Source: Mycobacterium phage prophiT36-1. Taken from it: a DNA stretch of 64,000 nucleotides. The DNA is taken from the sequence record OQ417966.1; one strand, given 5' to 3'. Below, one piece after another: positions 1-64,000 of the stretch. The translations under genes were made by a program, and so were the position numbers. The notes under the pieces are model-generated. The model made no database searches and was not told where the DNA came from. It was given only the letters and a program-made list of their open reading frames with translations. How positions within the stretch are numbered: position 1 is the stretch's first letter; each line of letters starts with the position of its first letter.

Positions 1-1251
1 TTTACCGACGCGCTATTCGCGGTGACCGGTACTCCGACGTCGGATGGTCGGATGCTTGCAGCCGACATTGAGCTAGCCTTCCGCGACACCCCTATGCCGC
101 TGCAGTGGTGCGAGAAAATGGAAGGCGGCCACTACGGGTCCGTCACCGTGGGAGTCATCGAGGCGATTCGGTTCAAAGACGGCGAGGTTCGTGCGGACGG
201 CTACATGCTCAACAACGACAACGCCATCAAAGCGATCGACCTAGTGAGTCATGGTGTGTGCAATCCGTCCGTCGATCTGGGTGATGTCACGATGGTCGCC
301 ACATACCAAGACGGCACAGTAGTGACAGAGGAAAACTACGACCCCGACCGCGAGATGTTCGCCACTACAACGGCTGCCGAAGTACTCGCCACCACCATCG
401 TGGCCATCCCTGCATTCGGGCAGACAAGGATTGCCCTGAACGCCGAACGCGAGGCGCGCGACAAGGCACTGGTCGCGTCGATGGCCGCCAAATTCCAACC
501 ACGCGTGTACGCCCCTGTCTTGTTCTCCGACCCCGGGCTCGCTGGACCCACTCCGCTGTCCATCGACCCCGAAACGGGGCGGATCTTCGGTCACGTCGCC
601 ACCTTCAAAGAAAAGCATCGTTCCGTTGGCCTCGGACATATCTCGCCTCCGCGGTCGCACACCGGCTATGCGCACTTCCACTCCTCGCCACCGGTGCGCC
701 TTTCCGATGGCACTGAACTATCGGTGGGTCGGCTGACCGTGGGCATCGGACACGCACCGGTGTCTGGAGTGAGCAACGCAGAAGCTCAGGCGCACTACGA
801 CAACGCCGAGGCGTGCTTTGCGCTCGTACGAGCAGGCGAGGACGCGCACGGAATTTGGGTGTCGGGTGTCGCGGCTCCGTGGGCCACGCAGGAGAAGATC
901 GAGATGGGCTTGGCTGCACCACTGTCGGGTGACTGGCGGCCCTACGGTGGTTCGCTGGAGCTTGTTGCCGTGCTGGCAGTCAACACACCAGGATTCCTGT
1001 GCCGCAGAACAACCGACTCACAAGGCAACCCGTTGTCGTTGGTGGCTTCCATGTCGCCGCGCACGGGAGCATCCGGCACTACAGCGCTGTCTCGCGATGA
1101 CATCAAGGCTGCCGTCACCGAAGCCTTGGCCGAATCCGCCCATGCTGCCAAGCGGGCCGCGCTGCTCACGCGTGCGACATTGGCCGTTGGGGATCTGCCG
1201 CGGGAGCCATCGCCGGCCGAGCGGATGAGCCAACTGCTGGAGCGTGCCTGA
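1..1251 (+). CDS. Phage head morphogenesis protein, probably a capsid maturation protease/scaffold fusion. It is partial at the 5' end because the reading frame is open to position 1; the first in-window start is GTG at 22.
   Basis: Long + strand ORF directly upstream of the capsid gene. The C-terminus is Ala-rich and helical (scaffold-like). No stop codon between position 1 and 22 in frame. The role is called from position only; no catalytic motif was verified. Confidence 0.35.
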   Translation, partial: FTDALFAVTGTPTSDGRMLAADIELAFRDTPMPLQWCEKMEGGHYGSVTVGVIEAIRFKDGEVRADGYMLNNDNAIKAIDLVSHGVCNPSVDLGDVTMVATYQDGTVVTEENYDPDREMFATTTAAEVLATTIVAIPAFGQTRIALNAEREARDKALVASMAAKFQPRVYAPVLFSDPGLAGPTPLSIDPETGRIFGHVATFKEKHRSVGLGHISPPRSHTGYAHFHSSPPVRLSDGTELSVGRLTVGIGHAPVSGVSNAEAQAHYDNAEACFALVRAGEDAHGIWVSGVAAPWATQEKIEMGLAAPLSGDWRPYGGSLELVAVLAVNTPGFLCRRTTDSQGNPLSLVASMSPRTGASGTTALSRDDIKAAVTEALAESAHAAKRAALLTRATLAVGDLPREPSPAERMSQLLERA

Positions 1252-1462
1252 TGGGGTGCGGATGCCGCAGGGGCACACGCGCCGGTTCGGTCACGTCTTC
1301 CGGTGCGACGGTGCAGAGTTTCGAATACACCGCGCCAGATAAGACGGTCACTTCGTTCCTGACGCTCATCGAGGCCAAGAAGGAACAACGCCGAAATGGT
1401 GGCGGCACCATCAAGCTCATCACCAGCTGAGTTTCTTAAAGGCTGTTAACCGCAGAGGGATT

Positions 1463-1497
1463 CCCGCAGGTCTTTGACCTGCGGGTTTCTCTTTTGG
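1463..1497 (+). terminator. Intrinsic terminator-like hairpin: a perfect 10-bp stem cccgcaggtc/gacctgcggg with a 3-nt loop, followed by a T-rich tract tttctcttttgg.
   Basis: Inverted repeat and downstream T-run read directly from the sequence. It lies in the non-coding gap between the protease-like gene and the capsid gene. Confidence 0.45.
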
Positions 1498-1628
1498 TGG
1501 CTGCTACTCGAAAAGCGTGTGCACGCACCGTCTCTACGTTCTGCGGCCAAGAGAGTTCCTGTCATGCGCTATGTGCCGGGGAGCGATCGAACAGACCGAG
1601 AGTTTCACTCTGAGAACAGGAGCACGCA

Positions 1629-3413
1629 GTGAAGTTCGACAAGCTGCCCGATCCGCTGCCCGCCACCGTCGCCGAGCTCAACGAGCTGGCTGCCACTGTG
1701 ACAGCGGAGATCCGGGTATTCCAGGCCCGCGCCGCCGCCAACGACGAGTTCAGCGCTGAGGAGACTGAGCGTTTCGAGTACTTGCTCGACAGCCGCGACA
1801 AGGTTGTGACCGAGCGCGATTCGATCGCCGCCGCCGATCAGGCACAGACCGAGAACCTCAACGCCCTACTCGACCGCGCGAATGCCGCGACCGAGAAGCC
1901 CGCGGCCGAGCCAGAGGCCGACACCGTGACAGACAGCGAGGCAGCCCCCGCAGACGGTGACGGTGGTGCTGAAGCGGAAGTGGTGGCAGAGGCCGAAGCC
2001 GCCACCGCGGCAGCTGCCGCGGAATCGGAAACCGTCACCGCTGCCGCAGGTTCGGGCCGTCAGGTCGAGTTCGCAGGCGCGGTCCGCAACAGTGAGATCC
2101 CTTCCGGTACCCCCGGCGGTGAGACGCCCAAGGGCTGGGACATGCTGCAGTCGGCGCCGAAGTACGCCGAGTTCGGCACCGAGAAGGTCGGTTTCGCCGA
2201 GATTGCTCAGTCGATTGCCTCTGTAAGTGCAGGGTCCGTCTCGGGCCGTCAGCGCACCGGCACGAGCCCTGACGGCAACTACGCGACCCAGGCGATCGCC
2301 CGCCTGACGCGGCCGGCTCCGGAGATTCCGGCGCCTGCCAATGAGCATGAGGCGCTCGCGGTTCTGGATGCCATCGGCCGCGACATCCCGGGTCACGGCC
2401 CGGCGAACGCGAAGGGCTTGGTCGCTGCTGGTGGTTGGTGCGCCCCGTCGCAGCAGGTCTACACGTTCTGCGGTGTGCCCGAGGCGTCGAATCTGCTGTC
2501 GCTGCCGGACTTCCCGTTCGACTTCTCTCGCGGCGGTGTTCGCGTCCCGATCAGCCCCGATGTGTCGGCGCTGCTGGACAATCTGTGGCACTTCACCGAA
2601 GCCGAGCTCGAGGCTGTCAATGCCCAGGGCGATCCGACCGCGGTCAAGAAGCTCATCGAGTTGCCGTGCCCGGACGAGTTTCTCGAGTGGCGCCTGGAGG
2701 CGATCGGTTGGGCGGCCAAGGCCGGCATCTTGATGCGCCAAGCCTGGCCCGAGGCGATCGAGAACGCATTGCAGCAGATCCAGGTTGCCCACCAGCACCG
2801 TGTCTCGCAGATCTCTATCGGCAAGATGGTCGCTGGGTCGGGCACTCCGATAGCGGTTCCTGCCGGGGCGGTGCTGGGAGCAACTAGTGGCGTTCTCAAC
2901 GGTCTGGCGCTGCAGGCGTCGAACCTTCGGTACAACAAGGGGCTCGCGGACAACGCCACTATCGAAGGCGTTGCGCCGGTGTGGTTCCGTGAGGTGCTGC
3001 GAGCCGACCTTGCGCTGCGTGAGGGCAAGGAATTCCTGGCCGTCACCAACGCGGAGATCGACAACTGGCTGGCGGTCCGCGACATCTACCTGCAGTACGT
3101 GGTGGATTGGCAGACCCGCGGCGCGGGCCAGCCCGGCAACATGGCCACGGTGGTGTACCCGGCCACGGTTGACGTGATGCTGTATCCGGCCGGCACCTGG
3201 TTCCGAACCATGAACAACGTCATCACCTTGGGTGTGCAGTACCCGCTGCAGCAGTTGCAGCTCAACCAGTACACCCACGTGTTCACCGAGGACTCGCTGC
3301 AGGTGGGCAAGCGTTGCGACCAGTCGATCATCGTGCGGCTGCCGATCTGCGTGTCCGGTGCTATCGGCGCTCGTCAGACCGTGGCGTGCAACACGCCGCC
3401 TGCGACCCCGTAG
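1629..3413 (+). CDS. Major capsid protein (HK97-fold candidate) with an N-terminal scaffold/delta-like coiled-coil extension, 594 aa.
   Basis: Strong SD (aggag) 6 nt upstream of the GTG start. The N-terminal ~150 aa are Ala/Glu-rich and coiled-coil-like, followed by a large globular domain. The gene is followed by a strong hairpin and sits between the protease-like gene and the head-tail genes. No database search was done. Confidence 0.5.
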   Translation: MKFDKLPDPLPATVAELNELAATVTAEIRVFQARAAANDEFSAEETERFEYLLDSRDKVVTERDSIAAADQAQTENLNALLDRANAATEKPAAEPEADTVTDSEAAPADGDGGAEAEVVAEAEAATAAAAAESETVTAAAGSGRQVEFAGAVRNSEIPSGTPGGETPKGWDMLQSAPKYAEFGTEKVGFAEIAQSIASVSAGSVSGRQRTGTSPDGNYATQAIARLTRPAPEIPAPANEHEALAVLDAIGRDIPGHGPANAKGLVAAGGWCAPSQQVYTFCGVPEASNLLSLPDFPFDFSRGGVRVPISPDVSALLDNLWHFTEAELEAVNAQGDPTAVKKLIELPCPDEFLEWRLEAIGWAAKAGILMRQAWPEAIENALQQIQVAHQHRVSQISIGKMVAGSGTPIAVPAGAVLGATSGVLNGLALQASNLRYNKGLADNATIEGVAPVWFREVLRADLALREGKEFLAVTNAEIDNWLAVRDIYLQYVVDWQTRGAGQPGNMATVVYPATVDVMLYPAGTWFRTMNNVITLGVQYPLQQLQLNQYTHVFTEDSLQVGKRCDQSIIVRLPICVSGAIGARQTVACNTPPATP

Positions 3414-3440
3414 CGGACCCCGGCGAATCGCATTGGACGA

Positions 3441-3483
3441 GGCGGGCGGACGTGAACAACCGAGGCATTCACGTCCGCCCGCC
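3441..3483 (+). terminator. GC-rich hairpin with a 16-bp perfect stem (ggcgggcggacgtgaa ... ttcacgtccgcccgcc) immediately after the capsid gene; a mycobacterial-type terminator without a U-tract.
   Basis: Perfect inverted repeat read from the sequence, 28 nt after the capsid stop codon. Confidence 0.5.
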
Positions 3484-3509
3484 TTCCCGGCAGAGAGGAA
3501 TCGCGCCAC

Positions 3510-4283
3510 ATGACCGCAGCACTATCCCCGGTGCAGTTTGACGCACCGTTGGTCAACCCAGCACCCAACGGGCTCGTCGCTGCCACCCAATGGGTCGACG
3601 AGAGCGGACCGCTGCGCTGGCTGCCGTCTGGTGTCGAGTTCCGGGTCTTCAACTACGGCGGCGGCACCCAGTTCGGCGTCTGGAGCGCACCATGGAACGC
3701 CACCGAGTCTGAGCTCAAACCCGCCGACGTCAAAAAGGGTGAGCGTCCTGCCTTCCCAGATGCCTTCATTGCGCAGACCACGTACTCATCTGACGACTGC
3801 AGTCTGCTCAAGCGGAGCCGCGATGAGATCCGGGTCCGGGCACAGCAAGTACACCGCGTGCTGGAGCCTATCCAGACGGAGAAGACGCTCGCGGCCCGCA
3901 TGCTGCTCGATGCCGGGACGCCTGCGGCTAAGACGGGAATCGTGGCAGCTATCGGCGCCATCGAGGGGCTGATCGCGGACACCGGCACAGTCGGGGTCAT
4001 TCACGCGTCGGCGGAGTTGGCCGCCCCTGCCGCACAGGCGAATCTGATCCGCTACAACAACGGCCGGCTGGTTTCACCGCTGGGTAACACCTGGGTGTTC
4101 GGCGGCGGCTACGTCTCGGCGCTGGGCTCCAAGCTGATCGCCACCAGCCCCACCTACGGATGGCGCGGACCAGTGGAGCTGCGCGATGCGCCGAGCCTGC
4201 AGCACAACGAATTCAAGGCCATCGCCGAGCGGTCGCTGGTCGTCGGATATGAGGCGCTGATCGGCGCCGTGAACATCACGTAG
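3510..4283 (+). CDS. Phage head/neck structural protein (hypothetical), 257 aa.
   Basis: SD gagagg upstream of ATG. Same-strand tight packing within the structural operon. No recognisable motif. Confidence 0.4.
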   Translation: MTAALSPVQFDAPLVNPAPNGLVAATQWVDESGPLRWLPSGVEFRVFNYGGGTQFGVWSAPWNATESELKPADVKKGERPAFPDAFIAQTTYSSDDCSLLKRSRDEIRVRAQQVHRVLEPIQTEKTLAARMLLDAGTPAAKTGIVAAIGAIEGLIADTGTVGVIHASAELAAPAAQANLIRYNNGRLVSPLGNTWVFGGGYVSALGSKLIATSPTYGWRGPVELRDAPSLQHNEFKAIAERSLVVGYEALIGAVNIT

Positions 4284-4288
4284 AAGGG

Positions 4289-4834
4289 TTGGACGTTATG
4301 CCTGCTGGTGTGGAGGTTGTGGTCAAGGAGGGCTTCGCCACCATCGATTTCGTCGACGGGACGCTGCGCGGCCCCGGATTGGCCAAGCTGCTGGAAGTCG
4401 GCACACCGCCCGAGGCCATCGAGAAACTGACCCGCGAGGGTCCGCGCGCTGTCTACGTAGTGCCAGAAGGCAATGCCCGCGAGGCCGGACTGCTCGACGA
4501 AGTGGACGCCGATGACTCCAACGATGGACCACCGCCAGCAGCAATGACCGACGCGACCACGGGCGACGACGGCTCGGGCGCGGCGTTGCCGCTCGCTGAA
4601 CCGGTTTCGACCGACGCCGAAGGTACAGCCATCGGCGACCCCACCCAGGAGCCGCTTCCTACAGGTGATTTCGCGCCGAAGGCTTGGCCAGAGGGCGATC
4701 CTGAGTTGGACTGGAAGCGGCCGCAGCTCGATGCCTATGCCGCGTCCAAGGGGCTGGACACCAAGGAGCTGCCCAACAAGGAAGCAGTGTTCGCGGCCAT
4801 CGCTAAGCACGCTTCAGAGGCGATGAACTCGTGA
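4289..4834 (+). CDS. Hypothetical acidic phage protein, 181 aa.
   Basis: ORF packed 5 nt after the previous gene. Asp/Glu-rich, Pro-rich C-terminal half. Confidence 0.4.
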   Translation: MDVMPAGVEVVVKEGFATIDFVDGTLRGPGLAKLLEVGTPPEAIEKLTREGPRAVYVVPEGNAREAGLLDEVDADDSNDGPPPAAMTDATTGDDGSGAALPLAEPVSTDAEGTAIGDPTQEPLPTGDFAPKAWPEGDPELDWKRPQLDAYAASKGLDTKELPNKEAVFAAIAKHASEAMNS

Positions 4835-5094
4835 GCGATCTGTTTACCCGGGAGTTCTGGAAGGACGCGGTGGAGCGCACCGTGAGTTCTGCGGCACAAG
4901 GGTTCCTTGTAGGTGGCGGTCTCGGTGTTGGTGCCGAAGCTACGCAATCTGTTGACGCCCGGTACTTTCCGTGGCTTGCCGCGGCCAGCGTCGCGGGCGG
5001 TATGGCAGCGGCGAGCTTCGCCAAGTGCCTGGCCGCAGTGCATGTCGGCGAGCGTGGGACTGCCTCACTACATCGGCGAAGGTCACTCGAGTGA
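4831..5094 (+). CDS. Small hydrophobic protein, 87 aa, with Gly/Ala-rich membrane-like segments.
   Basis: ATGA start/stop overlap with the upstream gene. Hydrophobic stretches LVGGGLGVGAEA and AAASVAGGMAAASFAKCLAAV. Confidence 0.3.
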   Translation: MSDLFTREFWKDAVERTVSSAAQGFLVGGGLGVGAEATQSVDARYFPWLAAASVAGGMAAASFAKCLAAVHVGERGTASLHRRRSLE

Positions 5095-5342
5095 GCCCAG
5101 ACCAGATCCAGGCCATTGGCGGAGTCATCGTCGCCATCCTGACCGCCTGGCAGGGGCTGACCACGCGACGCGTCCGGAATCTCGAAACCCATGTGAAGGC
5201 CGTCGAAACCGAACGAGACAAGCTCAGCTCCAAACTGCGCGTTGCTGTCCGTTATATCCGTGAGTGGATGGAGTGGGCGCGCCAACACGCGCCCGGCAAG
5301 CCAACTCCGGCGGTCCCGGCCGAATTACGCGAAGAGATCTGA
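5091..5342 (+). CDS. Small protein with one predicted TM helix (IGGVIVAILTAWQGL) and a charged coiled-coil tail; probable GTG start at 5091 overlapping the upstream stop.
   Basis: GTGA overlap with the preceding gene. The longer ORF from 4971 runs off-frame through the previous gene. TM-like segment followed by a charged tail. Confidence 0.3.
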   Translation: MSPDQIQAIGGVIVAILTAWQGLTTRRVRNLETHVKAVETERDKLSSKLRVAVRYIREWMEWARQHAPGKPTPAVPAELREEI

Positions 5343-5429
5343 TGCACCCCGCCCTTTTACTGTTCGCCGCAGCCTCGGAAAACGTAATGGACCGGCGCGA
5401 AGCGCCTGATAGCAGGAGGAAGCCAGCAC

Positions 5430-6488
5430 ATGGCATTCGCAGTCGTTAAGGGCTATGCGCTCCGCGTGACCAAGGTGGATTCGTGCGGTCTGCCCATCCA
5501 GGGCAACGCCAACCGCATCGTCACCGAGGGATTCATTCGGGTCAACCTGGATCCGAATATGAAGGAAGCCAACGAGATCACCCAAGAGACCGCCGCGGGC
5601 AAGGAGTGTATCAGTGATCGCACCCCGGCCGAACGCCGTTGGTGGAACACCGAACTGCAGCTGTGCGGCGTTGACCCCGACCTGTGGTCGCTGATCCTCG
5701 GCTGGGCGCGGGTGCTCGACCATGAGGGCAACCCGATCGGCGTGATCGACAGCAAGTCCGTCGATGACAAGTCGGGCGTCATGTTCGAGATCTGGACTGG
5801 CGGCCAGGGCGACGACGACTGCCCCGAGCCGCTGGATGACTCGATCTTCTCCGCGGCGGCATCCGGACGCCAATACGGCTATCTCGCTTTTGCGGGCAAT
5901 GAGTTCGTCTCGGGCGCAATCCCTGTTGGCGCCGAAGCGTCGAACTTCACCTTGACGGGTCGCACGATCGCGCCCAAGCGCTGGGGACGGGGCCCGTATA
6001 ACGTGGCCGCGATCGACCCCGCCGGCACACCGGGGCGTCTGCTGGTTCCCATGTACAGCAAGGACTCGGACAACCACCTGATCCTGTTCCGGACCCCGGT
6101 GCCGCCGCCGGCGCCCACCGAGGGTGCGTGCGAGCTGGCGGTGCAGTCGATCTTTACCGGTCCGGGTAAGGCGTACTTCGGTGTGGACGCCGCTGATGTG
6201 GCTCCGCCGCAGCCGATCTGCAAGGCCAAGACGTACACCGTCGCGGTTACCGGCACCGGGAACTGGAAGGCCAAGGTCGGCACTGAGCCGACCGCCGACA
6301 TCGCGGCCACCGCGCTGCCCGCGGCGGTGCAGTCGGCGATCGAGGCGCTGCCCAACGTCGAGGTGGGCCAGGTCCAGGTGTCCGGTACGGCAGGCAGCTA
6401 CACCGTGAAGCTCGACCCGGCTCTGGGGGCGCTTAGCGCCGACAGCACGGGCCTGACTGGCGGTGCCGCCACCGTCACACCGGCGTAG
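5430..6488 (+). CDS. Probable major tail subunit, 352 aa, with an Ala/Thr/Gly-rich C-terminal extension.
   Basis: Very strong SD (aggagga) and a perfect 13-bp hairpin terminator right after the stop, the signature of an abundantly expressed structural protein. It lies between the head genes and the tape measure. Identity as the tail tube protein is positional inference. Confidence 0.4.
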   Translation: MAFAVVKGYALRVTKVDSCGLPIQGNANRIVTEGFIRVNLDPNMKEANEITQETAAGKECISDRTPAERRWWNTELQLCGVDPDLWSLILGWARVLDHEGNPIGVIDSKSVDDKSGVMFEIWTGGQGDDDCPEPLDDSIFSAAASGRQYGYLAFAGNEFVSGAIPVGAEASNFTLTGRTIAPKRWGRGPYNVAAIDPAGTPGRLLVPMYSKDSDNHLILFRTPVPPPAPTEGACELAVQSIFTGPGKAYFGVDAADVAPPQPICKAKTYTVAVTGTGNWKAKVGTEPTADIAATALPAAVQSAIEALPNVEVGQVQVSGTAGSYTVKLDPALGALSADSTGLTGGAATVTPA

Positions 6489-6502
6489 GGGAGCAGGCGA
6501 GC

Positions 6503-6537
6503 GAAACGCCCGGGGTGTCACGGCCCCCGGGCGTTTC
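6503..6537 (+). terminator. Hairpin terminator: 13-bp perfect stem gaaacgcccgggg ... ccccgggcgtttc.
   Basis: Inverted repeat read from the sequence, 15 nt after the stop at 6488. Confidence 0.5.
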
Positions 6538-6566
6538 GTCATGTGTAAGCACCCCCGACTCCTACC

Positions 6567-7319
6567 GTGTGCCCCATGTCCTGCGATTGGCCGATCGATC
6601 GGAGCTGTCTGCCGCCGCTGCCCGAACTCGGCACCAGCCCGACCGCGGAGGAACAAGCGGCCCACAACCTGGAACTGATGCGGCGCAGCAACGCCGAAGA
6701 CATTGCCGTGCACGTGCTGTGGGCGCTGTCCGGCCGCCAGTTCGGCGCCTGCCCGACCACAGCGCGGCCCTGTCGCTCCTACGCGCAGGGATTCGGATAC
6801 AGCTCGACCGTTCTGACACTCGATGCCGGCCAATGGGTGAACTGGCCGTGTGGCTGTATCGGGGGCTGCTCGGTCACGGGCCCGCGGGTAGTGCATCTGC
6901 CGGGCCCGGTCGCGTCGATCACCGACGTGCGGATCGACGGCGCGGTGCTCGATGACTCCGGTTACCAGCTGGAGGGAAACGCCCTGTACCGCAAGGACGG
7001 TGCATGGCCTAGCCAAGATCTCGGCAGGCCGCTCGGGGAGCCCGGAACCTGGTCGGTAACCTACGCACGCGGCAACCCCGTACCAGCTGGCGTCGACAAA
7101 CTGGTAGGCCAACTGGCCCGCGAATTTGTTGCCGCCTGCGATGACGAAGACACATGCCGCCTGCCGCGCACCGTGGTGGCCACCACCCGCCGCGGTGTGA
7201 GCCACGAATTCGATCCGACAAAGATCCTCGCCGCAGGCAAGACGGGGCTAAGCGAGGTGGACCTGTGGCTGTCCGCGGTCAATCCGCATCGACTCCAGCA
7301 GGCACCGGAGGTGCTGTGA
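6567..7319 (+). CDS. Phage structural protein (hypothetical, Cys-containing), 250 aa.
   Basis: Same-strand operon context. Ends in a GTGA overlap with the next gene. Confidence 0.4.
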   Translation: MCPMSCDWPIDRSCLPPLPELGTSPTAEEQAAHNLELMRRSNAEDIAVHVLWALSGRQFGACPTTARPCRSYAQGFGYSSTVLTLDAGQWVNWPCGCIGGCSVTGPRVVHLPGPVASITDVRIDGAVLDDSGYQLEGNALYRKDGAWPSQDLGRPLGEPGTWSVTYARGNPVPAGVDKLVGQLAREFVAACDDEDTCRLPRTVVATTRRGVSHEFDPTKILAAGKTGLSEVDLWLSAVNPHRLQQAPEVL

Positions 7320-7858
7320 ATCCCCACGATCCAGCCTCCGACATCGTCAACGAGTTCATCAACGCGATGAAAAAGGCCTTCAACCCGGCAGATTCGGTCC
7401 AACCGCCGCTCGGTGGCGGCTCCAAGGATGTGCGGTTCTTCGCCGGCGACGGGCCGCTGCCGCTGTCCGTTTGGGATCCCGAGCACGGACCGGCAACGGG
7501 CTGCAAAGAGCCGCTGCTCTGGGTGCGGGTGGATCGCCGATACCGCAGCCGGCGCAGTGATTTTCCCGCTGCCTACGTTGCCGCCCGGGATTGCAAGACC
7601 GCAGATGTGGTGCGGGCACTGGCGGTCGAGATCGGTATCGCACGGTGCGCGGACATGTCAGCCAAACCGAAGTGGCCGGTGCTCGAATCGGAGGCCGAGA
7701 TCAGCCTGGATGACTCGTTCCGGATCGAAACGGCGTTGTGTCTGGCGGCCACCGCGCTGACGAAGCCCGATCGTGCAGTAGCCACCGATACCATCGCGCC
7801 GCAAGGGCCCGAGGGCGGGCTGATCGCGTGGACCGGTATGGCCTACGTGTCGCTATGA
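7316..7858 (+). CDS. Hypothetical phage protein; GTG start at 7316 overlapping the upstream stop (GTGA).
   Basis: The in-frame GTG coincides with the stop of the 6567-7319 gene. The longer ORF from 7154 overlaps the upstream gene by 165 nt and was rejected. Confidence 0.4.
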   Translation: MNPHDPASDIVNEFINAMKKAFNPADSVQPPLGGGSKDVRFFAGDGPLPLSVWDPEHGPATGCKEPLLWVRVDRRYRSRRSDFPAAYVAARDCKTADVVRALAVEIGIARCADMSAKPKWPVLESEAEISLDDSFRIETALCLAATALTKPDRAVATDTIAPQGPEGGLIAWTGMAYVSL

Positions 7859-7871
7859 GAGAGGGTGCGCT

Positions 7872-8219
7872 GTGGGGCATTACGTCACGATCGAGGGAAG
7901 CCTGACACCGACCACGGTTCTGGCGCGGGGTGTGCGCAAGACAGTGGCCGTCACCGACGAGGTCCGCAAGCTGGTGCAGATCGGTGGCGCCGTCGTGGTG
8001 GACGGCAGCCTCGACGAACCTGAAGCCCCCAGCGGCGAGGCCAGCAGCGAAAGCACCGCGCAAGCCGAAACAGCGGAGGAGACCGAGCCGGATTCCGCTG
8101 CCGACAGCCCGCACACCGAGGCCGACACGGAGACCTCGGCCAAGCGTGTCCGCGGCGCACGCCGGTCGCCGACCGCCGACTCGGACGCACCGCAGACGCA
8201 GCCCGATGGCGCGAGTTAG
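7872..8219 (+). CDS. Hypothetical phage protein with an acidic C-terminus, 115 aa.
   Basis: ORF in operon. The C-terminus is Glu/Asp/Ser/Ala-rich. Confidence 0.35.
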   Translation: MGHYVTIEGSLTPTTVLARGVRKTVAVTDEVRKLVQIGGAVVVDGSLDEPEAPSGEASSESTAQAETAEETEPDSAADSPHTEADTETSAKRVRGARRSPTADSDAPQTQPDGAS

Positions 8220-8610
8220 AGGGCGCTTCGAGCTTCACGAACGAGAGCTCAACGACCAGACCCGGTCTTTCGGCCGGCGCCGGATGGCGTCCCTGCAGCG
8301 CCGTATCGCCAACCAGGCACGCGTCGACGCCCCCGTTCGCACCGGCAACCTCGGCCGCCAGGTCAACGAGGGACACATCGGTTTCACCGGCCCCCGAACG
8401 ATTTCCGGCAGCGTCGGCAACAACGCCCGCTACGCGCTATACGTCCACGAGGGCTCGCGGCCTCACCTCATCCGGCCACGCAACGCCAAAGCGCTGCGGT
8501 TCCAGATAGGCGGGCGCACGGTGTTCGCAAAGCTGGTGCACCACCCGGGAACGAAGGCGCGACCATTTCTGCGCAACGCCGGAATGCGAGTGGCATCGCG
8601 GGAACGCTGA
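8206..8610 (+). CDS. HK97 gp10-like tail completion/head-tail joining family protein, 134 aa.
   Basis: Contains the hallmark motifs YALYVHEGS (the EFGT-like box) and KARPFLRNA (the PFL box) of the HK97 gp10 family. Small size and a position just upstream of the tail chaperone and tape measure genes also fit. Confidence 0.5.
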   Translation: MARVRGRFELHERELNDQTRSFGRRRMASLQRRIANQARVDAPVRTGNLGRQVNEGHIGFTGPRTISGSVGNNARYALYVHEGSRPHLIRPRNAKALRFQIGGRTVFAKLVHHPGTKARPFLRNAGMRVASRER

Positions 8611-8627
8611 CCAACTATTCACTGCGA

Positions 8628-9176
8628 GTGAATCGTTCGGCTGCACCCCTGCTCGGCACGCTACGCGCCATGACCACACCCGCCTCGGAACCTCTCCAGC
8701 CGTCCGCCCCTGCACCGGCCGAACCGGCAGCAGCCGGCGCCGTCGAACAAGATGTCATCGCGCCTAATACGCAGGTAGTCACTGAACCAGCTGCCCACGG
8801 TGATGCGCTGCCAGCGGTCCGGGCCAGTACCGAGATAGCGACGCCCAGCGGGTGGCCGCACGAGTTCCTGGAGTTTGGTGGCGACAAGCTCGAAATCCGG
8901 GTTCCCACACCACAGGCCATGTCGGCGCTATCGCTGGGAATGGGCAAGTACGTTCCGGCGAAGATGAAGAACGAGATCAGCGGCCTGTTCATCGCCCGGC
9001 ATCTGTCGGAAGGCACCTACGAGCACGTCTACTCGCGGTTGATGAACCCGGACGACACCGGATACAACGCCAACACCATCGGGGAGCTGATCGGCGCGCT
9101 GCTCAACGAAGGTGTCGAGCAATTCGAAAAGGTATCGAAGGCACCGGAAGCGGTGAACAGCGAGGCCGAGAAGTAG
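8628..9176 (+). CDS. Tail assembly chaperone-like protein with an acidic C-terminus, 182 aa.
   Basis: Immediately upstream of the tape measure gene. Acidic C-terminus typical of gpG-like chaperones. No frameshift site was identified, so the call is weak. Confidence 0.35.
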   Translation: MNRSAAPLLGTLRAMTTPASEPLQPSAPAPAEPAAAGAVEQDVIAPNTQVVTEPAAHGDALPAVRASTEIATPSGWPHEFLEFGGDKLEIRVPTPQAMSALSLGMGKYVPAKMKNEISGLFIARHLSEGTYEHVYSRLMNPDDTGYNANTIGELIGALLNEGVEQFEKVSKAPEAVNSEAEK

Positions 9177-9201
9177 CACCCCACCTCGCTAGCTTGAGCC
9201 G

Positions 9202-12200
9202 GTGACCACGCCCGTCGGCTCGATTCGCCTTGATCTGTCGATCGACGGTTCGAACCTTGACGACGAGATCACTGCTGCTGTGCAAAAGCACATGGGGCCC
9301 GCCATGGCGAGGCTTCAAGCGCAGCTTGATCGAATCGAGCGTGAGTATGTCGAGGCCGCGCGTGCGGCTGAAAAGTCCTCCGCTAAGCAGACAGCGGCAG
9401 CCAGGGCCGTTGCCGAAGCGGTCGAGGACATCGGTGACGAGCACACCAAGTCGGCAGCCAAAGCGCGTGCTGGCGAGAGCGTTTCGACACGGTCGATCAA
9501 CGCGACCACCCGGGCCATCCAAAAGCAGACAGCAGCCTGGGAAGCGAACGCGGCGGCGCGGATCGCTGCGGCAGCTGCACCGACCCCGGCCGGACCACCG
9601 CCAGGCGGCGGTAGCCGAGGTGGGGGAGGCGGCGGCTCTGGCGGCGGTGTCAGATGGCATGGCGGCAGGGGAGGTTTCCTTTCCAGCCCCATGGGATTGA
9701 ATGCGATTTCACTCGGTGTCGGCAGCCTTCCGGCCGCGACCACGGCCGTTGTCAACCTCACCGGGGCACTGCAGCAGCTCGTCCAGGTCGGATTCGTTGT
9801 ACCTGGCGTCATCGGCGGCATGGTCTCGTCGATCGGCACCGCGGTGTTGGGGTTCCACGGCCTGTCCGACGCGGTGAAGGCATCGTGGGAGGCCGCGAAG
9901 TCGGGCGACCCGAAGGACATCAAGAAAGCTGCCGAGGCAATGCAGGGCCTTGCCCCGGCGGTCCAGGGCGTCGTCAAGGCCATAGTTTCCGCGCGCCCTC
10001 AGCTGGAGCATCTGCAGCGCGACATCGTGGCGCAGAACATGTTCGAAGGCGTCGATCAGAGCATCACCGAACTGACCGACAAATCGATACCCACCTTGGA
10101 GAAGGGCCTCGGCGGCATATCGAAGGCATGGAACGCCACGTTCAAGGAGCTGGGCCGCGTCGGCGGCCTGGACTCCTCGCAGTCAATCTTGGACAAGCTG
10201 TTCGGCAACACCGCCGACGCGCAGAACCGCGCCAACGCGGCGATCGAACCGCTGATCCACGGTTTCGGCACACTGACTGCCGAGGGCAGCGACTTCCTGC
10301 CGCGTATCGCCGACGGGTTGACCGCTGTCACAAAGCGATTCGACAACTGGATCACCCGGTCGGTGGAGAACGGCAACCTCGACAAATGGATCACCGAAGG
10401 CATCGAGGGTGCCGACCATCTGGGCAACACACTGCTGAACATCGGCAAGATCATCGCCTCGATCACCAAAGCCGCTGGCGGCGACGGCGGTCTGTTGTCC
10501 GCGCTCGACGGCGGGTCCGGCGCGCTGGCCGACTTCCTGGCATCGGACAAGGGCCAAGAGAAGCTGATCAAGTTCTTCACAGAGGGACGCGAGCAGATCA
10601 AGCAGTGGATGCCGATCCTGGGCAACGTCGCCTCGCTCCTTGGCGATGTTTACGACGGCATGAAGCAGTGGACCGCGGTGCTGCTGCCGATCCTCAAAAT
10701 GGTTACCGACCTTCTCAACTCGATGCCAGGCGGCATCTCCGGTGTCGTCACAGCATTCCTGGCGTGGAGAACGATCTCCGGCATTACCTCGGTTCTGTCC
10801 GGGGTAAACAGCATCGGGTCGGCCCTGGACGGTTTACCTGGGAAGGCAGGGACAGCGGCAGGGGGAATCAACAAGGCGCTGGCAGGTCTGGGCATCGGCG
10901 CGGCGGCATTCCAGATCGGCGGCGGCTTGATCAACTCGGATTCGGGGTTGGCGCAGGCCGGAGGGTTCGCCGCCAACATCGGTGGCGGTGCCCTGGCCGG
11001 TGGCCTGATGGGCGGTCCGTGGGGTGCTGCGCTCGGCGCCATGATTGGTGCCGGTGTGTCGTTGTTCGAGCTGTCTCGCAAGCGCCTGGAAGAAGGCAAA
11101 GCCGAGTGGGACAAGTCGTGGCAGGAGCACCATGACAACCCACCGCCGCCGGTTATCTCCCCCAGTGGCATCGACCTCAAGACGATGCTTCCGGTCGACC
11201 GTGGACCGTCGCTGTCGCAAGGCATGCTCGCGCAGATTCAGGCCGGGAAACTTCCGGGGTACAGCATCGGCCCGAACGGCGCGGTGATTGGTCCCGAGGG
11301 TCAACCACTGCCCGGCGTGAACCTGGGCGGCGTGACGCCGTACACCCCCTCGTTCCCGCTACCAACGCTACCGCCCCCTGCTCTGCCTCCACAGAAGCAA
11401 CCGACCACGTTCCTGCCGATACCCGGCGCGACGGGGCAAAACGTGCCCGCCCCGCAAGGAACTAACCTCGGTCAGTTGATCGGCGCCGGTGCGTTGCCCG
11501 AGGTACAGGCCAACGTCCAGAAGTTGGCATCGGACATCCAGGCACTGCCCGAGGGTGAGGTCAAGATCAAAGACCCGTCGCCCGAGGTGATGAAAAACCT
11601 TGAGTCCCTGGATGTCCAGATCACCAAGGTCTCGGAGAACGAGATCCAGGTCAAGGCCAACACCAGTGCGGCACAAGCCCAGGTCGAAGCGTTCATCCTC
11701 AAGTACAAGCAGCAGACGATCACCATGATGATCCAGGCGCAGGGAATGACTCCCGCGGTGCCGCCTGGCCGCGCCGACGGCGGCGTGCTGCCCGGTTGGT
11801 CTCCCGGTGTCGACAACATGCTGGTACCGATGTCCGGCGGCGAGGGCGTGCTCATCCCCGAGGCTGTGCGCGGCCTGGGTGGGGCTGCAGCCATTTACGC
11901 CATCAACAGCCGGTTCCGTAGCGGTCTGTCCCGCAGGGGATACGCCGACGGCGGCGTGGTCGGTGCGGTGGCAGGTATTCCTGGCGTGGATGACAACACC
12001 GAACTCGGAGTGCTGCGACAAATCCGGGACCTGTTGGCCGGCAAGGGCGGAGGTCCGCTGCCCGCGACCTCGGATGCCATCAAGTCCATCGCCTCCGACG
12101 GCGTCGCATCGGCCACTGGCAATTCGCCGGCACGGATGGGGCCATTCGGCACACCGATCAAGGCACGCAATCCCGGCTACGAGGCCGCCGCGGCGGCGAT

Positions 12201-14793
12201 CCAAGCGCTGGGAGGAGATCCGGCGAAGTGGATTGGCGAGGACCCGAGCACCTACCTGCCCCGCGGTATCGGCGGAATCGGTGGTGTGGGTGCCGGCGGA
12301 TACGCGCAGTACGCGGCGCTGCTGTCAAAGTTCGCCAAGAGCGGCAAACTGACAGCCGAACTCGTCGGTGCTGGTCTGGACGCCAATGACCCGGTCATCC
12401 GGGCGATCACCACCGCACGGAACAAGAAACGGGGTGCCCTCGGAGACGACGCTATCGCCGCGCTGGTTGAGCAGATCATCGGCGGCGGCGGATACACCGG
12501 CTCCCTGAACTCGAGTAACAGCGCGCTGATCAGCTCGTTGCAGACGTTCCGTGACAAGCTCGGCAGGACAGCGGTTCCCAACGGCACCGCAATCGCGGCG
12601 CTCCCGGCAGGCGGCGGCCCGAAGGGCTCCAAGTCAGGGCTGCAACCCAACGCGAACCAGCTGTGGGACTTCATTGCCACCAACTTCCCCGAGGTCCGCG
12701 AGATAGGGGGAGTGCGCCAGGACGCTATCTCCGATCACCCGAGCGGCCGCGCATTGGACATCATGGTCGGCCAAAACAAGGAACTCGGCGACCGTATCAA
12801 CGCGGCGTTGCGCGCCAACTACATTGCGCTGGGCCTGGACTCAACAATTTGGCGCGACAAGTGGGAAGACTTCAACGGCAACAGCTCCACCGTCGCCGGA
12901 CACCAGGACCACATCCACGCCAAGGTCGCCGCCGGCGCGGCCACGGGCATGCCCGGATTGCCGATGCCAGGCGGTGCCCCCGGTCTGGCCGGCATGGGCA
13001 GCGGCGTGGTCCCGGTCTACGTGACCAACTTCGACGGCCAAATGCGCGGCATGGGCGACCAAATGCTTGGTGCGCTGTCGCAGTCGGGTGGACTAGCCGC
13101 GTCAAACGTCGCAGGCGACATGATGAGCGCGGTCGCCGGGCTCGGCCAGGAGCCCTGGAACAAGAAGAACGCCAACTACACCGAGCTCAATCAGCTCGTC
13201 AAGGAACGCAACCCGCTGGCACTTGCCAAGGCCATGGGCCTGAATGTCGAAGACTTCACCCGCGCCGGCGGCGACGCAGGAGAACTCACCACCAACGACG
13301 GCAAGGCCTTCGACGCCAGCGGACGCATGTTCTCCGACACAGGCGCCTTACTTGACCGGACATTCACCAGCGTCAACGCCCAACTCAACGCCATGCGTGA
13401 ACAACTCGTCGATGTCATCGAGCAGACCAACGCCAAACTCAACGAGGAAGCGCTGGAGCCGGTCGTCAAGGCGGGTGTGCAATCGGCCCTGGAGAGCTTG
13501 AAGGACAGCGTGAGCGGCCAGATCGGTACCGCCCTGGGGCAGGCGGCTGCACCACCGATCGCCGATGCGGTCCGCAGCGCGATCCCAGCCGACGGCGGCG
13601 GTGGCGGAGCTGCAGCCGGCATCGGCGGCAACATCGCCGGCGCACTCTTCGCCACCGGCGGCCCAGTGTATGGCGGCATCCCGGGCAAGGATTCCGTTCC
13701 GGCGCTGTTAATGCCGAACGAACACGTGCTCACCACCGACGACGTAGCCCGCATGGGTGGGCATGCTGGTGTCTACGCGTTCCGGGCCGCCCTTGCCCGC
13801 CACGGTGGTGTGCGCGGGTTCGCCACCGGCGGCGGAGTCAACGTCAACGACACGGTGGGCGCGGAATTCTTTGGCGTATCGCAGATCCCGATCCTGGGCG
13901 CCATCGTCAACCTGCTGGTTCGTGTGCTGCTACGGGTGCTGGGTGTCGAGATCGAAGCCCGAGACACCCTCAATGAGATGACCGACGAGTTCCGCCAGTT
14001 CCGCGGCGACTTCGAAGCATTCGATGCCAGCGGACGCCTGATGAACGACACCTCCGCGCTCGTCGACCGCTCATCCACCAGCGAGGAAGAAGCAGCACAG
14101 GAACGCATCCGGATCCTCAAGATAGTGATCGAGGCGCTGATCAAATACATCATCGAGAAGGTCATCGTGCCGATCGCGAAAGCCGTTGCCAACGCCGCGA
14201 TCCAAGCGGGAGCATCGGCGGCCGGCGCCGCGGTCAACACCCAAGCACCGGGCGCTGGCGGCATTGTGTCCGCTCTCATCAGCTCAGGTGGGCAGGCGGG
14301 CGTGGACATCATCGCCGAGATCGGCAGCCAGCTCGCCGTCGAGGCGGCAGGGGTGATCATCGACATGCTGGGCGAAGGGCTGCAAAGCTACTTCCCGGAC
14401 ATCGTCAACGCCATCTTCGGTGGCGGGCTGCTGGAGAACCTGATCGCCGCACCGATCACCGCGGCGCTCGAAATTCCGCTGGCCATCATCGGTGCACTCA
14501 GCGGCGGCTTGACAGGCCTGTTCGCGCCGTTGCTGGCCATCCTGGGTGGCGGATCATTCGATCGGGGCGGCCTCGCGCGCGGTGTCGGCATGATGCCCAA
14601 GGCAACGATCCGGCCAGAGCGCGTCCTATCGCCGCAACAGACCATCCTCTTCGAGCGCATGATCGCCGCCCTGGAACGCAACCCTGGCGGCGCCAGCGGC
14701 AACCCCACGTACGTGACCGCGCAGATCAACGTCGAGGGCGGCCCACGAGCGGGCGAGAACGTCCGCGCCGGACTGTTGGAGCTGATGAGCTGA
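9202..14793 (+). CDS. Tail tape measure protein, 1863 aa, containing an internal LAS/M15-type peptidoglycan hydrolase motif (the mycobacteriophage TMP 'motif 3').
   Basis: Single giant ORF, Ala/Gly-rich with coiled-coil and low-complexity stretches, located between the chaperone-like gene and the minor tail genes. Internal signature SDHPSGRALDIMV ... HQDHIH (12720-12920) matches S-x-H-x-x-G-x-A-x-D plus a His cluster. Confidence 0.85.
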   Translation: MTTPVGSIRLDLSIDGSNLDDEITAAVQKHMGPAMARLQAQLDRIEREYVEAARAAEKSSAKQTAAARAVAEAVEDIGDEHTKSAAKARAGESVSTRSINATTRAIQKQTAAWEANAAARIAAAAAPTPAGPPPGGGSRGGGGGGSGGGVRWHGGRGGFLSSPMGLNAISLGVGSLPAATTAVVNLTGALQQLVQVGFVVPGVIGGMVSSIGTAVLGFHGLSDAVKASWEAAKSGDPKDIKKAAEAMQGLAPAVQGVVKAIVSARPQLEHLQRDIVAQNMFEGVDQSITELTDKSIPTLEKGLGGISKAWNATFKELGRVGGLDSSQSILDKLFGNTADAQNRANAAIEPLIHGFGTLTAEGSDFLPRIADGLTAVTKRFDNWITRSVENGNLDKWITEGIEGADHLGNTLLNIGKIIASITKAAGGDGGLLSALDGGSGALADFLASDKGQEKLIKFFTEGREQIKQWMPILGNVASLLGDVYDGMKQWTAVLLPILKMVTDLLNSMPGGISGVVTAFLAWRTISGITSVLSGVNSIGSALDGLPGKAGTAAGGINKALAGLGIGAAAFQIGGGLINSDSGLAQAGGFAANIGGGALAGGLMGGPWGAALGAMIGAGVSLFELSRKRLEEGKAEWDKSWQEHHDNPPPPVISPSGIDLKTMLPVDRGPSLSQGMLAQIQAGKLPGYSIGPNGAVIGPEGQPLPGVNLGGVTPYTPSFPLPTLPPPALPPQKQPTTFLPIPGATGQNVPAPQGTNLGQLIGAGALPEVQANVQKLASDIQALPEGEVKIKDPSPEVMKNLESLDVQITKVSENEIQVKANTSAAQAQVEAFILKYKQQTITMMIQAQGMTPAVPPGRADGGVLPGWSPGVDNMLVPMSGGEGVLIPEAVRGLGGAAAIYAINSRFRSGLSRRGYADGGVVGAVAGIPGVDDNTELGVLRQIRDLLAGKGGGPLPATSDAIKSIASDGVASATGNSPARMGPFGTPIKARNPGYEAAAAAIQALGGDPAKWIGEDPSTYLPRGIGGIGGVGAGGYAQYAALLSKFAKSGKLTAELVGAGLDANDPVIRAITTARNKKRGALGDDAIAALVEQIIGGGGYTGSLNSSNSALISSLQTFRDKLGRTAVPNGTAIAALPAGGGPKGSKSGLQPNANQLWDFIATNFPEVREIGGVRQDAISDHPSGRALDIMVGQNKELGDRINAALRANYIALGLDSTIWRDKWEDFNGNSSTVAGHQDHIHAKVAAGAATGMPGLPMPGGAPGLAGMGSGVVPVYVTNFDGQMRGMGDQMLGALSQSGGLAASNVAGDMMSAVAGLGQEPWNKKNANYTELNQLVKERNPLALAKAMGLNVEDFTRAGGDAGELTTNDGKAFDASGRMFSDTGALLDRTFTSVNAQLNAMREQLVDVIEQTNAKLNEEALEPVVKAGVQSALESLKDSVSGQIGTALGQAAAPPIADAVRSAIPADGGGGGAAAGIGGNIAGALFATGGPVYGGIPGKDSVPALLMPNEHVLTTDDVARMGGHAGVYAFRAALARHGGVRGFATGGGVNVNDTVGAEFFGVSQIPILGAIVNLLVRVLLRVLGVEIEARDTLNEMTDEFRQFRGDFEAFDASGRLMNDTSALVDRSSTSEEEAAQERIRILKIVIEALIKYIIEKVIVPIAKAVANAAIQAGASAAGAAVNTQAPGAGGIVSALISSGGQAGVDIIAEIGSQLAVEAAGVIIDMLGEGLQSYFPDIVNAIFGGGLLENLIAAPITAALEIPLAIIGALSGGLTGLFAPLLAILGGGSFDRGGLARGVGMMPKATIRPERVLSPQQTILFERMIAALERNPGGASGNPTYVTAQINVEGGPRAGENVRAGLLELMS

Positions 14794-16229
14794 TGGCCTA
14801 CCGCGGATACTTCGCCCTCAACGGCGTGGAGATCGCCAACAGCTCCCGGGTGATCGCGCACCTGGGCCAGGATGTGCCAACCAGCGACATCGGTGTCTTT
14901 GGCGACGATCCGAGCACCGACTGCGCGCTCATCGAATCCACCGAATTTCCGGGGTTCTACGAAATCCCCGACAGCTCCACCGAAGTGAGCCCCGGCCTGC
15001 TCACGCCGCCCAACGGTGCCCGCCGGCTGGGGCCCGGCCTGTTTGAGATCAACGGCACGTGCTGGGGTCCGATCGCGTTCTGCGGCTCGTGCTCCACAAT
15101 CGTCACCTACGATGATTCGTGGCCAGGTCTTCGGGAATTCCTGGGCGACAACATCTATCGACCCGAGCTGGCACCGTGGTACAGCACCGAACTGCCCGAA
15201 TCCACAGAGTTCGGTGGCGTATGGGTGATGAAAATCGACGGCCTGGGAGCAACACCGGTAGAACGGCCCATCACCCAGATGACCGGATCAGGGGCCGCGG
15301 CCGGCCCGCATAGAGACCTGTCACGCACCCTCACGTTCGAGGCGCTGATGATCGCCTGCACTCACGCTGGCGTCGAGTTTGGCATGGACTGGTTGTCCTG
15401 CATCCTGCGGGACACCATCGACGACAACACCAGCGTTCTGCGTTATCTTGCTGCCAGCCCAGCGCATTCGGGCGTCGATCCGGCATCGTTGGTGCGTGAG
15501 GTGCATGGCGTTGTCTTGACCAAAGAGCCGCGGATCATCTCGGAATACAACACCCAGGCCGGCCAGCATCACCAAGCCAACCTGTATCGCATCAGCTGGG
15601 AAATGACGGTGCTCTCGCCCTATGCCTACCTGCCGCAGGTAAGGGTGCCGGTCGACTGGGACGAGATCACCAGGCAGCCGGTCAACTGGGTTCACGCTGC
15701 CGACTGCGAAAAGCCCTCCACCTGTTCGGACATGCCGGTGCTGTTCTCCGCTGACTGCGTGCCCGAGGAGATCGCGATCCTGGACACTCCGCCGCCGGTG
15801 TGCGGCGGGTGCCTGCCGGTCGGCGAGATCGACAAGTACAGCTTCCGTATCCCCACCATGGATTACGCGTTCCGTTGCCGGGACACCGCGGTCAGTATCG
15901 CGATCCGTAACCTCGGCGGGACGCCGTTGACACTGCAAGCGTTTCTGCGGGTGTGCGGCACCGATGTGCGCTGCGAAGACAACCGATTCCCGCTGCAGGT
16001 ATCGGGTCTGCCACCACTGACAGAGCTGGTCCTCGACGGCATCTCGGGGCGCTACTGGGCCATCTATGACGACCGCAAGCACCGCGCCGTCGGGATCGTC
16101 GGCACCCCCAACGGCGCGCCCTGGCGACCACCACGTATCGACCGCGAAACATGCTGGGATTTCATCGTTCAAACAGCTAGCACCTCGCAATTCGAGGTCA
16201 CCATGACACTCACCGATCGGGAGCCGTGA
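14793..16229 (+). CDS. Minor tail protein in the distal-tail (Dit) position, 478 aa.
   Basis: ATGA overlap with the tape measure stop. First gene after the tape measure, in the conserved siphovirus order. Confidence 0.5.
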   Translation: MAYRGYFALNGVEIANSSRVIAHLGQDVPTSDIGVFGDDPSTDCALIESTEFPGFYEIPDSSTEVSPGLLTPPNGARRLGPGLFEINGTCWGPIAFCGSCSTIVTYDDSWPGLREFLGDNIYRPELAPWYSTELPESTEFGGVWVMKIDGLGATPVERPITQMTGSGAAAGPHRDLSRTLTFEALMIACTHAGVEFGMDWLSCILRDTIDDNTSVLRYLAASPAHSGVDPASLVREVHGVVLTKEPRIISEYNTQAGQHHQANLYRISWEMTVLSPYAYLPQVRVPVDWDEITRQPVNWVHAADCEKPSTCSDMPVLFSADCVPEEIAILDTPPPVCGGCLPVGEIDKYSFRIPTMDYAFRCRDTAVSIAIRNLGGTPLTLQAFLRVCGTDVRCEDNRFPLQVSGLPPLTELVLDGISGRYWAIYDDRKHRAVGIVGTPNGAPWRPPRIDRETCWDFIVQTASTSQFEVTMTLTDREP

Positions 16230-16232
16230 GCC

Positions 16233-17270
16233 GTGCCGGTCATCAGCACTGAACAGATCGTGTCGCTGCGCACCGCCAGCGGCAAGCAACTCGACCAATT
16301 CCTGGCCACGCATCAGGAGTCGTTGAAATGGACCCGCGAGCAGCGGCAAGTATCGGTGCTGGAAATGACCGTGCCGAGCGTGATCGACGCCGGCCGCATG
16401 GACATCACACCGTGGCTGCATTGGATCGACGTGTTCGATGATCAGGGCCGCGAGCTGTACTGGTCAGGACCGATCCAGCGGGTCTCAGCTAGCCGCTCAC
16501 GAACCTCCATTTCCGCGCGGGATATGTCGGCGTTGATGACCCGCACCCGCTGCCCGTTGACGAAAAACTGGGATGCAGCCGACCCCTCGAAGATCGCGGG
16601 CGAGCTGTGGGCCGCGATGATCGCCCACCACGGACTGAACACTCGAGCCATCGAACGCGTGGACCCGCGCGGCGACCACTTCGATTTCGAGGCTATCGCC
16701 GACGAGCAGATGATGAGTGCGACGTTCGATCGGCTCGTCGGGCTGGGGCTGCACTGGACAGTCGTGGGCGGTGTGCCCATCCTGGGCCCGGCCCAGCTCA
16801 AATCGATTGTGGCGCTCGGCGAAGACGACTTCACGGGCGGGGAGTTCTCGATCGTGCGTGATGGCAGCCAGACCTACAACGATGTCCTACTGCGCGGCGG
16901 CGACAACCTGGCTCGCGCCAGCGTGCCGATGGGCGGTCTGCGGTTGCAGACGATCAACAACATCGACGACATGTTCGGTGTTTCCAACGTCGACCGCGCA
17001 GCCAAGCAATACGTGCGCTACACCGGGGCCATCAAAGACACCTTGGTGCTCTCTGACGGTGCCGTGCTGCATCCTGATGCTCCGCTAGACATTTCGCAGC
17101 TGATCCCGTCAGTACGGTTCAACGTCGAAGCACTGGGGGTGCTGCAACTGATGGAACTGCAGAACGTCACAGTCACCGGTGACGGAGCCGTGGCGCTCAC
17201 GCTGGCTTCGGTCAACGACGACCTACCGGAACTGGTGGAGATCGCCCAGAAAGGGGCGGTGACACAGTGA
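16233..17270 (+). CDS. Minor tail protein, 345 aa.
   Basis: GTG start 3 nt after the upstream stop. Located in the tail-tip region. Confidence 0.45.
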   Translation: MPVISTEQIVSLRTASGKQLDQFLATHQESLKWTREQRQVSVLEMTVPSVIDAGRMDITPWLHWIDVFDDQGRELYWSGPIQRVSASRSRTSISARDMSALMTRTRCPLTKNWDAADPSKIAGELWAAMIAHHGLNTRAIERVDPRGDHFDFEAIADEQMMSATFDRLVGLGLHWTVVGGVPILGPAQLKSIVALGEDDFTGGEFSIVRDGSQTYNDVLLRGGDNLARASVPMGGLRLQTINNIDDMFGVSNVDRAAKQYVRYTGAIKDTLVLSDGAVLHPDAPLDISQLIPSVRFNVEALGVLQLMELQNVTVTGDGAVALTLASVNDDLPELVEIAQKGAVTQ

Positions 17271-19633
17271 GCCGAGTTCCAGGCCAGGCGCCGCGCACCG
17301 ACCAGGAGTGGACACGCGAGGTGGCGCAGCGGCTCTCAGCACTCGAAAATCCGCGAACAATCCGGGTGGGGAAGTGGGTTCTGTCCGCGGTCGCCGGCCG
17401 ACTCATGGCGACCAGCCCAGGTGAAGTGCTTGAAGTCGGGCAGGAACCGACGCCCGTTGCGGTTGATTTGAGCCAGCGCGGCAGCCAGGTTTCTGAGCAG
17501 GAGATCGCCGAGGCCGTCACGGGCGGCAACGGTAAGACGTTCACCTCGATCACCGACTGGTTGACGGCGAAGTGGTCGGAGCTCTCGAGTACGACGACGA
17601 ATGCGAATACCGGCCTCGGGAACTGGACGTCATGGCTCACCGGGGGTTCGTGGGCCAACGTCGGTGCCGCGGTGTCCGACTTCCTGAGCACCAAGAGCAC
17701 CGCGGCGACTGCCGGAACCAATGCGGCTACGGGGCTGGGCAATTGGACATCGTGGCTCAGTGGTGGATCGTGGGCGAGCATTGCGGCATCTGTTGCTGAT
17801 TTCCTGGGGACGAAATCAACTGCGAACACCGCGGGCACGAATGCCGCAACCGCGATGGCCGACGCGAGCGCCGCGTCGTCGGCGGCCAGTGCCGCGCAGA
17901 CCAGCGTTCAGAGCACGATCGATGCCGGTATTAACGCGATCCGCAACACCCCTGGTGTGGCCGGTCAGGCGGTCGAAGGATTGGCCGAGGCGCTGGCGTC
18001 GATCCCGACCCAGCTGTTCAATCAGTTCGGCGGCAACAATGTGCCCCGGGCATCCCAGGAGCAGGCTAACGCGGCGATGGCTTCGCTGGTCAACACGGTC
18101 AATTCCCAAGGCGCGGCGATCAATGCGCTGCAAAACATCCTCTCCGATGTCGGCGGATTCAGTGCCTCGATCACGTTCCGCCCGGCGGAAACCACCGTAT
18201 TCACCGGTCCGGGCACTGCGCCGTGGACACCTCCGGCATGGGCGGCAGGTGGGTACGGCGAGTATGTGATCGCGCCGGCCGCCGGTGGTGGCGGTGCCGG
18301 TGAAGGCGGCTCGGGAGCATTCGGTGTCGGCGGCTATCCCGGAGCGTGGGCCACCGGCACCTTCCCCATCGAGGCTGGGGCGTATTCGATCTTCGCCGGC
18401 GGCGGCGGTCTGGGCGGGCAAGACGAGGGTTTGGGCTTCGGCGATAACGGCAGCGCTGGTGATACCTCGACGATCACCAGCCCCACCGGCACACCGGTGG
18501 CCACCGTGGCGGGCGGCGCAGGCGGTGAGGGGGCGCGGCGCGGCGGCAGCGGGCAGAACGGGAAAACCATCAGCCCCCAAACCTTGTCGGCGTTCGGGGA
18601 GGCCTTCACCGCCGGATCCGGGGGTACCGGCAACGCGGGCACCGGTGGCGTGGCCGGTGGCGGTGCGGGCGGTAACGGTGGCCTGTTCGGCAACTACACC
18701 AAGGGTGGCACCGGCGGCCCGGCCAAGATCTGGATGCGCGCCCGCGCACCAATCCCGCCGCAGTTCACCGCCATGGGCACCCTGATCTTGCCCACACTCA
18801 AACTCAACACCGGGGTCGCCCAAACCGATTCGATGACCGCGGCCGGGCAGTGGCGCACCATCGCGCCCGGCGGGGCGGCCGGCGGCTACATGCTGATCAT
18901 CCGCGCCAATTCGGGGTTTACCGATTACGTCTATCTGTGGATCTGGGATGTCTCTGGTGTCACGCACTACGAGCTGGGCCGGGTGGCTTCCGGGGTCAAG
19001 TCCGCGTGGAAGACCGGCACGGTCGGGGCGGCGATCCCGTTCAACGCTTTCACCCTGACCTCCGATGCCGCCCGCACCTTCACCGTCGGGGTCAACGGGA
19101 CCGCGTTCGACTCCTACAACGACTCCGGTGCCACTTCCCTGATGGGCGCGGCCTACCGCTCCGGCGGCTGGGCATCCTCGGACCCGGCGCTGCCCGGCTC
19201 GATGTCACAGTTCGCGTTCCTGGACACCGGCACCCCCGCCCGCATCGTTTCAGGCACCATCGCGACCGCCCAAGGCACCAACAGCACCGCCGCCTACGTG
19301 GACCTGACCACTCCCGGGCCTTCGGTCACTCTGAACGTGCCCGCCAGCGGTGAGGTCACTATCGATGTGTCGGCCGCGTACTCCTCCGGCGGGGCTGCCG
19401 CGCAAACCGGATACATGGGCTGTGCGCTCTCGGGCGCCAACACCCGCGCCGCAACCGATGCCACTGCCGCCTACGGGCGCACCGTCACCGCCGGACTGTT
19501 CGGCACCCTGGCGCGCCGCATCCACCTGACCGGCCTGACCCCGGGCACCACCACGTTCAAAGCCGTCTACAAAACCAGCACCAGCACCGCGACCTTCTCC
19601 GACCGCCACATCATCGTCGAACCCAAACCCTAA
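17267..19633 (+). CDS. Minor tail protein, 788 aa, glycine-rich with internal tandem repeats.
   Basis: GTGA overlap start. Contains a ~40-aa tandem duplication (NxxTGLGNWTSWLxGGSWAxxxAxVxDFLxTKSTAxTAGT, twice) and a long Gly-rich segment (GGYGEYVIAPAAGGGGAGEGGSGAFGVGGYPG...), typical of mycobacteriophage minor tail proteins. Confidence 0.55.
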   Translation: MSRVPGQAPRTDQEWTREVAQRLSALENPRTIRVGKWVLSAVAGRLMATSPGEVLEVGQEPTPVAVDLSQRGSQVSEQEIAEAVTGGNGKTFTSITDWLTAKWSELSSTTTNANTGLGNWTSWLTGGSWANVGAAVSDFLSTKSTAATAGTNAATGLGNWTSWLSGGSWASIAASVADFLGTKSTANTAGTNAATAMADASAASSAASAAQTSVQSTIDAGINAIRNTPGVAGQAVEGLAEALASIPTQLFNQFGGNNVPRASQEQANAAMASLVNTVNSQGAAINALQNILSDVGGFSASITFRPAETTVFTGPGTAPWTPPAWAAGGYGEYVIAPAAGGGGAGEGGSGAFGVGGYPGAWATGTFPIEAGAYSIFAGGGGLGGQDEGLGFGDNGSAGDTSTITSPTGTPVATVAGGAGGEGARRGGSGQNGKTISPQTLSAFGEAFTAGSGGTGNAGTGGVAGGGAGGNGGLFGNYTKGGTGGPAKIWMRARAPIPPQFTAMGTLILPTLKLNTGVAQTDSMTAAGQWRTIAPGGAAGGYMLIIRANSGFTDYVYLWIWDVSGVTHYELGRVASGVKSAWKTGTVGAAIPFNAFTLTSDAARTFTVGVNGTAFDSYNDSGATSLMGAAYRSGGWASSDPALPGSMSQFAFLDTGTPARIVSGTIATAQGTNSTAAYVDLTTPGPSVTLNVPASGEVTIDVSAAYSSGGAAAQTGYMGCALSGANTRAATDATAAYGRTVTAGLFGTLARRIHLTGLTPGTTTFKAVYKTSTSTATFSDRHIIVEPKP
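17601..17860 (+). repeat. In-frame tandem repeat of two ~120-bp units plus a partial third, inside the 788-aa minor tail gene.
   Basis: The protein segments NANTGLGNWTSWLTGGSWANVGAAVSDFLSTKSTAATAGT and NAATGLGNWTSWLSGGSWASIAASVADFLGTKSTANTAGT are adjacent and about 85% identical. Confidence 0.5.
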
Positions 19634-19662
19634 GACCGCACCGCGAAAGGCATAGAGAAATC

Positions 19663-19974
19663 ATGGGATTCACCAACGCGACACCGCTGAAACAGACCAC
19701 CTACCAGGCCATGTACTTCGACGGCACACCGCAGAGCGCCGCGCAGACCTTGATGATGATCGACTCGCTGCTGACCGCCCGCAAGCTGCACTACGGCATC
19801 ATCCACGGTTCCCAAGAAGTAGAAAACCCCACCGCCTGGCGTATCCAACTCGCGCGCCGCGACGGCTCAGCCGAACTCATCGCCCTCGCCGACCGCTGGA
19901 TCGTCGTTTCCTCGACCGGCCAAATCCGCGTACTCACGCCCGCCGACTACCGCGCCGAATTCGCCGTTGAGTGA
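19663..19974 (+). CDS. Hypothetical small phage protein, 103 aa.
   Basis: ORF with SD-like gaaagg upstream. Tail-region operon context. Confidence 0.35.
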   Translation: MGFTNATPLKQTTYQAMYFDGTPQSAAQTLMMIDSLLTARKLHYGIIHGSQEVENPTAWRIQLARRDGSAELIALADRWIVVSSTGQIRVLTPADYRAEFAVE

Positions 19975-20234
19975 CCGGCGCCGGCACCGCTGCTCGCTAC
20001 CCTGCCGCCATGGACGGATACCTGCGCGGTTCGGTGAAGACCCACCCGGACTATCCCGAGAACCCGACCATCGCGCTGCGCAGCGTGTTTGACGACGACG
20101 ACGCCACCGGCTGCAACTCGTGGCTGGTCGTCTCGGCGAGTTCTGGGGCGCTCTATCGCACGGAGTCGTTCGTCGCCGACTGGCCCGACGCAGACGGGCT
20201 GACGTTGACGACCACGCTCACCCCGGCTCCGTAA
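19971..20234 (+). CDS. Hypothetical small phage protein, 87 aa.
   Basis: GTGA overlap with the upstream gene. Confidence 0.3.
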   Translation: MTGAGTAARYPAAMDGYLRGSVKTHPDYPENPTIALRSVFDDDDATGCNSWLVVSASSGALYRTESFVADWPDADGLTLTTTLTPAP

Positions 20235-20244
20235 CCTCACGGTC

Positions 20245-20886
20245 GTGGCGATCACGGAGTACACCGAGCCGAACGTCTGCATCGGGGAGAACCTCACCAC
20301 CGATGCGGCCGGTCAGCTGCGGCTCCAACCGTGGGCGCTGGTACGCCCTGTGGTCGATATCCGGGCACTCTCGGGCGGTGACGGTTCGATCATCGCGCCG
20401 CTGATCGCGCTGCCCGGCAAGCTGCTGATCGACCAGAAAGCGTCCTGGCGCAACGATTCCCCGCTGCCGCAGATGGTGCTGATCCGCGTTACGCGCGGGC
20501 CGCGGTCATGGCTCACCTCGAACCCGAACGCTATCCAATTCCGCGACCGGTGGACTACTGCGATCGACACGGATGCCGCGATGCCGGTGACCACCGGCAT
20601 CTACAACTCCCAGTGCGGATCGGCCTGGGACTTGGGAACGAACAGCGTCGCGGAGCCCAACCCTGGACGACAGTGGCGATGGGCCGACGCCAACAGCATG
20701 GACGAATGGGTGGGCCCGATCGATCCAGGAGCCACGCTCAACCTCTGGTACCGCTGCTATGTGTGGACCCCGCCGCCGTGGTCGAACAACGCGAACAAGA
20801 ATCAGCCGCAGCACGAGGCCCGCGCGAACTGGACGCGCATTGAAATGCGGGCCTTCCCGCAGCAGGGAAATGTGGTGACCGGATGA
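20245..20886 (+). CDS. Tail-associated hypothetical protein, 213 aa; paralogue of the next gene.
   Basis: The C-terminal ARANWTRIEMRAF resembles AQARWTRLLAFAM of the following ORF. Tail-region context. Confidence 0.4.
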   Translation: MAITEYTEPNVCIGENLTTDAAGQLRLQPWALVRPVVDIRALSGGDGSIIAPLIALPGKLLIDQKASWRNDSPLPQMVLIRVTRGPRSWLTSNPNAIQFRDRWTTAIDTDAAMPVTTGIYNSQCGSAWDLGTNSVAEPNPGRQWRWADANSMDEWVGPIDPGATLNLWYRCYVWTPPPWSNNANKNQPQHEARANWTRIEMRAFPQQGNVVTG

Positions 20887-21482
20887 GCATCAAGGTGTGC
20901 ACCTCGGAGTACATGCTCTCCACCGTCAACGGGCTCGACATGAGGCGAAACTGGTTCCCCAGCATCGTCGCTGAGCGATTCCTGCAGTCCAAGAAGGACG
21001 GGCAGATCAGCCGATCACCCGACCCGGTGACGATGATCGACGGTGATCTCACCTACTTCAACAACACCCCAGACCCGGTGTACATCACCGTGCAAGTCAT
21101 CCGGGCTCCCCGCAGCATCGTTGCCCAAAACCCGGGCACCGTAGTGATTCACGACGCCTGGTCCTGGGCTGTCGGCAAGTCGCCCACAGCTGACTTTCCC
21201 TCGGTAATCCAGGACTCATTCGGCGGCAGGGGACAGGTGGACCGACCCGAAAACGCCGCGGACAAGCTGCTGTTCGGACGGTTCTTCGCTGACGGAGACA
21301 GCTCCCAAGCCTGGGTCAACGTCGGCCAACTCGACGCGCAGGATTCCCTGCACTTCCGATACCTGGCCGCTGTCCAAACCCCAGGCGTATGGACCACCCC
21401 TTCAGAGTTCGAGCCGCGCTGGGAAGCACAAGCCCGCTGGACTCGACTGCTGGCGTTCGCGATGCCGATTGGTTCGGCATGA
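20883..21482 (+). CDS. Tail-associated hypothetical protein, 199 aa; paralogue of 20245-20886.
   Basis: ATGA overlap start. Shared C-terminal motif with the upstream gene. Confidence 0.4.
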   Translation: MSIKVCTSEYMLSTVNGLDMRRNWFPSIVAERFLQSKKDGQISRSPDPVTMIDGDLTYFNNTPDPVYITVQVIRAPRSIVAQNPGTVVIHDAWSWAVGKSPTADFPSVIQDSFGGRGQVDRPENAADKLLFGRFFADGDSSQAWVNVGQLDAQDSLHFRYLAAVQTPGVWTTPSEFEPRWEAQARWTRLLAFAMPIGSA

Positions 21483-22759
21483 GCGAGCACTTCGGGATCG
21501 TCGGCGACGCCATAGCTCCGCTGCCCTGGATGCAGATGCGCCACCTCAAAGGCGCCGAAGTGCCTTCGGTGTCAAAGTCTTACGACACATCAGGTGGCGG
21601 CAACAAGAACGACGCAGTCCACGCTGTCGTGGTGTCCTGGACGAACAACACACCGATTCCGCAATCGGTCTACGGCATGGTGACCCGGGAGGGCGCCCAG
21701 GTGACGCTGCAGGCACGGTCCCGCGGCTACCTGCTCACCCTCCACGGCCGCGATATCACCGCAACCGCGGCGGTGCCGACATCGTGGGACATGGCCGAGG
21801 TCAGCAAGTTCGGTATCGGCGGCGACATCGGTAAGGGCGGAATCCTGGCTCTCGGCACCGGATTCGGGGTCAGCGAGATCCGGCAGAACTCCGCCAGCAT
21901 CCCGTTGATGCCGCACTGGACCGGCTGGAGCATCGTGGCACCCGGGCAGACGTTCCACGGCCGGGTGGAGGTGCGGTTCCGGACGGACTTCTGGGAGAAC
22001 ACCTCGATCGATGGCGGTGACCAAAACACCGAGTCGGGCTTCATCTCCGGCGGCACCCGACTGGATCTCTACGCCACCCCGGTCATCGGTGAGCCACCTG
22101 TCTTGTCGACCCCCACGGTTGTCGGGATAGAGCACTCGGTGAACAACACCTTCCACACCGACGTCGATGTGCCCGCGGGCACTGCCTTAGGCGACATGCT
22201 TATTGCGGTGGTATCCAACCAGTTCGGGCTCATCAGCGACATCAAGCCCGAGCAGACCGGCTGGACACAGGTCCACGCCCGCGACGGCGGCTGGGAAGAC
22301 GCCCACATGAAGGTGTACGTACGGGCCGCCAAAGCCACCGAACCGGCCTCCTACACGTTCGGCAACGGCCTACTGGCTGAGTCCATCGCACACCTGATCA
22401 CCGTGCGCGGCGCCAACCAGCTGCTCGATGAGGGCTGGCAGTTCGCATCATCGCTACGCAAGAGATGGTGGGAACGCTACGACGGCCATATCTGCCCATC
22501 GATCGACCGCGCCGGACAACTGCTGCTGTTGGTGTCCTACATTCCGCACAACGCGCTCCAAACCACATTCACGCAGACCGTGCCGGCCGGGACGACGGAA
22601 CTGGAGAATGTGGACGGGAACCTGGCATGCAGCGCCGTGGCCGCGCTGCCGAACCCGCCGCGGCCGACAGGGGAGCGCACGTTCGTCGCATCAGAGGAAC
22701 CGTCCTGGGCCGGCCGCTCCATCACGGCATCGATCCTGGTGCCCGGCAAGTTCCAGTAG
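21479..22759 (+). CDS. Minor tail/fibre-like protein, about 426 aa; start taken at the ATG overlapping the upstream stop.
   Basis: ATGA overlap at 21479-21482. The longer ORF from 21389 overlaps the previous gene by 94 nt. Confidence 0.4.
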   Translation: MSEHFGIVGDAIAPLPWMQMRHLKGAEVPSVSKSYDTSGGGNKNDAVHAVVVSWTNNTPIPQSVYGMVTREGAQVTLQARSRGYLLTLHGRDITATAAVPTSWDMAEVSKFGIGGDIGKGGILALGTGFGVSEIRQNSASIPLMPHWTGWSIVAPGQTFHGRVEVRFRTDFWENTSIDGGDQNTESGFISGGTRLDLYATPVIGEPPVLSTPTVVGIEHSVNNTFHTDVDVPAGTALGDMLIAVVSNQFGLISDIKPEQTGWTQVHARDGGWEDAHMKVYVRAAKATEPASYTFGNGLLAESIAHLITVRGANQLLDEGWQFASSLRKRWWERYDGHICPSIDRAGQLLLLVSYIPHNALQTTFTQTVPAGTTELENVDGNLACSAVAALPNPPRPTGERTFVASEEPSWAGRSITASILVPGKFQ

Positions 22760-22778
22760 TTGCGCCTCGGAGGTTCAC

Positions 22779-23129
22779 ATGTACGACCCGCCAGACAGTT
22801 TCGACGACATGCTCGGTGACGCGGACCTCGTCCCGCAGACGGGCCCGTTCGTCCCGCTCGAAGTCCCCGGTGTCGGGGTCGTCAGGGCGCGCCGGCCGAT
22901 GCCCAACGCCGTGCCGGTGCTGGCCATGTCGGTGAACGCCAAGATCGATGTTGTCGACAAGCAGGGCTACCTGACCTTGTTCCTGCAGAATCACCTGGAA
23001 TCCGGTGAGCACGAACGCATCTTGGTCACCATGATGGGCGGCGAACTGCCGGCCGACAGCATGGGCAGGGTTGCCCGCGCGATAGCGACATGGGGCACGG
23101 CCCGCCCTACCTTGCCGTCATCACGCTAA
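22779..23129 (+). CDS. Hypothetical phage protein, 116 aa.
   Basis: Good SD ggagg 6 nt upstream of ATG 22779. The longer ORF from 22428 is a wrong-frame extension (Arg-rich). Confidence 0.35.
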   Translation: MYDPPDSFDDMLGDADLVPQTGPFVPLEVPGVGVVRARRPMPNAVPVLAMSVNAKIDVVDKQGYLTLFLQNHLESGEHERILVTMMGGELPADSMGRVARAIATWGTARPTLPSSR

Positions 23130-23134
23130 GTGTG

Positions 23135-23461
23135 ATGGCGGCTACTCACTGGCGGGCGATTCGGACCCGGATGCGGGGCGACGGTATCGCTGATCCGATG
23201 CGGCAGTTGCCGCACATGCACGCACTGATCGACGAAGCCGAGAAGGTGTGGCTGGAGGCCCTGCACACCGGCAACGAGGAAAAGGACAAGCAAGAGCGCG
23301 AGCAGCTGTTGGACCGGCTGTATGCGCCGACCACAGACGACGCCGAGACGCTGAACGGCGACGGATACCAAGCCAAACGCACGCCGCCGCCCGGGTTTGA
23401 AGATCCGGCCGAGGTCGAGGCCAACTTCGATGCGGTCGCGCGGGCTTTCGGCGGCCGGTAG
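23135..23461 (+). CDS. Hypothetical phage protein, about 108 aa.
   Basis: In-frame ATG just after the upstream stop. Charged helical protein. Confidence 0.3.
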   Translation: MAATHWRAIRTRMRGDGIADPMRQLPHMHALIDEAEKVWLEALHTGNEEKDKQEREQLLDRLYAPTTDDAETLNGDGYQAKRTPPPGFEDPAEVEANFDAVARAFGGR

Positions 23462-23490
23462 TTGCACGCCGCCGCCTTAGCCTGCCCGGC

Positions 23491-23904
23491 ATGGCGAAGG
23501 TGGTCCCGTATCTCGACACGTCGGCCCCGCGCGGCCAGCGCCTCGCACCGGAGATGCGTGAGGAGATAGCCGAAGCCGCGCCGTCGACCCTGAACGATGG
23601 CGCGGTCAAGACAGCGAAGCTGGCCGAAGGAGCAGTCACCGAACTGAAACTGGCTGCCGGAGCGGTTACTTCTCCCAAGATCGCGTCGAAGGGCGTCAAG
23701 GCCGTCAACATCGACGACGCTGCCGTTGGCACACCCCAGCTGGCCGCTGGTGCTGTCACCGCAGCCAAGGCCGGCGTCGGTGTTGTCACCGCCCACGACA
23801 GCGCAGGCAACGCCATCAAGCTCGACGCAGTGCCCATGACCTCGACCGACTACACAGCGCTGACGACCAAAGAACCCAACGTCCTCTACCTGCTGAGCGA
23901 CTGA
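23491..23904 (+). CDS. Ala-rich repeat protein, 137 aa, tail-fibre-like.
   Basis: Periodic motifs AEGAVTELKLAAGAVTSPK / AAGAVTAAKAGVGVVTA. Directly precedes and overlaps (TGATG) the next gene. Confidence 0.35.
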   Translation: MAKVVPYLDTSAPRGQRLAPEMREEIAEAAPSTLNDGAVKTAKLAEGAVTELKLAAGAVTSPKIASKGVKAVNIDDAAVGTPQLAAGAVTAAKAGVGVVTAHDSAGNAIKLDAVPMTSTDYTALTTKEPNVLYLLSD

Positions 23905-24602
23905 TGCCCGGTATCTACCTCGGCGGCACCGCTATCAAGGCAATGATGCTCGGCGAGAAGGCCATCACCCGGGCGTATCTCGGCGAAACCCTGGTGTGGT
24001 CAGCGAACCGAATCCGCGACGACTTCAACCGCGCTGACGGCGATCTCGGCGTCAACTGGGTGATCAGCCCCAGCATCGACGGCTATAAGCCCAGTGTGGT
24101 CGGCAATGTGTGCCGCCTCGGAGTGCCGGACGGGCTGCTCTCGCTGCAGCTGAACGGCGCTCACGCCCGCTACGTCGCCACGCTGGACCGCGACGACGGC
24201 TATGTGGAGTTCCGCATCGGCAGCCAGGGTTCAGGGCCGAGCCTAACCGGTGACCTGTGTAGAACCACGATCCTGGGGCGCGGGTCCAACAATGCTGTCA
24301 CCGGTGGCGTTGGGGTGCAAATGGATTCATCGACGCTGCGGATCGTGCGGAGGGCCGGGGTGGACACTGTGGTCAAGACGATCGGCACATTCGGCGCTGG
24401 CGATGTCATCCGGCACAACTTCGTCGGGAACGTGCACACGTTCCGCCGCAACGGCAGCCTGCTCGAAGAGTGGAACGACGAGAACGCCACCGCCCCCAAG
24501 GGAACAGGGAACCGGTCGCTGATCATCTCCGTGCAGGGTTCCAAGGATCTTCTGGGGCCACGCAGGTTTGGCCCCGCGATCGACTACGTGGAGATGGGCT
24601 GA
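23904..24602 (+). CDS. Tail fibre/receptor-binding candidate, 232 aa; last gene of the structural module.
   Basis: ATGA overlap with the upstream gene. Position at the distal end of the tail cluster. No motif recognised. Confidence 0.35.
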   Translation: MPGIYLGGTAIKAMMLGEKAITRAYLGETLVWSANRIRDDFNRADGDLGVNWVISPSIDGYKPSVVGNVCRLGVPDGLLSLQLNGAHARYVATLDRDDGYVEFRIGSQGSGPSLTGDLCRTTILGRGSNNAVTGGVGVQMDSSTLRIVRRAGVDTVVKTIGTFGAGDVIRHNFVGNVHTFRRNGSLLEEWNDENATAPKGTGNRSLIISVQGSKDLLGPRRFGPAIDYVEMG

Positions 24603-24832
24603 TGTCGGCCAAGTCCTTCGCGCAGCTCGTCAAGTATCCGCTGTTCTACATCGCGCTGGCCGGGGTCTCGTTCCGGATTGGTTGGTGTGCAGCCCATTAC
24701 GTCAGTGACCGCATGGACAACTTTGATCCAGATATCGGTAGGGGTTATGTTCTGTTGAGACGTTTGTCTTGGAGGTATGTCGATGAGCGATCGAGCGTAT
24801 CGGGTTGTTTACGGAGCTTACGCTGGGCTTGA
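24602..24832 (+). CDS. Small membrane protein ORF, 76 aa, that crosses the left boundary of the duplicated block. The first 46 codons are phage-side and the last 30 codons are inside the repeat.
   Basis: ATGA overlap with the stop of the 23904-24602 gene. One TM-like segment LFYIALAGVSFRIGW. The ORF continues across the 24740/24741 junction and into the first recombinase gene in another frame, so its C-terminus is probably an insertion artefact. Confidence 0.25.
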   Translation: MSAKSFAQLVKYPLFYIALAGVSFRIGWCAAHYVSDRMDNFDPDIGRGYVLLRRLSWRYVDERSSVSGCLRSLRWA

Positions 24833-26171
24833 CGCAGCCGAGGTGCAGTTTCCCGGTGTGACCCGATGCCTTCCATCTGTGGAGCAGCAGTTCGGGGATG
24901 GGTTTCCTGTGCTTGTTGATGCCGATGGTTTGCCGGTGGAGGAATCGTTGGCGTTTCTAGTATCGCGGGTAGGGGCATCGACCTCAACATTGGCGCAGTA
25001 CGCACGCGCTTTGATGGGGTTTGTCGAATTCCTGGGCTACCGGGGGGACGCCCGGCTTTTAGATGCGGCGCCCCGTGACTTGACGGCGTACCGGTTGTAC
25101 CGAACGAGGACGGGGGAATCTCCTGTCTCGGAATACTCGTTCCGGGTGGAAGCCTCGGCACTGCGACAGTTCTATGCGTGGGCAGTTGAGACTGGCCTCC
25201 TGGAGCGCTCTCCTGTCAAGCAGTTGTCACGCAATGGCTGGGACAACCTTTCTACCAACAGAATGCGTCATTCTAAGATTCGTCATGTAGATAAGTTTCT
25301 GTACGAAGCACTGCTGCGAGCGGCTGCTCAGGGCAGCGTGGATGCGGGCGTTCGGAGTGCTTCGCTACGGAATGTGGCTGCAATCAAGACATTTGCAACG
25401 ACTGGGCTTCGCCTTGGTGAGCTTGCGAGCCTTCTGACCTTCGATATTGATCATGCTGTCAGATTGCGCCGGGCGCTATCTGTGGAGATGGAGTCGATCA
25501 CAAAGTACCGAGTCAACCGCAATGCGTTGATTCCGTTCTATGCCACAGACGCGATCCGGCGGTATCGAAAACTTGAGCGCCCTAACGTGGTGGTTCGGCA
25601 TCAGCGCGCGTTGGGCAAACGTCTGGACAGTCTTTTTGTGATCAGCGATTTCAATGAATCCACTCGCCGTGTCTCCGGCCGGTGGCGAGGTCGACGGCAC
25701 CAGTATCTGCTGCATTTGGTGCCTGTTGAGCTGCGGTTGAAGGCTGTTTCAGTTAATTCAAATGGCAGCGTGGAGCCGCTGTGTTTGTTCTTGAGCGATA
25801 GCCGAGGGCAAGGGATGACGAGGTCTGGGTGGGAAGGAGTGTTCTCCGAGGTCAGTGATCAGATGATGCGCCAGGATCCGACGGATGGGCGGATCCGGAA
25901 GGTCACCCCGCATGATCTGCGGCATACGTTCGCTATCAATTATTTGAGGGCGGCCCATGGGGAACGGGCCAAAGTGCTCCAGGAGACACCGTTCAAGGAT
26001 GGGCCGCCGCTGCGTGATCCGTTGATCGATCTTCAAGAGCTGTTGGGACATGCGACCGCAGCACAAACGATGCGTTACTTGAGGTATGTCGAGGACATCG
26101 ACCGACTCATTGCGTCGGCTGTTCCCGGCCAGGGTGATGCGGGAGGGGGCGAGCATGCCCCGCAGAAATGA
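24777..26171 (+). CDS. Tyrosine recombinase, first member of the trio, 464 aa.
   Basis: SD ggagg 6 nt upstream. C-terminal catalytic boxes: LRLGELASLLTFDID (Arg I), PHDLRHTFAINYL (H-x-x-R), LLGHATAAQTMRYLRY (His and Tyr nucleophile). Confidence 0.75.
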   Translation: MSMSDRAYRVVYGAYAGLDAAEVQFPGVTRCLPSVEQQFGDGFPVLVDADGLPVEESLAFLVSRVGASTSTLAQYARALMGFVEFLGYRGDARLLDAAPRDLTAYRLYRTRTGESPVSEYSFRVEASALRQFYAWAVETGLLERSPVKQLSRNGWDNLSTNRMRHSKIRHVDKFLYEALLRAAAQGSVDAGVRSASLRNVAAIKTFATTGLRLGELASLLTFDIDHAVRLRRALSVEMESITKYRVNRNALIPFYATDAIRRYRKLERPNVVVRHQRALGKRLDSLFVISDFNESTRRVSGRWRGRRHQYLLHLVPVELRLKAVSVNSNGSVEPLCLFLSDSRGQGMTRSGWEGVFSEVSDQMMRQDPTDGRIRKVTPHDLRHTFAINYLRAAHGERAKVLQETPFKDGPPLRDPLIDLQELLGHATAAQTMRYLRYVEDIDRLIASAVPGQGDAGGGEHAPQK

Positions 26172-28059
26172 ACGCAAGGACCTCGACCGTGAGGGTGTTG
26201 ACGTTGCGCGAGGCGCCGCCGAATCTCGGCCAGCTGCGGTGGGAGTTCGCAGGCTCGCTCAACCGGGCAGGCCCGGCATGCAGGGGACCGCACAGATAGA
26301 TCCCAGCTCATACCAATGCCGCCGTCTGGCGGCCCAGCTGGCCGACCAGTGGGTTGAGATGGCGGCTGGGCGTTCGCGCTCGGTGATCGCCGTTCACCGT
26401 CAGGCGCTTGATAATTTCCTGAAATATGTTGATAAGTTGCATGATTCAGATGTGAGCCTGGATCATGATCCCGCGGTAGTAATGGCGGTGTTTGATGCAT
26501 GGGCCAAGGATCTGATTGCACTGTATGACGAAAATTCGATCATGCCGTACCGGATGTCGAACATCGTCCAGACACAGATGGCTGGTGCTGTTGTCGATGG
26601 GGTGATCACCGACGAGGTGTTGGCAGCATATGCGCGTGGGCCCGCGGTAGTCCCGAAACCGCGAGCACAACCGCTCGACGAGTTCAGTAAAGACGAACTC
26701 AAGCGCATGGTGCTGGCTGCGCGCGCACATATACGAGCAGCTCGAAAGATCAGGGAATGGGCCACGAAAACTATCCGTGCGTACGAATCTGGGAAATTGA
26801 CCCACGCGGATCAACGCTGTCTGGGCCACATGCTGCAGATGGCTACCCGAGGCGAGCGCATCGCCATACAACAGCCGTGGGATGCACATCCGGAGTCGCT
26901 GCGCGATCTCTTCCCCGACGAGGCCTGGTCGCTTTATCAGGCAACAGGCCTGAACGAGACGAAGAATTCAGTTGCCTTGTCCTGCTACCGCGCGACCCTC
27001 GCCCGGCCAATCGACCTGGTTCCTTATCGGGTATTGCTTATGGCAGGCACAGGCGTTGCAGTGGAAGAGATCTCGGCATTGACTGTGTCAGATATCGAAT
27101 GGCTCGAAGATGGCGTCAGAGTGCAGATGACCAAATCGCGAGCCCGGCGGTCAAAAGGACGGTACTTCCCAGGATCCGCTGAGCGCGGTGGCTGGGATGT
27201 TCCCGCGCTTTTGCAGTCGCTGCTGGATTTCACTGAACCGGTCCGCGCGATCGCAGGTGCACAGTTCCAGGACTGCCTGTGGCTATCGTTCAAGACAAAA
27301 AGACAGTCCCACAGTGAATCTGGTTGCGCCCCGGCTCCCGCAGACTTCGGAACCGCCAACTTGGCATCCTGGATCGATTCGGTCAAGACAGTCCACGACA
27401 TGGGCGATATTTCCACCCCACATGACATGCGGCGGATACGTAAGACAAAGGTCGCCCAGCGTGCAATTGATCTGCGTGGCGCAATGGCCGACATCGCTGG
27501 CGATGACCACACCAGCAGAGTCTTCTTCCAGCATTACGGACAGACAACATCGCTGAAAGTGTATTCAGGATCGGTAATTTCGGGCTTCCAAACCTCACTC
27601 GCTGAGGCAGTAAAGACAGGCTTCACTGCCTTCCTGGACAGACGTGCTGCGGTACCGGCGTCGATCTTGACCGAGGCGCTGCCCATCGAGCCCGCTCAGG
27701 CACACAGTCTGCGCTCCGGTGCTCACGACATGGGAGTTGTCGACTGCCAGAACCCGTTTAACTCGCCCTTTACCAAACAAGGCAAGTTATGTGGGTCCGC
27801 GCCCTTATCATGTCTGATGTGCGAGAACGCGGTTGTCTTCACCGACCATCTCCCCAACATCGTGGCGCTTATACAAGCAATGGACAACGCGAAGCGGTCA
27901 CTGGCACCCGATGACTGGATTGCCACCTGGGGGCGGCAATACGCTGCGGCGCAGGCATTGATGTCATCGGTGCCCGAACGAGCTCGCGCCGCCGCGGCGC
28001 GCAAGGCCGCTGCCGCGGTAACAGATCTGCCGGCCTGGTTGGGGCCGGGTAACCAGTGA
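26155..28059 (+). CDS. Tyrosine recombinase, second member of the trio, about 634 aa from the ATG at 26155; the ORF is open from 26086.
   Basis: Strong SD gggaggggg 5 nt upstream of ATG 26155, overlapping the end of gene A by 17 nt. Boxes LTVSDIEWL (Arg I), MTKSRARRSKGRYF (Lys), TPHDMRRIRKT (H-x-x-R), VFFQHYGQT (Tyr). Confidence 0.7.
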   Translation: MPRRNERKDLDREGVDVARGAAESRPAAVGVRRLAQPGRPGMQGTAQIDPSSYQCRRLAAQLADQWVEMAAGRSRSVIAVHRQALDNFLKYVDKLHDSDVSLDHDPAVVMAVFDAWAKDLIALYDENSIMPYRMSNIVQTQMAGAVVDGVITDEVLAAYARGPAVVPKPRAQPLDEFSKDELKRMVLAARAHIRAARKIREWATKTIRAYESGKLTHADQRCLGHMLQMATRGERIAIQQPWDAHPESLRDLFPDEAWSLYQATGLNETKNSVALSCYRATLARPIDLVPYRVLLMAGTGVAVEEISALTVSDIEWLEDGVRVQMTKSRARRSKGRYFPGSAERGGWDVPALLQSLLDFTEPVRAIAGAQFQDCLWLSFKTKRQSHSESGCAPAPADFGTANLASWIDSVKTVHDMGDISTPHDMRRIRKTKVAQRAIDLRGAMADIAGDDHTSRVFFQHYGQTTSLKVYSGSVISGFQTSLAEAVKTGFTAFLDRRAAVPASILTEALPIEPAQAHSLRSGAHDMGVVDCQNPFNSPFTKQGKLCGSAPLSCLMCENAVVFTDHLPNIVALIQAMDNAKRSLAPDDWIATWGRQYAAAQALMSSVPERARAAAARKAAAAVTDLPAWLGPGNQ

Positions 28060-30542
28060 AGACAGCACAGCTCGGTTCCCCAGGGCCAGTCGCGGCACCG
28101 GTTTCGTCCGACATCTTCGCCGACACCGAAGATGTATTCCTGTCCCGCCCGGACAGGATCGCTGGCGCCCCCGCATGCCTGTTTAGCGAGCAGGTATGGG
28201 ATGCGACGGGTGTGCTGCCTCGGCGCGCTAACATCGGCCGCCATCAATTGCGCATAATCTTTCCGCAGCATCCGGCGTGGTCGCTGCGGTCTCGTGAGAT
28301 TGCGATGACCTTGCTTAACAGCACCGACCCACGGTTGCTCGCACGATCGGTCTCCTTCGGCAGCCGTACGTTCTCCCTGGCGCATGTGCGATCGCGCTGC
28401 GAGACATACAAAACCGTGGCGGCGTGGCAGACAGCTCAAGGCTTACCTGACGACATTTCGGCCTGGGGCGCCCGCGACTGGGTAGCGATGGTCGAAGCCG
28501 AAATCGCCAGGGGCGTCAAAAACGGGACCGTGCGCAATCTCATCTGCGCTATCCGCGACCTTGTCTTCCTTGGGCCCATCTTGACTGGCGGCGGCATCGC
28601 ATCAGACCCATGGAACGGCAAGGCAACGAAACTCATCGCCAAAGGCGCCGTGGCAGGACGAACTGAAGTAATCGCCCCGGCACGTTGGATACCGCTGATA
28701 GGTGCGTGCTGGACATACATCGACACCTTCGCCGAAGACATCCTGAGTCTGCGTGTGAGCCATCAGTGTGACCTGCGCCCCGGCATGCCGGAATGGAGGC
28801 GCCGCTCGGAAGTAAGCGATGACGAGCTGCTCACCGCATACCTGGAGTCCTCCGGTGCCGTTATTCCCGCTAAGACTCGTGACGGTGGCCCGGACCCGAG
28901 CTGGTGGCGCCTATCCAAATTGGTAACCGCCGACCGGTCTTCGGCAATCTTCAAAGAAGACAGGGCAGCGGGGCGCCGCCGCAGAGAGATGGTGTATCAG
29001 GCGCTCGCCAACAACGTGGCCCGTTATGTAGCCCTCACTGCCAGTGAATTCGAAAATCTTTTGGCACAAGGGATTTCCAAGAAACTCGCGGGCAGCGATG
29101 CCGAGACCATAGTACGGATCCAGGGCGCCGACGAGATGCTCGATGCGTGGATTGACGCTGCCAGCAACCGAGTCGCAGTCACGTCCACAGAACTATGCAG
29201 CTCGCCGGGAAAGATCGCTGAAGACGACATCAATTGGGCATTGATGGAACGGATCGTGTTCCGTTCAGAAGGCGTGACTGGCCTGCTCGGGAAGGGCTGG
29301 GCAACCTCTGTCCGCCGCAGGCGCAAACTACTTAAACTCGCCCGCTCAGGCCGAGTTTTCGCATCCGCCAGTGGTGTCGGTGTGATGGGCGTACCGCGCG
29401 ACTGCACTGGCTTCACCCTAGTCGGCGCACCAGGCAGGCAGATCCCTTGGCGGGAATCAATGTCGGACTATGAGGCGCGGTGCGAACTGCGCGCCTTGCG
29501 GGCATCCTGCTATGTCTTCATCGCCGCGATAACAATGATGCGCGACAGTGAGATTCAAGATATGAAGCGAGGCTGTATACGTACCGATTACGGCGTCGCT
29601 TCTGTGAAATCACACCTTTACAAGGGGCGTTCGGGCAAGACGGTCGCACACTGGTGGATCATCGATGAAGTAGCCACAGCAATCAGAGTGCTGGAACGAC
29701 TCAGCTGTCATCCAGAGTATCTGTTCGCACGATTCGTCGACGGAGAACTCGAGAATCCTGAACCCGGTATCAGGTCAGGACTCGAGATTGCGTTTCTGCT
29801 CGATCATTTGGCGGCCACCGGCGCCCGAAGCGGGATCGCACCGGTGCCCGAGGGGCCCGTGATTTCCGCGCGAGCTCTGCGCCGTACCACTGCATCCATC
29901 AGCCGCGAACTGGGAGGCAACGAGCTTGCGGTAAGTCATCAACTCAAACACGCCATCAACTACGGCTACTCGAACGTTACCAGCGCCTATATGGCACCAG
30001 ACCCGGCATGGGCAGACCTGCTCAACACCAACAGGTCCGAGGACAACCTTGAGCACATGGTGACCGTCGTGCAGCAGTCCGCGCGCACCAGCGCCTCCTT
30101 GGCCGGTCGCGGCGGTGAGCGGCTGACCCAACAGATTGCCCAAGCGGTCGAACAGAGCGCAGGCCCTGGATACCCCGGTTCGGTGCTCTCCGATGAGGAG
30201 CTAGCCATCCTGCTGAGAAAAATCGCGCCGCAGATCCGTTTCGGACCTGCCAACGCGTGTCTGTACGACGAAGAGAACGCGCTATGTCGGCGCGATGCCA
30301 CCACCGAAATCCAGGGGCCGCTTCTGGGACTGTGTCAACCGTCGCGCTGCGCAAACTCGGTGATCGGTACCGAACACATGCCTGTGTGGGTCACCGAGTT
30401 GCAGACATTGCAGAAGACCATCGCCAGCCCCCGCGTGAGTCCGCCTCGACGACAGGCACTTTCAGAACGAATCACCGACGTACAGCACGTACTGAGCCAG
30501 CTCCAAACACGACCGCAAGCGGGCGACCATGGGCAGCCGTGA
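28056..30542 (+). CDS. Tyrosine recombinase-like protein, third member of the trio, 828 aa.
   Basis: GTGA start/stop overlap with gene B. C-terminal segment TMMRDSE (Arg I), KSHLYKGRSGKTV (Lys), ARALRRTTAS (box II Arg), VSHQLKHAINYGYS (His and Tyr). The large N-terminal extension is of unknown function. Confidence 0.6.
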   Translation: MKTAQLGSPGPVAAPVSSDIFADTEDVFLSRPDRIAGAPACLFSEQVWDATGVLPRRANIGRHQLRIIFPQHPAWSLRSREIAMTLLNSTDPRLLARSVSFGSRTFSLAHVRSRCETYKTVAAWQTAQGLPDDISAWGARDWVAMVEAEIARGVKNGTVRNLICAIRDLVFLGPILTGGGIASDPWNGKATKLIAKGAVAGRTEVIAPARWIPLIGACWTYIDTFAEDILSLRVSHQCDLRPGMPEWRRRSEVSDDELLTAYLESSGAVIPAKTRDGGPDPSWWRLSKLVTADRSSAIFKEDRAAGRRRREMVYQALANNVARYVALTASEFENLLAQGISKKLAGSDAETIVRIQGADEMLDAWIDAASNRVAVTSTELCSSPGKIAEDDINWALMERIVFRSEGVTGLLGKGWATSVRRRRKLLKLARSGRVFASASGVGVMGVPRDCTGFTLVGAPGRQIPWRESMSDYEARCELRALRASCYVFIAAITMMRDSEIQDMKRGCIRTDYGVASVKSHLYKGRSGKTVAHWWIIDEVATAIRVLERLSCHPEYLFARFVDGELENPEPGIRSGLEIAFLLDHLAATGARSGIAPVPEGPVISARALRRTTASISRELGGNELAVSHQLKHAINYGYSNVTSAYMAPDPAWADLLNTNRSEDNLEHMVTVVQQSARTSASLAGRGGERLTQQIAQAVEQSAGPGYPGSVLSDEELAILLRKIAPQIRFGPANACLYDEENALCRRDATTEIQGPLLGLCQPSRCANSVIGTEHMPVWVTELQTLQKTIASPRVSPPRRQALSERITDVQHVLSQLQTRPQAGDHGQP

Positions 30543-30927
30543 GGAAATCCGTGCCGCGATGGAACGCCTCCTAAACGGCGACGCCCAGCACACCGACGGA
30601 CGCCTAACCAAAACCAACCTTGCGGTAGAAGCCGGCGTGGGTCGGGCGACCCTCTACCGCCAGCACGACCTGATGGCCGAATGGGCGCGCCGCGTCACCG
30701 AATCAGACATCGCCCCACCCGCCGCGTCTGCCGCGGCCACGATCGCACACCTGACCCGACAGCTGGCCGACGAACGCTCCCGCCGCCGCGAATCCGACCG
30801 CATCGCCAACGGCCTGGCCTTCGTGGTAGCCGAGCTCTACCGCGCGCTAGAGGCTCGGACTCCCCCAAATTCTTCACGCGGCACGATCATCCCGATAAAC
30901 GCCAAAACGCGAAGGCGCGCAGACTAG
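30529..30927 (+). CDS. Small HTH protein, 132 aa, TetR-like, translationally coupled to the recombinase trio.
   Basis: 14-nt overlap with the end of gene C. N-terminal KTNLAVEAGVGRATLYRQH matches the TetR-type HTH signature (AG-V-x-x-x-T-L-Y). Confidence 0.5.
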   Translation: MGSREEIRAAMERLLNGDAQHTDGRLTKTNLAVEAGVGRATLYRQHDLMAEWARRVTESDIAPPAASAAATIAHLTRQLADERSRRRESDRIANGLAFVVAELYRALEARTPPNSSRGTIIPINAKTRRRAD

Positions 30928-30988
30928 CCTGAGCCCATTTCACATACGAGCGAATGAGTTCATTGCTGATCGAAGCAGTACGGGATTC

Positions 30989-33900
30989 GTGCGTGGGAGC
31001 GGTGCCCGCCATGAATGGACAGCGCCGGCATCTGATCGGGACCGTTCGAGCGCGACTTACGTGGGGAGAGGTTACGTGGCCGACAGCCAGGCACTTCGGA
31101 AAGTTCGGTATGCAGACAAGTTCCGGGGCTATCAGGGCCAGGCTATTGCTATGGCCCGGAAGTATCGGCGCAGCTTCCACGACGAGGACGGCGCGCAGGG
31201 GCTTGATGCCGCATTGGTTTACCACCCCACGGGTACGGGCAAGACAGCCGTCATTGCCGGTCTAACGCACGCGGCACACGAAATCGGCAATGTCCTGGTG
31301 CTGACCACACGCGAAGTCATACGTGATCAACTGGTGCGCGAGCTCAGCGGTGGCCTCTTCATTGACGAGAACAAGTTCGCGCTGCCCATGCGCCACAAAC
31401 TTTCTAAGGTCTGCTTCGCGGTGGCCGAGTCCCGCCAATTACTCGGCACAGCATTAGCGTTGCATGCGGCGACGCGAAAACGCATCCCCGACCAGGTGGT
31501 CCGGGAGTTCAGTCAGCGGCAGTTCGAGCGGCTTGCACCCGAGCCCGACATCGACATCGTGAGCCACTTGCATGAACAGAACTCTGTTCTCATTCTCACC
31601 GTCCAAATGCTGGCCCGCTTGCACCGAGGCCGCACCGGGCAGTCACCGATATACGACGTCTTGCGTCAACACGTAGACCTGGTCGTCTTCGACGAAGGAC
31701 ACTACGAACCTGCACCGCGCTACAGCGAGGCAGTGCGGGATCTAGGGCGCCCTACTGTGCTGTTGACCGCTACCCCTTTCCGTAACGACCTGAAAGCTTT
31801 TCGCATCACACCCGAGCATGTCGACATTTATCGATTCACCCAGGCGGTGCAGCAGCAGCACATCAGAGAAGTCCAGATCGTGCAGCGCACACCGACACGT
31901 GACCCGGACAAGTTCTGCGCCGATGTTCTCGATTTCTGCACATCGGTGTGGGGACCCGATCCAGGGCAGTGGACCCGCCGGATCATTATTCGCTGCGACG
32001 ATGTCGAGTGCGTAACACGCCTTGGCGAAGCATTCATAGCCCATGGCTTCAAGGACCGAGTCATCGGCATCCATGACCGCTACACCAACCCTGGGCAAGG
32101 CGACGGGCAGCCATGGCAATACCGCACAGTCCCAGCGCCGTCGGAAACCCAAGCACTAGTATGGATTCACCAGCATAAACTGCTAGAGGGCGTCGATGAT
32201 CATCGCTTCCAGATTCTGGCTTTCTTCAACCCACCGACCAATGTGCGCGCCATTGTCCAACAAATCGGCCGAGTCGTAAGGACCAAGCCTGGTGGCCAAG
32301 ACGCAGGCAACGCATACGTTTTGGACTATTTCGCCGGGCGCATCGCTAGATACTGGAGTCTATATCGCGGGTATGACGCTGCAGCCACGCCCGAGGCAGT
32401 CACTATGACCGCATCACGGTTCTACCTCACGAGATTCACCGCTGCACTGCCGCAGTTCGATTACATCGACCAAAAGTTTCGCCAGCGGCTCGATCTGTTC
32501 GACCACGACCAGCAAGCCCAGCTCACTGACACCATCGCCGACGAGATCTTCTTCAAGCGCACTGTGGCACTTAGACAGATACCAAACACCCTGACGATCC
32601 AGGACGTTGTCCCGCTTCTCGAGATCGCCCTTAAGGAAGGCGATTACGAGTACCAGCGATTCGATGTGTCGAAGATATGCCCCAATACCGCTCTATTCCT
32701 GTGTTCCCGGGTGAACAATGTCGACTTTCTCAACACTTACTTCTTCCCCGAGCCGCACCTAGAAGCCCGGCTCGTGATGCTCTTCCCAGAACACGCACTG
32801 CTGGCCTCGACAAGTACAGCAGGCGCATCGGTCAAAGATGGACTAGGGATTCTTGCGCGGTACGATCCGACCCGACTTGAGCGACTCCTATTGCCGGGCA
32901 ACGATAACCGGGGACGCATCACCAGCGTTTCCTCTAAGAACATGAACCTCAGTAGCCGGGCAGTGCGCGGTCGGGTCGTCTACGCAGCATCCATGGCTGA
33001 CATCCCGGCAGCCCTCGATGAGCACGGCCATGTCGTCTCCACGGTCACCGGCTACAACGGCTCGGCTCCACAGGTCATAGACCACCTCGAATACCAAGTA
33101 AGTGTGTTGGCCGATGAACTTGCCAGATCAGGGGCGACCACCGAAGGGCCTGGCACTGGTGCAACCCTTGTGCGCCGTTACGTGGGCATCGCAAGCGGTC
33201 ACGTGACTGAGTACCTTCCACCACTGCGCATCAAGGCATTCCGTACTTGGGTGCAATCACTGGCGAACCAGATGGATGACCCCGCACGCTATGACCGAGT
33301 CTTTAGTCGCTACGCCGAGCTCGCGGTAGGCGAGACGGTCTCGGGCGCAGCCCAGAACCTGCTATTGGACTTCACCGAGCTCACCGAGCTCTACCGGCAC
33401 CGCCTCACCGGCCAATGCGTTATCAGCGATGATGTGTGCGCCGACAGATTAGGCGATCCATACGGTACACCCGAACAGCCTGCGGCACAGTTCATCATGA
33501 CGATAAATGACACCCCATACACAATAGCCGCCACCTTCAACACCTCGTCCAAGCGGTACCGCATCGAGTGCCCGGCGCTCGACTATGACTTCATCCCGAT
33601 CGATGACCGCGACGGCTCGTTGATACGTGCGATAAACCAGATGCAGGCTTTCACGGTGGTCCCAGAGGACCGAGATCGCATCTACGCGCACGGGAGCTTC
33701 TATGCGCCGTCCCTGAAGTTCGGGCCAGACCGATTTAACCCCAACGGTTTCCCTATCGGACACCTGCTTTACCCCTCGCAACAGTTCAAGTCTAAAGAGA
33801 CAGAAAAAGGGGATAAAGTCATTGGCGGCAACCGTTACCAGACACACAGCCTGTTCGGCCTGATCGACAGCTGGAAGTCAGGTTTCGATACCGCAGAACT

Positions 33901-34474
33901 CGATCTCGACCCTCACTGGGTGCGGCGCAGTGGCTATGTCCCTGAATCGCTCTCGTTTTCACCCACTGCGCTCATCGTGGACGACATGGGTTGCGAATGC
34001 GCCGATTTTATTATTGCCGACACGCTCGGGCGGCGGGTTGTGCTGATTCATGGCAAGGCATCCGAGACGTGGCGCCCGTATTCGGCCTCAGCTCTGCAGG
34101 AGATCTGTGCGCAGGCTCAAAAGAACACAGCGCTGTTCTCCTCGCGTGAGCCCCGCATGCCGCCAAACATCACCTTGTGGGACAAGGCACACAACTTCAA
34201 CAACCTGTCGGTAGCTAAACGAATCCGGAAGCCGAACAGAGATACGGCGGAGAGGATTTGGCACGACCAACTGGCGCCGCTGTTAGCCAACCCACTCACT
34301 TCGCGCGAGATCTGGCTGGTGCTTGGCAACATGCTGTCGGCCTCAGAGATCATCGCGCAACTAAAGACTGACCGGCCTGCCGCCGAAGTCCTACAGCTAA
34401 CGCAACTACTGCACACCACAATGGAAGCCGCACGCGGCGTAGCAGCAAATCTGCGAATCTTCTGTTCGCCATAG
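30989..34474 (+). CDS. SF2 (ResIII/DEAD-like) helicase fused to a large C-terminal region with a putative PD-(D/E)xK-like nuclease motif, 1161 aa. Candidate single-protein defence helicase-nuclease.
   Basis: Helicase motifs in order: FRGYQGQAI (Q-like), HPTGTGKTAV (Walker A/I), LVVFDEGHY (II, DEGH), LLTATPF (III), QQIGRVVRT (VI). C-terminal segment IVDDMGCECADFIIADTLGRRVVLIHGKAS resembles D ... E-x-D ... K of restriction-endonuclease folds. GC is lower than in the phage module. The start codon is uncertain (GTG 30989 or the in-frame ATG at residue 55). Confidence 0.65.
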   Translation: MRGSGARHEWTAPASDRDRSSATYVGRGYVADSQALRKVRYADKFRGYQGQAIAMARKYRRSFHDEDGAQGLDAALVYHPTGTGKTAVIAGLTHAAHEIGNVLVLTTREVIRDQLVRELSGGLFIDENKFALPMRHKLSKVCFAVAESRQLLGTALALHAATRKRIPDQVVREFSQRQFERLAPEPDIDIVSHLHEQNSVLILTVQMLARLHRGRTGQSPIYDVLRQHVDLVVFDEGHYEPAPRYSEAVRDLGRPTVLLTATPFRNDLKAFRITPEHVDIYRFTQAVQQQHIREVQIVQRTPTRDPDKFCADVLDFCTSVWGPDPGQWTRRIIIRCDDVECVTRLGEAFIAHGFKDRVIGIHDRYTNPGQGDGQPWQYRTVPAPSETQALVWIHQHKLLEGVDDHRFQILAFFNPPTNVRAIVQQIGRVVRTKPGGQDAGNAYVLDYFAGRIARYWSLYRGYDAAATPEAVTMTASRFYLTRFTAALPQFDYIDQKFRQRLDLFDHDQQAQLTDTIADEIFFKRTVALRQIPNTLTIQDVVPLLEIALKEGDYEYQRFDVSKICPNTALFLCSRVNNVDFLNTYFFPEPHLEARLVMLFPEHALLASTSTAGASVKDGLGILARYDPTRLERLLLPGNDNRGRITSVSSKNMNLSSRAVRGRVVYAASMADIPAALDEHGHVVSTVTGYNGSAPQVIDHLEYQVSVLADELARSGATTEGPGTGATLVRRYVGIASGHVTEYLPPLRIKAFRTWVQSLANQMDDPARYDRVFSRYAELAVGETVSGAAQNLLLDFTELTELYRHRLTGQCVISDDVCADRLGDPYGTPEQPAAQFIMTINDTPYTIAATFNTSSKRYRIECPALDYDFIPIDDRDGSLIRAINQMQAFTVVPEDRDRIYAHGSFYAPSLKFGPDRFNPNGFPIGHLLYPSQQFKSKETEKGDKVIGGNRYQTHSLFGLIDSWKSGFDTAELDLDPHWVRRSGYVPESLSFSPTALIVDDMGCECADFIIADTLGRRVVLIHGKASETWRPYSASALQEICAQAQKNTALFSSREPRMPPNITLWDKAHNFNNLSVAKRIRKPNRDTAERIWHDQLAPLLANPLTSREIWLVLGNMLSASEIIAQLKTDRPAAEVLQLTQLLHTTMEAARGVAANLRIFCSP

Positions 34475-34510
34475 TTGTTGCTACAGAGTATAAATCAAGA
34501 TCTGCCGGAC

Positions 34511-34768
34511 TCAGTGGTCGGCGAAGAAGTCGCCCGCTGAAGCATCCAACGCCTCCGCAATGTCGACGAGGCGTTCATACAGAAGTCCCCGGCGGCCGTG
34601 CTCGACGTCAATGAGTACGTTGCGAGTCACACCCGACGCCAACGCGAGCGCCTCTTGAGTCAGGCCCCGCGCAAGACGCAACGCGCGGATGCGGGCGCCG
34701 ACCGCCTGCCGAGTATGTTCCCAGGCAATCACACGCTCGGGATCGTTCTGCTGAGGGCGGGTAGGCAT
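34511..34768 (-). CDS. XRE-family HTH transcriptional regulator, 85 aa.
   Basis: Classic HTH_3 signature LRLARGLTQEALALASGVTRNVLIDVEHGRR. Convergent with the helicase gene and divergent from the 246-aa gene. Confidence 0.75.
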   Translation of the reverse strand: MPTRPQQNDPERVIAWEHTRQAVGARIRALRLARGLTQEALALASGVTRNVLIDVEHGRRGLLYERLVDIAEALDASAGDFFADH

Positions 34769-34778
34769 TAACCCAGTT

Positions 34779-35519
34779 ATGGAGCGCCCGTACCAAAAGT
34801 CTGCCCTACTAGTAGTACATTGCTGTGTTGTGTTTGAATTCGATCCCGAAGATGCGTCTGTAGAGACTGTTTCGGCACTGGCCCTGGATGCGATGGACGA
34901 GCTGCGCAGGAAGTTGATCGAATGCCTTCTGGTGTTGCAAACGTTGTCTGATGAAGCTGATCTGAATTTCGTCGATCTAATTAGCGATCTGCAGGCCGTT
35001 CACCGAGGTACTCAAGAGGCGTATCGAGCAGCTAGTCTGGTGCATCAGGGTGCTCAGCTAGACGGCCGATGGGGTAACAGTTTGTCCAAGCCCAAAGCCG
35101 TTTTCGCTCGCCATAATTCAGCAGTGCGTCGCGGCGCCAAAAAGGTAATCCCGATGTCGGCACCATCTGACCTGGTGGAGCAGAGTTTGTATCACTTGCC
35201 CAAGCCCGACCGCGTTCAAGCAACCGTGGGTGACCGGCCCCAATGCGCGGGCACCGTTCGTTCCACAGGTGAAAGCTGTGCCAGCTCCGCCATGTATCTG
35301 GGTTCGGGAGCATTTGCAGCGCACTGTTATTCGCACGCTACTCCCGCTGAACGTGAGCGGTACAGGGTCTATCACAAGGAGATTGATGCGCGACGTGCGC
35401 GCACATATGACGATTTGCGCGAGCGTCAGTGGGCGGTCGGTCGCGAGATTCTCGCTCACTGGATCTCTAGTCGCGAACATGGCATCGAGTGGCTTGAGAA
35501 AGCTATCGCTGAAGTTTAG
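34779..35519 (+). CDS. Hypothetical protein, up to 246 aa, with a Cys/His cluster suggesting a zinc ribbon (C-x10-C ... H-C-x2-H).
   Basis: The ORF is divergent from the XRE gene; the true start is probably an internal ATG near 34893. Segment PQCAGTVRSTGESCASSAMYLGSGAFAAHCYSH. No known family recognised. Confidence 0.4.
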   Translation: MERPYQKSALLVVHCCVVFEFDPEDASVETVSALALDAMDELRRKLIECLLVLQTLSDEADLNFVDLISDLQAVHRGTQEAYRAASLVHQGAQLDGRWGNSLSKPKAVFARHNSAVRRGAKKVIPMSAPSDLVEQSLYHLPKPDRVQATVGDRPQCAGTVRSTGESCASSAMYLGSGAFAAHCYSHATPAERERYRVYHKEIDARRARTYDDLRERQWAVGREILAHWISSREHGIEWLEKAIAEV

Positions 35520-35876
35520 AAGCGCAGGGCGTTTTACTGCTCCTTCACGAGCGCACGGGCAGGAGTCACAACGATTCCGTCAGCCAATCGGACCGCGAGT
35601 GGGCTACGCCACGTAGAGCGAAGATCATTTACACAGATTGGGCATCTAAGTCTTTGCCCTGCGATGAAATGCTCGTTGTTTCGGACGACGCGCACCCATG
35701 ACGGAAGCTGCCGACAGGATGCCTACCCTTGGCCGAACGAAACATTGAGGCAGTCCTGCAAGCGCAGCGAGGACGGTCGGCGGGCCTCCAGTGTGCGGGC
35801 AGGACATCACGGTGATCTTGCGGGCTGTTGGGCTGGCCCGCTCTGCCTCGACGGCCCGTAAGGGCACGTAATTCGT

Positions 35877-37649
35877 TTGCTCTTTACGGGCGGTCGCGTA
35901 GCTTTGTTTTGTGTTCCTTTCCATCCGGGGCCATTGGCTTGCCGCTTTACGTATCTTGGACCGTTGGTGAAGCTGCGGCGCCTGACGCGGCGCGAAACAA
36001 ACGAGAGCCTGCGCCGGCGATGGGCATTTTTTCAGGCGCATCTTCGCGACGAATTTGTCCACTCCGCACAAGGCGAGCAGGTACTCAAGTACGCCTTTGA
36101 GTTGCGCCGGGTTAATCGGCCAGATACTGATGTCGAACATTTCAAGGCGGTGGTCGCTGCCGAGCGTGACGTGTGCGAGGCGCGGGCACGAGCAGCTCTA
36201 GACCGGGTGAACCCGGCCAGTGTTCTGGTGCTGGGGGTGATTCTTGAGCGCGCCGGTCAATCGCGTTACCGGCAGTTCCTGGGCGCGTTTGGGATGTCGC
36301 GGCTCGTATGGTTGATCGGAGCGGCCGGCGGGGGCACTGGACCTCTCGGTGAAGGTATTCGAGAGTTCTTCGATTGTGCAGTGCCCTGGTTAGCTGTTAC
36401 CGCATTGGAAAGTGAGCTGTGGTGGCAGCCCACGGGACGTGACCCTGATGATGCGACCGTGACAGCGGTTGGTTCGCGCATGGTCAATGCGCATACCCGC
36501 CTGTGGTGGGGCTCGTTGATGGTCGCGCGCTCACTGCTGCGGCAGGCACGCCGACCCGAGTTACCCGAAACGATCGTCCCGGAGCTGGTGCAGTATCTCG
36601 TCGCAGCCAACGGGGCCAACCTGCGCGAGCGCGCAGAATTCATTCTGCCGCCGCTGAGCACTCAGGCCCGCACATTTGCGACCGCATGTTCAGTGCGGGC
36701 CGGTCAGTACGCGGGCCGTCGGCTCGATGACCTGGTCAATACCCGCATTGACGGTGAGAGCTCGGGTGGGCAACCGTGCGAGACTTACCCGTTCATTCTC
36801 GTAGGTGAGCAGCTCGTGCCGGCCACGATCTATGTCTTGCGCGGCAGCCTGCACGTTATGTTCGTGGACTACCTGCGTAGAACGCTCAAAGACGAAGGCT
36901 CCCAAATCTTTGAGCGCACGTGCGGGGACCTGATCCGTGAGCTGCTGGGCACGGACGGTGAAATGCTCACCGACGTCAATATTCGGATATCCCATGCGGA
37001 ACGAAAACATAAGGGCCAAACTGATTTCGCGGCACTTTGGCAATCAGTCCTGCTTATCGGGGAGGTTAAGGCTGCGTTGGAGCCGGTCTTGCCACGTAAA
37101 TCTGGGGCGTCCTATGACCGTGACGTGGGTAAAGCATTCACGCAGCTCAATGAGCGATTGGCCGCCGCAGCTGCCGGAAGCTCGGTGTCGGCGGCCGGTC
37201 GGATGGTTAAGGCCGAAGAATATTCACAAGTGCGAGGACTTGGGGTGGTGATGCACGATTTCGGCGGCGAGATCTGGCGGCATAGAGCACATGGCGGGAA
37301 GTTCAAAGACTCTGCAAGACTGCCGATTATTACGGTCCAGGACCTCGCAGTGATCGCTCACACATTGAGCGGGATGGATGAGTTTCTCCGGTACCTGGAC
37401 TTCCGTCAGCAGCTCCTGGGGGCAGGTGTGCGGGCTATGGAGGAGTTCGACATTCTCGCCGGTTTCCTGGCGCGAGGCCCGGGCCCGGGTCAGCAGCTTA
37501 CTCGTGCGCAGAGGCGTGCGACACGAAATGGCAAAGGGCACATCAGGCTTGCGGCCCGCGCTGTTCCCTTGTCTTTGCAGCATGTCTTCGAGCCGCCGGT
37601 GGATAAAGCTGGCTGGCGTCAGATCGTCGCCGGAATGCCCAGGGTCTGA
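35877..37649 (+). CDS. Hypothetical protein, up to 590 aa, with a PD-(D/E)xK-type nuclease motif; candidate effector or partner of the downstream OLD-family gene.
   Basis: Segment ERTCGDLIRELLG ... GQTDFAALWQSVLLIGEVKAALEP fits E ... D-x12-E-V-K of the restriction-endonuclease fold. Same strand and adjacent to the 601-aa gene. The start is uncertain (the N-terminal ~60 aa look non-protein-like). Confidence 0.45.
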   Translation: MLFTGGRVALFCVPFHPGPLACRFTYLGPLVKLRRLTRRETNESLRRRWAFFQAHLRDEFVHSAQGEQVLKYAFELRRVNRPDTDVEHFKAVVAAERDVCEARARAALDRVNPASVLVLGVILERAGQSRYRQFLGAFGMSRLVWLIGAAGGGTGPLGEGIREFFDCAVPWLAVTALESELWWQPTGRDPDDATVTAVGSRMVNAHTRLWWGSLMVARSLLRQARRPELPETIVPELVQYLVAANGANLRERAEFILPPLSTQARTFATACSVRAGQYAGRRLDDLVNTRIDGESSGGQPCETYPFILVGEQLVPATIYVLRGSLHVMFVDYLRRTLKDEGSQIFERTCGDLIRELLGTDGEMLTDVNIRISHAERKHKGQTDFAALWQSVLLIGEVKAALEPVLPRKSGASYDRDVGKAFTQLNERLAAAAAGSSVSAAGRMVKAEEYSQVRGLGVVMHDFGGEIWRHRAHGGKFKDSARLPIITVQDLAVIAHTLSGMDEFLRYLDFRQQLLGAGVRAMEEFDILAGFLARGPGPGQQLTRAQRRATRNGKGHIRLAARAVPLSLQHVFEPPVDKAGWRQIVAGMPRV

Positions 37650-38019
37650 ACTCGCCGCAGGACCCGGGAACGGCCGACCTCCGCTAAGCCTGCCTGCCCA
37701 GTGCATCGGTGGGTCGGTAGTGGTTTGGGACTGTGTCTGATTGCCAGCCATTCGGATTGGGCGAGCTATGCCTGACAGTTCGCACCTGACTCTCGCTGTC
37801 AGTTGTCGCCCACATACCGCTCCAACGCTATCCAGACTGGTCCTGGCACTTCCGAAGTAGCGACGTACTGTGATCTTTCAGTTCAGAACAGTGTTTACGC
37901 GGGGGTCCTTCGCGGCAGCTCCTCGCAAAGTCGGCGGCCGGTAGATATTGTGTCGCACTGCGACAACAATCAGATTCAGATCCCACCGTCTACCTGTCGC
38001 GTCTAACTGAGGGGGTTCC

Positions 38020-39825
38020 ATGACGGCTGAGCCAGCACCGCTCGGCGAAGGCATCGCCGAGCACTTCGGGTTTGCTATTGCGGGGGTCAGAGTCGGTGAT
38101 GGTGAGATGCTCGACTTGCCTGGAGCGGGGAGCGTCATAGCTGTTGTGGGGGCGAACAATGCCGGAAAGTCCACGTTCCTACGTCAATTGCAGGAGATCT
38201 TGGCGTGGCACGGACTCACCAAGGAAATGACGCCCCGCGTTGTTACGGAAATCGCGGAGCCATGGGTTGGTTCGGTCGAAGATTTCACCGCGTGGCTGAT
38301 CGCTAACGCCCAGATTGACGAGCACACGGGTCTAAGGAATGTGACCCGCAACGGCACTCACCCGCAAATACCGTTGCAGAACACTGCCTCGATCCGGAAC
38401 CAACCCACACCTGGCGCTGTCCTGCACTGGTTTGTCGGCAATCATCAGCCAGGCGACCGGCAACACGCCTGTTCGATGTCAGGTAGAGCTGACCCGGCAG
38501 GATTACCCCCACAGACACCCATGCAGGCCCTGTTCGCAGACATACCGAAACGCAAAAAGGTGATTGACCTCGCTGCCCGCTTGTTCGGCGTTCAACTGCA
38601 CTTCGATACCGTCAGTGCGTCTATCGGCTTCCGTATCGGCAAACCCGACTTGCCGGCGCCAAACGTTAACGAGATAGACGCTCAGTATGCTCGCGCGGTT
38701 GGAAAACTGCCACCTCTGATCGAACAAGGTGACGGCATCAAGTCAGCGCTCGGCCTCTTGATCCCTCTGATTACCAACGCGAACCCGCTGTCGATCGTGG
38801 ACGAACCCGAGGCCTTCCTCCACCCACCGCAGGCAGAGCTTCTCGGCTTCGAGATAGGGAAAATTGCTCGGGACAACAGATCCCAGGTTGTCCTCGCGAC
38901 TCACGACAAGAATCTTCTGCAGGGGATCGCGAGGAGTGGAGCCCCCGTATCGATTATTCACTTACAGCGAGCTGGAGACACCACGACGGCTATTCGTCTC
39001 GGGGCCGAAGATATCGAAGACCTCTGGAAAGATGTGACCCTTCGGTATGGCAATGCGCTCGACAGCCTATTTCATCGCGCGGTCGTCATCACCGAAGGTG
39101 ATCGGGATTCGCACTTTTTTCGTGCGGCGATTGATGCGGTTCATGAGGGCATACACCCGCAGCCTCCCGCACACAACCTGATGTTTCTAAGCAGCTATGG
39201 CAAGCAGAACATGGCGCACATCGTCGAACGTCTTCGAAAGCTGGGCGTACGGGTCGTCACATCTCCCGACCTCGACATTCTCAACAACGAAACGCTGCTG
39301 CGCCGGCTCGTTGTTGCCCACGGCGGCGACTGGAACTCGATCATGCAGCTTTACAAGCAGGCAACGAACGAATTCCTCGGTCCTGCAAAGCCTCCCACGA
39401 TCGACGACGTACGCACAAAGATTGATGACGCCCTGAGTAAATCGACCGATGGCGTCTTGGACAGGCCTTTAGCTCAGGCGCTAGCTGTGGCCGTTGCGCT
39501 CCCAACAACAAACTGGGGCAAGCTAAAAGAGGCCGGCACCCGGGCATTTAATGCAGACAAGAAATCGGCGACTGAACTTCTGGATGCTCTGGACGCGATC
39601 GGCATCGTTGCCGTCAAGGTCGGGGAGCTGGAAAAGTTTGTAACAAACGCTAACCCGCCAAAAGGCCCCGAGTTCCTCCCTGTCGCCTTCGCTGCGGGAG
39701 CGCACATCGCGCCGGAGGCAGGGGAACATGCAAATCGGCTATTGATAGCAGCCGGAATCACGGTTCCAGAGACGCGCCCTGTTCACGATCAATGCTTGCC
39801 CGCATGCGCCCAGACCTCAGGCTGA
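38020..39825 (+). CDS. OLD-family nuclease (overcoming lysogenization defect; P2 Old-like, class 1 architecture): N-terminal ABC ATPase plus C-terminal Toprim domain, 601 aa.
   Basis: Strong SD gaggggg. Walker A VVGANNAGKSTFL. OLD/ABC Walker B signature LSIVDEPEAFLHPPQ. H-loop VVLATHD. Toprim glutamate AVVITEGDRDSHFF. Toprim DxD VVTSPDLDILN. This order and spacing are diagnostic of OLD-family ATPase-Toprim proteins. Confidence 0.8.
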   Translation: MTAEPAPLGEGIAEHFGFAIAGVRVGDGEMLDLPGAGSVIAVVGANNAGKSTFLRQLQEILAWHGLTKEMTPRVVTEIAEPWVGSVEDFTAWLIANAQIDEHTGLRNVTRNGTHPQIPLQNTASIRNQPTPGAVLHWFVGNHQPGDRQHACSMSGRADPAGLPPQTPMQALFADIPKRKKVIDLAARLFGVQLHFDTVSASIGFRIGKPDLPAPNVNEIDAQYARAVGKLPPLIEQGDGIKSALGLLIPLITNANPLSIVDEPEAFLHPPQAELLGFEIGKIARDNRSQVVLATHDKNLLQGIARSGAPVSIIHLQRAGDTTTAIRLGAEDIEDLWKDVTLRYGNALDSLFHRAVVITEGDRDSHFFRAAIDAVHEGIHPQPPAHNLMFLSSYGKQNMAHIVERLRKLGVRVVTSPDLDILNNETLLRRLVVAHGGDWNSIMQLYKQATNEFLGPAKPPTIDDVRTKIDDALSKSTDGVLDRPLAQALAVAVALPTTNWGKLKEAGTRAFNADKKSATELLDALDAIGIVAVKVGELEKFVTNANPPKGPEFLPVAFAAGAHIAPEAGEHANRLLIAAGITVPETRPVHDQCLPACAQTSG

Positions 39826-40244
39826 TACGACCGCGACGCCGGCTACTGACCTTGCGGACGTGCTCAATACAAGTGCTCAGTTGCGCGCGGAGCTAATCTG
39901 CAGTTGGGTCAGGTATGTACTCGATTGTCGCTTATGGTGGTTGGCGAGTGGTATTGAATCGTGGGGGACAGGGTTATCTTTAGGCATGTACTTGTCGGTG
40001 TATATGGCTGGTGCTAACGGATTTCAGCGCTGTGAATGTTTTATTCGGCCGAGCATCTCAGCCTTCGGGGCAAGCGATCAGTTTCTCCACGGCTGCTGGT
40101 CGAACCTCGACATGGATTCGTCTGAGGCCTGCAACAGGTGGCACTAACCCGACCTCTATCCATGCGGATACTTAATCGACATCCGCGAGAGCGGCACCCT
40201 GTTCGCGCGACCCCAACTGGCGTTCCTACCCAGCTACGGGCATA

Positions 40245-41039
40245 TTGCTGCCAAATCTGTTGGTAAACACCAGTTTACGGCTTTCGCCGTATACACCAAT
40301 TCTCGTGCGAAGAGACGCATCTGAAGCGCTCCCAGCCTCTCCGGTCGCAGGAAAGAAAATACTCTGGCCGATACGTGGTTCGATTATGCCCATGCATGGT
40401 TTCCCTTTGGCCCCAGGCTCTTTGGGCTACAAGCGCTGCCACCTCACCGTCGGGGGAGAGTTTCGACTGTCACAGACTGATTGTTGCGATGCCGGCCAAG
40501 ACGAGTTGTTCGGCGTCCTCGACGACCGATCAGCTGTGGTGTTCATCCACCCAAACGCGCTTCCCGCTGCGCCACCTGACGGCGTACCGCCGTTCGCGGT
40601 CGACTTCCTGCTGGACACCACTCGCGCGGCCTACCTGTTAGTGCATAACGGCATTCGTGCGCGGTTTCCGAATACCCATTTCATACTCAGCCACGGCGGG
40701 GGCTTCGTGCCTTACGCCTCCCACCGGATGGCATTCTCGCTCGAATTGGAAACCGGTAACCCCGCTGAGGAGATGCTGGCATTGTTGTCGAGCTTCTATT
40801 TCGACACGGCCGTGACGTCCAGCCCTGCATCCTTGCCGAGCCTGCTGGCCTTCGCCGACTCCGGCCATGTCGTCTACGGATCGGATTGGCCCTTCCTACC
40901 TGCCGACGCCGCTAGGAGGTTCACCGGTAATCTGGGTCGTTACCTTGGATTAGATGATCGGGCCCGCGCCGCAATCGATCGCGGCAACGCCGAAAAGATC
41001 TGGGGAACACCGCCGCCAACCCGTGACGAGGTCGGCTAG
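40245..41039 (+). pseudogene. Amidohydrolase-2 (PF04909-like metal-dependent hydrolase) gene fragment, 5'-truncated; it lacks the N-terminal HxH metal-binding motif.
   Basis: Contains family signatures VVFIHPN, FILSHGGG and VVYGSDWPF only in the last ~165 aa of the ORF. The first ~100 aa of the ORF have no HxH and look non-homologous. Preceded by a 420-bp lower-GC non-coding stretch. Confidence 0.5.
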
Positions 41040-41612
41040 TCGGCGGGCAGGCGCTGTGGCCGACAAGGATCGGGCCAACAAGCAACCGCCAACATCAGGG
41101 CGCTCTCAGAGTATCGCGATCGCGCCATCCACCTGTACAACGCCCAGGGTCTTGGCGCGCGTTCGTGCTGGTCGTAGCTTCCGTCGGGATGGATGAGAGG
41201 TCAGGCGCACCCCAAGCCGATCAGCACTCGATTGCCGTTGTTCGCCGGTATTCTGGGGTAGGTTGCGGCGTCCGTATTCCGTCTGGCTGATTCATGAAAA
41301 CCCGCTTGCTTGCATCAGGTTTTGAAGATTGAGACGAACCGCCGAGGGACCGAGCAGAGGCTGCTGAACTACTAGGTGCTGCCCCCCGGTGAATTCGCCC
41401 GTCGACCGGTTGACTGTCAGCGCCCGGTGCGCCTTCCCCGAGCAATAGACATCCAGAGCAGCGGAGCCGAGTTAGCGCTTGTAGTGGCAAGCAATTACCC
41501 CTTCAGAATCGAACTCTGAGCGAGCTATGTTTGCGAGCCAGCACCGAACGCCGCTCGACCGCGATCGGCACATAGTGCCCGGCCATCGGCCGGGCTGCGA
41601 GATGATTGATCT

Positions 41613-41963
41613 ATGCGGTACATCAAGCGAACCAACACTGTGGAACTGACGGCTCGAAACGTCACCGCGCTGCTCGCCAAGCTCGACGACAGACTTTCCG
41701 CTCGTACACTGATTTCACCTGACGACGACTTCGTCGTGCGAGCCATAGAGAACAACGTCAGCCTCGACAGTGCCGAGCCGCCAAAGGCGGTCCCTGTCCA
41801 TACAACGGTGACGCTTACCCGCGACGACCTGTGGTACCTGACCACGCCGGGCGCGACGCTTACCCACGGCGCATTTACGTTGCGGTCTGTTACGGACGAA
41901 GCGCACTACAGCGATCGCGCCCCTGGAGCTGTCTACATGCCCGAGTCCGGGGTTCAGTGGTAG
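41613..41963 (+). CDS. Hypothetical protein, 116 aa.
   Basis: ORF in a lower-GC accessory region; no motif. Confidence 0.3.
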   Translation: MRYIKRTNTVELTARNVTALLAKLDDRLSARTLISPDDDFVVRAIENNVSLDSAEPPKAVPVHTTVTLTRDDLWYLTTPGATLTHGAFTLRSVTDEAHYSDRAPGAVYMPESGVQW

Positions 41964-42116
41964 CAAATACCGTATGACGACGACCGTCCCACGAGCTCCG
42001 GAAGGGCACTCCCCTCCCGCCGCGAGGCTGCGAGCAGCCGCACCATACATCGCGGGTGTTGACCAAACCAGTTGGTGAACTCGAGCTAGTAGCAACCCAG
42101 GTCCCGACAGACGATC

Positions 42117-43721
42117 GTGCTGTCGGCGCCAGCAGGCACACTGAGTGTCGTGGGCACAGATCTGGAGGTCTATAGGCGCGGGGCCCCATGGACACCGCAA
42201 GAGATCACTGAGCTCATCGAGCGCATCCGCGCAGGGTCAGGCCGCACCGACATCGCGCGCACCCATGGCCGCACACCCGGGGCCCTCGACGCGGTAGCCT
42301 GGCGCCTCCTGTCAGCAGACCACAGACCTGAAAAGAAGACCCGCCAGGCAGTGGAGTTGCTACGTGCCGAGATCAACGACATCTCCGCAGGGGCAGAGAC
42401 GGATTGGTGGGCGCGCTATCTCCAAGGCCGCAAGATAGCCAACGCCGCGAAACCCGCAAGAACCAGGTCTCCCCAGGCGCCCAAAACGACTGCGACACCG
42501 AAAACCCCCAAACCGCTTCTGCCACTACCGGAGTGTGTGCAAACGTTCGCCGAGCAGCCAGCAATTGACTGGACGCAGCCAGGGACGGAAAGCGAACTTG
42601 GCCTACTGATCGTTCAAGTCGTCAACGAGATCGTGGACCCACGGAACCGATACATCATGGCCCGGCGACTCGGATTGATCGACGGATCAAATACTTTGGA
42701 ATCCATCGGCGAAACACTGAACCTAACCCGCGAACGGGTCCGCCAACTACAAAACACCGCGATCACACAGGTCCAGCACGACGCACACCGCCTCGGATCG
42801 GCCGCCGCAACGCTCGCAGTGGTCTTCAACTTCCTCGATAAGGACCCCACCGCAATCGAGGCACTGGCCCAATCCTTGTTGACCGCCGCACAAGAGCTAT
42901 TCAGCTGCCAACCGACCTGGCTTATCAAATCCGTCAGCCGCATGGGCGGGCGCACACCACGACAGGCTGACGAGATCGCCGCGGCAGCTGCGGCGATCCG
43001 TGACGCCGAACGTCGGCGCGGACGCGAACTTGCCCATGAACAACGGCAGATCCTCACCTGCGATCGCATCGTCGACAAATGGATTCACGCAGCCACCTGG
43101 CCCCCGCACCTGAAACACGCCGATTCCGAGCGCAGCACACAACGGCGCCGAATGCCAACGCCCTCAGGAATTGCCTCCGTCGGCTCTTTCGATTCCGAAA
43201 AGAACGGCACCGTTGTCCATTTCGAATCCCTACTTGAAGAATCCGTGTTCATCACCGCCGAAGGCAGCGACAAGATCCTCACCTATCAAGAGCAGCCCTG
43301 CCAGATCGCATACATCGGGGAGGACGGGCAATCACACACGTACTACCCTGACCTACTCCTGACGCTCAACGATGGCCGCATGCTGCTAGCCGAGGTCAAG
43401 CCACTTTGGCAGATGGCATTGACCACTAATCGCATCAAATGCGAAGCAGCGCAACGCTATGCGGCACAAACTGGATGGGGATGGGTATCGGTTGGCTCCA
43501 GCGGCCAAGCCTACCGAGACCTTGAACAACGAGATATCAGTGACTTGACGCGCGCATCGCTTACCGCGGCGCTCAACGAAGGCCCGGTGTCCTGGGCGCA
43601 CTTGCAGGAGCTACGAACTCAGGCGCCAATCACAGCGATGGACGTCGCGGCATTCGCCGTGCAAGAAAACATAGGGCTTGAACTGTTTCCATATCGCCTG
43701 TACCACGTCAACGACGTGTGA
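42117..43721 (+). CDS. DNA-binding protein with a sigma-70 region-4-like HTH and a C-terminal TnsA/PD-(D/E)xK endonuclease-like domain, 534 aa.
   Basis: RNRYIMARRLGLIDGSNTLESIGETLNLTRERVRQLQNTAI resembles the sigma-70 region 4 HTH. C-terminal YYPDLLLTLNDGRMLLAEVKPLWQ fits PD ... E-V-K. The Pro/Lys/Thr-rich linker is low-complexity. Confidence 0.45.
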   Translation: MLSAPAGTLSVVGTDLEVYRRGAPWTPQEITELIERIRAGSGRTDIARTHGRTPGALDAVAWRLLSADHRPEKKTRQAVELLRAEINDISAGAETDWWARYLQGRKIANAAKPARTRSPQAPKTTATPKTPKPLLPLPECVQTFAEQPAIDWTQPGTESELGLLIVQVVNEIVDPRNRYIMARRLGLIDGSNTLESIGETLNLTRERVRQLQNTAITQVQHDAHRLGSAAATLAVVFNFLDKDPTAIEALAQSLLTAAQELFSCQPTWLIKSVSRMGGRTPRQADEIAAAAAAIRDAERRRGRELAHEQRQILTCDRIVDKWIHAATWPPHLKHADSERSTQRRRMPTPSGIASVGSFDSEKNGTVVHFESLLEESVFITAEGSDKILTYQEQPCQIAYIGEDGQSHTYYPDLLLTLNDGRMLLAEVKPLWQMALTTNRIKCEAAQRYAAQTGWGWVSVGSSGQAYRDLEQRDISDLTRASLTAALNEGPVSWAHLQELRTQAPITAMDVAAFAVQENIGLELFPYRLYHVNDV

Positions 43722-44117
43722 CCGACGTTCGCCGTCAACCGTTGCGGGAATGCGCCCCGTGAGATGAGTATTCGCCCATCGGCGGCCGCCCATGGGCACT
43801 CGTATGGATACATACACGATGGGTACTCACCCAAACAGGTACCCAGCTGCGCGGGCGACGCGAGCCGGCGTGCCATCTCGGATTCCTAGCTAATCCAATG
43901 CTTGGGCTGTTTCTGCGCACATGTCACACATATACTGATCGCCACGTAGCTGCAGGTTACGCATCGGTTCGGTACTAAGCCCGCCTGTGACGCTCGATAT
44001 AGCAAACATAGAGATCTCGCAGACGCCTGGACATAACCCAGTTTATTCTGTCATGATTCTCGCATCAGCTGCACCCACACGCGGTGTACAGCAAGTATCG
44101 GGAGGGGCAAGCTGCGC

Positions 44118-45305
44118 ATGATTATGAGTGATCTTTGGCGCATGTCGACGGGTTTGCGTAGAGCTTCGGCGGTGGTCGCCGGTGTGGCGCTAGCCTTCGG
44201 TGGAGCGAAGGTGACCAGCGACCACACCGTGCCTGGCAGCGGGTTTTCGACACTCCAGACAGCCGCTGCGGATCCGACCGGTCCCACGGGTGGCCCTGGC
44301 GGGGGGCCGGGTGGGATGAATGGATCCCAGTTCCAGCCCCCAGGCTTGCCGCCGCAGATGCCTGACTATCAGGGCGGTATCAACCAGCCGCCGTTAGATC
44401 AGAATTCTGGTATCAGCATCTACAACACGGGATCGCCAGGAGCACAGCAAGTTCCATCGCAGCAAGGTGCACAACAGTCTCAACAGGGGCAGCAGCCTGC
44501 GCACGGAACCCAAATCCCTGATTATCAAACAGCAACCCCATACACTCAGGGTCCCGGTACGGAGAATCCGGATTACCAAGCACCACAACAGAATTCTCCC
44601 CAGCAGGACCATCAGCAAAATAATGCTCCCACGCAGACTCAGCAGCCCAGTCAAAAAGACCAGCAGGACCGCGAACTGCAACAGCAATGTCAGCAACAGG
44701 CTCAGTATTACGGTCTTGCTGAACAGATGGCCAGCTTTATCGCGTCGGCAATGGGTGGTGCCGGGAGCCTCTTCGGGCAACCCAGTCGCCAGTGGGGGCC
44801 TGCCTTTGAATGCAGTTGCGCACCTGAGCAGGGTGGCCCCCATAAGCAATCACCTGGCGACGATGAAACAAGTCAGCCGTGCGTACCAACCGATGGCATT
44901 CCAAAAAGGATCGTGGGCGCGGATTACACCTACAATTTGGCCACACAACAACTATCCTGGTTAGGCACTTTCCCAGGTTTGATGCCGTTCTCGGGAACCG
45001 TAAGTGTGGCTCCCGGCGCCTCAGTTTTCATACCGGGCAACGCCCAATGGACAAGCGCGACTTTGACAATCTGCCAAGCGCCCTCCGAAGGCCCTAGCGG
45101 TCGCAATCCAGCGCAAGATAAGCTCCTAACCAAGGGAGACATCAAGAAGTTGGAGGACGCCGGATTTGACGTTCACGAGCTTAAAGGCGGTAAGAACGCC
45201 TCGAAGTTCGATCTGTACAAGGACCGAGAGGGAAATATCTACGTGAAGCCAAAAGGCGGGCGTGGCGAGGGCGATCCGCTAGGGATAAATATCAATGACA
45301 TCTGA
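44118..45305 (+). CDS. Secreted Pro/Gln-rich protein with an N-terminal twin-arginine-like signal peptide and a compact C-terminal toxin-like domain, 395 aa.
   Basis: N-terminus MSTGLRRASAVVAGVALAFGGAKV (RR followed by a hydrophobic core and A-x-A). Long P/Q/G low-complexity middle. Distinct C-terminal domain ending GGKNASKFDLYKDREGNIYVKPKGGRGEGDPLGININDI. Followed by a small overlapping gene. Confidence 0.4.
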   Translation: MIMSDLWRMSTGLRRASAVVAGVALAFGGAKVTSDHTVPGSGFSTLQTAAADPTGPTGGPGGGPGGMNGSQFQPPGLPPQMPDYQGGINQPPLDQNSGISIYNTGSPGAQQVPSQQGAQQSQQGQQPAHGTQIPDYQTATPYTQGPGTENPDYQAPQQNSPQQDHQQNNAPTQTQQPSQKDQQDRELQQQCQQQAQYYGLAEQMASFIASAMGGAGSLFGQPSRQWGPAFECSCAPEQGGPHKQSPGDDETSQPCVPTDGIPKRIVGADYTYNLATQQLSWLGTFPGLMPFSGTVSVAPGASVFIPGNAQWTSATLTICQAPSEGPSGRNPAQDKLLTKGDIKKLEDAGFDVHELKGGKNASKFDLYKDREGNIYVKPKGGRGEGDPLGININDI

Positions 45306-45705
45306 GCTCGATCCTTCCAGTATTCCCGTTATCAGAACGCTGCTGAACATTACGGGCTTGTTTGACCCCGACACATTTACAGCTGCAGTTTTACTGACGC
45401 CAACACGGACTGTGCGTGCAGGAGAAGCGCGCTCTCCACAACTCGCCTTCACTGAAGACGCCTGGAAAATTGACCTCGGCAAGCACGAGGCCGTCCACTT
45501 AGAGAGCGAAATGGATCGGCTACTCGCCCTGCTTTTACCAGTGGGTGAGAGATTCCGCGAAACTGTGGCAGCGATGGGCCTCAGCGCCGAAGTAGCATTT
45601 CAGTGCAGTGCGGACGCGGGATACTATCCTTCAATATCTTTGCGCCATGACCAGATAAAGCAGCTAGCTGCCCTTGGGCTTTCGCTCGATATTGACATTA
45701 TCTAG
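45295..45705 (+). CDS. Small cytoplasmic protein, 136 aa, overlapping the end of the toxin-like gene; immunity-protein candidate.
   Basis: 11-nt overlap with the upstream gene (translational coupling). No signal peptide. Confidence 0.3.
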   Translation: MTSELDPSSIPVIRTLLNITGLFDPDTFTAAVLLTPTRTVRAGEARSPQLAFTEDAWKIDLGKHEAVHLESEMDRLLALLLPVGERFRETVAAMGLSAEVAFQCSADAGYYPSISLRHDQIKQLAALGLSLDIDII

Positions 45706-45755
45706 ATAGCAGACCGGAATTACGGCTGCTACCGATTATATTCATTCGAGGGGAT

Positions 45756-46322
45756 ATGAAGATTCGAATTCTCGTAATTGCGGCGTGTGCCGTAGCCTTA
45801 ACGGCGTGTGGGCAATTAGAAAAACCAACACCTGCCGATCCTGCATCGCCGTCAACTCGTGAGTCGACGGACTTCAATAACATCCCCGGACAGTTCCCTT
45901 CGCCGGCGACACTGACCACGAACGGGCAGGCTGAAGCGCCAGTCGGAGGCTGCGTGAATCTGAGCGGACCCGCAGTCAACGCCTTACTCACACTCGTTGA
46001 TTGTGGCTCGCCACAACATACGTACCGGATCGTGCAGCGCGTCAACGTTCCCCAGGAATGCGGTGATATTGACCGTTCGTACTACCACAATTCCCAGGCC
46101 ACTGGCCAGTACACCGCGTGCCTCGACTTAGCCTGGGATGCCAGCGCCTGCATCAGCCTGGCCCAGCCTGTAGCGAAAGTCTCCTGCACCGATCCGAACG
46201 CGCCCCGCAAGATCAAACCAACAAAGATTGTCCTCGATTCAACGACCCTCGATAGCTGCCCTGACGGAGGATATCCGCACCCGGTACGCAAATTCACCGT
46301 CTGTACCGAAACCCAGGACTAA
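45756..46322 (+). CDS. Lipoprotein, 188 aa, Cys-rich mature domain.
   Basis: Signal peptide plus lipobox LVIAACAVALTACGQ (L-T-A-C). Multiple conserved Cys in the mature part. Confidence 0.55.
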   Translation: MKIRILVIAACAVALTACGQLEKPTPADPASPSTRESTDFNNIPGQFPSPATLTTNGQAEAPVGGCVNLSGPAVNALLTLVDCGSPQHTYRIVQRVNVPQECGDIDRSYYHNSQATGQYTACLDLAWDASACISLAQPVAKVSCTDPNAPRKIKPTKIVLDSTTLDSCPDGGYPHPVRKFTVCTETQD

Positions 46323-46652
46323 GCGGTGGTGTCCTGGGGCGTCCAGGCGCAGGTGGATGCGGTAGTTCGCTTTCGTTGAGGCGCTGTGCGCCTGGTTGTC
46401 GTAGAGGTTGTGGCCGATGCTGCGGACGGCGTGTGTTCTGGTGATCAAGCCCAGAGCACGTAGTAACCGGAGGTAGTGCGGCGCCGATGATTGCTCCGTG
46501 CCTACAGCTTCTGCGAGGTCACTGACCGGGTGCGGCAAGCCGTATGGGGCGAGTCGGGGAGCGGCACATTCAGCGGTACGGACAAATCTCTCGGCGGCGT
46601 GATCGGCATATTCGAGTGGTAACTCCGGTGACGGCTGGTTGCTGCGATTGGC

Positions 46653-47177
46653 TTGATGGGTTTGCCCTGGGCGGCTAGTTTGTTGGGAATGTCAGGTTGG
46701 TGGGGCCGGTGGAGGTCCGCAGGTCGGGCCTCGGTAAGTAGTCAGCACACGGTGGTTGTTGATGCGGTCGAACACGTATTGGCTGGAGTTTCCGTATCAG
46801 ATTGCTCGGTACCTGCGTTGGCGCAGCAGTGGGTGCAGGGCGAGGGGCGGGAGTTGGTGATCGAGGATGTGGTGTTGCCTGCGGGGGTGTTCGGACGTTG
46901 GCTCTCGGTGCCGGGGCAAGACATTGTCCAGGTGGGTGCCGGCGTTGTCGGCCGTGACCGCACGATCGCTCATGAGTTGGGGCACATGGTGTTGGGGCAT
47001 CGGGGCCGCCCAGTTACTGAGTATGTCGAGGGATTGGTGCAGGCCGCTTCTGCGGATCTGATTACGCACATGTTGCAGCGGGCGTGCACAGAGGAGCCGG
47101 GGCAGCAAGAGGCGGCCGGATGGCGGCAGGACGAGTTGGCGGAGCATGCGACGACGCTAGCGCGCCTAATCGATTGA
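46653..47177 (+). CDS. ImmA/IrrE-family HEXXH metallopeptidase domain ORF; the N-terminal part of the ORF looks non-coding, so it may be a fragment or pseudogene.
   Basis: GRDRTIAHELGHMVLGH matches the ImmA/IrrE R-x-R-x-T-x-A-H-E-L-G-H zinc-binding box. The first ~40 residues of the ORF are Trp/Gly/Arg-rich junk-like. Confidence 0.4.
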   Translation: MMGLPWAASLLGMSGWWGRWRSAGRASVSSQHTVVVDAVEHVLAGVSVSDCSVPALAQQWVQGEGRELVIEDVVLPAGVFGRWLSVPGQDIVQVGAGVVGRDRTIAHELGHMVLGHRGRPVTEYVEGLVQAASADLITHMLQRACTEEPGQQEAAGWRQDELAEHATTLARLID

Positions 47178-47284
47178 AACCGACGAAGGTCATCCTGAAC
47201 TCCGTTAGCGTCGAAGGTTGTCCGACAGGTGGTTTCGCGCATCCGCTACGCCGGTTCACCATTTGTACGGAGATGCAGAAGTAG
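47160..47284 (+). pseudogene. Diverged 3' remnant (last ~40 codons) of a paralogue of the lipoprotein gene at 45756-46322.
   Basis: The translation PNRLKPTKVILNSVSVEGCPTGGFAHPLRRFTICTEMQK aligns with PRKIKPTKIVLDSTTLDSCPDGGYPHPVRKFTVCTETQD, including both Cys and the stop position. No upstream remainder of the gene is present. Confidence 0.45.
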
Positions 47285-47544
47285 ACGCATGCGGCCGACA
47301 GCCGGGAGGTTTGGCCGGGATCGAGTACCGCACCTCGAGTGCATGTCTGACGGACGTGGGATCCAGGTGACAATGGCATTCGAGGCCACAGTGGAGCGGT
47401 AGACGGTCACGAGCTTTTTCGGGGTTGGCCGAGGGGGCTCCATGATCGCTGCACGGATTCCGTCTCAACATGTCTGTAGAGACAGCTTGACGTCCGTACA
47501 TAACGCGGGGGGTTATGTTCTGTTGAGACGTTTGTCTTGGAGGT

Positions 47545-48939
47545 ATGTCGATGAGCGATCGAGCGTATCGGGTTGTTTACGGAGCTTACGCTGGGCTTGA
47601 CGCAGCCGAGGTGCAGTTTCCCGGTGTGACCCGATGCCTTCCATCTGTGGAGCAGCAGTTCGGGGATGGGTTTCCTGTGCTTGTTGATGCCGATGGTTTG
47701 CCGGTGGAGGAATCGTTGGCGTTTCTAGTATCGCGGGTAGGGGCATCGACCTCAACATTGGCGCAGTACGCACGCGCTTTGATGGGGTTTGTCGAATTCC
47801 TGGGCTACCGGGGGGACGCCCGGCTTTTAGATGCGGCGCCCCGTGACTTGACGGCGTACCGGTTGTACCGAACGAGGACGGGGGAATCTCCTGTCTCGGA
47901 ATACTCGTTCCGGGTGGAAGCCTCGGCACTGCGACAGTTCTATGCGTGGGCAGTTGAGACTGGCCTCCTGGAGCGCTCTCCTGTCAAGCAGTTGTCACGC
48001 AATGGCTGGGACAACCTTTCTACCAACAGAATGCGTCATTCTAAGATTCGTCATGTAGATAAGTTTCTGTACGAAGCACTGCTGCGAGCGGCTGCTCAGG
48101 GCAGCGTGGATGCGGGCGTTCGGAGTGCTTCGCTACGGAATGTGGCTGCAATCAAGACATTTGCAACGACTGGGCTTCGCCTTGGTGAGCTTGCGAGCCT
48201 TCTGACCTTCGATATTGATCATGCTGTCAGATTGCGCCGGGCGCTATCTGTGGAGATGGAGTCGATCACAAAGTACCGAGTCAACCGCAATGCGTTGATT
48301 CCGTTCTATGCCACAGACGCGATCCGGCGGTATCGAAAACTTGAGCGCCCTAACGTGGTGGTTCGGCATCAGCGCGCGTTGGGCAAACGTCTGGACAGTC
48401 TTTTTGTGATCAGCGATTTCAATGAATCCACTCGCCGTGTCTCCGGCCGGTGGCGAGGTCGACGGCACCAGTATCTGCTGCATTTGGTGCCTGTTGAGCT
48501 GCGGTTGAAGGCTGTTTCAGTTAATTCAAATGGCAGCGTGGAGCCGCTGTGTTTGTTCTTGAGCGATAGCCGAGGGCAAGGGATGACGAGGTCTGGGTGG
48601 GAAGGAGTGTTCTCCGAGGTCAGTGATCAGATGATGCGCCAGGATCCGACGGATGGGCGGATCCGGAAGGTCACCCCGCATGATCTGCGGCATACGTTCG
48701 CTATCAATTATTTGAGGGCGGCCCATGGGGAACGGGCCAAAGTGCTCCAGGAGACACCGTTCAAGGATGGGCCGCCGCTGCGTGATCCGTTGATCGATCT
48801 TCAAGAGCTGTTGGGACATGCGACCGCAGCACAAACGATGCGTTACTTGAGGTATGTCGAGGACATCGACCGACTCATTGCGTCGGCTGTTCCCGGCCAG
48901 GGTGATGCGGGAGGGGGCGAGCATGCCCCGCAGAAATGA
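47545..48939 (+). CDS. Tyrosine recombinase, trio member 1 (copy 2).
   Basis: Translation identical to 24777-26171. Confidence 0.75.
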   Translation: MSMSDRAYRVVYGAYAGLDAAEVQFPGVTRCLPSVEQQFGDGFPVLVDADGLPVEESLAFLVSRVGASTSTLAQYARALMGFVEFLGYRGDARLLDAAPRDLTAYRLYRTRTGESPVSEYSFRVEASALRQFYAWAVETGLLERSPVKQLSRNGWDNLSTNRMRHSKIRHVDKFLYEALLRAAAQGSVDAGVRSASLRNVAAIKTFATTGLRLGELASLLTFDIDHAVRLRRALSVEMESITKYRVNRNALIPFYATDAIRRYRKLERPNVVVRHQRALGKRLDSLFVISDFNESTRRVSGRWRGRRHQYLLHLVPVELRLKAVSVNSNGSVEPLCLFLSDSRGQGMTRSGWEGVFSEVSDQMMRQDPTDGRIRKVTPHDLRHTFAINYLRAAHGERAKVLQETPFKDGPPLRDPLIDLQELLGHATAAQTMRYLRYVEDIDRLIASAVPGQGDAGGGEHAPQK

Positions 48940-50827
48940 ACGCAAGGACCTCGACCGTGAGGGTGTTGACGTTGCGCGAGGCGCCGCCGAATCTCGGCCA
49001 GCTGCGGTGGGAGTTCGCAGGCTCGCTCAACCGGGCAGGCCCGGCATGCAGGGGACCGCACAGATAGATCCCAGCTCATACCAATGCCGCCGTCTGGCGG
49101 CCCAGCTGGCCGACCAGTGGGTTGAGATGGCGGCTGGGCGTTCGCGCTCGGTGATCGCCGTTCACCGTCAGGCGCTTGATAATTTCCTGAAATATGTTGA
49201 TAAGTTGCATGATTCAGATGTGAGCCTGGATCATGATCCCGCGGTAGTAATGGCGGTGTTTGATGCATGGGCCAAGGATCTGATTGCACTGTATGACGAA
49301 AATTCGATCATGCCGTACCGGATGTCGAACATCGTCCAGACACAGATGGCTGGTGCTGTTGTCGATGGGGTGATCACCGACGAGGTGTTGGCAGCATATG
49401 CGCGTGGGCCCGCGGTAGTCCCGAAACCGCGAGCACAACCGCTCGACGAGTTCAGTAAAGACGAACTCAAGCGCATGGTGCTGGCTGCGCGCGCACATAT
49501 ACGAGCAGCTCGAAAGATCAGGGAATGGGCCACGAAAACTATCCGTGCGTACGAATCTGGGAAATTGACCCACGCGGATCAACGCTGTCTGGGCCACATG
49601 CTGCAGATGGCTACCCGAGGCGAGCGCATCGCCATACAACAGCCGTGGGATGCACATCCGGAGTCGCTGCGCGATCTCTTCCCCGACGAGGCCTGGTCGC
49701 TTTATCAGGCAACAGGCCTGAACGAGACGAAGAATTCAGTTGCCTTGTCCTGCTACCGCGCGACCCTCGCCCGGCCAATCGACCTGGTTCCTTATCGGGT
49801 ATTGCTTATGGCAGGCACAGGCGTTGCAGTGGAAGAGATCTCGGCATTGACTGTGTCAGATATCGAATGGCTCGAAGATGGCGTCAGAGTGCAGATGACC
49901 AAATCGCGAGCCCGGCGGTCAAAAGGACGGTACTTCCCAGGATCCGCTGAGCGCGGTGGCTGGGATGTTCCCGCGCTTTTGCAGTCGCTGCTGGATTTCA
50001 CTGAACCGGTCCGCGCGATCGCAGGTGCACAGTTCCAGGACTGCCTGTGGCTATCGTTCAAGACAAAAAGACAGTCCCACAGTGAATCTGGTTGCGCCCC
50101 GGCTCCCGCAGACTTCGGAACCGCCAACTTGGCATCCTGGATCGATTCGGTCAAGACAGTCCACGACATGGGCGATATTTCCACCCCACATGACATGCGG
50201 CGGATACGTAAGACAAAGGTCGCCCAGCGTGCAATTGATCTGCGTGGCGCAATGGCCGACATCGCTGGCGATGACCACACCAGCAGAGTCTTCTTCCAGC
50301 ATTACGGACAGACAACATCGCTGAAAGTGTATTCAGGATCGGTAATTTCGGGCTTCCAAACCTCACTCGCTGAGGCAGTAAAGACAGGCTTCACTGCCTT
50401 CCTGGACAGACGTGCTGCGGTACCGGCGTCGATCTTGACCGAGGCGCTGCCCATCGAGCCCGCTCAGGCACACAGTCTGCGCTCCGGTGCTCACGACATG
50501 GGAGTTGTCGACTGCCAGAACCCGTTTAACTCGCCCTTTACCAAACAAGGCAAGTTATGTGGGTCCGCGCCCTTATCATGTCTGATGTGCGAGAACGCGG
50601 TTGTCTTCACCGACCATCTCCCCAACATCGTGGCGCTTATACAAGCAATGGACAACGCGAAGCGGTCACTGGCACCCGATGACTGGATTGCCACCTGGGG
50701 GCGGCAATACGCTGCGGCGCAGGCATTGATGTCATCGGTGCCCGAACGAGCTCGCGCCGCCGCGGCGCGCAAGGCCGCTGCCGCGGTAACAGATCTGCCG
50801 GCCTGGTTGGGGCCGGGTAACCAGTGA
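48923..50827 (+). CDS. Tyrosine recombinase, trio member 2 (copy 2).
   Basis: Translation identical to 26155-28059. Confidence 0.7.
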   Translation: MPRRNERKDLDREGVDVARGAAESRPAAVGVRRLAQPGRPGMQGTAQIDPSSYQCRRLAAQLADQWVEMAAGRSRSVIAVHRQALDNFLKYVDKLHDSDVSLDHDPAVVMAVFDAWAKDLIALYDENSIMPYRMSNIVQTQMAGAVVDGVITDEVLAAYARGPAVVPKPRAQPLDEFSKDELKRMVLAARAHIRAARKIREWATKTIRAYESGKLTHADQRCLGHMLQMATRGERIAIQQPWDAHPESLRDLFPDEAWSLYQATGLNETKNSVALSCYRATLARPIDLVPYRVLLMAGTGVAVEEISALTVSDIEWLEDGVRVQMTKSRARRSKGRYFPGSAERGGWDVPALLQSLLDFTEPVRAIAGAQFQDCLWLSFKTKRQSHSESGCAPAPADFGTANLASWIDSVKTVHDMGDISTPHDMRRIRKTKVAQRAIDLRGAMADIAGDDHTSRVFFQHYGQTTSLKVYSGSVISGFQTSLAEAVKTGFTAFLDRRAAVPASILTEALPIEPAQAHSLRSGAHDMGVVDCQNPFNSPFTKQGKLCGSAPLSCLMCENAVVFTDHLPNIVALIQAMDNAKRSLAPDDWIATWGRQYAAAQALMSSVPERARAAAARKAAAAVTDLPAWLGPGNQ

Positions 50828-53310
50828 AGACAGCACAGCTCGGTTCCCCAGGGCCAGTCGCGGCACCGGTTTCGTCCGACATCTTCGCCGACACCGAAGA
50901 TGTATTCCTGTCCCGCCCGGACAGGATCGCTGGCGCCCCCGCATGCCTGTTTAGCGAGCAGGTATGGGATGCGACGGGTGTGCTGCCTCGGCGCGCTAAC
51001 ATCGGCCGCCATCAATTGCGCATAATCTTTCCGCAGCATCCGGCGTGGTCGCTGCGGTCTCGTGAGATTGCGATGACCTTGCTTAACAGCACCGACCCAC
51101 GGTTGCTCGCACGATCGGTCTCCTTCGGCAGCCGTACGTTCTCCCTGGCGCATGTGCGATCGCGCTGCGAGACATACAAAACCGTGGCGGCGTGGCAGAC
51201 AGCTCAAGGCTTACCTGACGACATTTCGGCCTGGGGCGCCCGCGACTGGGTAGCGATGGTCGAAGCCGAAATCGCCAGGGGCGTCAAAAACGGGACCGTG
51301 CGCAATCTCATCTGCGCTATCCGCGACCTTGTCTTCCTTGGGCCCATCTTGACTGGCGGCGGCATCGCATCAGACCCATGGAACGGCAAGGCAACGAAAC
51401 TCATCGCCAAAGGCGCCGTGGCAGGACGAACTGAAGTAATCGCCCCGGCACGTTGGATACCGCTGATAGGTGCGTGCTGGACATACATCGACACCTTCGC
51501 CGAAGACATCCTGAGTCTGCGTGTGAGCCATCAGTGTGACCTGCGCCCCGGCATGCCGGAATGGAGGCGCCGCTCGGAAGTAAGCGATGACGAGCTGCTC
51601 ACCGCATACCTGGAGTCCTCCGGTGCCGTTATTCCCGCTAAGACTCGTGACGGTGGCCCGGACCCGAGCTGGTGGCGCCTATCCAAATTGGTAACCGCCG
51701 ACCGGTCTTCGGCAATCTTCAAAGAAGACAGGGCAGCGGGGCGCCGCCGCAGAGAGATGGTGTATCAGGCGCTCGCCAACAACGTGGCCCGTTATGTAGC
51801 CCTCACTGCCAGTGAATTCGAAAATCTTTTGGCACAAGGGATTTCCAAGAAACTCGCGGGCAGCGATGCCGAGACCATAGTACGGATCCAGGGCGCCGAC
51901 GAGATGCTCGATGCGTGGATTGACGCTGCCAGCAACCGAGTCGCAGTCACGTCCACAGAACTATGCAGCTCGCCGGGAAAGATCGCTGAAGACGACATCA
52001 ATTGGGCATTGATGGAACGGATCGTGTTCCGTTCAGAAGGCGTGACTGGCCTGCTCGGGAAGGGCTGGGCAACCTCTGTCCGCCGCAGGCGCAAACTACT
52101 TAAACTCGCCCGCTCAGGCCGAGTTTTCGCATCCGCCAGTGGTGTCGGTGTGATGGGCGTACCGCGCGACTGCACTGGCTTCACCCTAGTCGGCGCACCA
52201 GGCAGGCAGATCCCTTGGCGGGAATCAATGTCGGACTATGAGGCGCGGTGCGAACTGCGCGCCTTGCGGGCATCCTGCTATGTCTTCATCGCCGCGATAA
52301 CAATGATGCGCGACAGTGAGATTCAAGATATGAAGCGAGGCTGTATACGTACCGATTACGGCGTCGCTTCTGTGAAATCACACCTTTACAAGGGGCGTTC
52401 GGGCAAGACGGTCGCACACTGGTGGATCATCGATGAAGTAGCCACAGCAATCAGAGTGCTGGAACGACTCAGCTGTCATCCAGAGTATCTGTTCGCACGA
52501 TTCGTCGACGGAGAACTCGAGAATCCTGAACCCGGTATCAGGTCAGGACTCGAGATTGCGTTTCTGCTCGATCATTTGGCGGCCACCGGCGCCCGAAGCG
52601 GGATCGCACCGGTGCCCGAGGGGCCCGTGATTTCCGCGCGAGCTCTGCGCCGTACCACTGCATCCATCAGCCGCGAACTGGGAGGCAACGAGCTTGCGGT
52701 AAGTCATCAACTCAAACACGCCATCAACTACGGCTACTCGAACGTTACCAGCGCCTATATGGCACCAGACCCGGCATGGGCAGACCTGCTCAACACCAAC
52801 AGGTCCGAGGACAACCTTGAGCACATGGTGACCGTCGTGCAGCAGTCCGCGCGCACCAGCGCCTCCTTGGCCGGTCGCGGCGGTGAGCGGCTGACCCAAC
52901 AGATTGCCCAAGCGGTCGAACAGAGCGCAGGCCCTGGATACCCCGGTTCGGTGCTCTCCGATGAGGAGCTAGCCATCCTGCTGAGAAAAATCGCGCCGCA
53001 GATCCGTTTCGGACCTGCCAACGCGTGTCTGTACGACGAAGAGAACGCGCTATGTCGGCGCGATGCCACCACCGAAATCCAGGGGCCGCTTCTGGGACTG
53101 TGTCAACCGTCGCGCTGCGCAAACTCGGTGATCGGTACCGAACACATGCCTGTGTGGGTCACCGAGTTGCAGACATTGCAGAAGACCATCGCCAGCCCCC
53201 GCGTGAGTCCGCCTCGACGACAGGCACTTTCAGAACGAATCACCGACGTACAGCACGTACTGAGCCAGCTCCAAACACGACCGCAAGCGGGCGACCATGG
53301 GCAGCCGTGA
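50824..53310 (+). CDS. Tyrosine recombinase-like protein, trio member 3 (copy 2).
   Basis: Translation identical to 28056-30542. Confidence 0.6.
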   Translation: MKTAQLGSPGPVAAPVSSDIFADTEDVFLSRPDRIAGAPACLFSEQVWDATGVLPRRANIGRHQLRIIFPQHPAWSLRSREIAMTLLNSTDPRLLARSVSFGSRTFSLAHVRSRCETYKTVAAWQTAQGLPDDISAWGARDWVAMVEAEIARGVKNGTVRNLICAIRDLVFLGPILTGGGIASDPWNGKATKLIAKGAVAGRTEVIAPARWIPLIGACWTYIDTFAEDILSLRVSHQCDLRPGMPEWRRRSEVSDDELLTAYLESSGAVIPAKTRDGGPDPSWWRLSKLVTADRSSAIFKEDRAAGRRRREMVYQALANNVARYVALTASEFENLLAQGISKKLAGSDAETIVRIQGADEMLDAWIDAASNRVAVTSTELCSSPGKIAEDDINWALMERIVFRSEGVTGLLGKGWATSVRRRRKLLKLARSGRVFASASGVGVMGVPRDCTGFTLVGAPGRQIPWRESMSDYEARCELRALRASCYVFIAAITMMRDSEIQDMKRGCIRTDYGVASVKSHLYKGRSGKTVAHWWIIDEVATAIRVLERLSCHPEYLFARFVDGELENPEPGIRSGLEIAFLLDHLAATGARSGIAPVPEGPVISARALRRTTASISRELGGNELAVSHQLKHAINYGYSNVTSAYMAPDPAWADLLNTNRSEDNLEHMVTVVQQSARTSASLAGRGGERLTQQIAQAVEQSAGPGYPGSVLSDEELAILLRKIAPQIRFGPANACLYDEENALCRRDATTEIQGPLLGLCQPSRCANSVIGTEHMPVWVTELQTLQKTIASPRVSPPRRQALSERITDVQHVLSQLQTRPQAGDHGQP

Positions 53311-53695
53311 GGAAATCCGTGCCGCGATGGAACGCCTCCTAAACGGCGACGCCCAGCACACCGACGGACGCCTAACCAAAACCAACCTTGCGGTAGAAGC
53401 CGGCGTGGGTCGGGCGACCCTCTACCGCCAGCACGACCTGATGGCCGAATGGGCGCGCCGCGTCACCGAATCAGACATCGCCCCACCCGCCGCGTCTGCC
53501 GCGGCCACGATCGCACACCTGACCCGACAGCTGGCCGACGAACGCTCCCGCCGCCGCGAATCCGACCGCATCGCCAACGGCCTGGCCTTCGTGGTAGCCG
53601 AGCTCTACCGCGCGCTAGAGGCTCGGACTCCCCCAAATTCTTCACGCGGCACGATCATCCCGATAAACGCCAAAACGCGAAGGCGCGCAGACTAG
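53297..53695 (+). CDS. TetR-like small HTH protein (copy 2).
   Basis: Translation identical to 30529-30927. Confidence 0.5.
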   Translation: MGSREEIRAAMERLLNGDAQHTDGRLTKTNLAVEAGVGRATLYRQHDLMAEWARRVTESDIAPPAASAAATIAHLTRQLADERSRRRESDRIANGLAFVVAELYRALEARTPPNSSRGTIIPINAKTRRRAD

Positions 53696-53756
53696 CCTGA
53701 GCCCATTTCACATACGAGCGAATGAGTTCATTGCTGATCGAAGCAGTACGGGATTC

Positions 53757-56700
53757 GTGCGTGGGAGCGGTGCCCGCCATGAATGGACAGCGCCGGCATC
53801 TGATCGGGACCGTTCGAGCGCGACTTACGTGGGGAGAGGTTACGTGGCCGACAGCCAGGCACTTCGGAAAGTTCGGTATGCAGACAAGTTCCGGGGCTAT
53901 CAGGGCCAGGCTATTGCTATGGCCCGGAAGTATCGGCGCAGCTTCCACGACGAGGACGGCGCGCAGGGGCTTGATGCCGCATTGGTTTACCACCCCACGG
54001 GTACGGGCAAGACAGCCGTCATTGCCGGTCTAACGCACGCGGCACACGAAATCGGCAATGTCCTGGTGCTGACCACACGCGAAGTCATACGTGATCAACT
54101 GGTGCGCGAGCTCAGCGGTGGCCTCTTCATTGACGAGAACAAGTTCGCGCTGCCCATGCGCCACAAACTTTCTAAGGTCTGCTTCGCGGTGGCCGAGTCC
54201 CGCCAATTACTCGGCACAGCATTAGCGTTGCATGCGGCGACGCGAAAACGCATCCCCGACCAGGTGGTCCGGGAGTTCAGTCAGCGGCAGTTCGAGCGGC
54301 TTGCACCCGAGCCCGACATCGACATCGTGAGCCACTTGCATGAACAGAACTCTGTTCTCATTCTCACCGTCCAAATGCTGGCCCGCTTGCACCGAGGCCG
54401 CACCGGGCAGTCACCGATATACGACGTCTTGCGTCAACACGTAGACCTGGTCGTCTTCGACGAAGGACACTACGAACCTGCACCGCGCTACAGCGAGGCA
54501 GTGCGGGATCTAGGGCGCCCTACTGTGCTGTTGACCGCTACCCCTTTCCGTAACGACCTGAAAGCTTTTCGCATCACACCCGAGCATGTCGACATTTATC
54601 GATTCACCCAGGCGGTGCAGCAGCAGCACATCAGAGAAGTCCAGATCGTGCAGCGCACACCGACACGTGACCCGGACAAGTTCTGCGCCGATGTTCTCGA
54701 TTTCTGCACATCGGTGTGGGGACCCGATCCAGGGCAGTGGACCCGCCGGATCATTATTCGCTGCGACGATGTCGAGTGCGTAACACGCCTTGGCGAAGCA
54801 TTCATAGCCCATGGCTTCAAGGACCGAGTCATCGGCATCCATGACCGCTACACCAACCCTGGGCAAGGCGACGGGCAGCCATGGCAATACCGCACAGTCC
54901 CAGCGCCGTCGGAAACCCAAGCACTAGTATGGATTCACCAGCATAAACTGCTAGAGGGCGTCGATGATCATCGCTTCCAGATTCTGGCTTTCTTCAACCC
55001 ACCGACCAATGTGCGCGCCATTGTCCAACAAATCGGCCGAGTCGTAAGGACCAAGCCTGGTGGCCAAGACGCAGGCAACGCATACGTTTTGGACTATTTC
55101 GCCGGGCGCATCGCTAGATACTGGAGTCTATATCGCGGGTATGACGCTGCAGCCACGCCCGAGGCAGTCACTATGACCGCATCACGGTTCTACCTCACGA
55201 GATTCACCGCTGCACTGCCGCAGTTCGATTACATCGACCAAAAGTTTCGCCAGCGGCTCGATCTGTTCGACCACGACCAGCAAGCCCAGCTCACTGACAC
55301 CATCGCCGACGAGATCTTCTTCAAGCGCACTGTGGCACTTAGACAGATACCAAACACCCTGACGATCCAGGACGTTGTCCCGCTTCTCGAGATCGCCCTT
55401 AAGGAAGGCGATTACGAGTACCAGCGATTCGATGTGTCGAAGATATGCCCCAATACCGCTCTATTCCTGTGTTCCCGGGTGAACAATGTCGACTTTCTCA
55501 ACACTTACTTCTTCCCCGAGCCGCACCTAGAAGCCCGGCTCGTGATGCTCTTCCCAGAACACGCACTGCTGGCCTCGACAAGTACAGCAGGCGCATCGGT
55601 CAAAGATGGACTAGGGATTCTTGCGCGGTACGATCCGACCCGACTTGAGCGACTCCTATTGCCGGGCAACGATAACCGGGGACGCATCACCAGCGTTTCC
55701 TCTAAGAACATGAACCTCAGTAGCCGGGCAGTGCGCGGTCGGGTCGTCTACGCAGCATCCATGGCTGACATCCCGGCAGCCCTCGATGAGCACGGCCATG
55801 TCGTCTCCACGGTCACCGGCTACAACGGCTCGGCTCCACAGGTCATAGACCACCTCGAATACCAAGTAAGTGTGTTGGCCGATGAACTTGCCAGATCAGG
55901 GGCGACCACCGAAGGGCCTGGCACTGGTGCAACCCTTGTGCGCCGTTACGTGGGCATCGCAAGCGGTCACGTGACTGAGTACCTTCCACCACTGCGCATC
56001 AAGGCATTCCGTACTTGGGTGCAATCACTGGCGAACCAGATGGATGACCCCGCACGCTATGACCGAGTCTTTAGTCGCTACGCCGAGCTCGCGGTAGGCG
56101 AGACGGTCTCGGGCGCAGCCCAGAACCTGCTATTGGACTTCACCGAGCTCACCGAGCTCTACCGGCACCGCCTCACCGGCCAATGCGTTATCAGCGATGA
56201 TGTGTGCGCCGACAGATTAGGCGATCCATACGGTACACCCGAACAGCCTGCGGCACAGTTCATCATGACGATAAATGACACCCCATACACAATAGCCGCC
56301 ACCTTCAACACCTCGTCCAAGCGGTACCGCATCGAGTGCCCGGCGCTCGACTATGACTTCATCCCGATCGATGACCGCGACGGCTCGTTGATACGTGCGA
56401 TAAACCAGATGCAGGCTTTCACGGTGGTCCCAGAGGACCGAGATCGCATCTACGCGCACGGGAGCTTCTATGCGCCGTCCCTGAAGTTCGGGCCAGACCG
56501 ATTTAACCCCAACGGTTTCCCTATCGGACACCTGCTTTACCCCTCGCAACAGTTCAAGTCTAAAGAGACAGAAAAAGGGGATAAAGTCATTGGCGGCAAC
56601 CGTTACCAGACACACAGCCTGTTCGGCCTGATCGACAGCTGGAAGTCAGGTTTCGATACCGCAGAACTCGATCTCGACCCTCACTGGGTGCGGCGCAGTG

Positions 56701-57242
56701 GCTATGTCCCTGAATCGCTCTCGTTTTCACCCACTGCGCTCATCGTGGACGACATGGGTTGCGAATGCGCCGATTTTATTATTGCCGACACGCTCGGGCG
56801 GCGGGTTGTGCTGATTCATGGCAAGGCATCCGAGACGTGGCGCCCGTATTCGGCCTCAGCTCTGCAGGAGATCTGTGCGCAGGCTCAAAAGAACACAGCG
56901 CTGTTCTCCTCGCGTGAGCCCCGCATGCCGCCAAACATCACCTTGTGGGACAAGGCACACAACTTCAACAACCTGTCGGTAGCTAAACGAATCCGGAAGC
57001 CGAACAGAGATACGGCGGAGAGGATTTGGCACGACCAACTGGCGCCGCTGTTAGCCAACCCACTCACTTCGCGCGAGATCTGGCTGGTGCTTGGCAACAT
57101 GCTGTCGGCCTCAGAGATCATCGCGCAACTAAAGACTGACCGGCCTGCCGCCGAAGTCCTACAGCTAACGCAACTACTGCACACCACAATGGAAGCCGCA
57201 CGCGGCGTAGCAGCAAATCTGCGAATCTTCTGTTCGCCATAG
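53757..57242 (+). CDS. SF2 helicase with putative C-terminal nuclease region (copy 2).
   Basis: Translation identical to 30989-34474. Confidence 0.65.
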   Translation: MRGSGARHEWTAPASDRDRSSATYVGRGYVADSQALRKVRYADKFRGYQGQAIAMARKYRRSFHDEDGAQGLDAALVYHPTGTGKTAVIAGLTHAAHEIGNVLVLTTREVIRDQLVRELSGGLFIDENKFALPMRHKLSKVCFAVAESRQLLGTALALHAATRKRIPDQVVREFSQRQFERLAPEPDIDIVSHLHEQNSVLILTVQMLARLHRGRTGQSPIYDVLRQHVDLVVFDEGHYEPAPRYSEAVRDLGRPTVLLTATPFRNDLKAFRITPEHVDIYRFTQAVQQQHIREVQIVQRTPTRDPDKFCADVLDFCTSVWGPDPGQWTRRIIIRCDDVECVTRLGEAFIAHGFKDRVIGIHDRYTNPGQGDGQPWQYRTVPAPSETQALVWIHQHKLLEGVDDHRFQILAFFNPPTNVRAIVQQIGRVVRTKPGGQDAGNAYVLDYFAGRIARYWSLYRGYDAAATPEAVTMTASRFYLTRFTAALPQFDYIDQKFRQRLDLFDHDQQAQLTDTIADEIFFKRTVALRQIPNTLTIQDVVPLLEIALKEGDYEYQRFDVSKICPNTALFLCSRVNNVDFLNTYFFPEPHLEARLVMLFPEHALLASTSTAGASVKDGLGILARYDPTRLERLLLPGNDNRGRITSVSSKNMNLSSRAVRGRVVYAASMADIPAALDEHGHVVSTVTGYNGSAPQVIDHLEYQVSVLADELARSGATTEGPGTGATLVRRYVGIASGHVTEYLPPLRIKAFRTWVQSLANQMDDPARYDRVFSRYAELAVGETVSGAAQNLLLDFTELTELYRHRLTGQCVISDDVCADRLGDPYGTPEQPAAQFIMTINDTPYTIAATFNTSSKRYRIECPALDYDFIPIDDRDGSLIRAINQMQAFTVVPEDRDRIYAHGSFYAPSLKFGPDRFNPNGFPIGHLLYPSQQFKSKETEKGDKVIGGNRYQTHSLFGLIDSWKSGFDTAELDLDPHWVRRSGYVPESLSFSPTALIVDDMGCECADFIIADTLGRRVVLIHGKASETWRPYSASALQEICAQAQKNTALFSSREPRMPPNITLWDKAHNFNNLSVAKRIRKPNRDTAERIWHDQLAPLLANPLTSREIWLVLGNMLSASEIIAQLKTDRPAAEVLQLTQLLHTTMEAARGVAANLRIFCSP

Positions 57243-57278
57243 TTGTTGCTACAGAGTATAAATCAAGATCTGCCGGAC

Positions 57279-57536
57279 TCAGTGGTCGGCGAAGAAGTCG
57301 CCCGCTGAAGCATCCAACGCCTCCGCAATGTCGACGAGGCGTTCATACAGAAGTCCCCGGCGGCCGTGCTCGACGTCAATGAGTACGTTGCGAGTCACAC
57401 CCGACGCCAACGCGAGCGCCTCTTGAGTCAGGCCCCGCGCAAGACGCAACGCGCGGATGCGGGCGCCGACCGCCTGCCGAGTATGTTCCCAGGCAATCAC
57501 ACGCTCGGGATCGTTCTGCTGAGGGCGGGTAGGCAT
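57279..57536 (-). CDS. XRE-family HTH regulator (copy 2).
   Basis: Translation identical to 34511-34768. Confidence 0.75.
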   Translation of the reverse strand: MPTRPQQNDPERVIAWEHTRQAVGARIRALRLARGLTQEALALASGVTRNVLIDVEHGRRGLLYERLVDIAEALDASAGDFFADH

Positions 57537-57546
57537 TAACCCAGTT

Positions 57547-58287
57547 ATGGAGCGCCCGTACCAAAAGTCTGCCCTACTAGTAGTACATTGCTGTGTTGTG
57601 TTTGAATTCGATCCCGAAGATGCGTCTGTAGAGACTGTTTCGGCACTGGCCCTGGATGCGATGGACGAGCTGCGCAGGAAGTTGATCGAATGCCTTCTGG
57701 TGTTGCAAACGTTGTCTGATGAAGCTGATCTGAATTTCGTCGATCTAATTAGCGATCTGCAGGCCGTTCACCGAGGTACTCAAGAGGCGTATCGAGCAGC
57801 TAGTCTGGTGCATCAGGGTGCTCAGCTAGACGGCCGATGGGGTAACAGTTTGTCCAAGCCCAAAGCCGTTTTCGCTCGCCATAATTCAGCAGTGCGTCGC
57901 GGCGCCAAAAAGGTAATCCCGATGTCGGCACCATCTGACCTGGTGGAGCAGAGTTTGTATCACTTGCCCAAGCCCGACCGCGTTCAAGCAACCGTGGGTG
58001 ACCGGCCCCAATGCGCGGGCACCGTTCGTTCCACAGGTGAAAGCTGTGCCAGCTCCGCCATGTATCTGGGTTCGGGAGCATTTGCAGCGCACTGTTATTC
58101 GCACGCTACTCCCGCTGAACGTGAGCGGTACAGGGTCTATCACAAGGAGATTGATGCGCGACGTGCGCGCACATATGACGATTTGCGCGAGCGTCAGTGG
58201 GCGGTCGGTCGCGAGATTCTCGCTCACTGGATCTCTAGTCGCGAACATGGCATCGAGTGGCTTGAGAAAGCTATCGCTGAAGTTTAG
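57547..58287 (+). CDS. Cys/His-cluster hypothetical protein (copy 2).
   Basis: Translation identical to 34779-35519. Confidence 0.4.
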   Translation: MERPYQKSALLVVHCCVVFEFDPEDASVETVSALALDAMDELRRKLIECLLVLQTLSDEADLNFVDLISDLQAVHRGTQEAYRAASLVHQGAQLDGRWGNSLSKPKAVFARHNSAVRRGAKKVIPMSAPSDLVEQSLYHLPKPDRVQATVGDRPQCAGTVRSTGESCASSAMYLGSGAFAAHCYSHATPAERERYRVYHKEIDARRARTYDDLRERQWAVGREILAHWISSREHGIEWLEKAIAEV

Positions 58288-58644
58288 AAGCGCAGGGCGT
58301 TTTACTGCTCCTTCACGAGCGCACGGGCAGGAGTCACAACGATTCCGTCAGCCAATCGGACCGCGAGTGGGCTACGCCACGTAGAGCGAAGATCATTTAC
58401 ACAGATTGGGCATCTAAGTCTTTGCCCTGCGATGAAATGCTCGTTGTTTCGGACGACGCGCACCCATGACGGAAGCTGCCGACAGGATGCCTACCCTTGG
58501 CCGAACGAAACATTGAGGCAGTCCTGCAAGCGCAGCGAGGACGGTCGGCGGGCCTCCAGTGTGCGGGCAGGACATCACGGTGATCTTGCGGGCTGTTGGG
58601 CTGGCCCGCTCTGCCTCGACGGCCCGTAAGGGCACGTAATTCGT

Positions 58645-60417
58645 TTGCTCTTTACGGGCGGTCGCGTAGCTTTGTTTTGTGTTCCTTTCCATCCGGGGCC
58701 ATTGGCTTGCCGCTTTACGTATCTTGGACCGTTGGTGAAGCTGCGGCGCCTGACGCGGCGCGAAACAAACGAGAGCCTGCGCCGGCGATGGGCATTTTTT
58801 CAGGCGCATCTTCGCGACGAATTTGTCCACTCCGCACAAGGCGAGCAGGTACTCAAGTACGCCTTTGAGTTGCGCCGGGTTAATCGGCCAGATACTGATG
58901 TCGAACATTTCAAGGCGGTGGTCGCTGCCGAGCGTGACGTGTGCGAGGCGCGGGCACGAGCAGCTCTAGACCGGGTGAACCCGGCCAGTGTTCTGGTGCT
59001 GGGGGTGATTCTTGAGCGCGCCGGTCAATCGCGTTACCGGCAGTTCCTGGGCGCGTTTGGGATGTCGCGGCTCGTATGGTTGATCGGAGCGGCCGGCGGG
59101 GGCACTGGACCTCTCGGTGAAGGTATTCGAGAGTTCTTCGATTGTGCAGTGCCCTGGTTAGCTGTTACCGCATTGGAAAGTGAGCTGTGGTGGCAGCCCA
59201 CGGGACGTGACCCTGATGATGCGACCGTGACAGCGGTTGGTTCGCGCATGGTCAATGCGCATACCCGCCTGTGGTGGGGCTCGTTGATGGTCGCGCGCTC
59301 ACTGCTGCGGCAGGCACGCCGACCCGAGTTACCCGAAACGATCGTCCCGGAGCTGGTGCAGTATCTCGTCGCAGCCAACGGGGCCAACCTGCGCGAGCGC
59401 GCAGAATTCATTCTGCCGCCGCTGAGCACTCAGGCCCGCACATTTGCGACCGCATGTTCAGTGCGGGCCGGTCAGTACGCGGGCCGTCGGCTCGATGACC
59501 TGGTCAATACCCGCATTGACGGTGAGAGCTCGGGTGGGCAACCGTGCGAGACTTACCCGTTCATTCTCGTAGGTGAGCAGCTCGTGCCGGCCACGATCTA
59601 TGTCTTGCGCGGCAGCCTGCACGTTATGTTCGTGGACTACCTGCGTAGAACGCTCAAAGACGAAGGCTCCCAAATCTTTGAGCGCACGTGCGGGGACCTG
59701 ATCCGTGAGCTGCTGGGCACGGACGGTGAAATGCTCACCGACGTCAATATTCGGATATCCCATGCGGAACGAAAACATAAGGGCCAAACTGATTTCGCGG
59801 CACTTTGGCAATCAGTCCTGCTTATCGGGGAGGTTAAGGCTGCGTTGGAGCCGGTCTTGCCACGTAAATCTGGGGCGTCCTATGACCGTGACGTGGGTAA
59901 AGCATTCACGCAGCTCAATGAGCGATTGGCCGCCGCAGCTGCCGGAAGCTCGGTGTCGGCGGCCGGTCGGATGGTTAAGGCCGAAGAATATTCACAAGTG
60001 CGAGGACTTGGGGTGGTGATGCACGATTTCGGCGGCGAGATCTGGCGGCATAGAGCACATGGCGGGAAGTTCAAAGACTCTGCAAGACTGCCGATTATTA
60101 CGGTCCAGGACCTCGCAGTGATCGCTCACACATTGAGCGGGATGGATGAGTTTCTCCGGTACCTGGACTTCCGTCAGCAGCTCCTGGGGGCAGGTGTGCG
60201 GGCTATGGAGGAGTTCGACATTCTCGCCGGTTTCCTGGCGCGAGGCCCGGGCCCGGGTCAGCAGCTTACTCGTGCGCAGAGGCGTGCGACACGAAATGGC
60301 AAAGGGCACATCAGGCTTGCGGCCCGCGCTGTTCCCTTGTCTTTGCAGCATGTCTTCGAGCCGCCGGTGGATAAAGCTGGCTGGCGTCAGATCGTCGCCG
60401 GAATGCCCAGGGTCTGA
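58645..60417 (+). CDS. PD-(D/E)xK motif protein (copy 2).
   Basis: Translation identical to 35877-37649. Confidence 0.45.
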   Translation: MLFTGGRVALFCVPFHPGPLACRFTYLGPLVKLRRLTRRETNESLRRRWAFFQAHLRDEFVHSAQGEQVLKYAFELRRVNRPDTDVEHFKAVVAAERDVCEARARAALDRVNPASVLVLGVILERAGQSRYRQFLGAFGMSRLVWLIGAAGGGTGPLGEGIREFFDCAVPWLAVTALESELWWQPTGRDPDDATVTAVGSRMVNAHTRLWWGSLMVARSLLRQARRPELPETIVPELVQYLVAANGANLRERAEFILPPLSTQARTFATACSVRAGQYAGRRLDDLVNTRIDGESSGGQPCETYPFILVGEQLVPATIYVLRGSLHVMFVDYLRRTLKDEGSQIFERTCGDLIRELLGTDGEMLTDVNIRISHAERKHKGQTDFAALWQSVLLIGEVKAALEPVLPRKSGASYDRDVGKAFTQLNERLAAAAAGSSVSAAGRMVKAEEYSQVRGLGVVMHDFGGEIWRHRAHGGKFKDSARLPIITVQDLAVIAHTLSGMDEFLRYLDFRQQLLGAGVRAMEEFDILAGFLARGPGPGQQLTRAQRRATRNGKGHIRLAARAVPLSLQHVFEPPVDKAGWRQIVAGMPRV

Positions 60418-60787
60418 ACTCGCCGCAGGACCCGGGAACGGCCGACCTCCGCTAAGCCTGCCTGCCCAGTGCATCGGTGGGTCGGTAGTGGTTTGGGACT
60501 GTGTCTGATTGCCAGCCATTCGGATTGGGCGAGCTATGCCTGACAGTTCGCACCTGACTCTCGCTGTCAGTTGTCGCCCACATACCGCTCCAACGCTATC
60601 CAGACTGGTCCTGGCACTTCCGAAGTAGCGACGTACTGTGATCTTTCAGTTCAGAACAGTGTTTACGCGGGGGTCCTTCGCGGCAGCTCCTCGCAAAGTC
60701 GGCGGCCGGTAGATATTGTGTCGCACTGCGACAACAATCAGATTCAGATCCCACCGTCTACCTGTCGCGTCTAACTGAGGGGGTTCC

Positions 60788-62593
60788 ATGACGGCTGAGC
60801 CAGCACCGCTCGGCGAAGGCATCGCCGAGCACTTCGGGTTTGCTATTGCGGGGGTCAGAGTCGGTGATGGTGAGATGCTCGACTTGCCTGGAGCGGGGAG
60901 CGTCATAGCTGTTGTGGGGGCGAACAATGCCGGAAAGTCCACGTTCCTACGTCAATTGCAGGAGATCTTGGCGTGGCACGGACTCACCAAGGAAATGACG
61001 CCCCGCGTTGTTACGGAAATCGCGGAGCCATGGGTTGGTTCGGTCGAAGATTTCACCGCGTGGCTGATCGCTAACGCCCAGATTGACGAGCACACGGGTC
61101 TAAGGAATGTGACCCGCAACGGCACTCACCCGCAAATACCGTTGCAGAACACTGCCTCGATCCGGAACCAACCCACACCTGGCGCTGTCCTGCACTGGTT
61201 TGTCGGCAATCATCAGCCAGGCGACCGGCAACACGCCTGTTCGATGTCAGGTAGAGCTGACCCGGCAGGATTACCCCCACAGACACCCATGCAGGCCCTG
61301 TTCGCAGACATACCGAAACGCAAAAAGGTGATTGACCTCGCTGCCCGCTTGTTCGGCGTTCAACTGCACTTCGATACCGTCAGTGCGTCTATCGGCTTCC
61401 GTATCGGCAAACCCGACTTGCCGGCGCCAAACGTTAACGAGATAGACGCTCAGTATGCTCGCGCGGTTGGAAAACTGCCACCTCTGATCGAACAAGGTGA
61501 CGGCATCAAGTCAGCGCTCGGCCTCTTGATCCCTCTGATTACCAACGCGAACCCGCTGTCGATCGTGGACGAACCCGAGGCCTTCCTCCACCCACCGCAG
61601 GCAGAGCTTCTCGGCTTCGAGATAGGGAAAATTGCTCGGGACAACAGATCCCAGGTTGTCCTCGCGACTCACGACAAGAATCTTCTGCAGGGGATCGCGA
61701 GGAGTGGAGCCCCCGTATCGATTATTCACTTACAGCGAGCTGGAGACACCACGACGGCTATTCGTCTCGGGGCCGAAGATATCGAAGACCTCTGGAAAGA
61801 TGTGACCCTTCGGTATGGCAATGCGCTCGACAGCCTATTTCATCGCGCGGTCGTCATCACCGAAGGTGATCGGGATTCGCACTTTTTTCGTGCGGCGATT
61901 GATGCGGTTCATGAGGGCATACACCCGCAGCCTCCCGCACACAACCTGATGTTTCTAAGCAGCTATGGCAAGCAGAACATGGCGCACATCGTCGAACGTC
62001 TTCGAAAGCTGGGCGTACGGGTCGTCACATCTCCCGACCTCGACATTCTCAACAACGAAACGCTGCTGCGCCGGCTCGTTGTTGCCCACGGCGGCGACTG
62101 GAACTCGATCATGCAGCTTTACAAGCAGGCAACGAACGAATTCCTCGGTCCTGCAAAGCCTCCCACGATCGACGACGTACGCACAAAGATTGATGACGCC
62201 CTGAGTAAATCGACCGATGGCGTCTTGGACAGGCCTTTAGCTCAGGCGCTAGCTGTGGCCGTTGCGCTCCCAACAACAAACTGGGGCAAGCTAAAAGAGG
62301 CCGGCACCCGGGCATTTAATGCAGACAAGAAATCGGCGACTGAACTTCTGGATGCTCTGGACGCGATCGGCATCGTTGCCGTCAAGGTCGGGGAGCTGGA
62401 AAAGTTTGTAACAAACGCTAACCCGCCAAAAGGCCCCGAGTTCCTCCCTGTCGCCTTCGCTGCGGGAGCGCACATCGCGCCGGAGGCAGGGGAACATGCA
62501 AATCGGCTATTGATAGCAGCCGGAATCACGGTTCCAGAGACGCGCCCTGTTCACGATCAATGCTTGCCCGCATGCGCCCAGACCTCAGGCTGA
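60788..62593 (+). CDS. OLD-family ABC-ATPase/Toprim nuclease (copy 2).
   Basis: Translation identical to 38020-39825. Confidence 0.8.
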   Translation: MTAEPAPLGEGIAEHFGFAIAGVRVGDGEMLDLPGAGSVIAVVGANNAGKSTFLRQLQEILAWHGLTKEMTPRVVTEIAEPWVGSVEDFTAWLIANAQIDEHTGLRNVTRNGTHPQIPLQNTASIRNQPTPGAVLHWFVGNHQPGDRQHACSMSGRADPAGLPPQTPMQALFADIPKRKKVIDLAARLFGVQLHFDTVSASIGFRIGKPDLPAPNVNEIDAQYARAVGKLPPLIEQGDGIKSALGLLIPLITNANPLSIVDEPEAFLHPPQAELLGFEIGKIARDNRSQVVLATHDKNLLQGIARSGAPVSIIHLQRAGDTTTAIRLGAEDIEDLWKDVTLRYGNALDSLFHRAVVITEGDRDSHFFRAAIDAVHEGIHPQPPAHNLMFLSSYGKQNMAHIVERLRKLGVRVVTSPDLDILNNETLLRRLVVAHGGDWNSIMQLYKQATNEFLGPAKPPTIDDVRTKIDDALSKSTDGVLDRPLAQALAVAVALPTTNWGKLKEAGTRAFNADKKSATELLDALDAIGIVAVKVGELEKFVTNANPPKGPEFLPVAFAAGAHIAPEAGEHANRLLIAAGITVPETRPVHDQCLPACAQTSG

Positions 62594-63012
62594 TACGACC
62601 GCGACGCCGGCTACTGACCTTGCGGACGTGCTCAATACAAGTGCTCAGTTGCGCGCGGAGCTAATCTGCAGTTGGGTCAGGTATGTACTCGATTGTCGCT
62701 TATGGTGGTTGGCGAGTGGTATTGAATCGTGGGGGACAGGGTTATCTTTAGGCATGTACTTGTCGGTGTATATGGCTGGTGCTAACGGATTTCAGCGCTG
62801 TGAATGTTTTATTCGGCCGAGCATCTCAGCCTTCGGGGCAAGCGATCAGTTTCTCCACGGCTGCTGGTCGAACCTCGACATGGATTCGTCTGAGGCCTGC
62901 AACAGGTGGCACTAACCCGACCTCTATCCATGCGGATACTTAATCGACATCCGCGAGAGCGGCACCCTGTTCGCGCGACCCCAACTGGCGTTCCTACCCA
63001 GCTACGGGCATA

Positions 63013-63807
63013 TTGCTGCCAAATCTGTTGGTAAACACCAGTTTACGGCTTTCGCCGTATACACCAATTCTCGTGCGAAGAGACGCATCTGAAGCGCTCC
63101 CAGCCTCTCCGGTCGCAGGAAAGAAAATACTCTGGCCGATACGTGGTTCGATTATGCCCATGCATGGTTTCCCTTTGGCCCCAGGCTCTTTGGGCTACAA
63201 GCGCTGCCACCTCACCGTCGGGGGAGAGTTTCGACTGTCACAGACTGATTGTTGCGATGCCGGCCAAGACGAGTTGTTCGGCGTCCTCGACGACCGATCA
63301 GCTGTGGTGTTCATCCACCCAAACGCGCTTCCCGCTGCGCCACCTGACGGCGTACCGCCGTTCGCGGTCGACTTCCTGCTGGACACCACTCGCGCGGCCT
63401 ACCTGTTAGTGCATAACGGCATTCGTGCGCGGTTTCCGAATACCCATTTCATACTCAGCCACGGCGGGGGCTTCGTGCCTTACGCCTCCCACCGGATGGC
63501 ATTCTCGCTCGAATTGGAAACCGGTAACCCCGCTGAGGAGATGCTGGCATTGTTGTCGAGCTTCTATTTCGACACGGCCGTGACGTCCAGCCCTGCATCC
63601 TTGCCGAGCCTGCTGGCCTTCGCCGACTCCGGCCATGTCGTCTACGGATCGGATTGGCCCTTCCTACCTGCCGACGCCGCTAGGAGGTTCACCGGTAATC
63701 TGGGTCGTTACCTTGGATTAGATGATCGGGCCCGCGCCGCAATCGATCGCGGCAACGCCGAAAAGATCTGGGGAACACCGCCGCCAACCCGTGACGAGGT
63801 CGGCTAG
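63013..63807 (+). pseudogene. 5'-truncated amidohydrolase-2 fragment (copy 2).
   Basis: Translation identical to 40245-41039. Confidence 0.5.
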
Positions 63808-64000
63808 TCGGCGGGCAGGCGCTGTGGCCGACAAGGATCGGGCCAACAAGCAACCGCCAACATCAGGGCGCTCTCAGAGTATCGCGATCGCGCCATCCAC
63901 CTGTACAACGCCCAGGGTCTTGGCGCGCGTTCGTGCTGGTCGTAGCTTCCGTCGGGATGGATGAGAGGTCAGGCGCACCCCAAGCCGATCAGCACTCGAT

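Follow-up and report, generated by a model that had tools for sequence, protein, structure and literature searches.

A putative class 1 OLD nuclease and its neighbours as probably independent cargo of a mobile island in an M. abscessus prophage

The block of four genes described here, consisting of an XRE-family regulator, a 246-aa protein, a 560-aa nuclease and an OLD-family ATPase-nuclease, is in our estimate (roughly three chances in four) not one system but a set of independent units of island cargo, including a stand-alone OLD and a solitary nuclease. The block lies in the window, by which we mean the whole 64,000-nt stretch of Mycobacterium phage prophiT36-1 (OQ417966.1) that was analysed, and it is cargo of a 22.8-kb GInt-like integrative island moved by three tyrosine recombinases. 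The independent units would be three: the XRE regulator together with the 246-aa protein, the 560-aa nuclease, and a class 1 OLD. The initial annotation had proposed that the block is a module in which OLD is partnered by the two proteins encoded before it; such a module, if true, would have defined a fifth OLD class, which is not so.

Results

The gene order first proposed for the block was borne out by the open reading frames (Table 1): the XRE gene is on the minus strand, and the genes of 246, 590 and 601 aa come after it on the plus strand. It is the sizes of two of the genes that need revision. According to the public annotation and homologue alignment the "590-aa" gene starts at a GTG (35967), so that its product is probably 560 aa long, and many annotations begin the "246-aa" gene around 17 codons downstream (at about 34830), giving 229 aa. 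The homologues of these two proteins are called the 590 and 246 families below. Upstream, 3.5 kb from OLD and convergent with the XRE gene, lies a large helicase-like gene whose product matches Pfam ResIII (6.5e-13) and SWI2_SNF2, and in its C-terminal residues 989-1161 the PADLOC candidate PDC-S71 (2e-25). No homologue of this large ResIII/SNF2-type helicase was found in any OLD-homologue locus.

The genes of the block are separated by non-coding gaps of 447 nt (between the 246-aa and 560-aa genes) and 370 nt (between the 560-aa and OLD genes), whereas the recombinase genes of the same element overlap. No operator-like repeats are common to the three intergenic regions, and the short repeats are at chance level. 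Scans of the gaps, which were simple and not tuned to mycobacteria, gave 0 promoters and as many terminator-like sites as expected from shuffled sequence. Each block gene is preceded by some 400 nt of non-coding sequence of its own, and judging from this spacing the genes are probably transcribed separately.

Table 1. Coordinates of the block, the surrounding element and its second copy in the window.
Feature	Position	Strand	Remarks
Integrative element, copy 1 (22,768 bp, GInt-like)	24741-47508		Exact tandem-repeat boundaries
Recombination module: three overlapping tyrosine-recombinase genes (462, 657 and 828 aa) and a small 132-aa gene	24783-30927	+	Small fourth gene at 30529-30927
Large SF2 helicase-like protein	30989-34474	+	1161-aa ORF; annotated as 1132 aa from 31076
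XRE-family HTH regulator (85 aa)	34511-34768	-	Divergent from the 246-aa gene
246-aa helical protein with C-x10-C-x15-C-x2-H zinc-type cluster	34779-35519	+
560-aa PD-(D/E)xK nuclease	35967-37649	+	Longest ORF from 35877 (590 aa)
OLD-family ATPase-nuclease (601 aa)	38020-39825	+
Integrative element, copy 2 (22,768-bp element)	47509-64000		Ended by the window edge; holds the second block copy
Second identical copy of the XRE, 246-aa, 590-aa and OLD genes	57279-62593		From ORFs and the offset of 22,768; ORFs at 57547-58287 (246 aa), 58645-60417 (590 aa) and 60788-62593 (OLD)

The whole block is present twice in the window because the 22,768-bp unit forms an exact tandem repeat, in which the second copy has 0 mismatches to the first over 16,492 bp at an offset of 22,768. 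Neither this duplication nor the intergenic gaps had been noted in the initial annotation. A wrap-around of a circular record was ruled out as the source of the repeat, since the first 24.7 kb are not repeated. The element ends in 7-bp terminal inverted repeats (GTTATGT...ACATAAC), and the same element (>99.9% identical) is found in the chromosomal T2SSE gene of other M. abscessus genomes, where the insertion point lies in the Walker A codons of the ATPase and is identical in several genomes. The second insertion site, which lies in the prophage, matches the T2SSE att site at 8/12 positions and comes with a head-to-tail joint. The two copies meet there with the sequence ACATAAC-GCGGGGG-GTTATGT. 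The tandem island interrupts the M. abscessus prophage just upstream of lysin A. No exact match to the prophage-element junction or to the copy-copy joint was found in IMG/VR.

The block has a GC content (0.589) below that of the prophage (0.650), as had been observed, but the low GC is not peculiar to the block and is shared by the 22.8-kb element in its entirety (0.590). The horizontal origin suggested for the block stands, as it sits in a lower-GC mobile element. The recombinases are XerC/D-like by NCBIfam; the Pfam Phage_integrase match is clear in the first (9e-12) and weak in the second and third (0.01 and 0.0045), and a similarly weak match has been described for GinC (PMC5385486). Cargo fills the rest of the element, the final ORF of which stops 331 bp before the right end, and the gene layout is thus that of a GInt, with a ginABCD-like operon at the 5' end, cargo, and a short 3' end.

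The XRE regulator matches Pfam HTH_3 (6.8e-12) and, in PADLOC, the Control_protein and capH-like models. The Cys/His cluster that had been pointed out in the 246-aa protein is real, with C156, C167, C183 and H186 invariant in 29 homologues and H182 at least 90% conserved among them. The protein gave no match in Pfam, NCBIfam, PADLOC or PHROG, nor with tblastn in the phage collection, and its AF2 model (pLDDT 83.9) gave generic helical structural matches only. The 246 family has about 50 clusters, all from Mycobacteroides or Mycolicibacterium. In loci L011 and L013-17, 246-family genes have an XRE homologue of 65-74% identity next to them or close by. Related three-recombinase elements have a member of the family in their backbone, nearly cargo-free ones (L009-L012) included, and some 246-family genes elsewhere are flanked directly by the TnsA-like gene of the element. 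Other neighbours of the family are Kiwa, an IetA-like AAA ATPase with an HNH-NACHT protein, and Gabija at a distance of 4.6 kb. Apart from the last of these (class 2 GajA with the GajB helicase), no OLD-family gene lies near a 246 homologue elsewhere, and this case fits a hot spot and not a module. On these comparisons of sequence and gene neighbourhood, the XRE and 246-aa genes behave as a conserved divergent anchor pair of related mycobacterial islands. It seems that the pair would mark the slot where defence genes accumulate, and perhaps regulates it.

The restriction-endonuclease-type motif of the 560-aa protein (E316...D353-x12-E366-V-K368) also withstood closer comparison: E316, D353, E366 and K368 are invariant in 41-53 distant relatives, in which Q393 is at least 90% conserved. 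The E...D...(D/E)xK residues are placed on an alpha-beta-beta-beta-alpha-beta core, and the structural model confidently predicts a restriction-endonuclease fold with a single nuclease domain. The N-terminal 270 aa or so, which precede this C-terminal PD-(D/E)xK domain, form a helical domain for which no informative structural match was obtained. No match to the protein was found in Pfam, NCBIfam, PADLOC or PHROG, or with tblastn in the phage and plasmid collections. A word-index search gave 3 clusters only, and the full HMMER profile search revealed a family of about 100 clusters, the named members of which are from Actinobacteria and which reaches Rhodococcus, Arthrobacter, Blastococcus and Sciscionella. 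The search for related loci by closer alignment returned one already known contig and nothing in IMG/VR. Five independent contexts were sampled from the roughly 100 clusters, and those outside this element have TIR, RelA/SpoT, NACHT, Fic/VbhA and SNase genes around the 590-family gene. The 560-aa protein is a member of a small unannotated nuclease family. By analogy with Upx and Shedu, nucleases that consist of a single protein, it is likely to be a defence nuclease that works alone. The C-terminal domain would cut nucleic acid, and the N-terminal helical domain probably senses or auto-inhibits, if activation resembles that of Upx and Shedu.

The best-surviving alternative, though an unlikely one, is that the 560-aa protein, the 246-aa protein or both serve the element itself, for example in excision control, circle replication or target choice, and not phage defence. 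The backbone position of the 246 family in the related elements argues for this. Switches made up of an XRE protein and a small partner are also common among integrative elements, and for the 246-aa protein such a role is compatible with the reading of the block as independent cargo. However, the 590 family also occurs outside such elements and is missing from most related ones, and the genes around its members elsewhere are typical of defence or are toxin genes.

Next in order, and improbable, is an XRE-regulated two-gene unit of the 246-aa and 560-aa proteins (e.g. a zinc-cluster sensor or adaptor with a nuclease effector) to which OLD is unrelated. Members of the two families are no more than five genes apart both in the window and in M. 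chelonae, where BKG69_15945 (246 family, 56% identical to the window protein) and BKG69_15965 (590 family, 29% identical) are four locus tags apart on one contig, and this is a second, independent proximity of the families. Most of the inspected 246-family loci (L009-L017), in contrast, are without a 590-family gene, and the 590-family loci L002-L005, L098/L099 and L106 are without a 246-family gene. No 246-family member was found in Rhodococcus, Arthrobacter, Blastococcus or Sciscionella, and the 447-nt gap between the two genes of the block also argues against a joint unit.

The third plus-strand gene encodes an intact OLD, as had been proposed, with Pfam matches to AAA_21 (3e-12), AAA_15 and OLD-like_TOPRIM (2.8e-6, above the cutoff) and with a PADLOC score of 3.3e-19 for the Old model compared to 1e-8 for GajA. 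TsOLD (6p74) is found with E=4e-12 by profile and E=3.5e-4 by phmmer. The N-terminal part is an ABC-type ATPase with Walker A, Walker B and H-loop, followed by a C-terminal region that aligns to the Toprim domain of TsOLD. Both the ATPase residues (G44-x-N46-N47-x-G49-K50, D261/E262 and H295) and the Toprim residues (E359, D363, D417 and D419) are invariant in 12 homologues, and the protein belongs to an actinobacterial clade with >1000 homologues. Its gene is flanked by the 560-aa nuclease and a truncated amidohydrolase, and neither a UvrD/PcrA-like gene nor a reverse transcriptase, ncRNA (Rfam) or separate AriB-type Toprim gene is adjacent to it. No UvrD/PcrA/Rep-like GajB lies beside it as in class 2 (Gabija), and the absence of a conserved partner gene is what defines the stand-alone class 1. 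A retron-associated (class 3) OLD was considered and ruled out, as there is no reverse transcriptase and no Rfam match. Its context and closest solved relative make a stand-alone enzyme of class 1 the best reading of this OLD. As an ABC-type ATPase fused to a Toprim nuclease it would act without a dedicated partner and presumably nicks or degrades DNA that invades the cell, in the manner reported for P2 Old, TsOLD and the class 1 OLD of Vibrio cholerae; we infer this activity from the domain content and the intact catalytic residues.

The conserved partnership of OLD with a PD-(D/E)xK protein and a Cys/His protein found no counterpart elsewhere. Neither family was detected with the family HMMs for 590 and 246 in 82 loci of OLD homologues (27-84% identity, 8 kb on each side), and the largest of the neighbour families that recur at these homologues was present at 4 loci. 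Unrelated neighbours also surround the closest OLD relatives (84%, 73% and 54% identity) whose own genomes were consulted. A 524-aa gene upstream of the 84%-identical OLD of M. setense was considered as a diverged 590-family member and was ruled out by BLASTP and the family HMM. From the other side, no OLD was found beside the 590-family gene in the M. holsaticum, metagenome contig, P0174 and P0190 loci. Two outcomes had been named beforehand as speaking against the module, a lack of co-occurrence with OLD-family genes and a lack of conservation in the PD-(D/E)xK motif; the first is essentially what was seen, and the motif was conserved after all.

It is very unlikely that the XRE, 246-aa, 590-aa and OLD genes are parts of a single multi-component defence system, which would be a new OLD class with nuclease and zinc-ribbon partners. 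In its favour, three neighbouring genes run in the same direction beyond a divergent XRE, the layout is retained in all copies of the M. abscessus element, all known multi-component OLD systems couple OLD to another enzyme according to the OLD review, and co-oriented adjacency in a widespread element may reflect cooperation in this one lineage. Against it, all copies of the layout are >99.9% identical and so represent a single evolutionary event, neither partner is present at any of the 82 loci, 590-family genes in the four other settings sampled are without OLD, and the long intergenic gaps have no common repeats.

Discussion

It seems that the window provides a clear example of what is best read as a class 1 OLD inside a dense defence island of M. 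abscessus, a clinically important bacterium in which phage therapy is in use and resistance determinants matter. What has been unnamed until now is the family of the 560-aa nuclease, which with its confident structural model and invariant active site is a ready candidate for mycobacterial defence screening. The XRE and zinc-cluster anchor could be used to locate more defence cargo in mycobacterial islands. The island has jumped into the prophage as an exact tandem array, which indicates that it is active, and the jump upstream of the lysis genes may cripple the prophage.

More tentatively, the 560-aa protein could found an undescribed single-gene anti-phage nuclease family in which a helical sensor domain is joined to a PD-(D/E)xK effector. 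The XRE and zinc-cluster proteins would then be a conserved pair that anchors or regulates a defence hot spot of the three-recombinase islands in rapidly growing mycobacteria; we regard this as possible rather than probable. A bolder variant, in which the 246-aa protein is the dedicated partner of the 560-aa nuclease, is hinted at by the co-localisation in M. chelonae.

In gene order and content the element is like the GInts (Bardaji et al. 2017, PMC5385486), which have three consecutive tyrosine recombinases and a small fourth gene at the 5' end, variable cargo, a short 3' end and site-specific insertion. Unlike them, the mycobacterial element is also found at a secondary site in a prophage, as exact tandem copies. 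The main text of the GInt paper makes no mention of Mycobacterium or Actinobacteria (PMC5385486). The XRE and 246-aa pair, being flanked by differing defence systems, resembles the defence hot spots with conserved anchors of P2/P4. By its PADLOC matches the XRE is like the CapH- and C-protein-type regulators, which accompany a variety of defence systems; the 246-aa partner, however, differs from CapP in having no HExxH motif and no Peptidase_M78 match, and a CapH/CapP-type pair was dropped because of this.

The 560-aa protein has no significant sequence homology to Upx or Shedu, and its defence role is predicted. Upx (PDB 9WUF) is 1212 aa long and has a middle domain besides its two nuclease domains, in contrast to the single nuclease domain of the 560-aa protein, and the match to the Upx profile (E=0.049) covers the catalytic core only, which places the protein outside Upx. 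Similarly, no DUF4263/Shedu match in Pfam or PADLOC connects it with Shedu SduA (PDB 8PS4), and it falls outside that family as well.

The OLD shares the ATPase-Toprim family with Gabija (GajA and GajB), retron Eco8 (class 3) and PARIS (class 4), but it is without the UvrD/PcrA, reverse transcriptase, ncRNA or AriB of these systems, and GajA models score far below Old. The OLD review places class 1 genes away from other defence genes, and the OLD of the window differs from the characterised class 1 enzymes in lying in a dense defence island and in being distant from them in sequence. It is like class 1 OLDs (P2 Old, TsOLD 6P74 from Thermus scotoductus and that of Vibrio cholerae) in having no dedicated neighbouring partner, with TsOLD as its best solved relative, and like P2 old it is prophage-borne, here on a mobile element nested in the prophage.

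Results

The XRE, 246-aa, 590-aa and OLD genes (the block) most likely belong to the cargo carried by a GInt-like island rich in defence-type genes, and a new multi-gene OLD system, as proposed in the initial annotation, is not supported. In M. abscessus T48, the prophage recorded as Mycobacterium phage prophiT48-1 has a tail-gene region 100% identical to the window over the 19.7 kb queried (5,000-24,700; record position is window position x + 32,000). The prophage part of the window (1-24,740) is followed by the end of the match at 24,741, within prophage gene 81 and just upstream of lysin A. There begins a 22,768-bp mobile element, bounded by 7-bp terminal inverted repeats and present in head-to-tail copies that agree without a mismatch across 16,492 bp, and the block genes occur twice because this unit is repeated. 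The joint between the copies reads ACATAAC-GCGGGGG-GTTATGT. Either the exact repeat arose genuinely, by tandem integration or amplification of the island, or it is an assembly artefact; a wrap-around of a circular record was also considered and rejected, since the initial 24.7 kb occur only once.

Coordinates of the island, its insertion point and its genes
Feature	Window position	Description
Insertion point	24720-24760	about 4741 in compared locus L001; about 56740 in OQ417964
Island copy 1	24,741-47,508	22,768-bp unit, starting at the end of the prophage match
Island copy 2	47,509-64,000	head to tail with copy 1, up to the window end
5' recombination genes		three tyrosine-recombinase genes that overlap (462, 657, 828 aa), plus a small gene of 132 aa
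Helicase-like gene	30989-34474	ResIII/SNF2 type, 1161 aa
Block genes	34,511-39,825; 57,279-62,593	XRE, 246-aa, 590-aa and OLD genes
264-aa ORF	40245-41039	C-terminal part of Amidohydro_2 only (profile positions 128-288 of 289)
Fusion gene	within 40990-43769	sigma-70-region-4/TnsA-like, 534 aa
Toxin-like pair	44118-45705	395-aa protein with C-terminal Ntox33 domain (3e-28), then overlapping 136-aa DUF4279 protein

In other M. abscessus genomes the usual chromosomal site of the element lies precisely at the Walker A codons of a T2SSE-type ATPase gene, and the element is >99.9% identical in the fully aligned loci (L006-L008). The prophage site and the chromosomal att site are identical at 8/12 positions (GGTAGGGGGAAG vs GGCGCGGGCAAG), and the prophage insertion point is read as a secondary integration site. 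The low GC of the block, previously taken as a property of the block itself, was confirmed relative to the prophage (0.589 vs 0.650), but the whole element has practically the same value (0.590) and low GC therefore marks the island rather than the block. The suggested horizontal origin holds, as the block lies within a mobile element of lower GC.

The first recombinase of the element was listed in 830 index blocks. Among the other cargo, the helicase-like protein is a probable further defence gene, its last 170 residues matching PDC-S71, a single-gene candidate in PADLOC (2e-25), and none of the OLD homologues examined had it nearby. The Ntox33 protein and its DUF4279 neighbour look, from their sequences, like a polymorphic toxin and its cognate immunity gene. 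The amidohydrolase ORF is a truncated gene and probably a captured fragment. The segment 40990-43769, which holds the end of this ORF, a 116-aa PHROG 2702 gene and the 534-aa fusion, is 97% identical, in inverted orientation, to 8749-11525 of a related element (L009), the recombinases of which are only 55-65% identical, and this difference indicates modular exchange or inversion between islands.

The four ORFs were recovered as originally described. The XRE is an HTH_3 protein by domain match, and the OLD gene encodes an intact enzyme according to domain, model, residue and profile matches. Its homologues number >1000 and are mainly from Actinobacteria. We examined the 8-kb flanks of 80 of these loci (27-54% identity) from a species-representative genome set, and added those of two closer relatives, from M. 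setense (84%) and M. simulans (73%). None of the 82 loci was matched by family HMMs built for the 590-aa and 246-aa proteins, tblastn found no match in the 80 genome-set loci, and when every ORF of 150 aa or more lying up to 3.5 kb from OLD was clustered, no neighbour family occurred in more than four loci. Upstream of OLD in M. setense lies a 524-aa gene that was considered as a 590-family member but proved unrelated; upstream of the 54%-identity relative lies an MMPL transporter gene. The nearest solved relative is the class 1 TsOLD (E=4e-12, vs 1e-5 for retron Eco8 OLD), and in PADLOC the Old model scores far better than those for GajA. With these matches and no conserved partner, the enzyme is best read as class 1 as defined in review PMC10568477.

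The start of the 590-aa ORF is probably the GTG at 35,967, giving 560 aa. A word-index search found only three clusters. Scanning 1.84 billion representatives with a HMMER profile gave 102 relatives at E<=1e-3, of which 62 reached E<=1e-10, and most were 500-570 aa long; ten named clusters looked up were from Mycobacteroides, Rhodococcus, Arthrobacter, Blastococcus and Sciscionella. In alignments of 41-53 relatives the residues E316, D353, E366 and K368 never vary and Q393 is kept in at least 90%; together with a weak profile match to the catalytic cores of Card1 and Upx (E about 0.05), this confirms the PD-(D/E)xK assignment. The genes around this family vary: in M. holsaticum unrelated genes of ~95-123, 544-590 and 248 aa with SNase and Fic/VbhA genes, on a metagenome contig a different set, and at the P0174 locus, on an island that carries an integrase, TIR, RelA/SpoT, Lsr2 and DUF5677 genes. 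The short P0190 contig includes nothing upstream of the family gene, and its downstream genes are on the opposite strand. None of these four loci has an OLD or 246-family gene.

Homologues of the 246-aa protein fall into about 50 clusters, all from Mycobacteroides or Mycolicibacterium. Its Cys/His cluster is real and under selection, since C156, C167, C183 and H186 are invariant (H182 nearly so); the structure model gave only generic helical matches. The first 17 codons of the ORF (34769-34830; MxRPYQKSALLVVHCC) are kept in many homologues, many annotations place the gene start downstream of them, and this part of the AF2 model is disordered; rather than coding sequence, the stretch may be a conserved promoter or operator for divergent transcription. 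Most, but not all, of the 246-family loci inspected have an XRE homologue (65-74% identity) next to the gene or close by, and the XRE and 246-aa genes together behave like a conserved anchor beside a variable slot. The 246 family recurs in related three-recombinase elements (L009-L012) without OLD or 590-family gene, adjoins Kiwa in L011, and in L013-L015 has a complete Gabija pair 4.6 kb away. Another defence-rich setting is L016 of Mycolicibacterium fluoranthenivorans (5796-12422), where the gene stands between an IetA-like AAA ATPase with its 200-aa partner and a 1142-aa HNH-NACHT (Avs-like) protein, with an XRE homologue and a LigD-type primase-polymerase upstream.

Discussion

Some link between the 246 and 590 families is favoured by one observation, an M. 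chelonae contig (333,959 bp) carrying members of both four locus tags apart (BKG69_15945 and BKG69_15965, respectively; P0037 and P0278). It is the sole second co-localisation of the two families found, and the 590-family gene there shares only 29% identity with the window protein. A hot-spot model predicts such coincidences, and we consider a dedicated two-gene unit unlikely. Functional cooperation of all four block genes in this one lineage is more doubtful still: all copies of the arrangement are >99.9% identical and thus reflect one event, not independent conservation, the intergenic gaps are 447 and 370 nt vs the overlapping recombinase genes, and no shared operator-like repeat was found in them.

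The island insertion would lengthen a 65-kb prophage by at least 45 kb and probably disables it. The 590 family, a small PD-(D/E)xK group that lacks annotation, merits testing. Its 560-aa member in the window is best regarded as a solitary nuclease whose N-terminal domain is helical, and it would act in the manner of the single-protein nucleases Upx (PMC13099982) or Shedu, while belonging by sequence to neither family. A Vibrio cholerae class 1 OLD is reported (PMC12392090) to act alone in phage defence. The element resembles in architecture the GInts, genomic islands with three integrases (PMC5385486), and a class 1 OLD with other defence-type cargo on a mobile island is of already known kinds.

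Follow-up and report, generated by a model that had tools for sequence, protein, structure and literature searches.

Introduction

Class 1 OLD enzymes are defined as stand-alone genes with variable neighbourhoods and no conserved partner (PMC7049728, PMC12796447), and DefenseFinder detected them in 0.45% of genomes (PMC12392090). Defence has been demonstrated for P2 Old (PMC12445682) and for Vc OLD of Vibrio cholerae (PMC12392090). P2 Old acts on tRNA anticodon stems and is triggered by inhibition of RecBCD; Vc OLD is a DNA nickase whose anti-phage defence depends on ATPase as well as nuclease residues (PMC12392090). Roles have been assigned to the catalytic residues of a third enzyme, Ts OLD of Thermus scotoductus (PMC7049728), which has neither a helical insertion in the Toprim domain nor a C-terminal helical domain (PMC7049728, PMC12796447) and in which 47 residues separate D433 from E480 (PMC7049728). 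Membership of the family alone does not imply defence: an archaeal OLD protein, Cran1, has a part in the cell cycle (PMC12796447). The characterised stand-alone OLDs found in a literature search were P2 Old, Ts OLD, Vc OLD and E. coli YbjD, none of them actinobacterial.

Here we examine an OLD gene in a 64,000-nt stretch of mycobacterial phage DNA (the window), for which the original prediction had proposed a class-1 OLD architecture of the P2 Old type and carriage on a mobile element.

The OLD gene and its conserved motifs

The gene occurs twice in the window, as had been predicted:

38020..39825, + strand: OLD-family ATPase-Toprim gene, copy 1 (ORF, Pfam, PADLOC, match to Ts OLD 6p74)
60788..62593, + strand: OLD gene, copy 2 (100% identical direct repeat, same translation)

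The open reading frame of copy 1 starts with ATG and encodes 601 aa plus stop. A Shine-Dalgarno-like GAGGGGG at 38008-38014 lies 5 nt 5' of the start, and the N-terminus MT(A/T)EP is common to the closest homologs. Scanning for promoters and terminators near the gene returned a chance-level count of sites, and the gap 5' of it contained no inverted repeats of 8 nt or more. Translation recovered all five of the motifs named in the original prediction within this one polypeptide and in the predicted order: Walker A, Walker B, H-loop, Toprim glutamate and DxD. The OLD-family combination of an ATPase with Toprim Glu and DxD residues in the same chain is thus present, and a distal GELE motif follows a helical insertion:

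38149..38175, + strand: Walker A / P-loop GANNAGKST, residues 44-52, with K50 as the putative catalytic lysine
38794..38826, + strand: OLD-type Walker B plus D-loop IVDEPEAFLHP, residues 259-269, including D261, E262 and H268
38893..38907, + strand: H-loop LATHD, residues 292-296, including H295
39085..39108, + strand: Toprim motif 1 VITEGDRD, residues 356-363, placed by alignment to Ts OLD and P2 Old
39262..39279, + strand: Toprim DxD in SPDLDI, residues 415-420, including D417 and D419
39319..39600, + strand: helical insertion within Toprim, about residues 434-527 (boundaries approximate), between DxD and GELE
39622..39633, + strand: GELE motif, including G535 and E538, after the last Toprim strand

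More than 1000 homologs were found, and conservation was judged on an alignment of 32 of them with identity down to 35%. The catalytic residues were all invariant or nearly so. In Walker A, which comes after a predicted strand at 39-44, G44, N46, N47, G49 and K50 were invariant; in the Walker B region, at the end of a predicted strand at 257-261, D261-A265 and L267-A272 were. The same held for T294, H295 and D296 of the H-loop, for D363, D417 and D419 of the Toprim motifs and for G535, L537 and E538 of GELE, and E359 was kept in at least 90% of homologs. Helices were predicted at 438-527 in the Toprim insertion, where W438, Y445, T449, W499, K503, G506 and F510 were invariant. The spacing from D419 to E538 is 119 residues, mostly in predicted helices. 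Candidate basic residues for a two-metal site are K503 and K548.

Roles transferred from the aligned counterparts in Ts OLD would make E359 a ligand of metal A and D363 a ligand of metal B, and alignment to Ts OLD and P2 Old suggests D417 and D419 as further metal A ligands. We infer that GELE corresponds to S478/E480 of Ts OLD, and it probably supplies the second ligand of metal B.

Relationship to described OLD enzymes

Profile searches, on whose outcome the original prediction had been made to depend, detected both the ATPase and the Toprim domain, with Pfam as well as with PADLOC. Pfam returned AAA_21 (E 3.1e-12) and AAA_15 (3.7e-8), together with OLD-like_TOPRIM (PF20469) at residues 350-419, which scored 28.2 bits against a gathering score of 23.2 bits. 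Among the PADLOC profiles Old was the best of 58 matches (E 3.3e-19), followed by AriA (2.4e-13), ATPase-Toprim_I-B (1e-9), AriAB (1.4e-8) and the GajA models (1e-8 to 1e-6). The Old match was partial, covering profile positions 287-478 of 578 and one further stretch, and an automated pipeline might therefore miss the gene. When a profile of the family was compared with PDB sequences, Ts OLD (6p74) was the sole strong match (E 3.8e-12); Eco8 reached 5e-5 and AriA 0.0099, and GajA did not attain E 0.01. The AlphaFold model of the protein was confident (pLDDT 87), and a Foldseek search of the PDB with it placed 6p74 at the top (E 1.1e-9) and Retron-Eco8 OLD second. In a fold search of BFVD the matches listed were OLD-like endonucleases of giant viruses together with generic ABC proteins; P2 Old was absent among them. 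As judged from the sequence, the agreement of motifs and domains is far above chance.

The predicted likeness to P2 Old (AAD03309.1) was borne out by a profile match in register. BLASTP aligned the two proteins from Walker B through DxD (E 5e-10), and Walker A was also aligned. Comparison of the family profile with the P2 Old family profile gave a probability of 97.5% (E 8.7e-12, 284 columns) and placed GELE on GxIE: G540 and E543, invariant in the WKxGxIE of the P2 Old family, aligned with G535 and E538. Each protein is one polypeptide of about 590-600 aa from a stand-alone gene on a mobile element or prophage. They share a Walker A of the form G-x-NNAGKS (GYNNAGKS in P2, GANNAGKST here), an EPE-x-x-LHP Walker B/D-loop (IDEPELYLHP and IVDEPEAFLHP), an (S/A)TH H-loop (STHS and LATHD) and the Toprim E-x-x-x-(D/E), where E398/E402 of P2 correspond to E359/D363. 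Both also have GK and DxD (P2 D453/D455, D417/D419 here) and the distal G-x-(I/L)-E motif beyond a helical insertion. However, identity was 22% over 176 residues, the stretch from Walker A to the signature region did not align, and the insertion from DxD to the distal glutamate is 88 residues in P2 Old compared with 119 here. The hosts also differ, P2 being an enterobacterial phage and the host here actinobacterial.

Ts OLD was the nearest solved relative both by sequence profile and by fold. Its K34, E276, H283, H310, E377, D381, D431 and D433 all have aligned counterparts in the mycobacterial protein, with E377, D381, D431 and D433 falling on E359, D363, D417 and D419; its Walker B/D-loop EEPEMYLHP, H-loop STHS (H310) and Toprim LLVEGYGDR align as well. 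The two differ in length (525 aa in Ts OLD; 601 aa here, with about 180 residues past DxD) and in Walker B, which reads EE in Ts OLD and DE here. The Ts OLD archetype, with no helical insertion in Toprim and no C-terminal helical domain, is not matched by the mycobacterial protein. Since P2 Old, with which Class 1 was founded, itself has a long spacer, an insertion-free Toprim is a trait of Ts OLD and not of the class.

Vc OLD resembles the mycobacterial protein, by description only, as a bacterially encoded stand-alone OLD; it comes from another phylum and is inhibited by Oad1, a phage ICP1-specific factor. GajA, the Class 2 enzyme of Gabija, shares the ATPase-Toprim fold (Foldseek E about 1e-6) but needs an adjacent UvrD-like GajB, and no such gene lies beside the OLD gene or its homologs.

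The carrier element

The OLD gene is carried by an integrative element present in two copies:

24741..47508, + strand: integrative element, copy 1, 22,768 bp (repeat period, junctions, gene content)
47509..64000, + strand: integrative element, copy 2, following copy 1 head-to-tail, its right side beyond the end of the window

The sequence at 24741-41232 is repeated directly at 47509-64000, with 100% identity over 16,492 bp. The element begins with genes for a tyrosine recombinase, two recombinase-like proteins, an SF2 helicase, p246 and p590, followed by OLD; beyond OLD lie genes for an amidohydrolase, a TnsA-like/sigma-r4 protein and an Ntox33 toxin plus DUF4279. Its GC content is 0.59, against 0.65 for the prophage. 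The element had been described as lying next to a prophage; it is instead inserted inside one, of the prophiT48-1-like kind, where it separates the tail genes from the lysis cassette. It is widespread in Mycobacteroides abscessus, where it usually sits in the tad-pilus ATPase gene, and two different insertion sites were found in all. At least 343 M. abscessus contigs encode an identical OLD protein, annotated just as "AAA family ATPase"; a frameshift breaks the gene in one draft assembly of this species. Megablast of the OLD region against phage and plasmid collections gave no match.

Other genes of the element answered less fully to their predicted labels. In the proposed recombinase trio, the first protein is a clear tyrosine recombinase; the second and third had sub-threshold matches only, and a search of PDB sequences with these two gave nothing meaningful. 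An exact look-up of the 464-aa recombinase found no record; a different annotated start is the probable reason. The 590-aa gene upstream of OLD is present as described. Its product, p590, had no family match and gave a poor AlphaFold model (pLDDT 37, built from 4 sequences). It has an invariant D...ExK motif on strands predicted to lie next to each other; by this motif it could be given the PD-(D/E)xK label that it had received, at best tentatively. Two relatives of p590 were found. The supposed helicase-nuclease is an SF2 helicase of 1161 aa whose C-terminus matches the PADLOC candidate PDC-S71 (E 2e-25); a nuclease domain was not detected in it. At other loci neither p590 nor the helicase is linked to OLD.

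Gene neighbourhoods and alternative readings

Across 82 homologous loci no conserved partner gene was found, which places the OLD gene in Class 1 as defined by context. None of the window's neighbour genes recurs at these loci. The largest cluster of flanking ORFs comprised 6 of the 82, with sides mixed, and a separate Toprim protein was not recurrent. Among the 149 nearest neighbours of homologs no Pfam family occurred more than 4 times, and UvrD, RT and DUF4435 were not recurrent. The immediate neighbours were mostly non-defence genes. Integrases, resolvases and transposases were also present. Defence genes were scattered among the neighbours, Mrr, DrmD, BrxH, Hma and R-M genes being examples, and GmrSD adjoins the OLD copy of M. 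setense.

A Gabija or Class 2 assignment was rejected, in line with the original prediction: the gene downstream of OLD encodes an Amidohydro_2 protein, the gene upstream is p590, and no UvrD-type family recurs near the homologs. A related proposal is a multi-gene system of a new Gabija-like class, in which OLD would work with p590, the SF2 helicase or both as upstream partners. The three genes lie on the same strand as cargo of one element, and the PDC-S71 match and the invariant p590 motif also speak for such a system. However, homologs of p590, p246 and the helicase are absent near the other 82 OLD homologs, neither p590 relative adjoins an OLD gene, and the OLD gene and the upstream genes are separated by gaps of 300-420 bp. 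The M. setense OLD gene is 84% identical, with nucleotide identity confined to the ORF, so that the ORF alone is held in common. We consider a multi-gene system of this kind very improbable. Least probable of the readings considered is that the protein is a PARIS-type (AriA-AriB, Class 4) fusion or a retron-type (Class 3) OLD relative, dependent on a phage trigger protein or on retron msDNA. Fused AriAB is difficult to tell from Class 1 (PMC10568477), the PADLOC matches include AriA, ATPase-Toprim_I-B and AriAB, Foldseek placed Retron-Eco8 OLD second, and NCBIfam gave a weak match to retron_eff_Eco8 (5e-5). That last match scored 22 bits against a 250-bit cut-off, and the PDB profile search favoured Ts OLD over both Eco8 and AriA. 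The PADLOC Old match is ahead by six orders of magnitude, and the AriAB model lies further behind (1.4e-8 vs 3.3e-19). PARIS was rejected as the locus is a single gene whose Pfam match is OLD-like_TOPRIM and not DUF4435. A retron was rejected on the absence of a reverse transcriptase from the element ORFs and of RT recurrence among the 149 neighbours, in addition to Rfam, which gave no match at E<=1 over 23000-48000. The 371-bp upstream gap therefore holds no retron-like or other known RNA.

The remaining alternative accepts the enzyme and disputes its purpose. OLD could then help to maintain, replicate or stabilise the element (addiction, anti-competitor action), or work in DNA repair or the cell cycle. 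Cran1 is a precedent for housekeeping roles (PMC12796447), the gene is a fixed part of an element present in hundreds of assemblies, and many homologs sit amid ordinary chromosomal genes. Against this, an accessory gene in a variable neighbourhood is typical of defence genes, the element also carries a polymorphic toxin and other defence-like cargo, and the bacterial Class 1 OLDs so far tested are anti-phage (PMC12392090, PMC12445682, PMC13261556). A non-defence role is likewise very improbable in our view.

Discussion

These results support the assignment of the gene as a complete, stand-alone Class 1 OLD, a distant relative of P2 Old and not half of a Gabija pair. It adds a member to a known anti-phage family and is not a new kind of system. 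We put at roughly 80% the probability that it is a stand-alone Class 1 OLD enzyme, most likely a single-gene anti-phage defence, carried as mobile-element cargo. From homology and context we infer an anti-phage or anti-plasmid role. Weighing on the other side are the 22% identity to P2 Old, the partial PADLOC match, the frameshifted copy and the mostly non-defence neighbours.

With its catalytic residues intact, the protein is probably active as an ATPase-nuclease. It would consist of an N-terminal SMC/Rad50-like ABC ATPase fused to a C-terminal two-metal Toprim nuclease. By analogy with characterised OLDs, ATP binding and hydrolysis in the ATPase head would license cleavage by Toprim, with metal A held by E359 and D417/D419 and metal B by D363 plus probably E536/E538. 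The substrate could be DNA, which Vc OLD and Ts OLD nick or degrade, or a tRNA anticodon stem, as for P2 Old. As cargo of the 22.8-kb integrative element, the gene would most likely provide anti-phage defence by abortive infection or a block to replication.

A more speculative reading, which we think unlikely, is that the actinobacterial clade is a distinct OLD subclass with a new substrate or trigger, and that the element disables the prophage or hitch-hikes on it. The enlarged, conserved Toprim insertion and the differing N-terminal insert could specify that substrate or trigger, conceivable examples being mycobacterial tRNA and the replication intermediates of phages. With two element copies between its tail and lysis genes, the temperate phage may have been disabled or hitch-hiked upon.

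M. abscessus is a pathogen against which phage therapy is held back by resistance that is poorly understood. If active, the stand-alone Class 1 OLD protein would be a candidate for one of the factors that set phage host range among clinical isolates, and a convenient single-gene system in which to ask whether OLD enzymes cleave DNA or tRNA.

Identity of the OLD protein

The ORF at 38020-39825 (+), here the OLD gene, encodes a 601-aa protein in which all five motifs of the original prediction were found, in the order claimed. The start codon is credible, since the closest homologs open with the same N-terminal MT(A/T)EP, and a Shine-Dalgarno-like GAGGGGG lies at 38008-38014, 5 nt before the ATG. 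Approximately 50-75 bp upstream of the start, inside the 371-bp intergenic gap, a near-palindrome, ATTGTGTCGCACTGCGACAACAAT (37946-37969; core GTCGCA-C-TGCGAC), was spotted by eye only and might serve as an operator; the repeat tool (at least 8 nt) did not report it.

Conservation was assessed in an alignment of 32 homolog sequences with identity down to 35%, and all expected catalytic residues were invariant or nearly so. From this alignment AlphaFold2 produced a confident model (pLDDT 87, pTM 0.82), which placed each motif at its canonical strand end.

Motifs of the OLD protein, residues conserved in the 32-sequence alignment, and position in the AlphaFold2 model
Walker A, GANNAGKST, residues 44-52; conserved G44, N46, N47, G49, K50; P-loop after strand 39-44
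Degenerate signature region; conserved Q236, G237, G239
Walker B, IVDEPEAFLHP, residues 259-269; conserved with D-loop D261, E262, with H268-P269-P270; at end of strand 257-261
H-loop, LATHD, residues 292-296; conserved H295, after strand 289-293
Toprim Glu motif, VITEGDRD, residues 356-363; conserved E359 (at least 90%), D363; E359 after strand 354-358
Toprim GK; conserved G394-K395
Toprim DxD motif, SPDLDI, residues 415-420; conserved D417/D419; after strand 411-415
GELE, a distal motif; conserved G535, E538

Profile searches detected both the ATPase and the Toprim domain: Pfam matches were AAA_21 (3.1e-12), AAA_15 (3.7e-8) and OLD-like_TOPRIM (PF20469; residues 350-419, 28.2 bits vs a gathering score of 23.2). 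Old was the top of 58 PADLOC matches (3.3e-19), with AriA, ATPase-Toprim_I-B, GajA and AriAB at least six orders of magnitude below it; no NCBIfam model exceeded its own cut-off. When the family profile was searched against PDB sequences, the one strong match was the Class 1 (stand-alone) OLD of Thermus scotoductus (Ts OLD, 6p74; E 3.8e-12). Representatives of other OLD classes were far weaker in the same search (Retron-Eco8 OLD, 5e-5; PARIS AriA, 0.0099), and Gabija GajA fell short of 0.01.

Comparison with P2 Old and Ts OLD

The P2 old gene reference (AF063097) was compared directly with the OLD protein. BLASTP gave 22% identity over 176 residues (E 5e-10), with Walker B, H-loop, Toprim Glu, GK and DxD in register and Walker A aligned as a separate segment. 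Using hhalign, the OLD family profile matched a profile of 27 P2 Old relatives over 284 columns (probability 97.5%, E 8.7e-12). This alignment reached GIVAVRVGELE of the OLD protein opposite GIxIWKxGAIE of the P2 Old family; G540 and E543 are invariant in the GxIE motif of the latter, as are their counterparts G535 and E538 in the OLD family.

In the alignment from the PDB search, Ts OLD E377, D381, D431 and D433 correspond to E359, D363, D417 and D419. The interval from DxD to the metal-B Glu is 47 residues in Ts OLD, which has neither a helical insertion nor a C-terminal helical domain, whereas in the OLD protein it is 119 residues, mostly predicted helices (438-527), with W438, Y445, T449, W499, K503, G506 and F510 invariant. 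P2 Old has 88 residues there, so a Toprim insertion is common to the OLD protein and the founding Class 1 member, and a "no insertion" rule fits Ts OLD rather than Class 1. E536/E538 are candidates for the second metal-B ligands; the catalytic basic residue may be K503 or K548.

Neighbors of the OLD gene across loci

In the window, the OLD gene lies between p590, a 590-aa protein without a family match, and a downstream Amidohydro_2 protein. We examined 82 other loci with OLD relatives, 80 from representative genomes and two from look-ups. Homologs of p590, of p246 (another element gene) and of the 1161-aa helicase were absent from all 82. When flanking ORFs within 4 kb were clustered, the biggest cluster occurred in just 6 of 82 loci, with neither side nor strand consistent. 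The closest substantial ORF on each side was also scanned (149 proteins, 78 loci): no Pfam family exceeded four occurrences, HTH regulators were commonest, and no UvrD-type helicase, reverse transcriptase or DUF4435 family recurred. Resolvases, integrases and transposases were present among neighbors, together with single occurrences of Mrr, DrmD/DrmA, BrxH, Hma, type I and IIG R-M components and PADLOC candidate systems. Nucleotide identity between the window and the M. setense OLD gene (84% identical) was confined to the ORF. Neither an RT gene nor an Rfam RNA was present in the element.

As no partner gene recurred across the loci examined, the OLD family fits the Class 1 context definition of standalone genes in variable gene neighborhoods (PMC12796447, PMC7049728). 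With a probability of about 0.9, the protein is an OLD enzyme of Class 1 type whose predicted active site is intact. The original prediction was correct in substance, as both domains, the catalytic residues and the P2 Old relationship were borne out. The product is a new actinobacterial member of the known stand-alone OLD nucleases, not a new system.

The carrier element

The gene is carried on a 22,768-bp integrative element. Window positions 1-24744, encoding portal, capsid, tape-measure and minor tail proteins, are 100% identical to positions 32001-56744 of Mycobacterium phage prophiT48-1 (OQ417964.1). Next in that record come genes 81 and 82, lysin A, lysin B and a WXG100 toxin cassette, all missing from the window. 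Because the element replaces this continuation from 24745, its insertion point falls within the prophage, separating the tail genes from the lysis cassette, and not beside the prophage as had been proposed. The array sits in gene 81 or immediately after it and probably disrupts the prophage.

A 100%-identical direct repeat (24741-41232 = 47509-64000; period 22,768 bp) is cut only by the window end, and the predicted second OLD copy was present at 60788-62593 with an identical protein. The two copies are joined head-to-tail at ...ACATAACGCGGG|GGGTTATG..., the right end of the array being beyond the window. Only one copy is present in the other genomes examined, and the tandem could be a real integration or an assembly artefact.

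Elsewhere in M. abscessus the element is 99.98-99.99% identical and interrupts a T2SSE (tad-pilus ATPase) gene in 24 of 24 other contigs read. The usual target is split within the Walker A codons, GGC ACG GGC GCG GG|C AAG ACC ACG (G-T-G-A-G-K-T-T), at GGCACGGGCGCGGG|CAAGACCACG (L095:6640-6720; L001:19130-19200). The similar prophage target, GGTAGGG|GGAAGTAC (24741-24760), looks like a secondary pseudo-site. Short inverted repeats mark the element ends (left GTTATGT...GTTGAGAC, right GTCTCAAC...ACATAAC; 24741-24760, 47440-47515), and GC content is 0.59 in the element vs 0.65 in the prophage.

The exact 601-aa protein was found on at least 343 contigs (634 collection blocks in the index), annotated as nothing more specific than "Predicted ATPase" or "AAA family ATPase". 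In the draft M. abscessus MAB_091912_2446 (L001:9681-11485), a frameshift near codon 73, due to a sequencing error or else the mark of a pseudogene, splits the gene into 92-aa and 494-aa ORFs. Although it lacks Walker A, the longer fragment represents the protein's 90% cluster.

Other genes of the element
24777-30542, proteins of 464, 657 and 828 aa
30989-34474, 1161-aa SF2 helicase, N-terminal ResIII and SWI2_SNF2 domains
35877-37649, p590
42117-43721 and 44118-45705, 534-aa protein (sigma-70 region 4, TnsA-like endonuclease N domain); 395-aa Ntox33 polymorphic toxin, then a DUF4279 protein

The proposed recombinase trio held in part. The 464-aa protein is a clear XerC/D-like tyrosine recombinase (Phage_integrase, SAM-like N domain); the 657-aa and 828-aa proteins had only sub-threshold Phage_integrase matches (E 0.0099 and 0.0045) and no sequence relatives in the PDB.

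The helicase had been labeled a helicase-nuclease, but no nuclease domain was detected. Its final 170 residues match the PADLOC candidate defense protein PDC-S71 (E 2e-25). An 85-aa HTH_31/HTH_3 gene lies just downstream on the opposite strand in annotated genomes.

p590 is almost without relatives: 5.8 billion proteins yielded three clusters (M. abscessus, M. holsaticum and one metagenome), and it had no Pfam, PADLOC or NCBIfam match; neither of its two relatives adjoins an OLD gene. Invariant D383 and E396-V-K398 on predicted adjacent strands are compatible with the PD-(D/E)xK core assigned to it, but its AlphaFold model failed (pLDDT 37). SNase, VbhA/Fic and NACHT-like genes are found in the vicinity of the M. 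holsaticum relative.

The DUF4279 protein is likely the immunity gene for the Ntox33 toxin, which is shortened to 107 aa in several other strains.

Mechanism and possible role in defense

By homology, the ATPase head would bind and hydrolyze ATP and thereby control the two-metal Toprim nuclease. Substrates of characterized stand-alone OLDs are not uniform: Ts OLD nicks and degrades DNA (PMC7049728), Vibrio cholerae OLD nicks DNA and stops the phage genome from replicating (PMC12392090), and P2 Old, once activated, cuts the tRNA anticodon stem (PMC12445682). The substrate here may be DNA or tRNA, the present data favoring neither.

Homology, variable contexts rich in mobile elements and carriage on an integrative element suggest that the OLD gene probably functions in anti-phage defense. 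We infer this role also because the element carries a polymorphic toxin and a helicase whose C-terminus resembles PDC-S71. Taken as one statement, a Class 1-type OLD enzyme with defense as its deduced role is likely. A literature search turned up no description of any OLD protein from M. abscessus or another mycobacterium. The gene is of moderate interest, since phage therapy targets the pathogen in which it is widespread and few members of its class, Class 1, have been studied.
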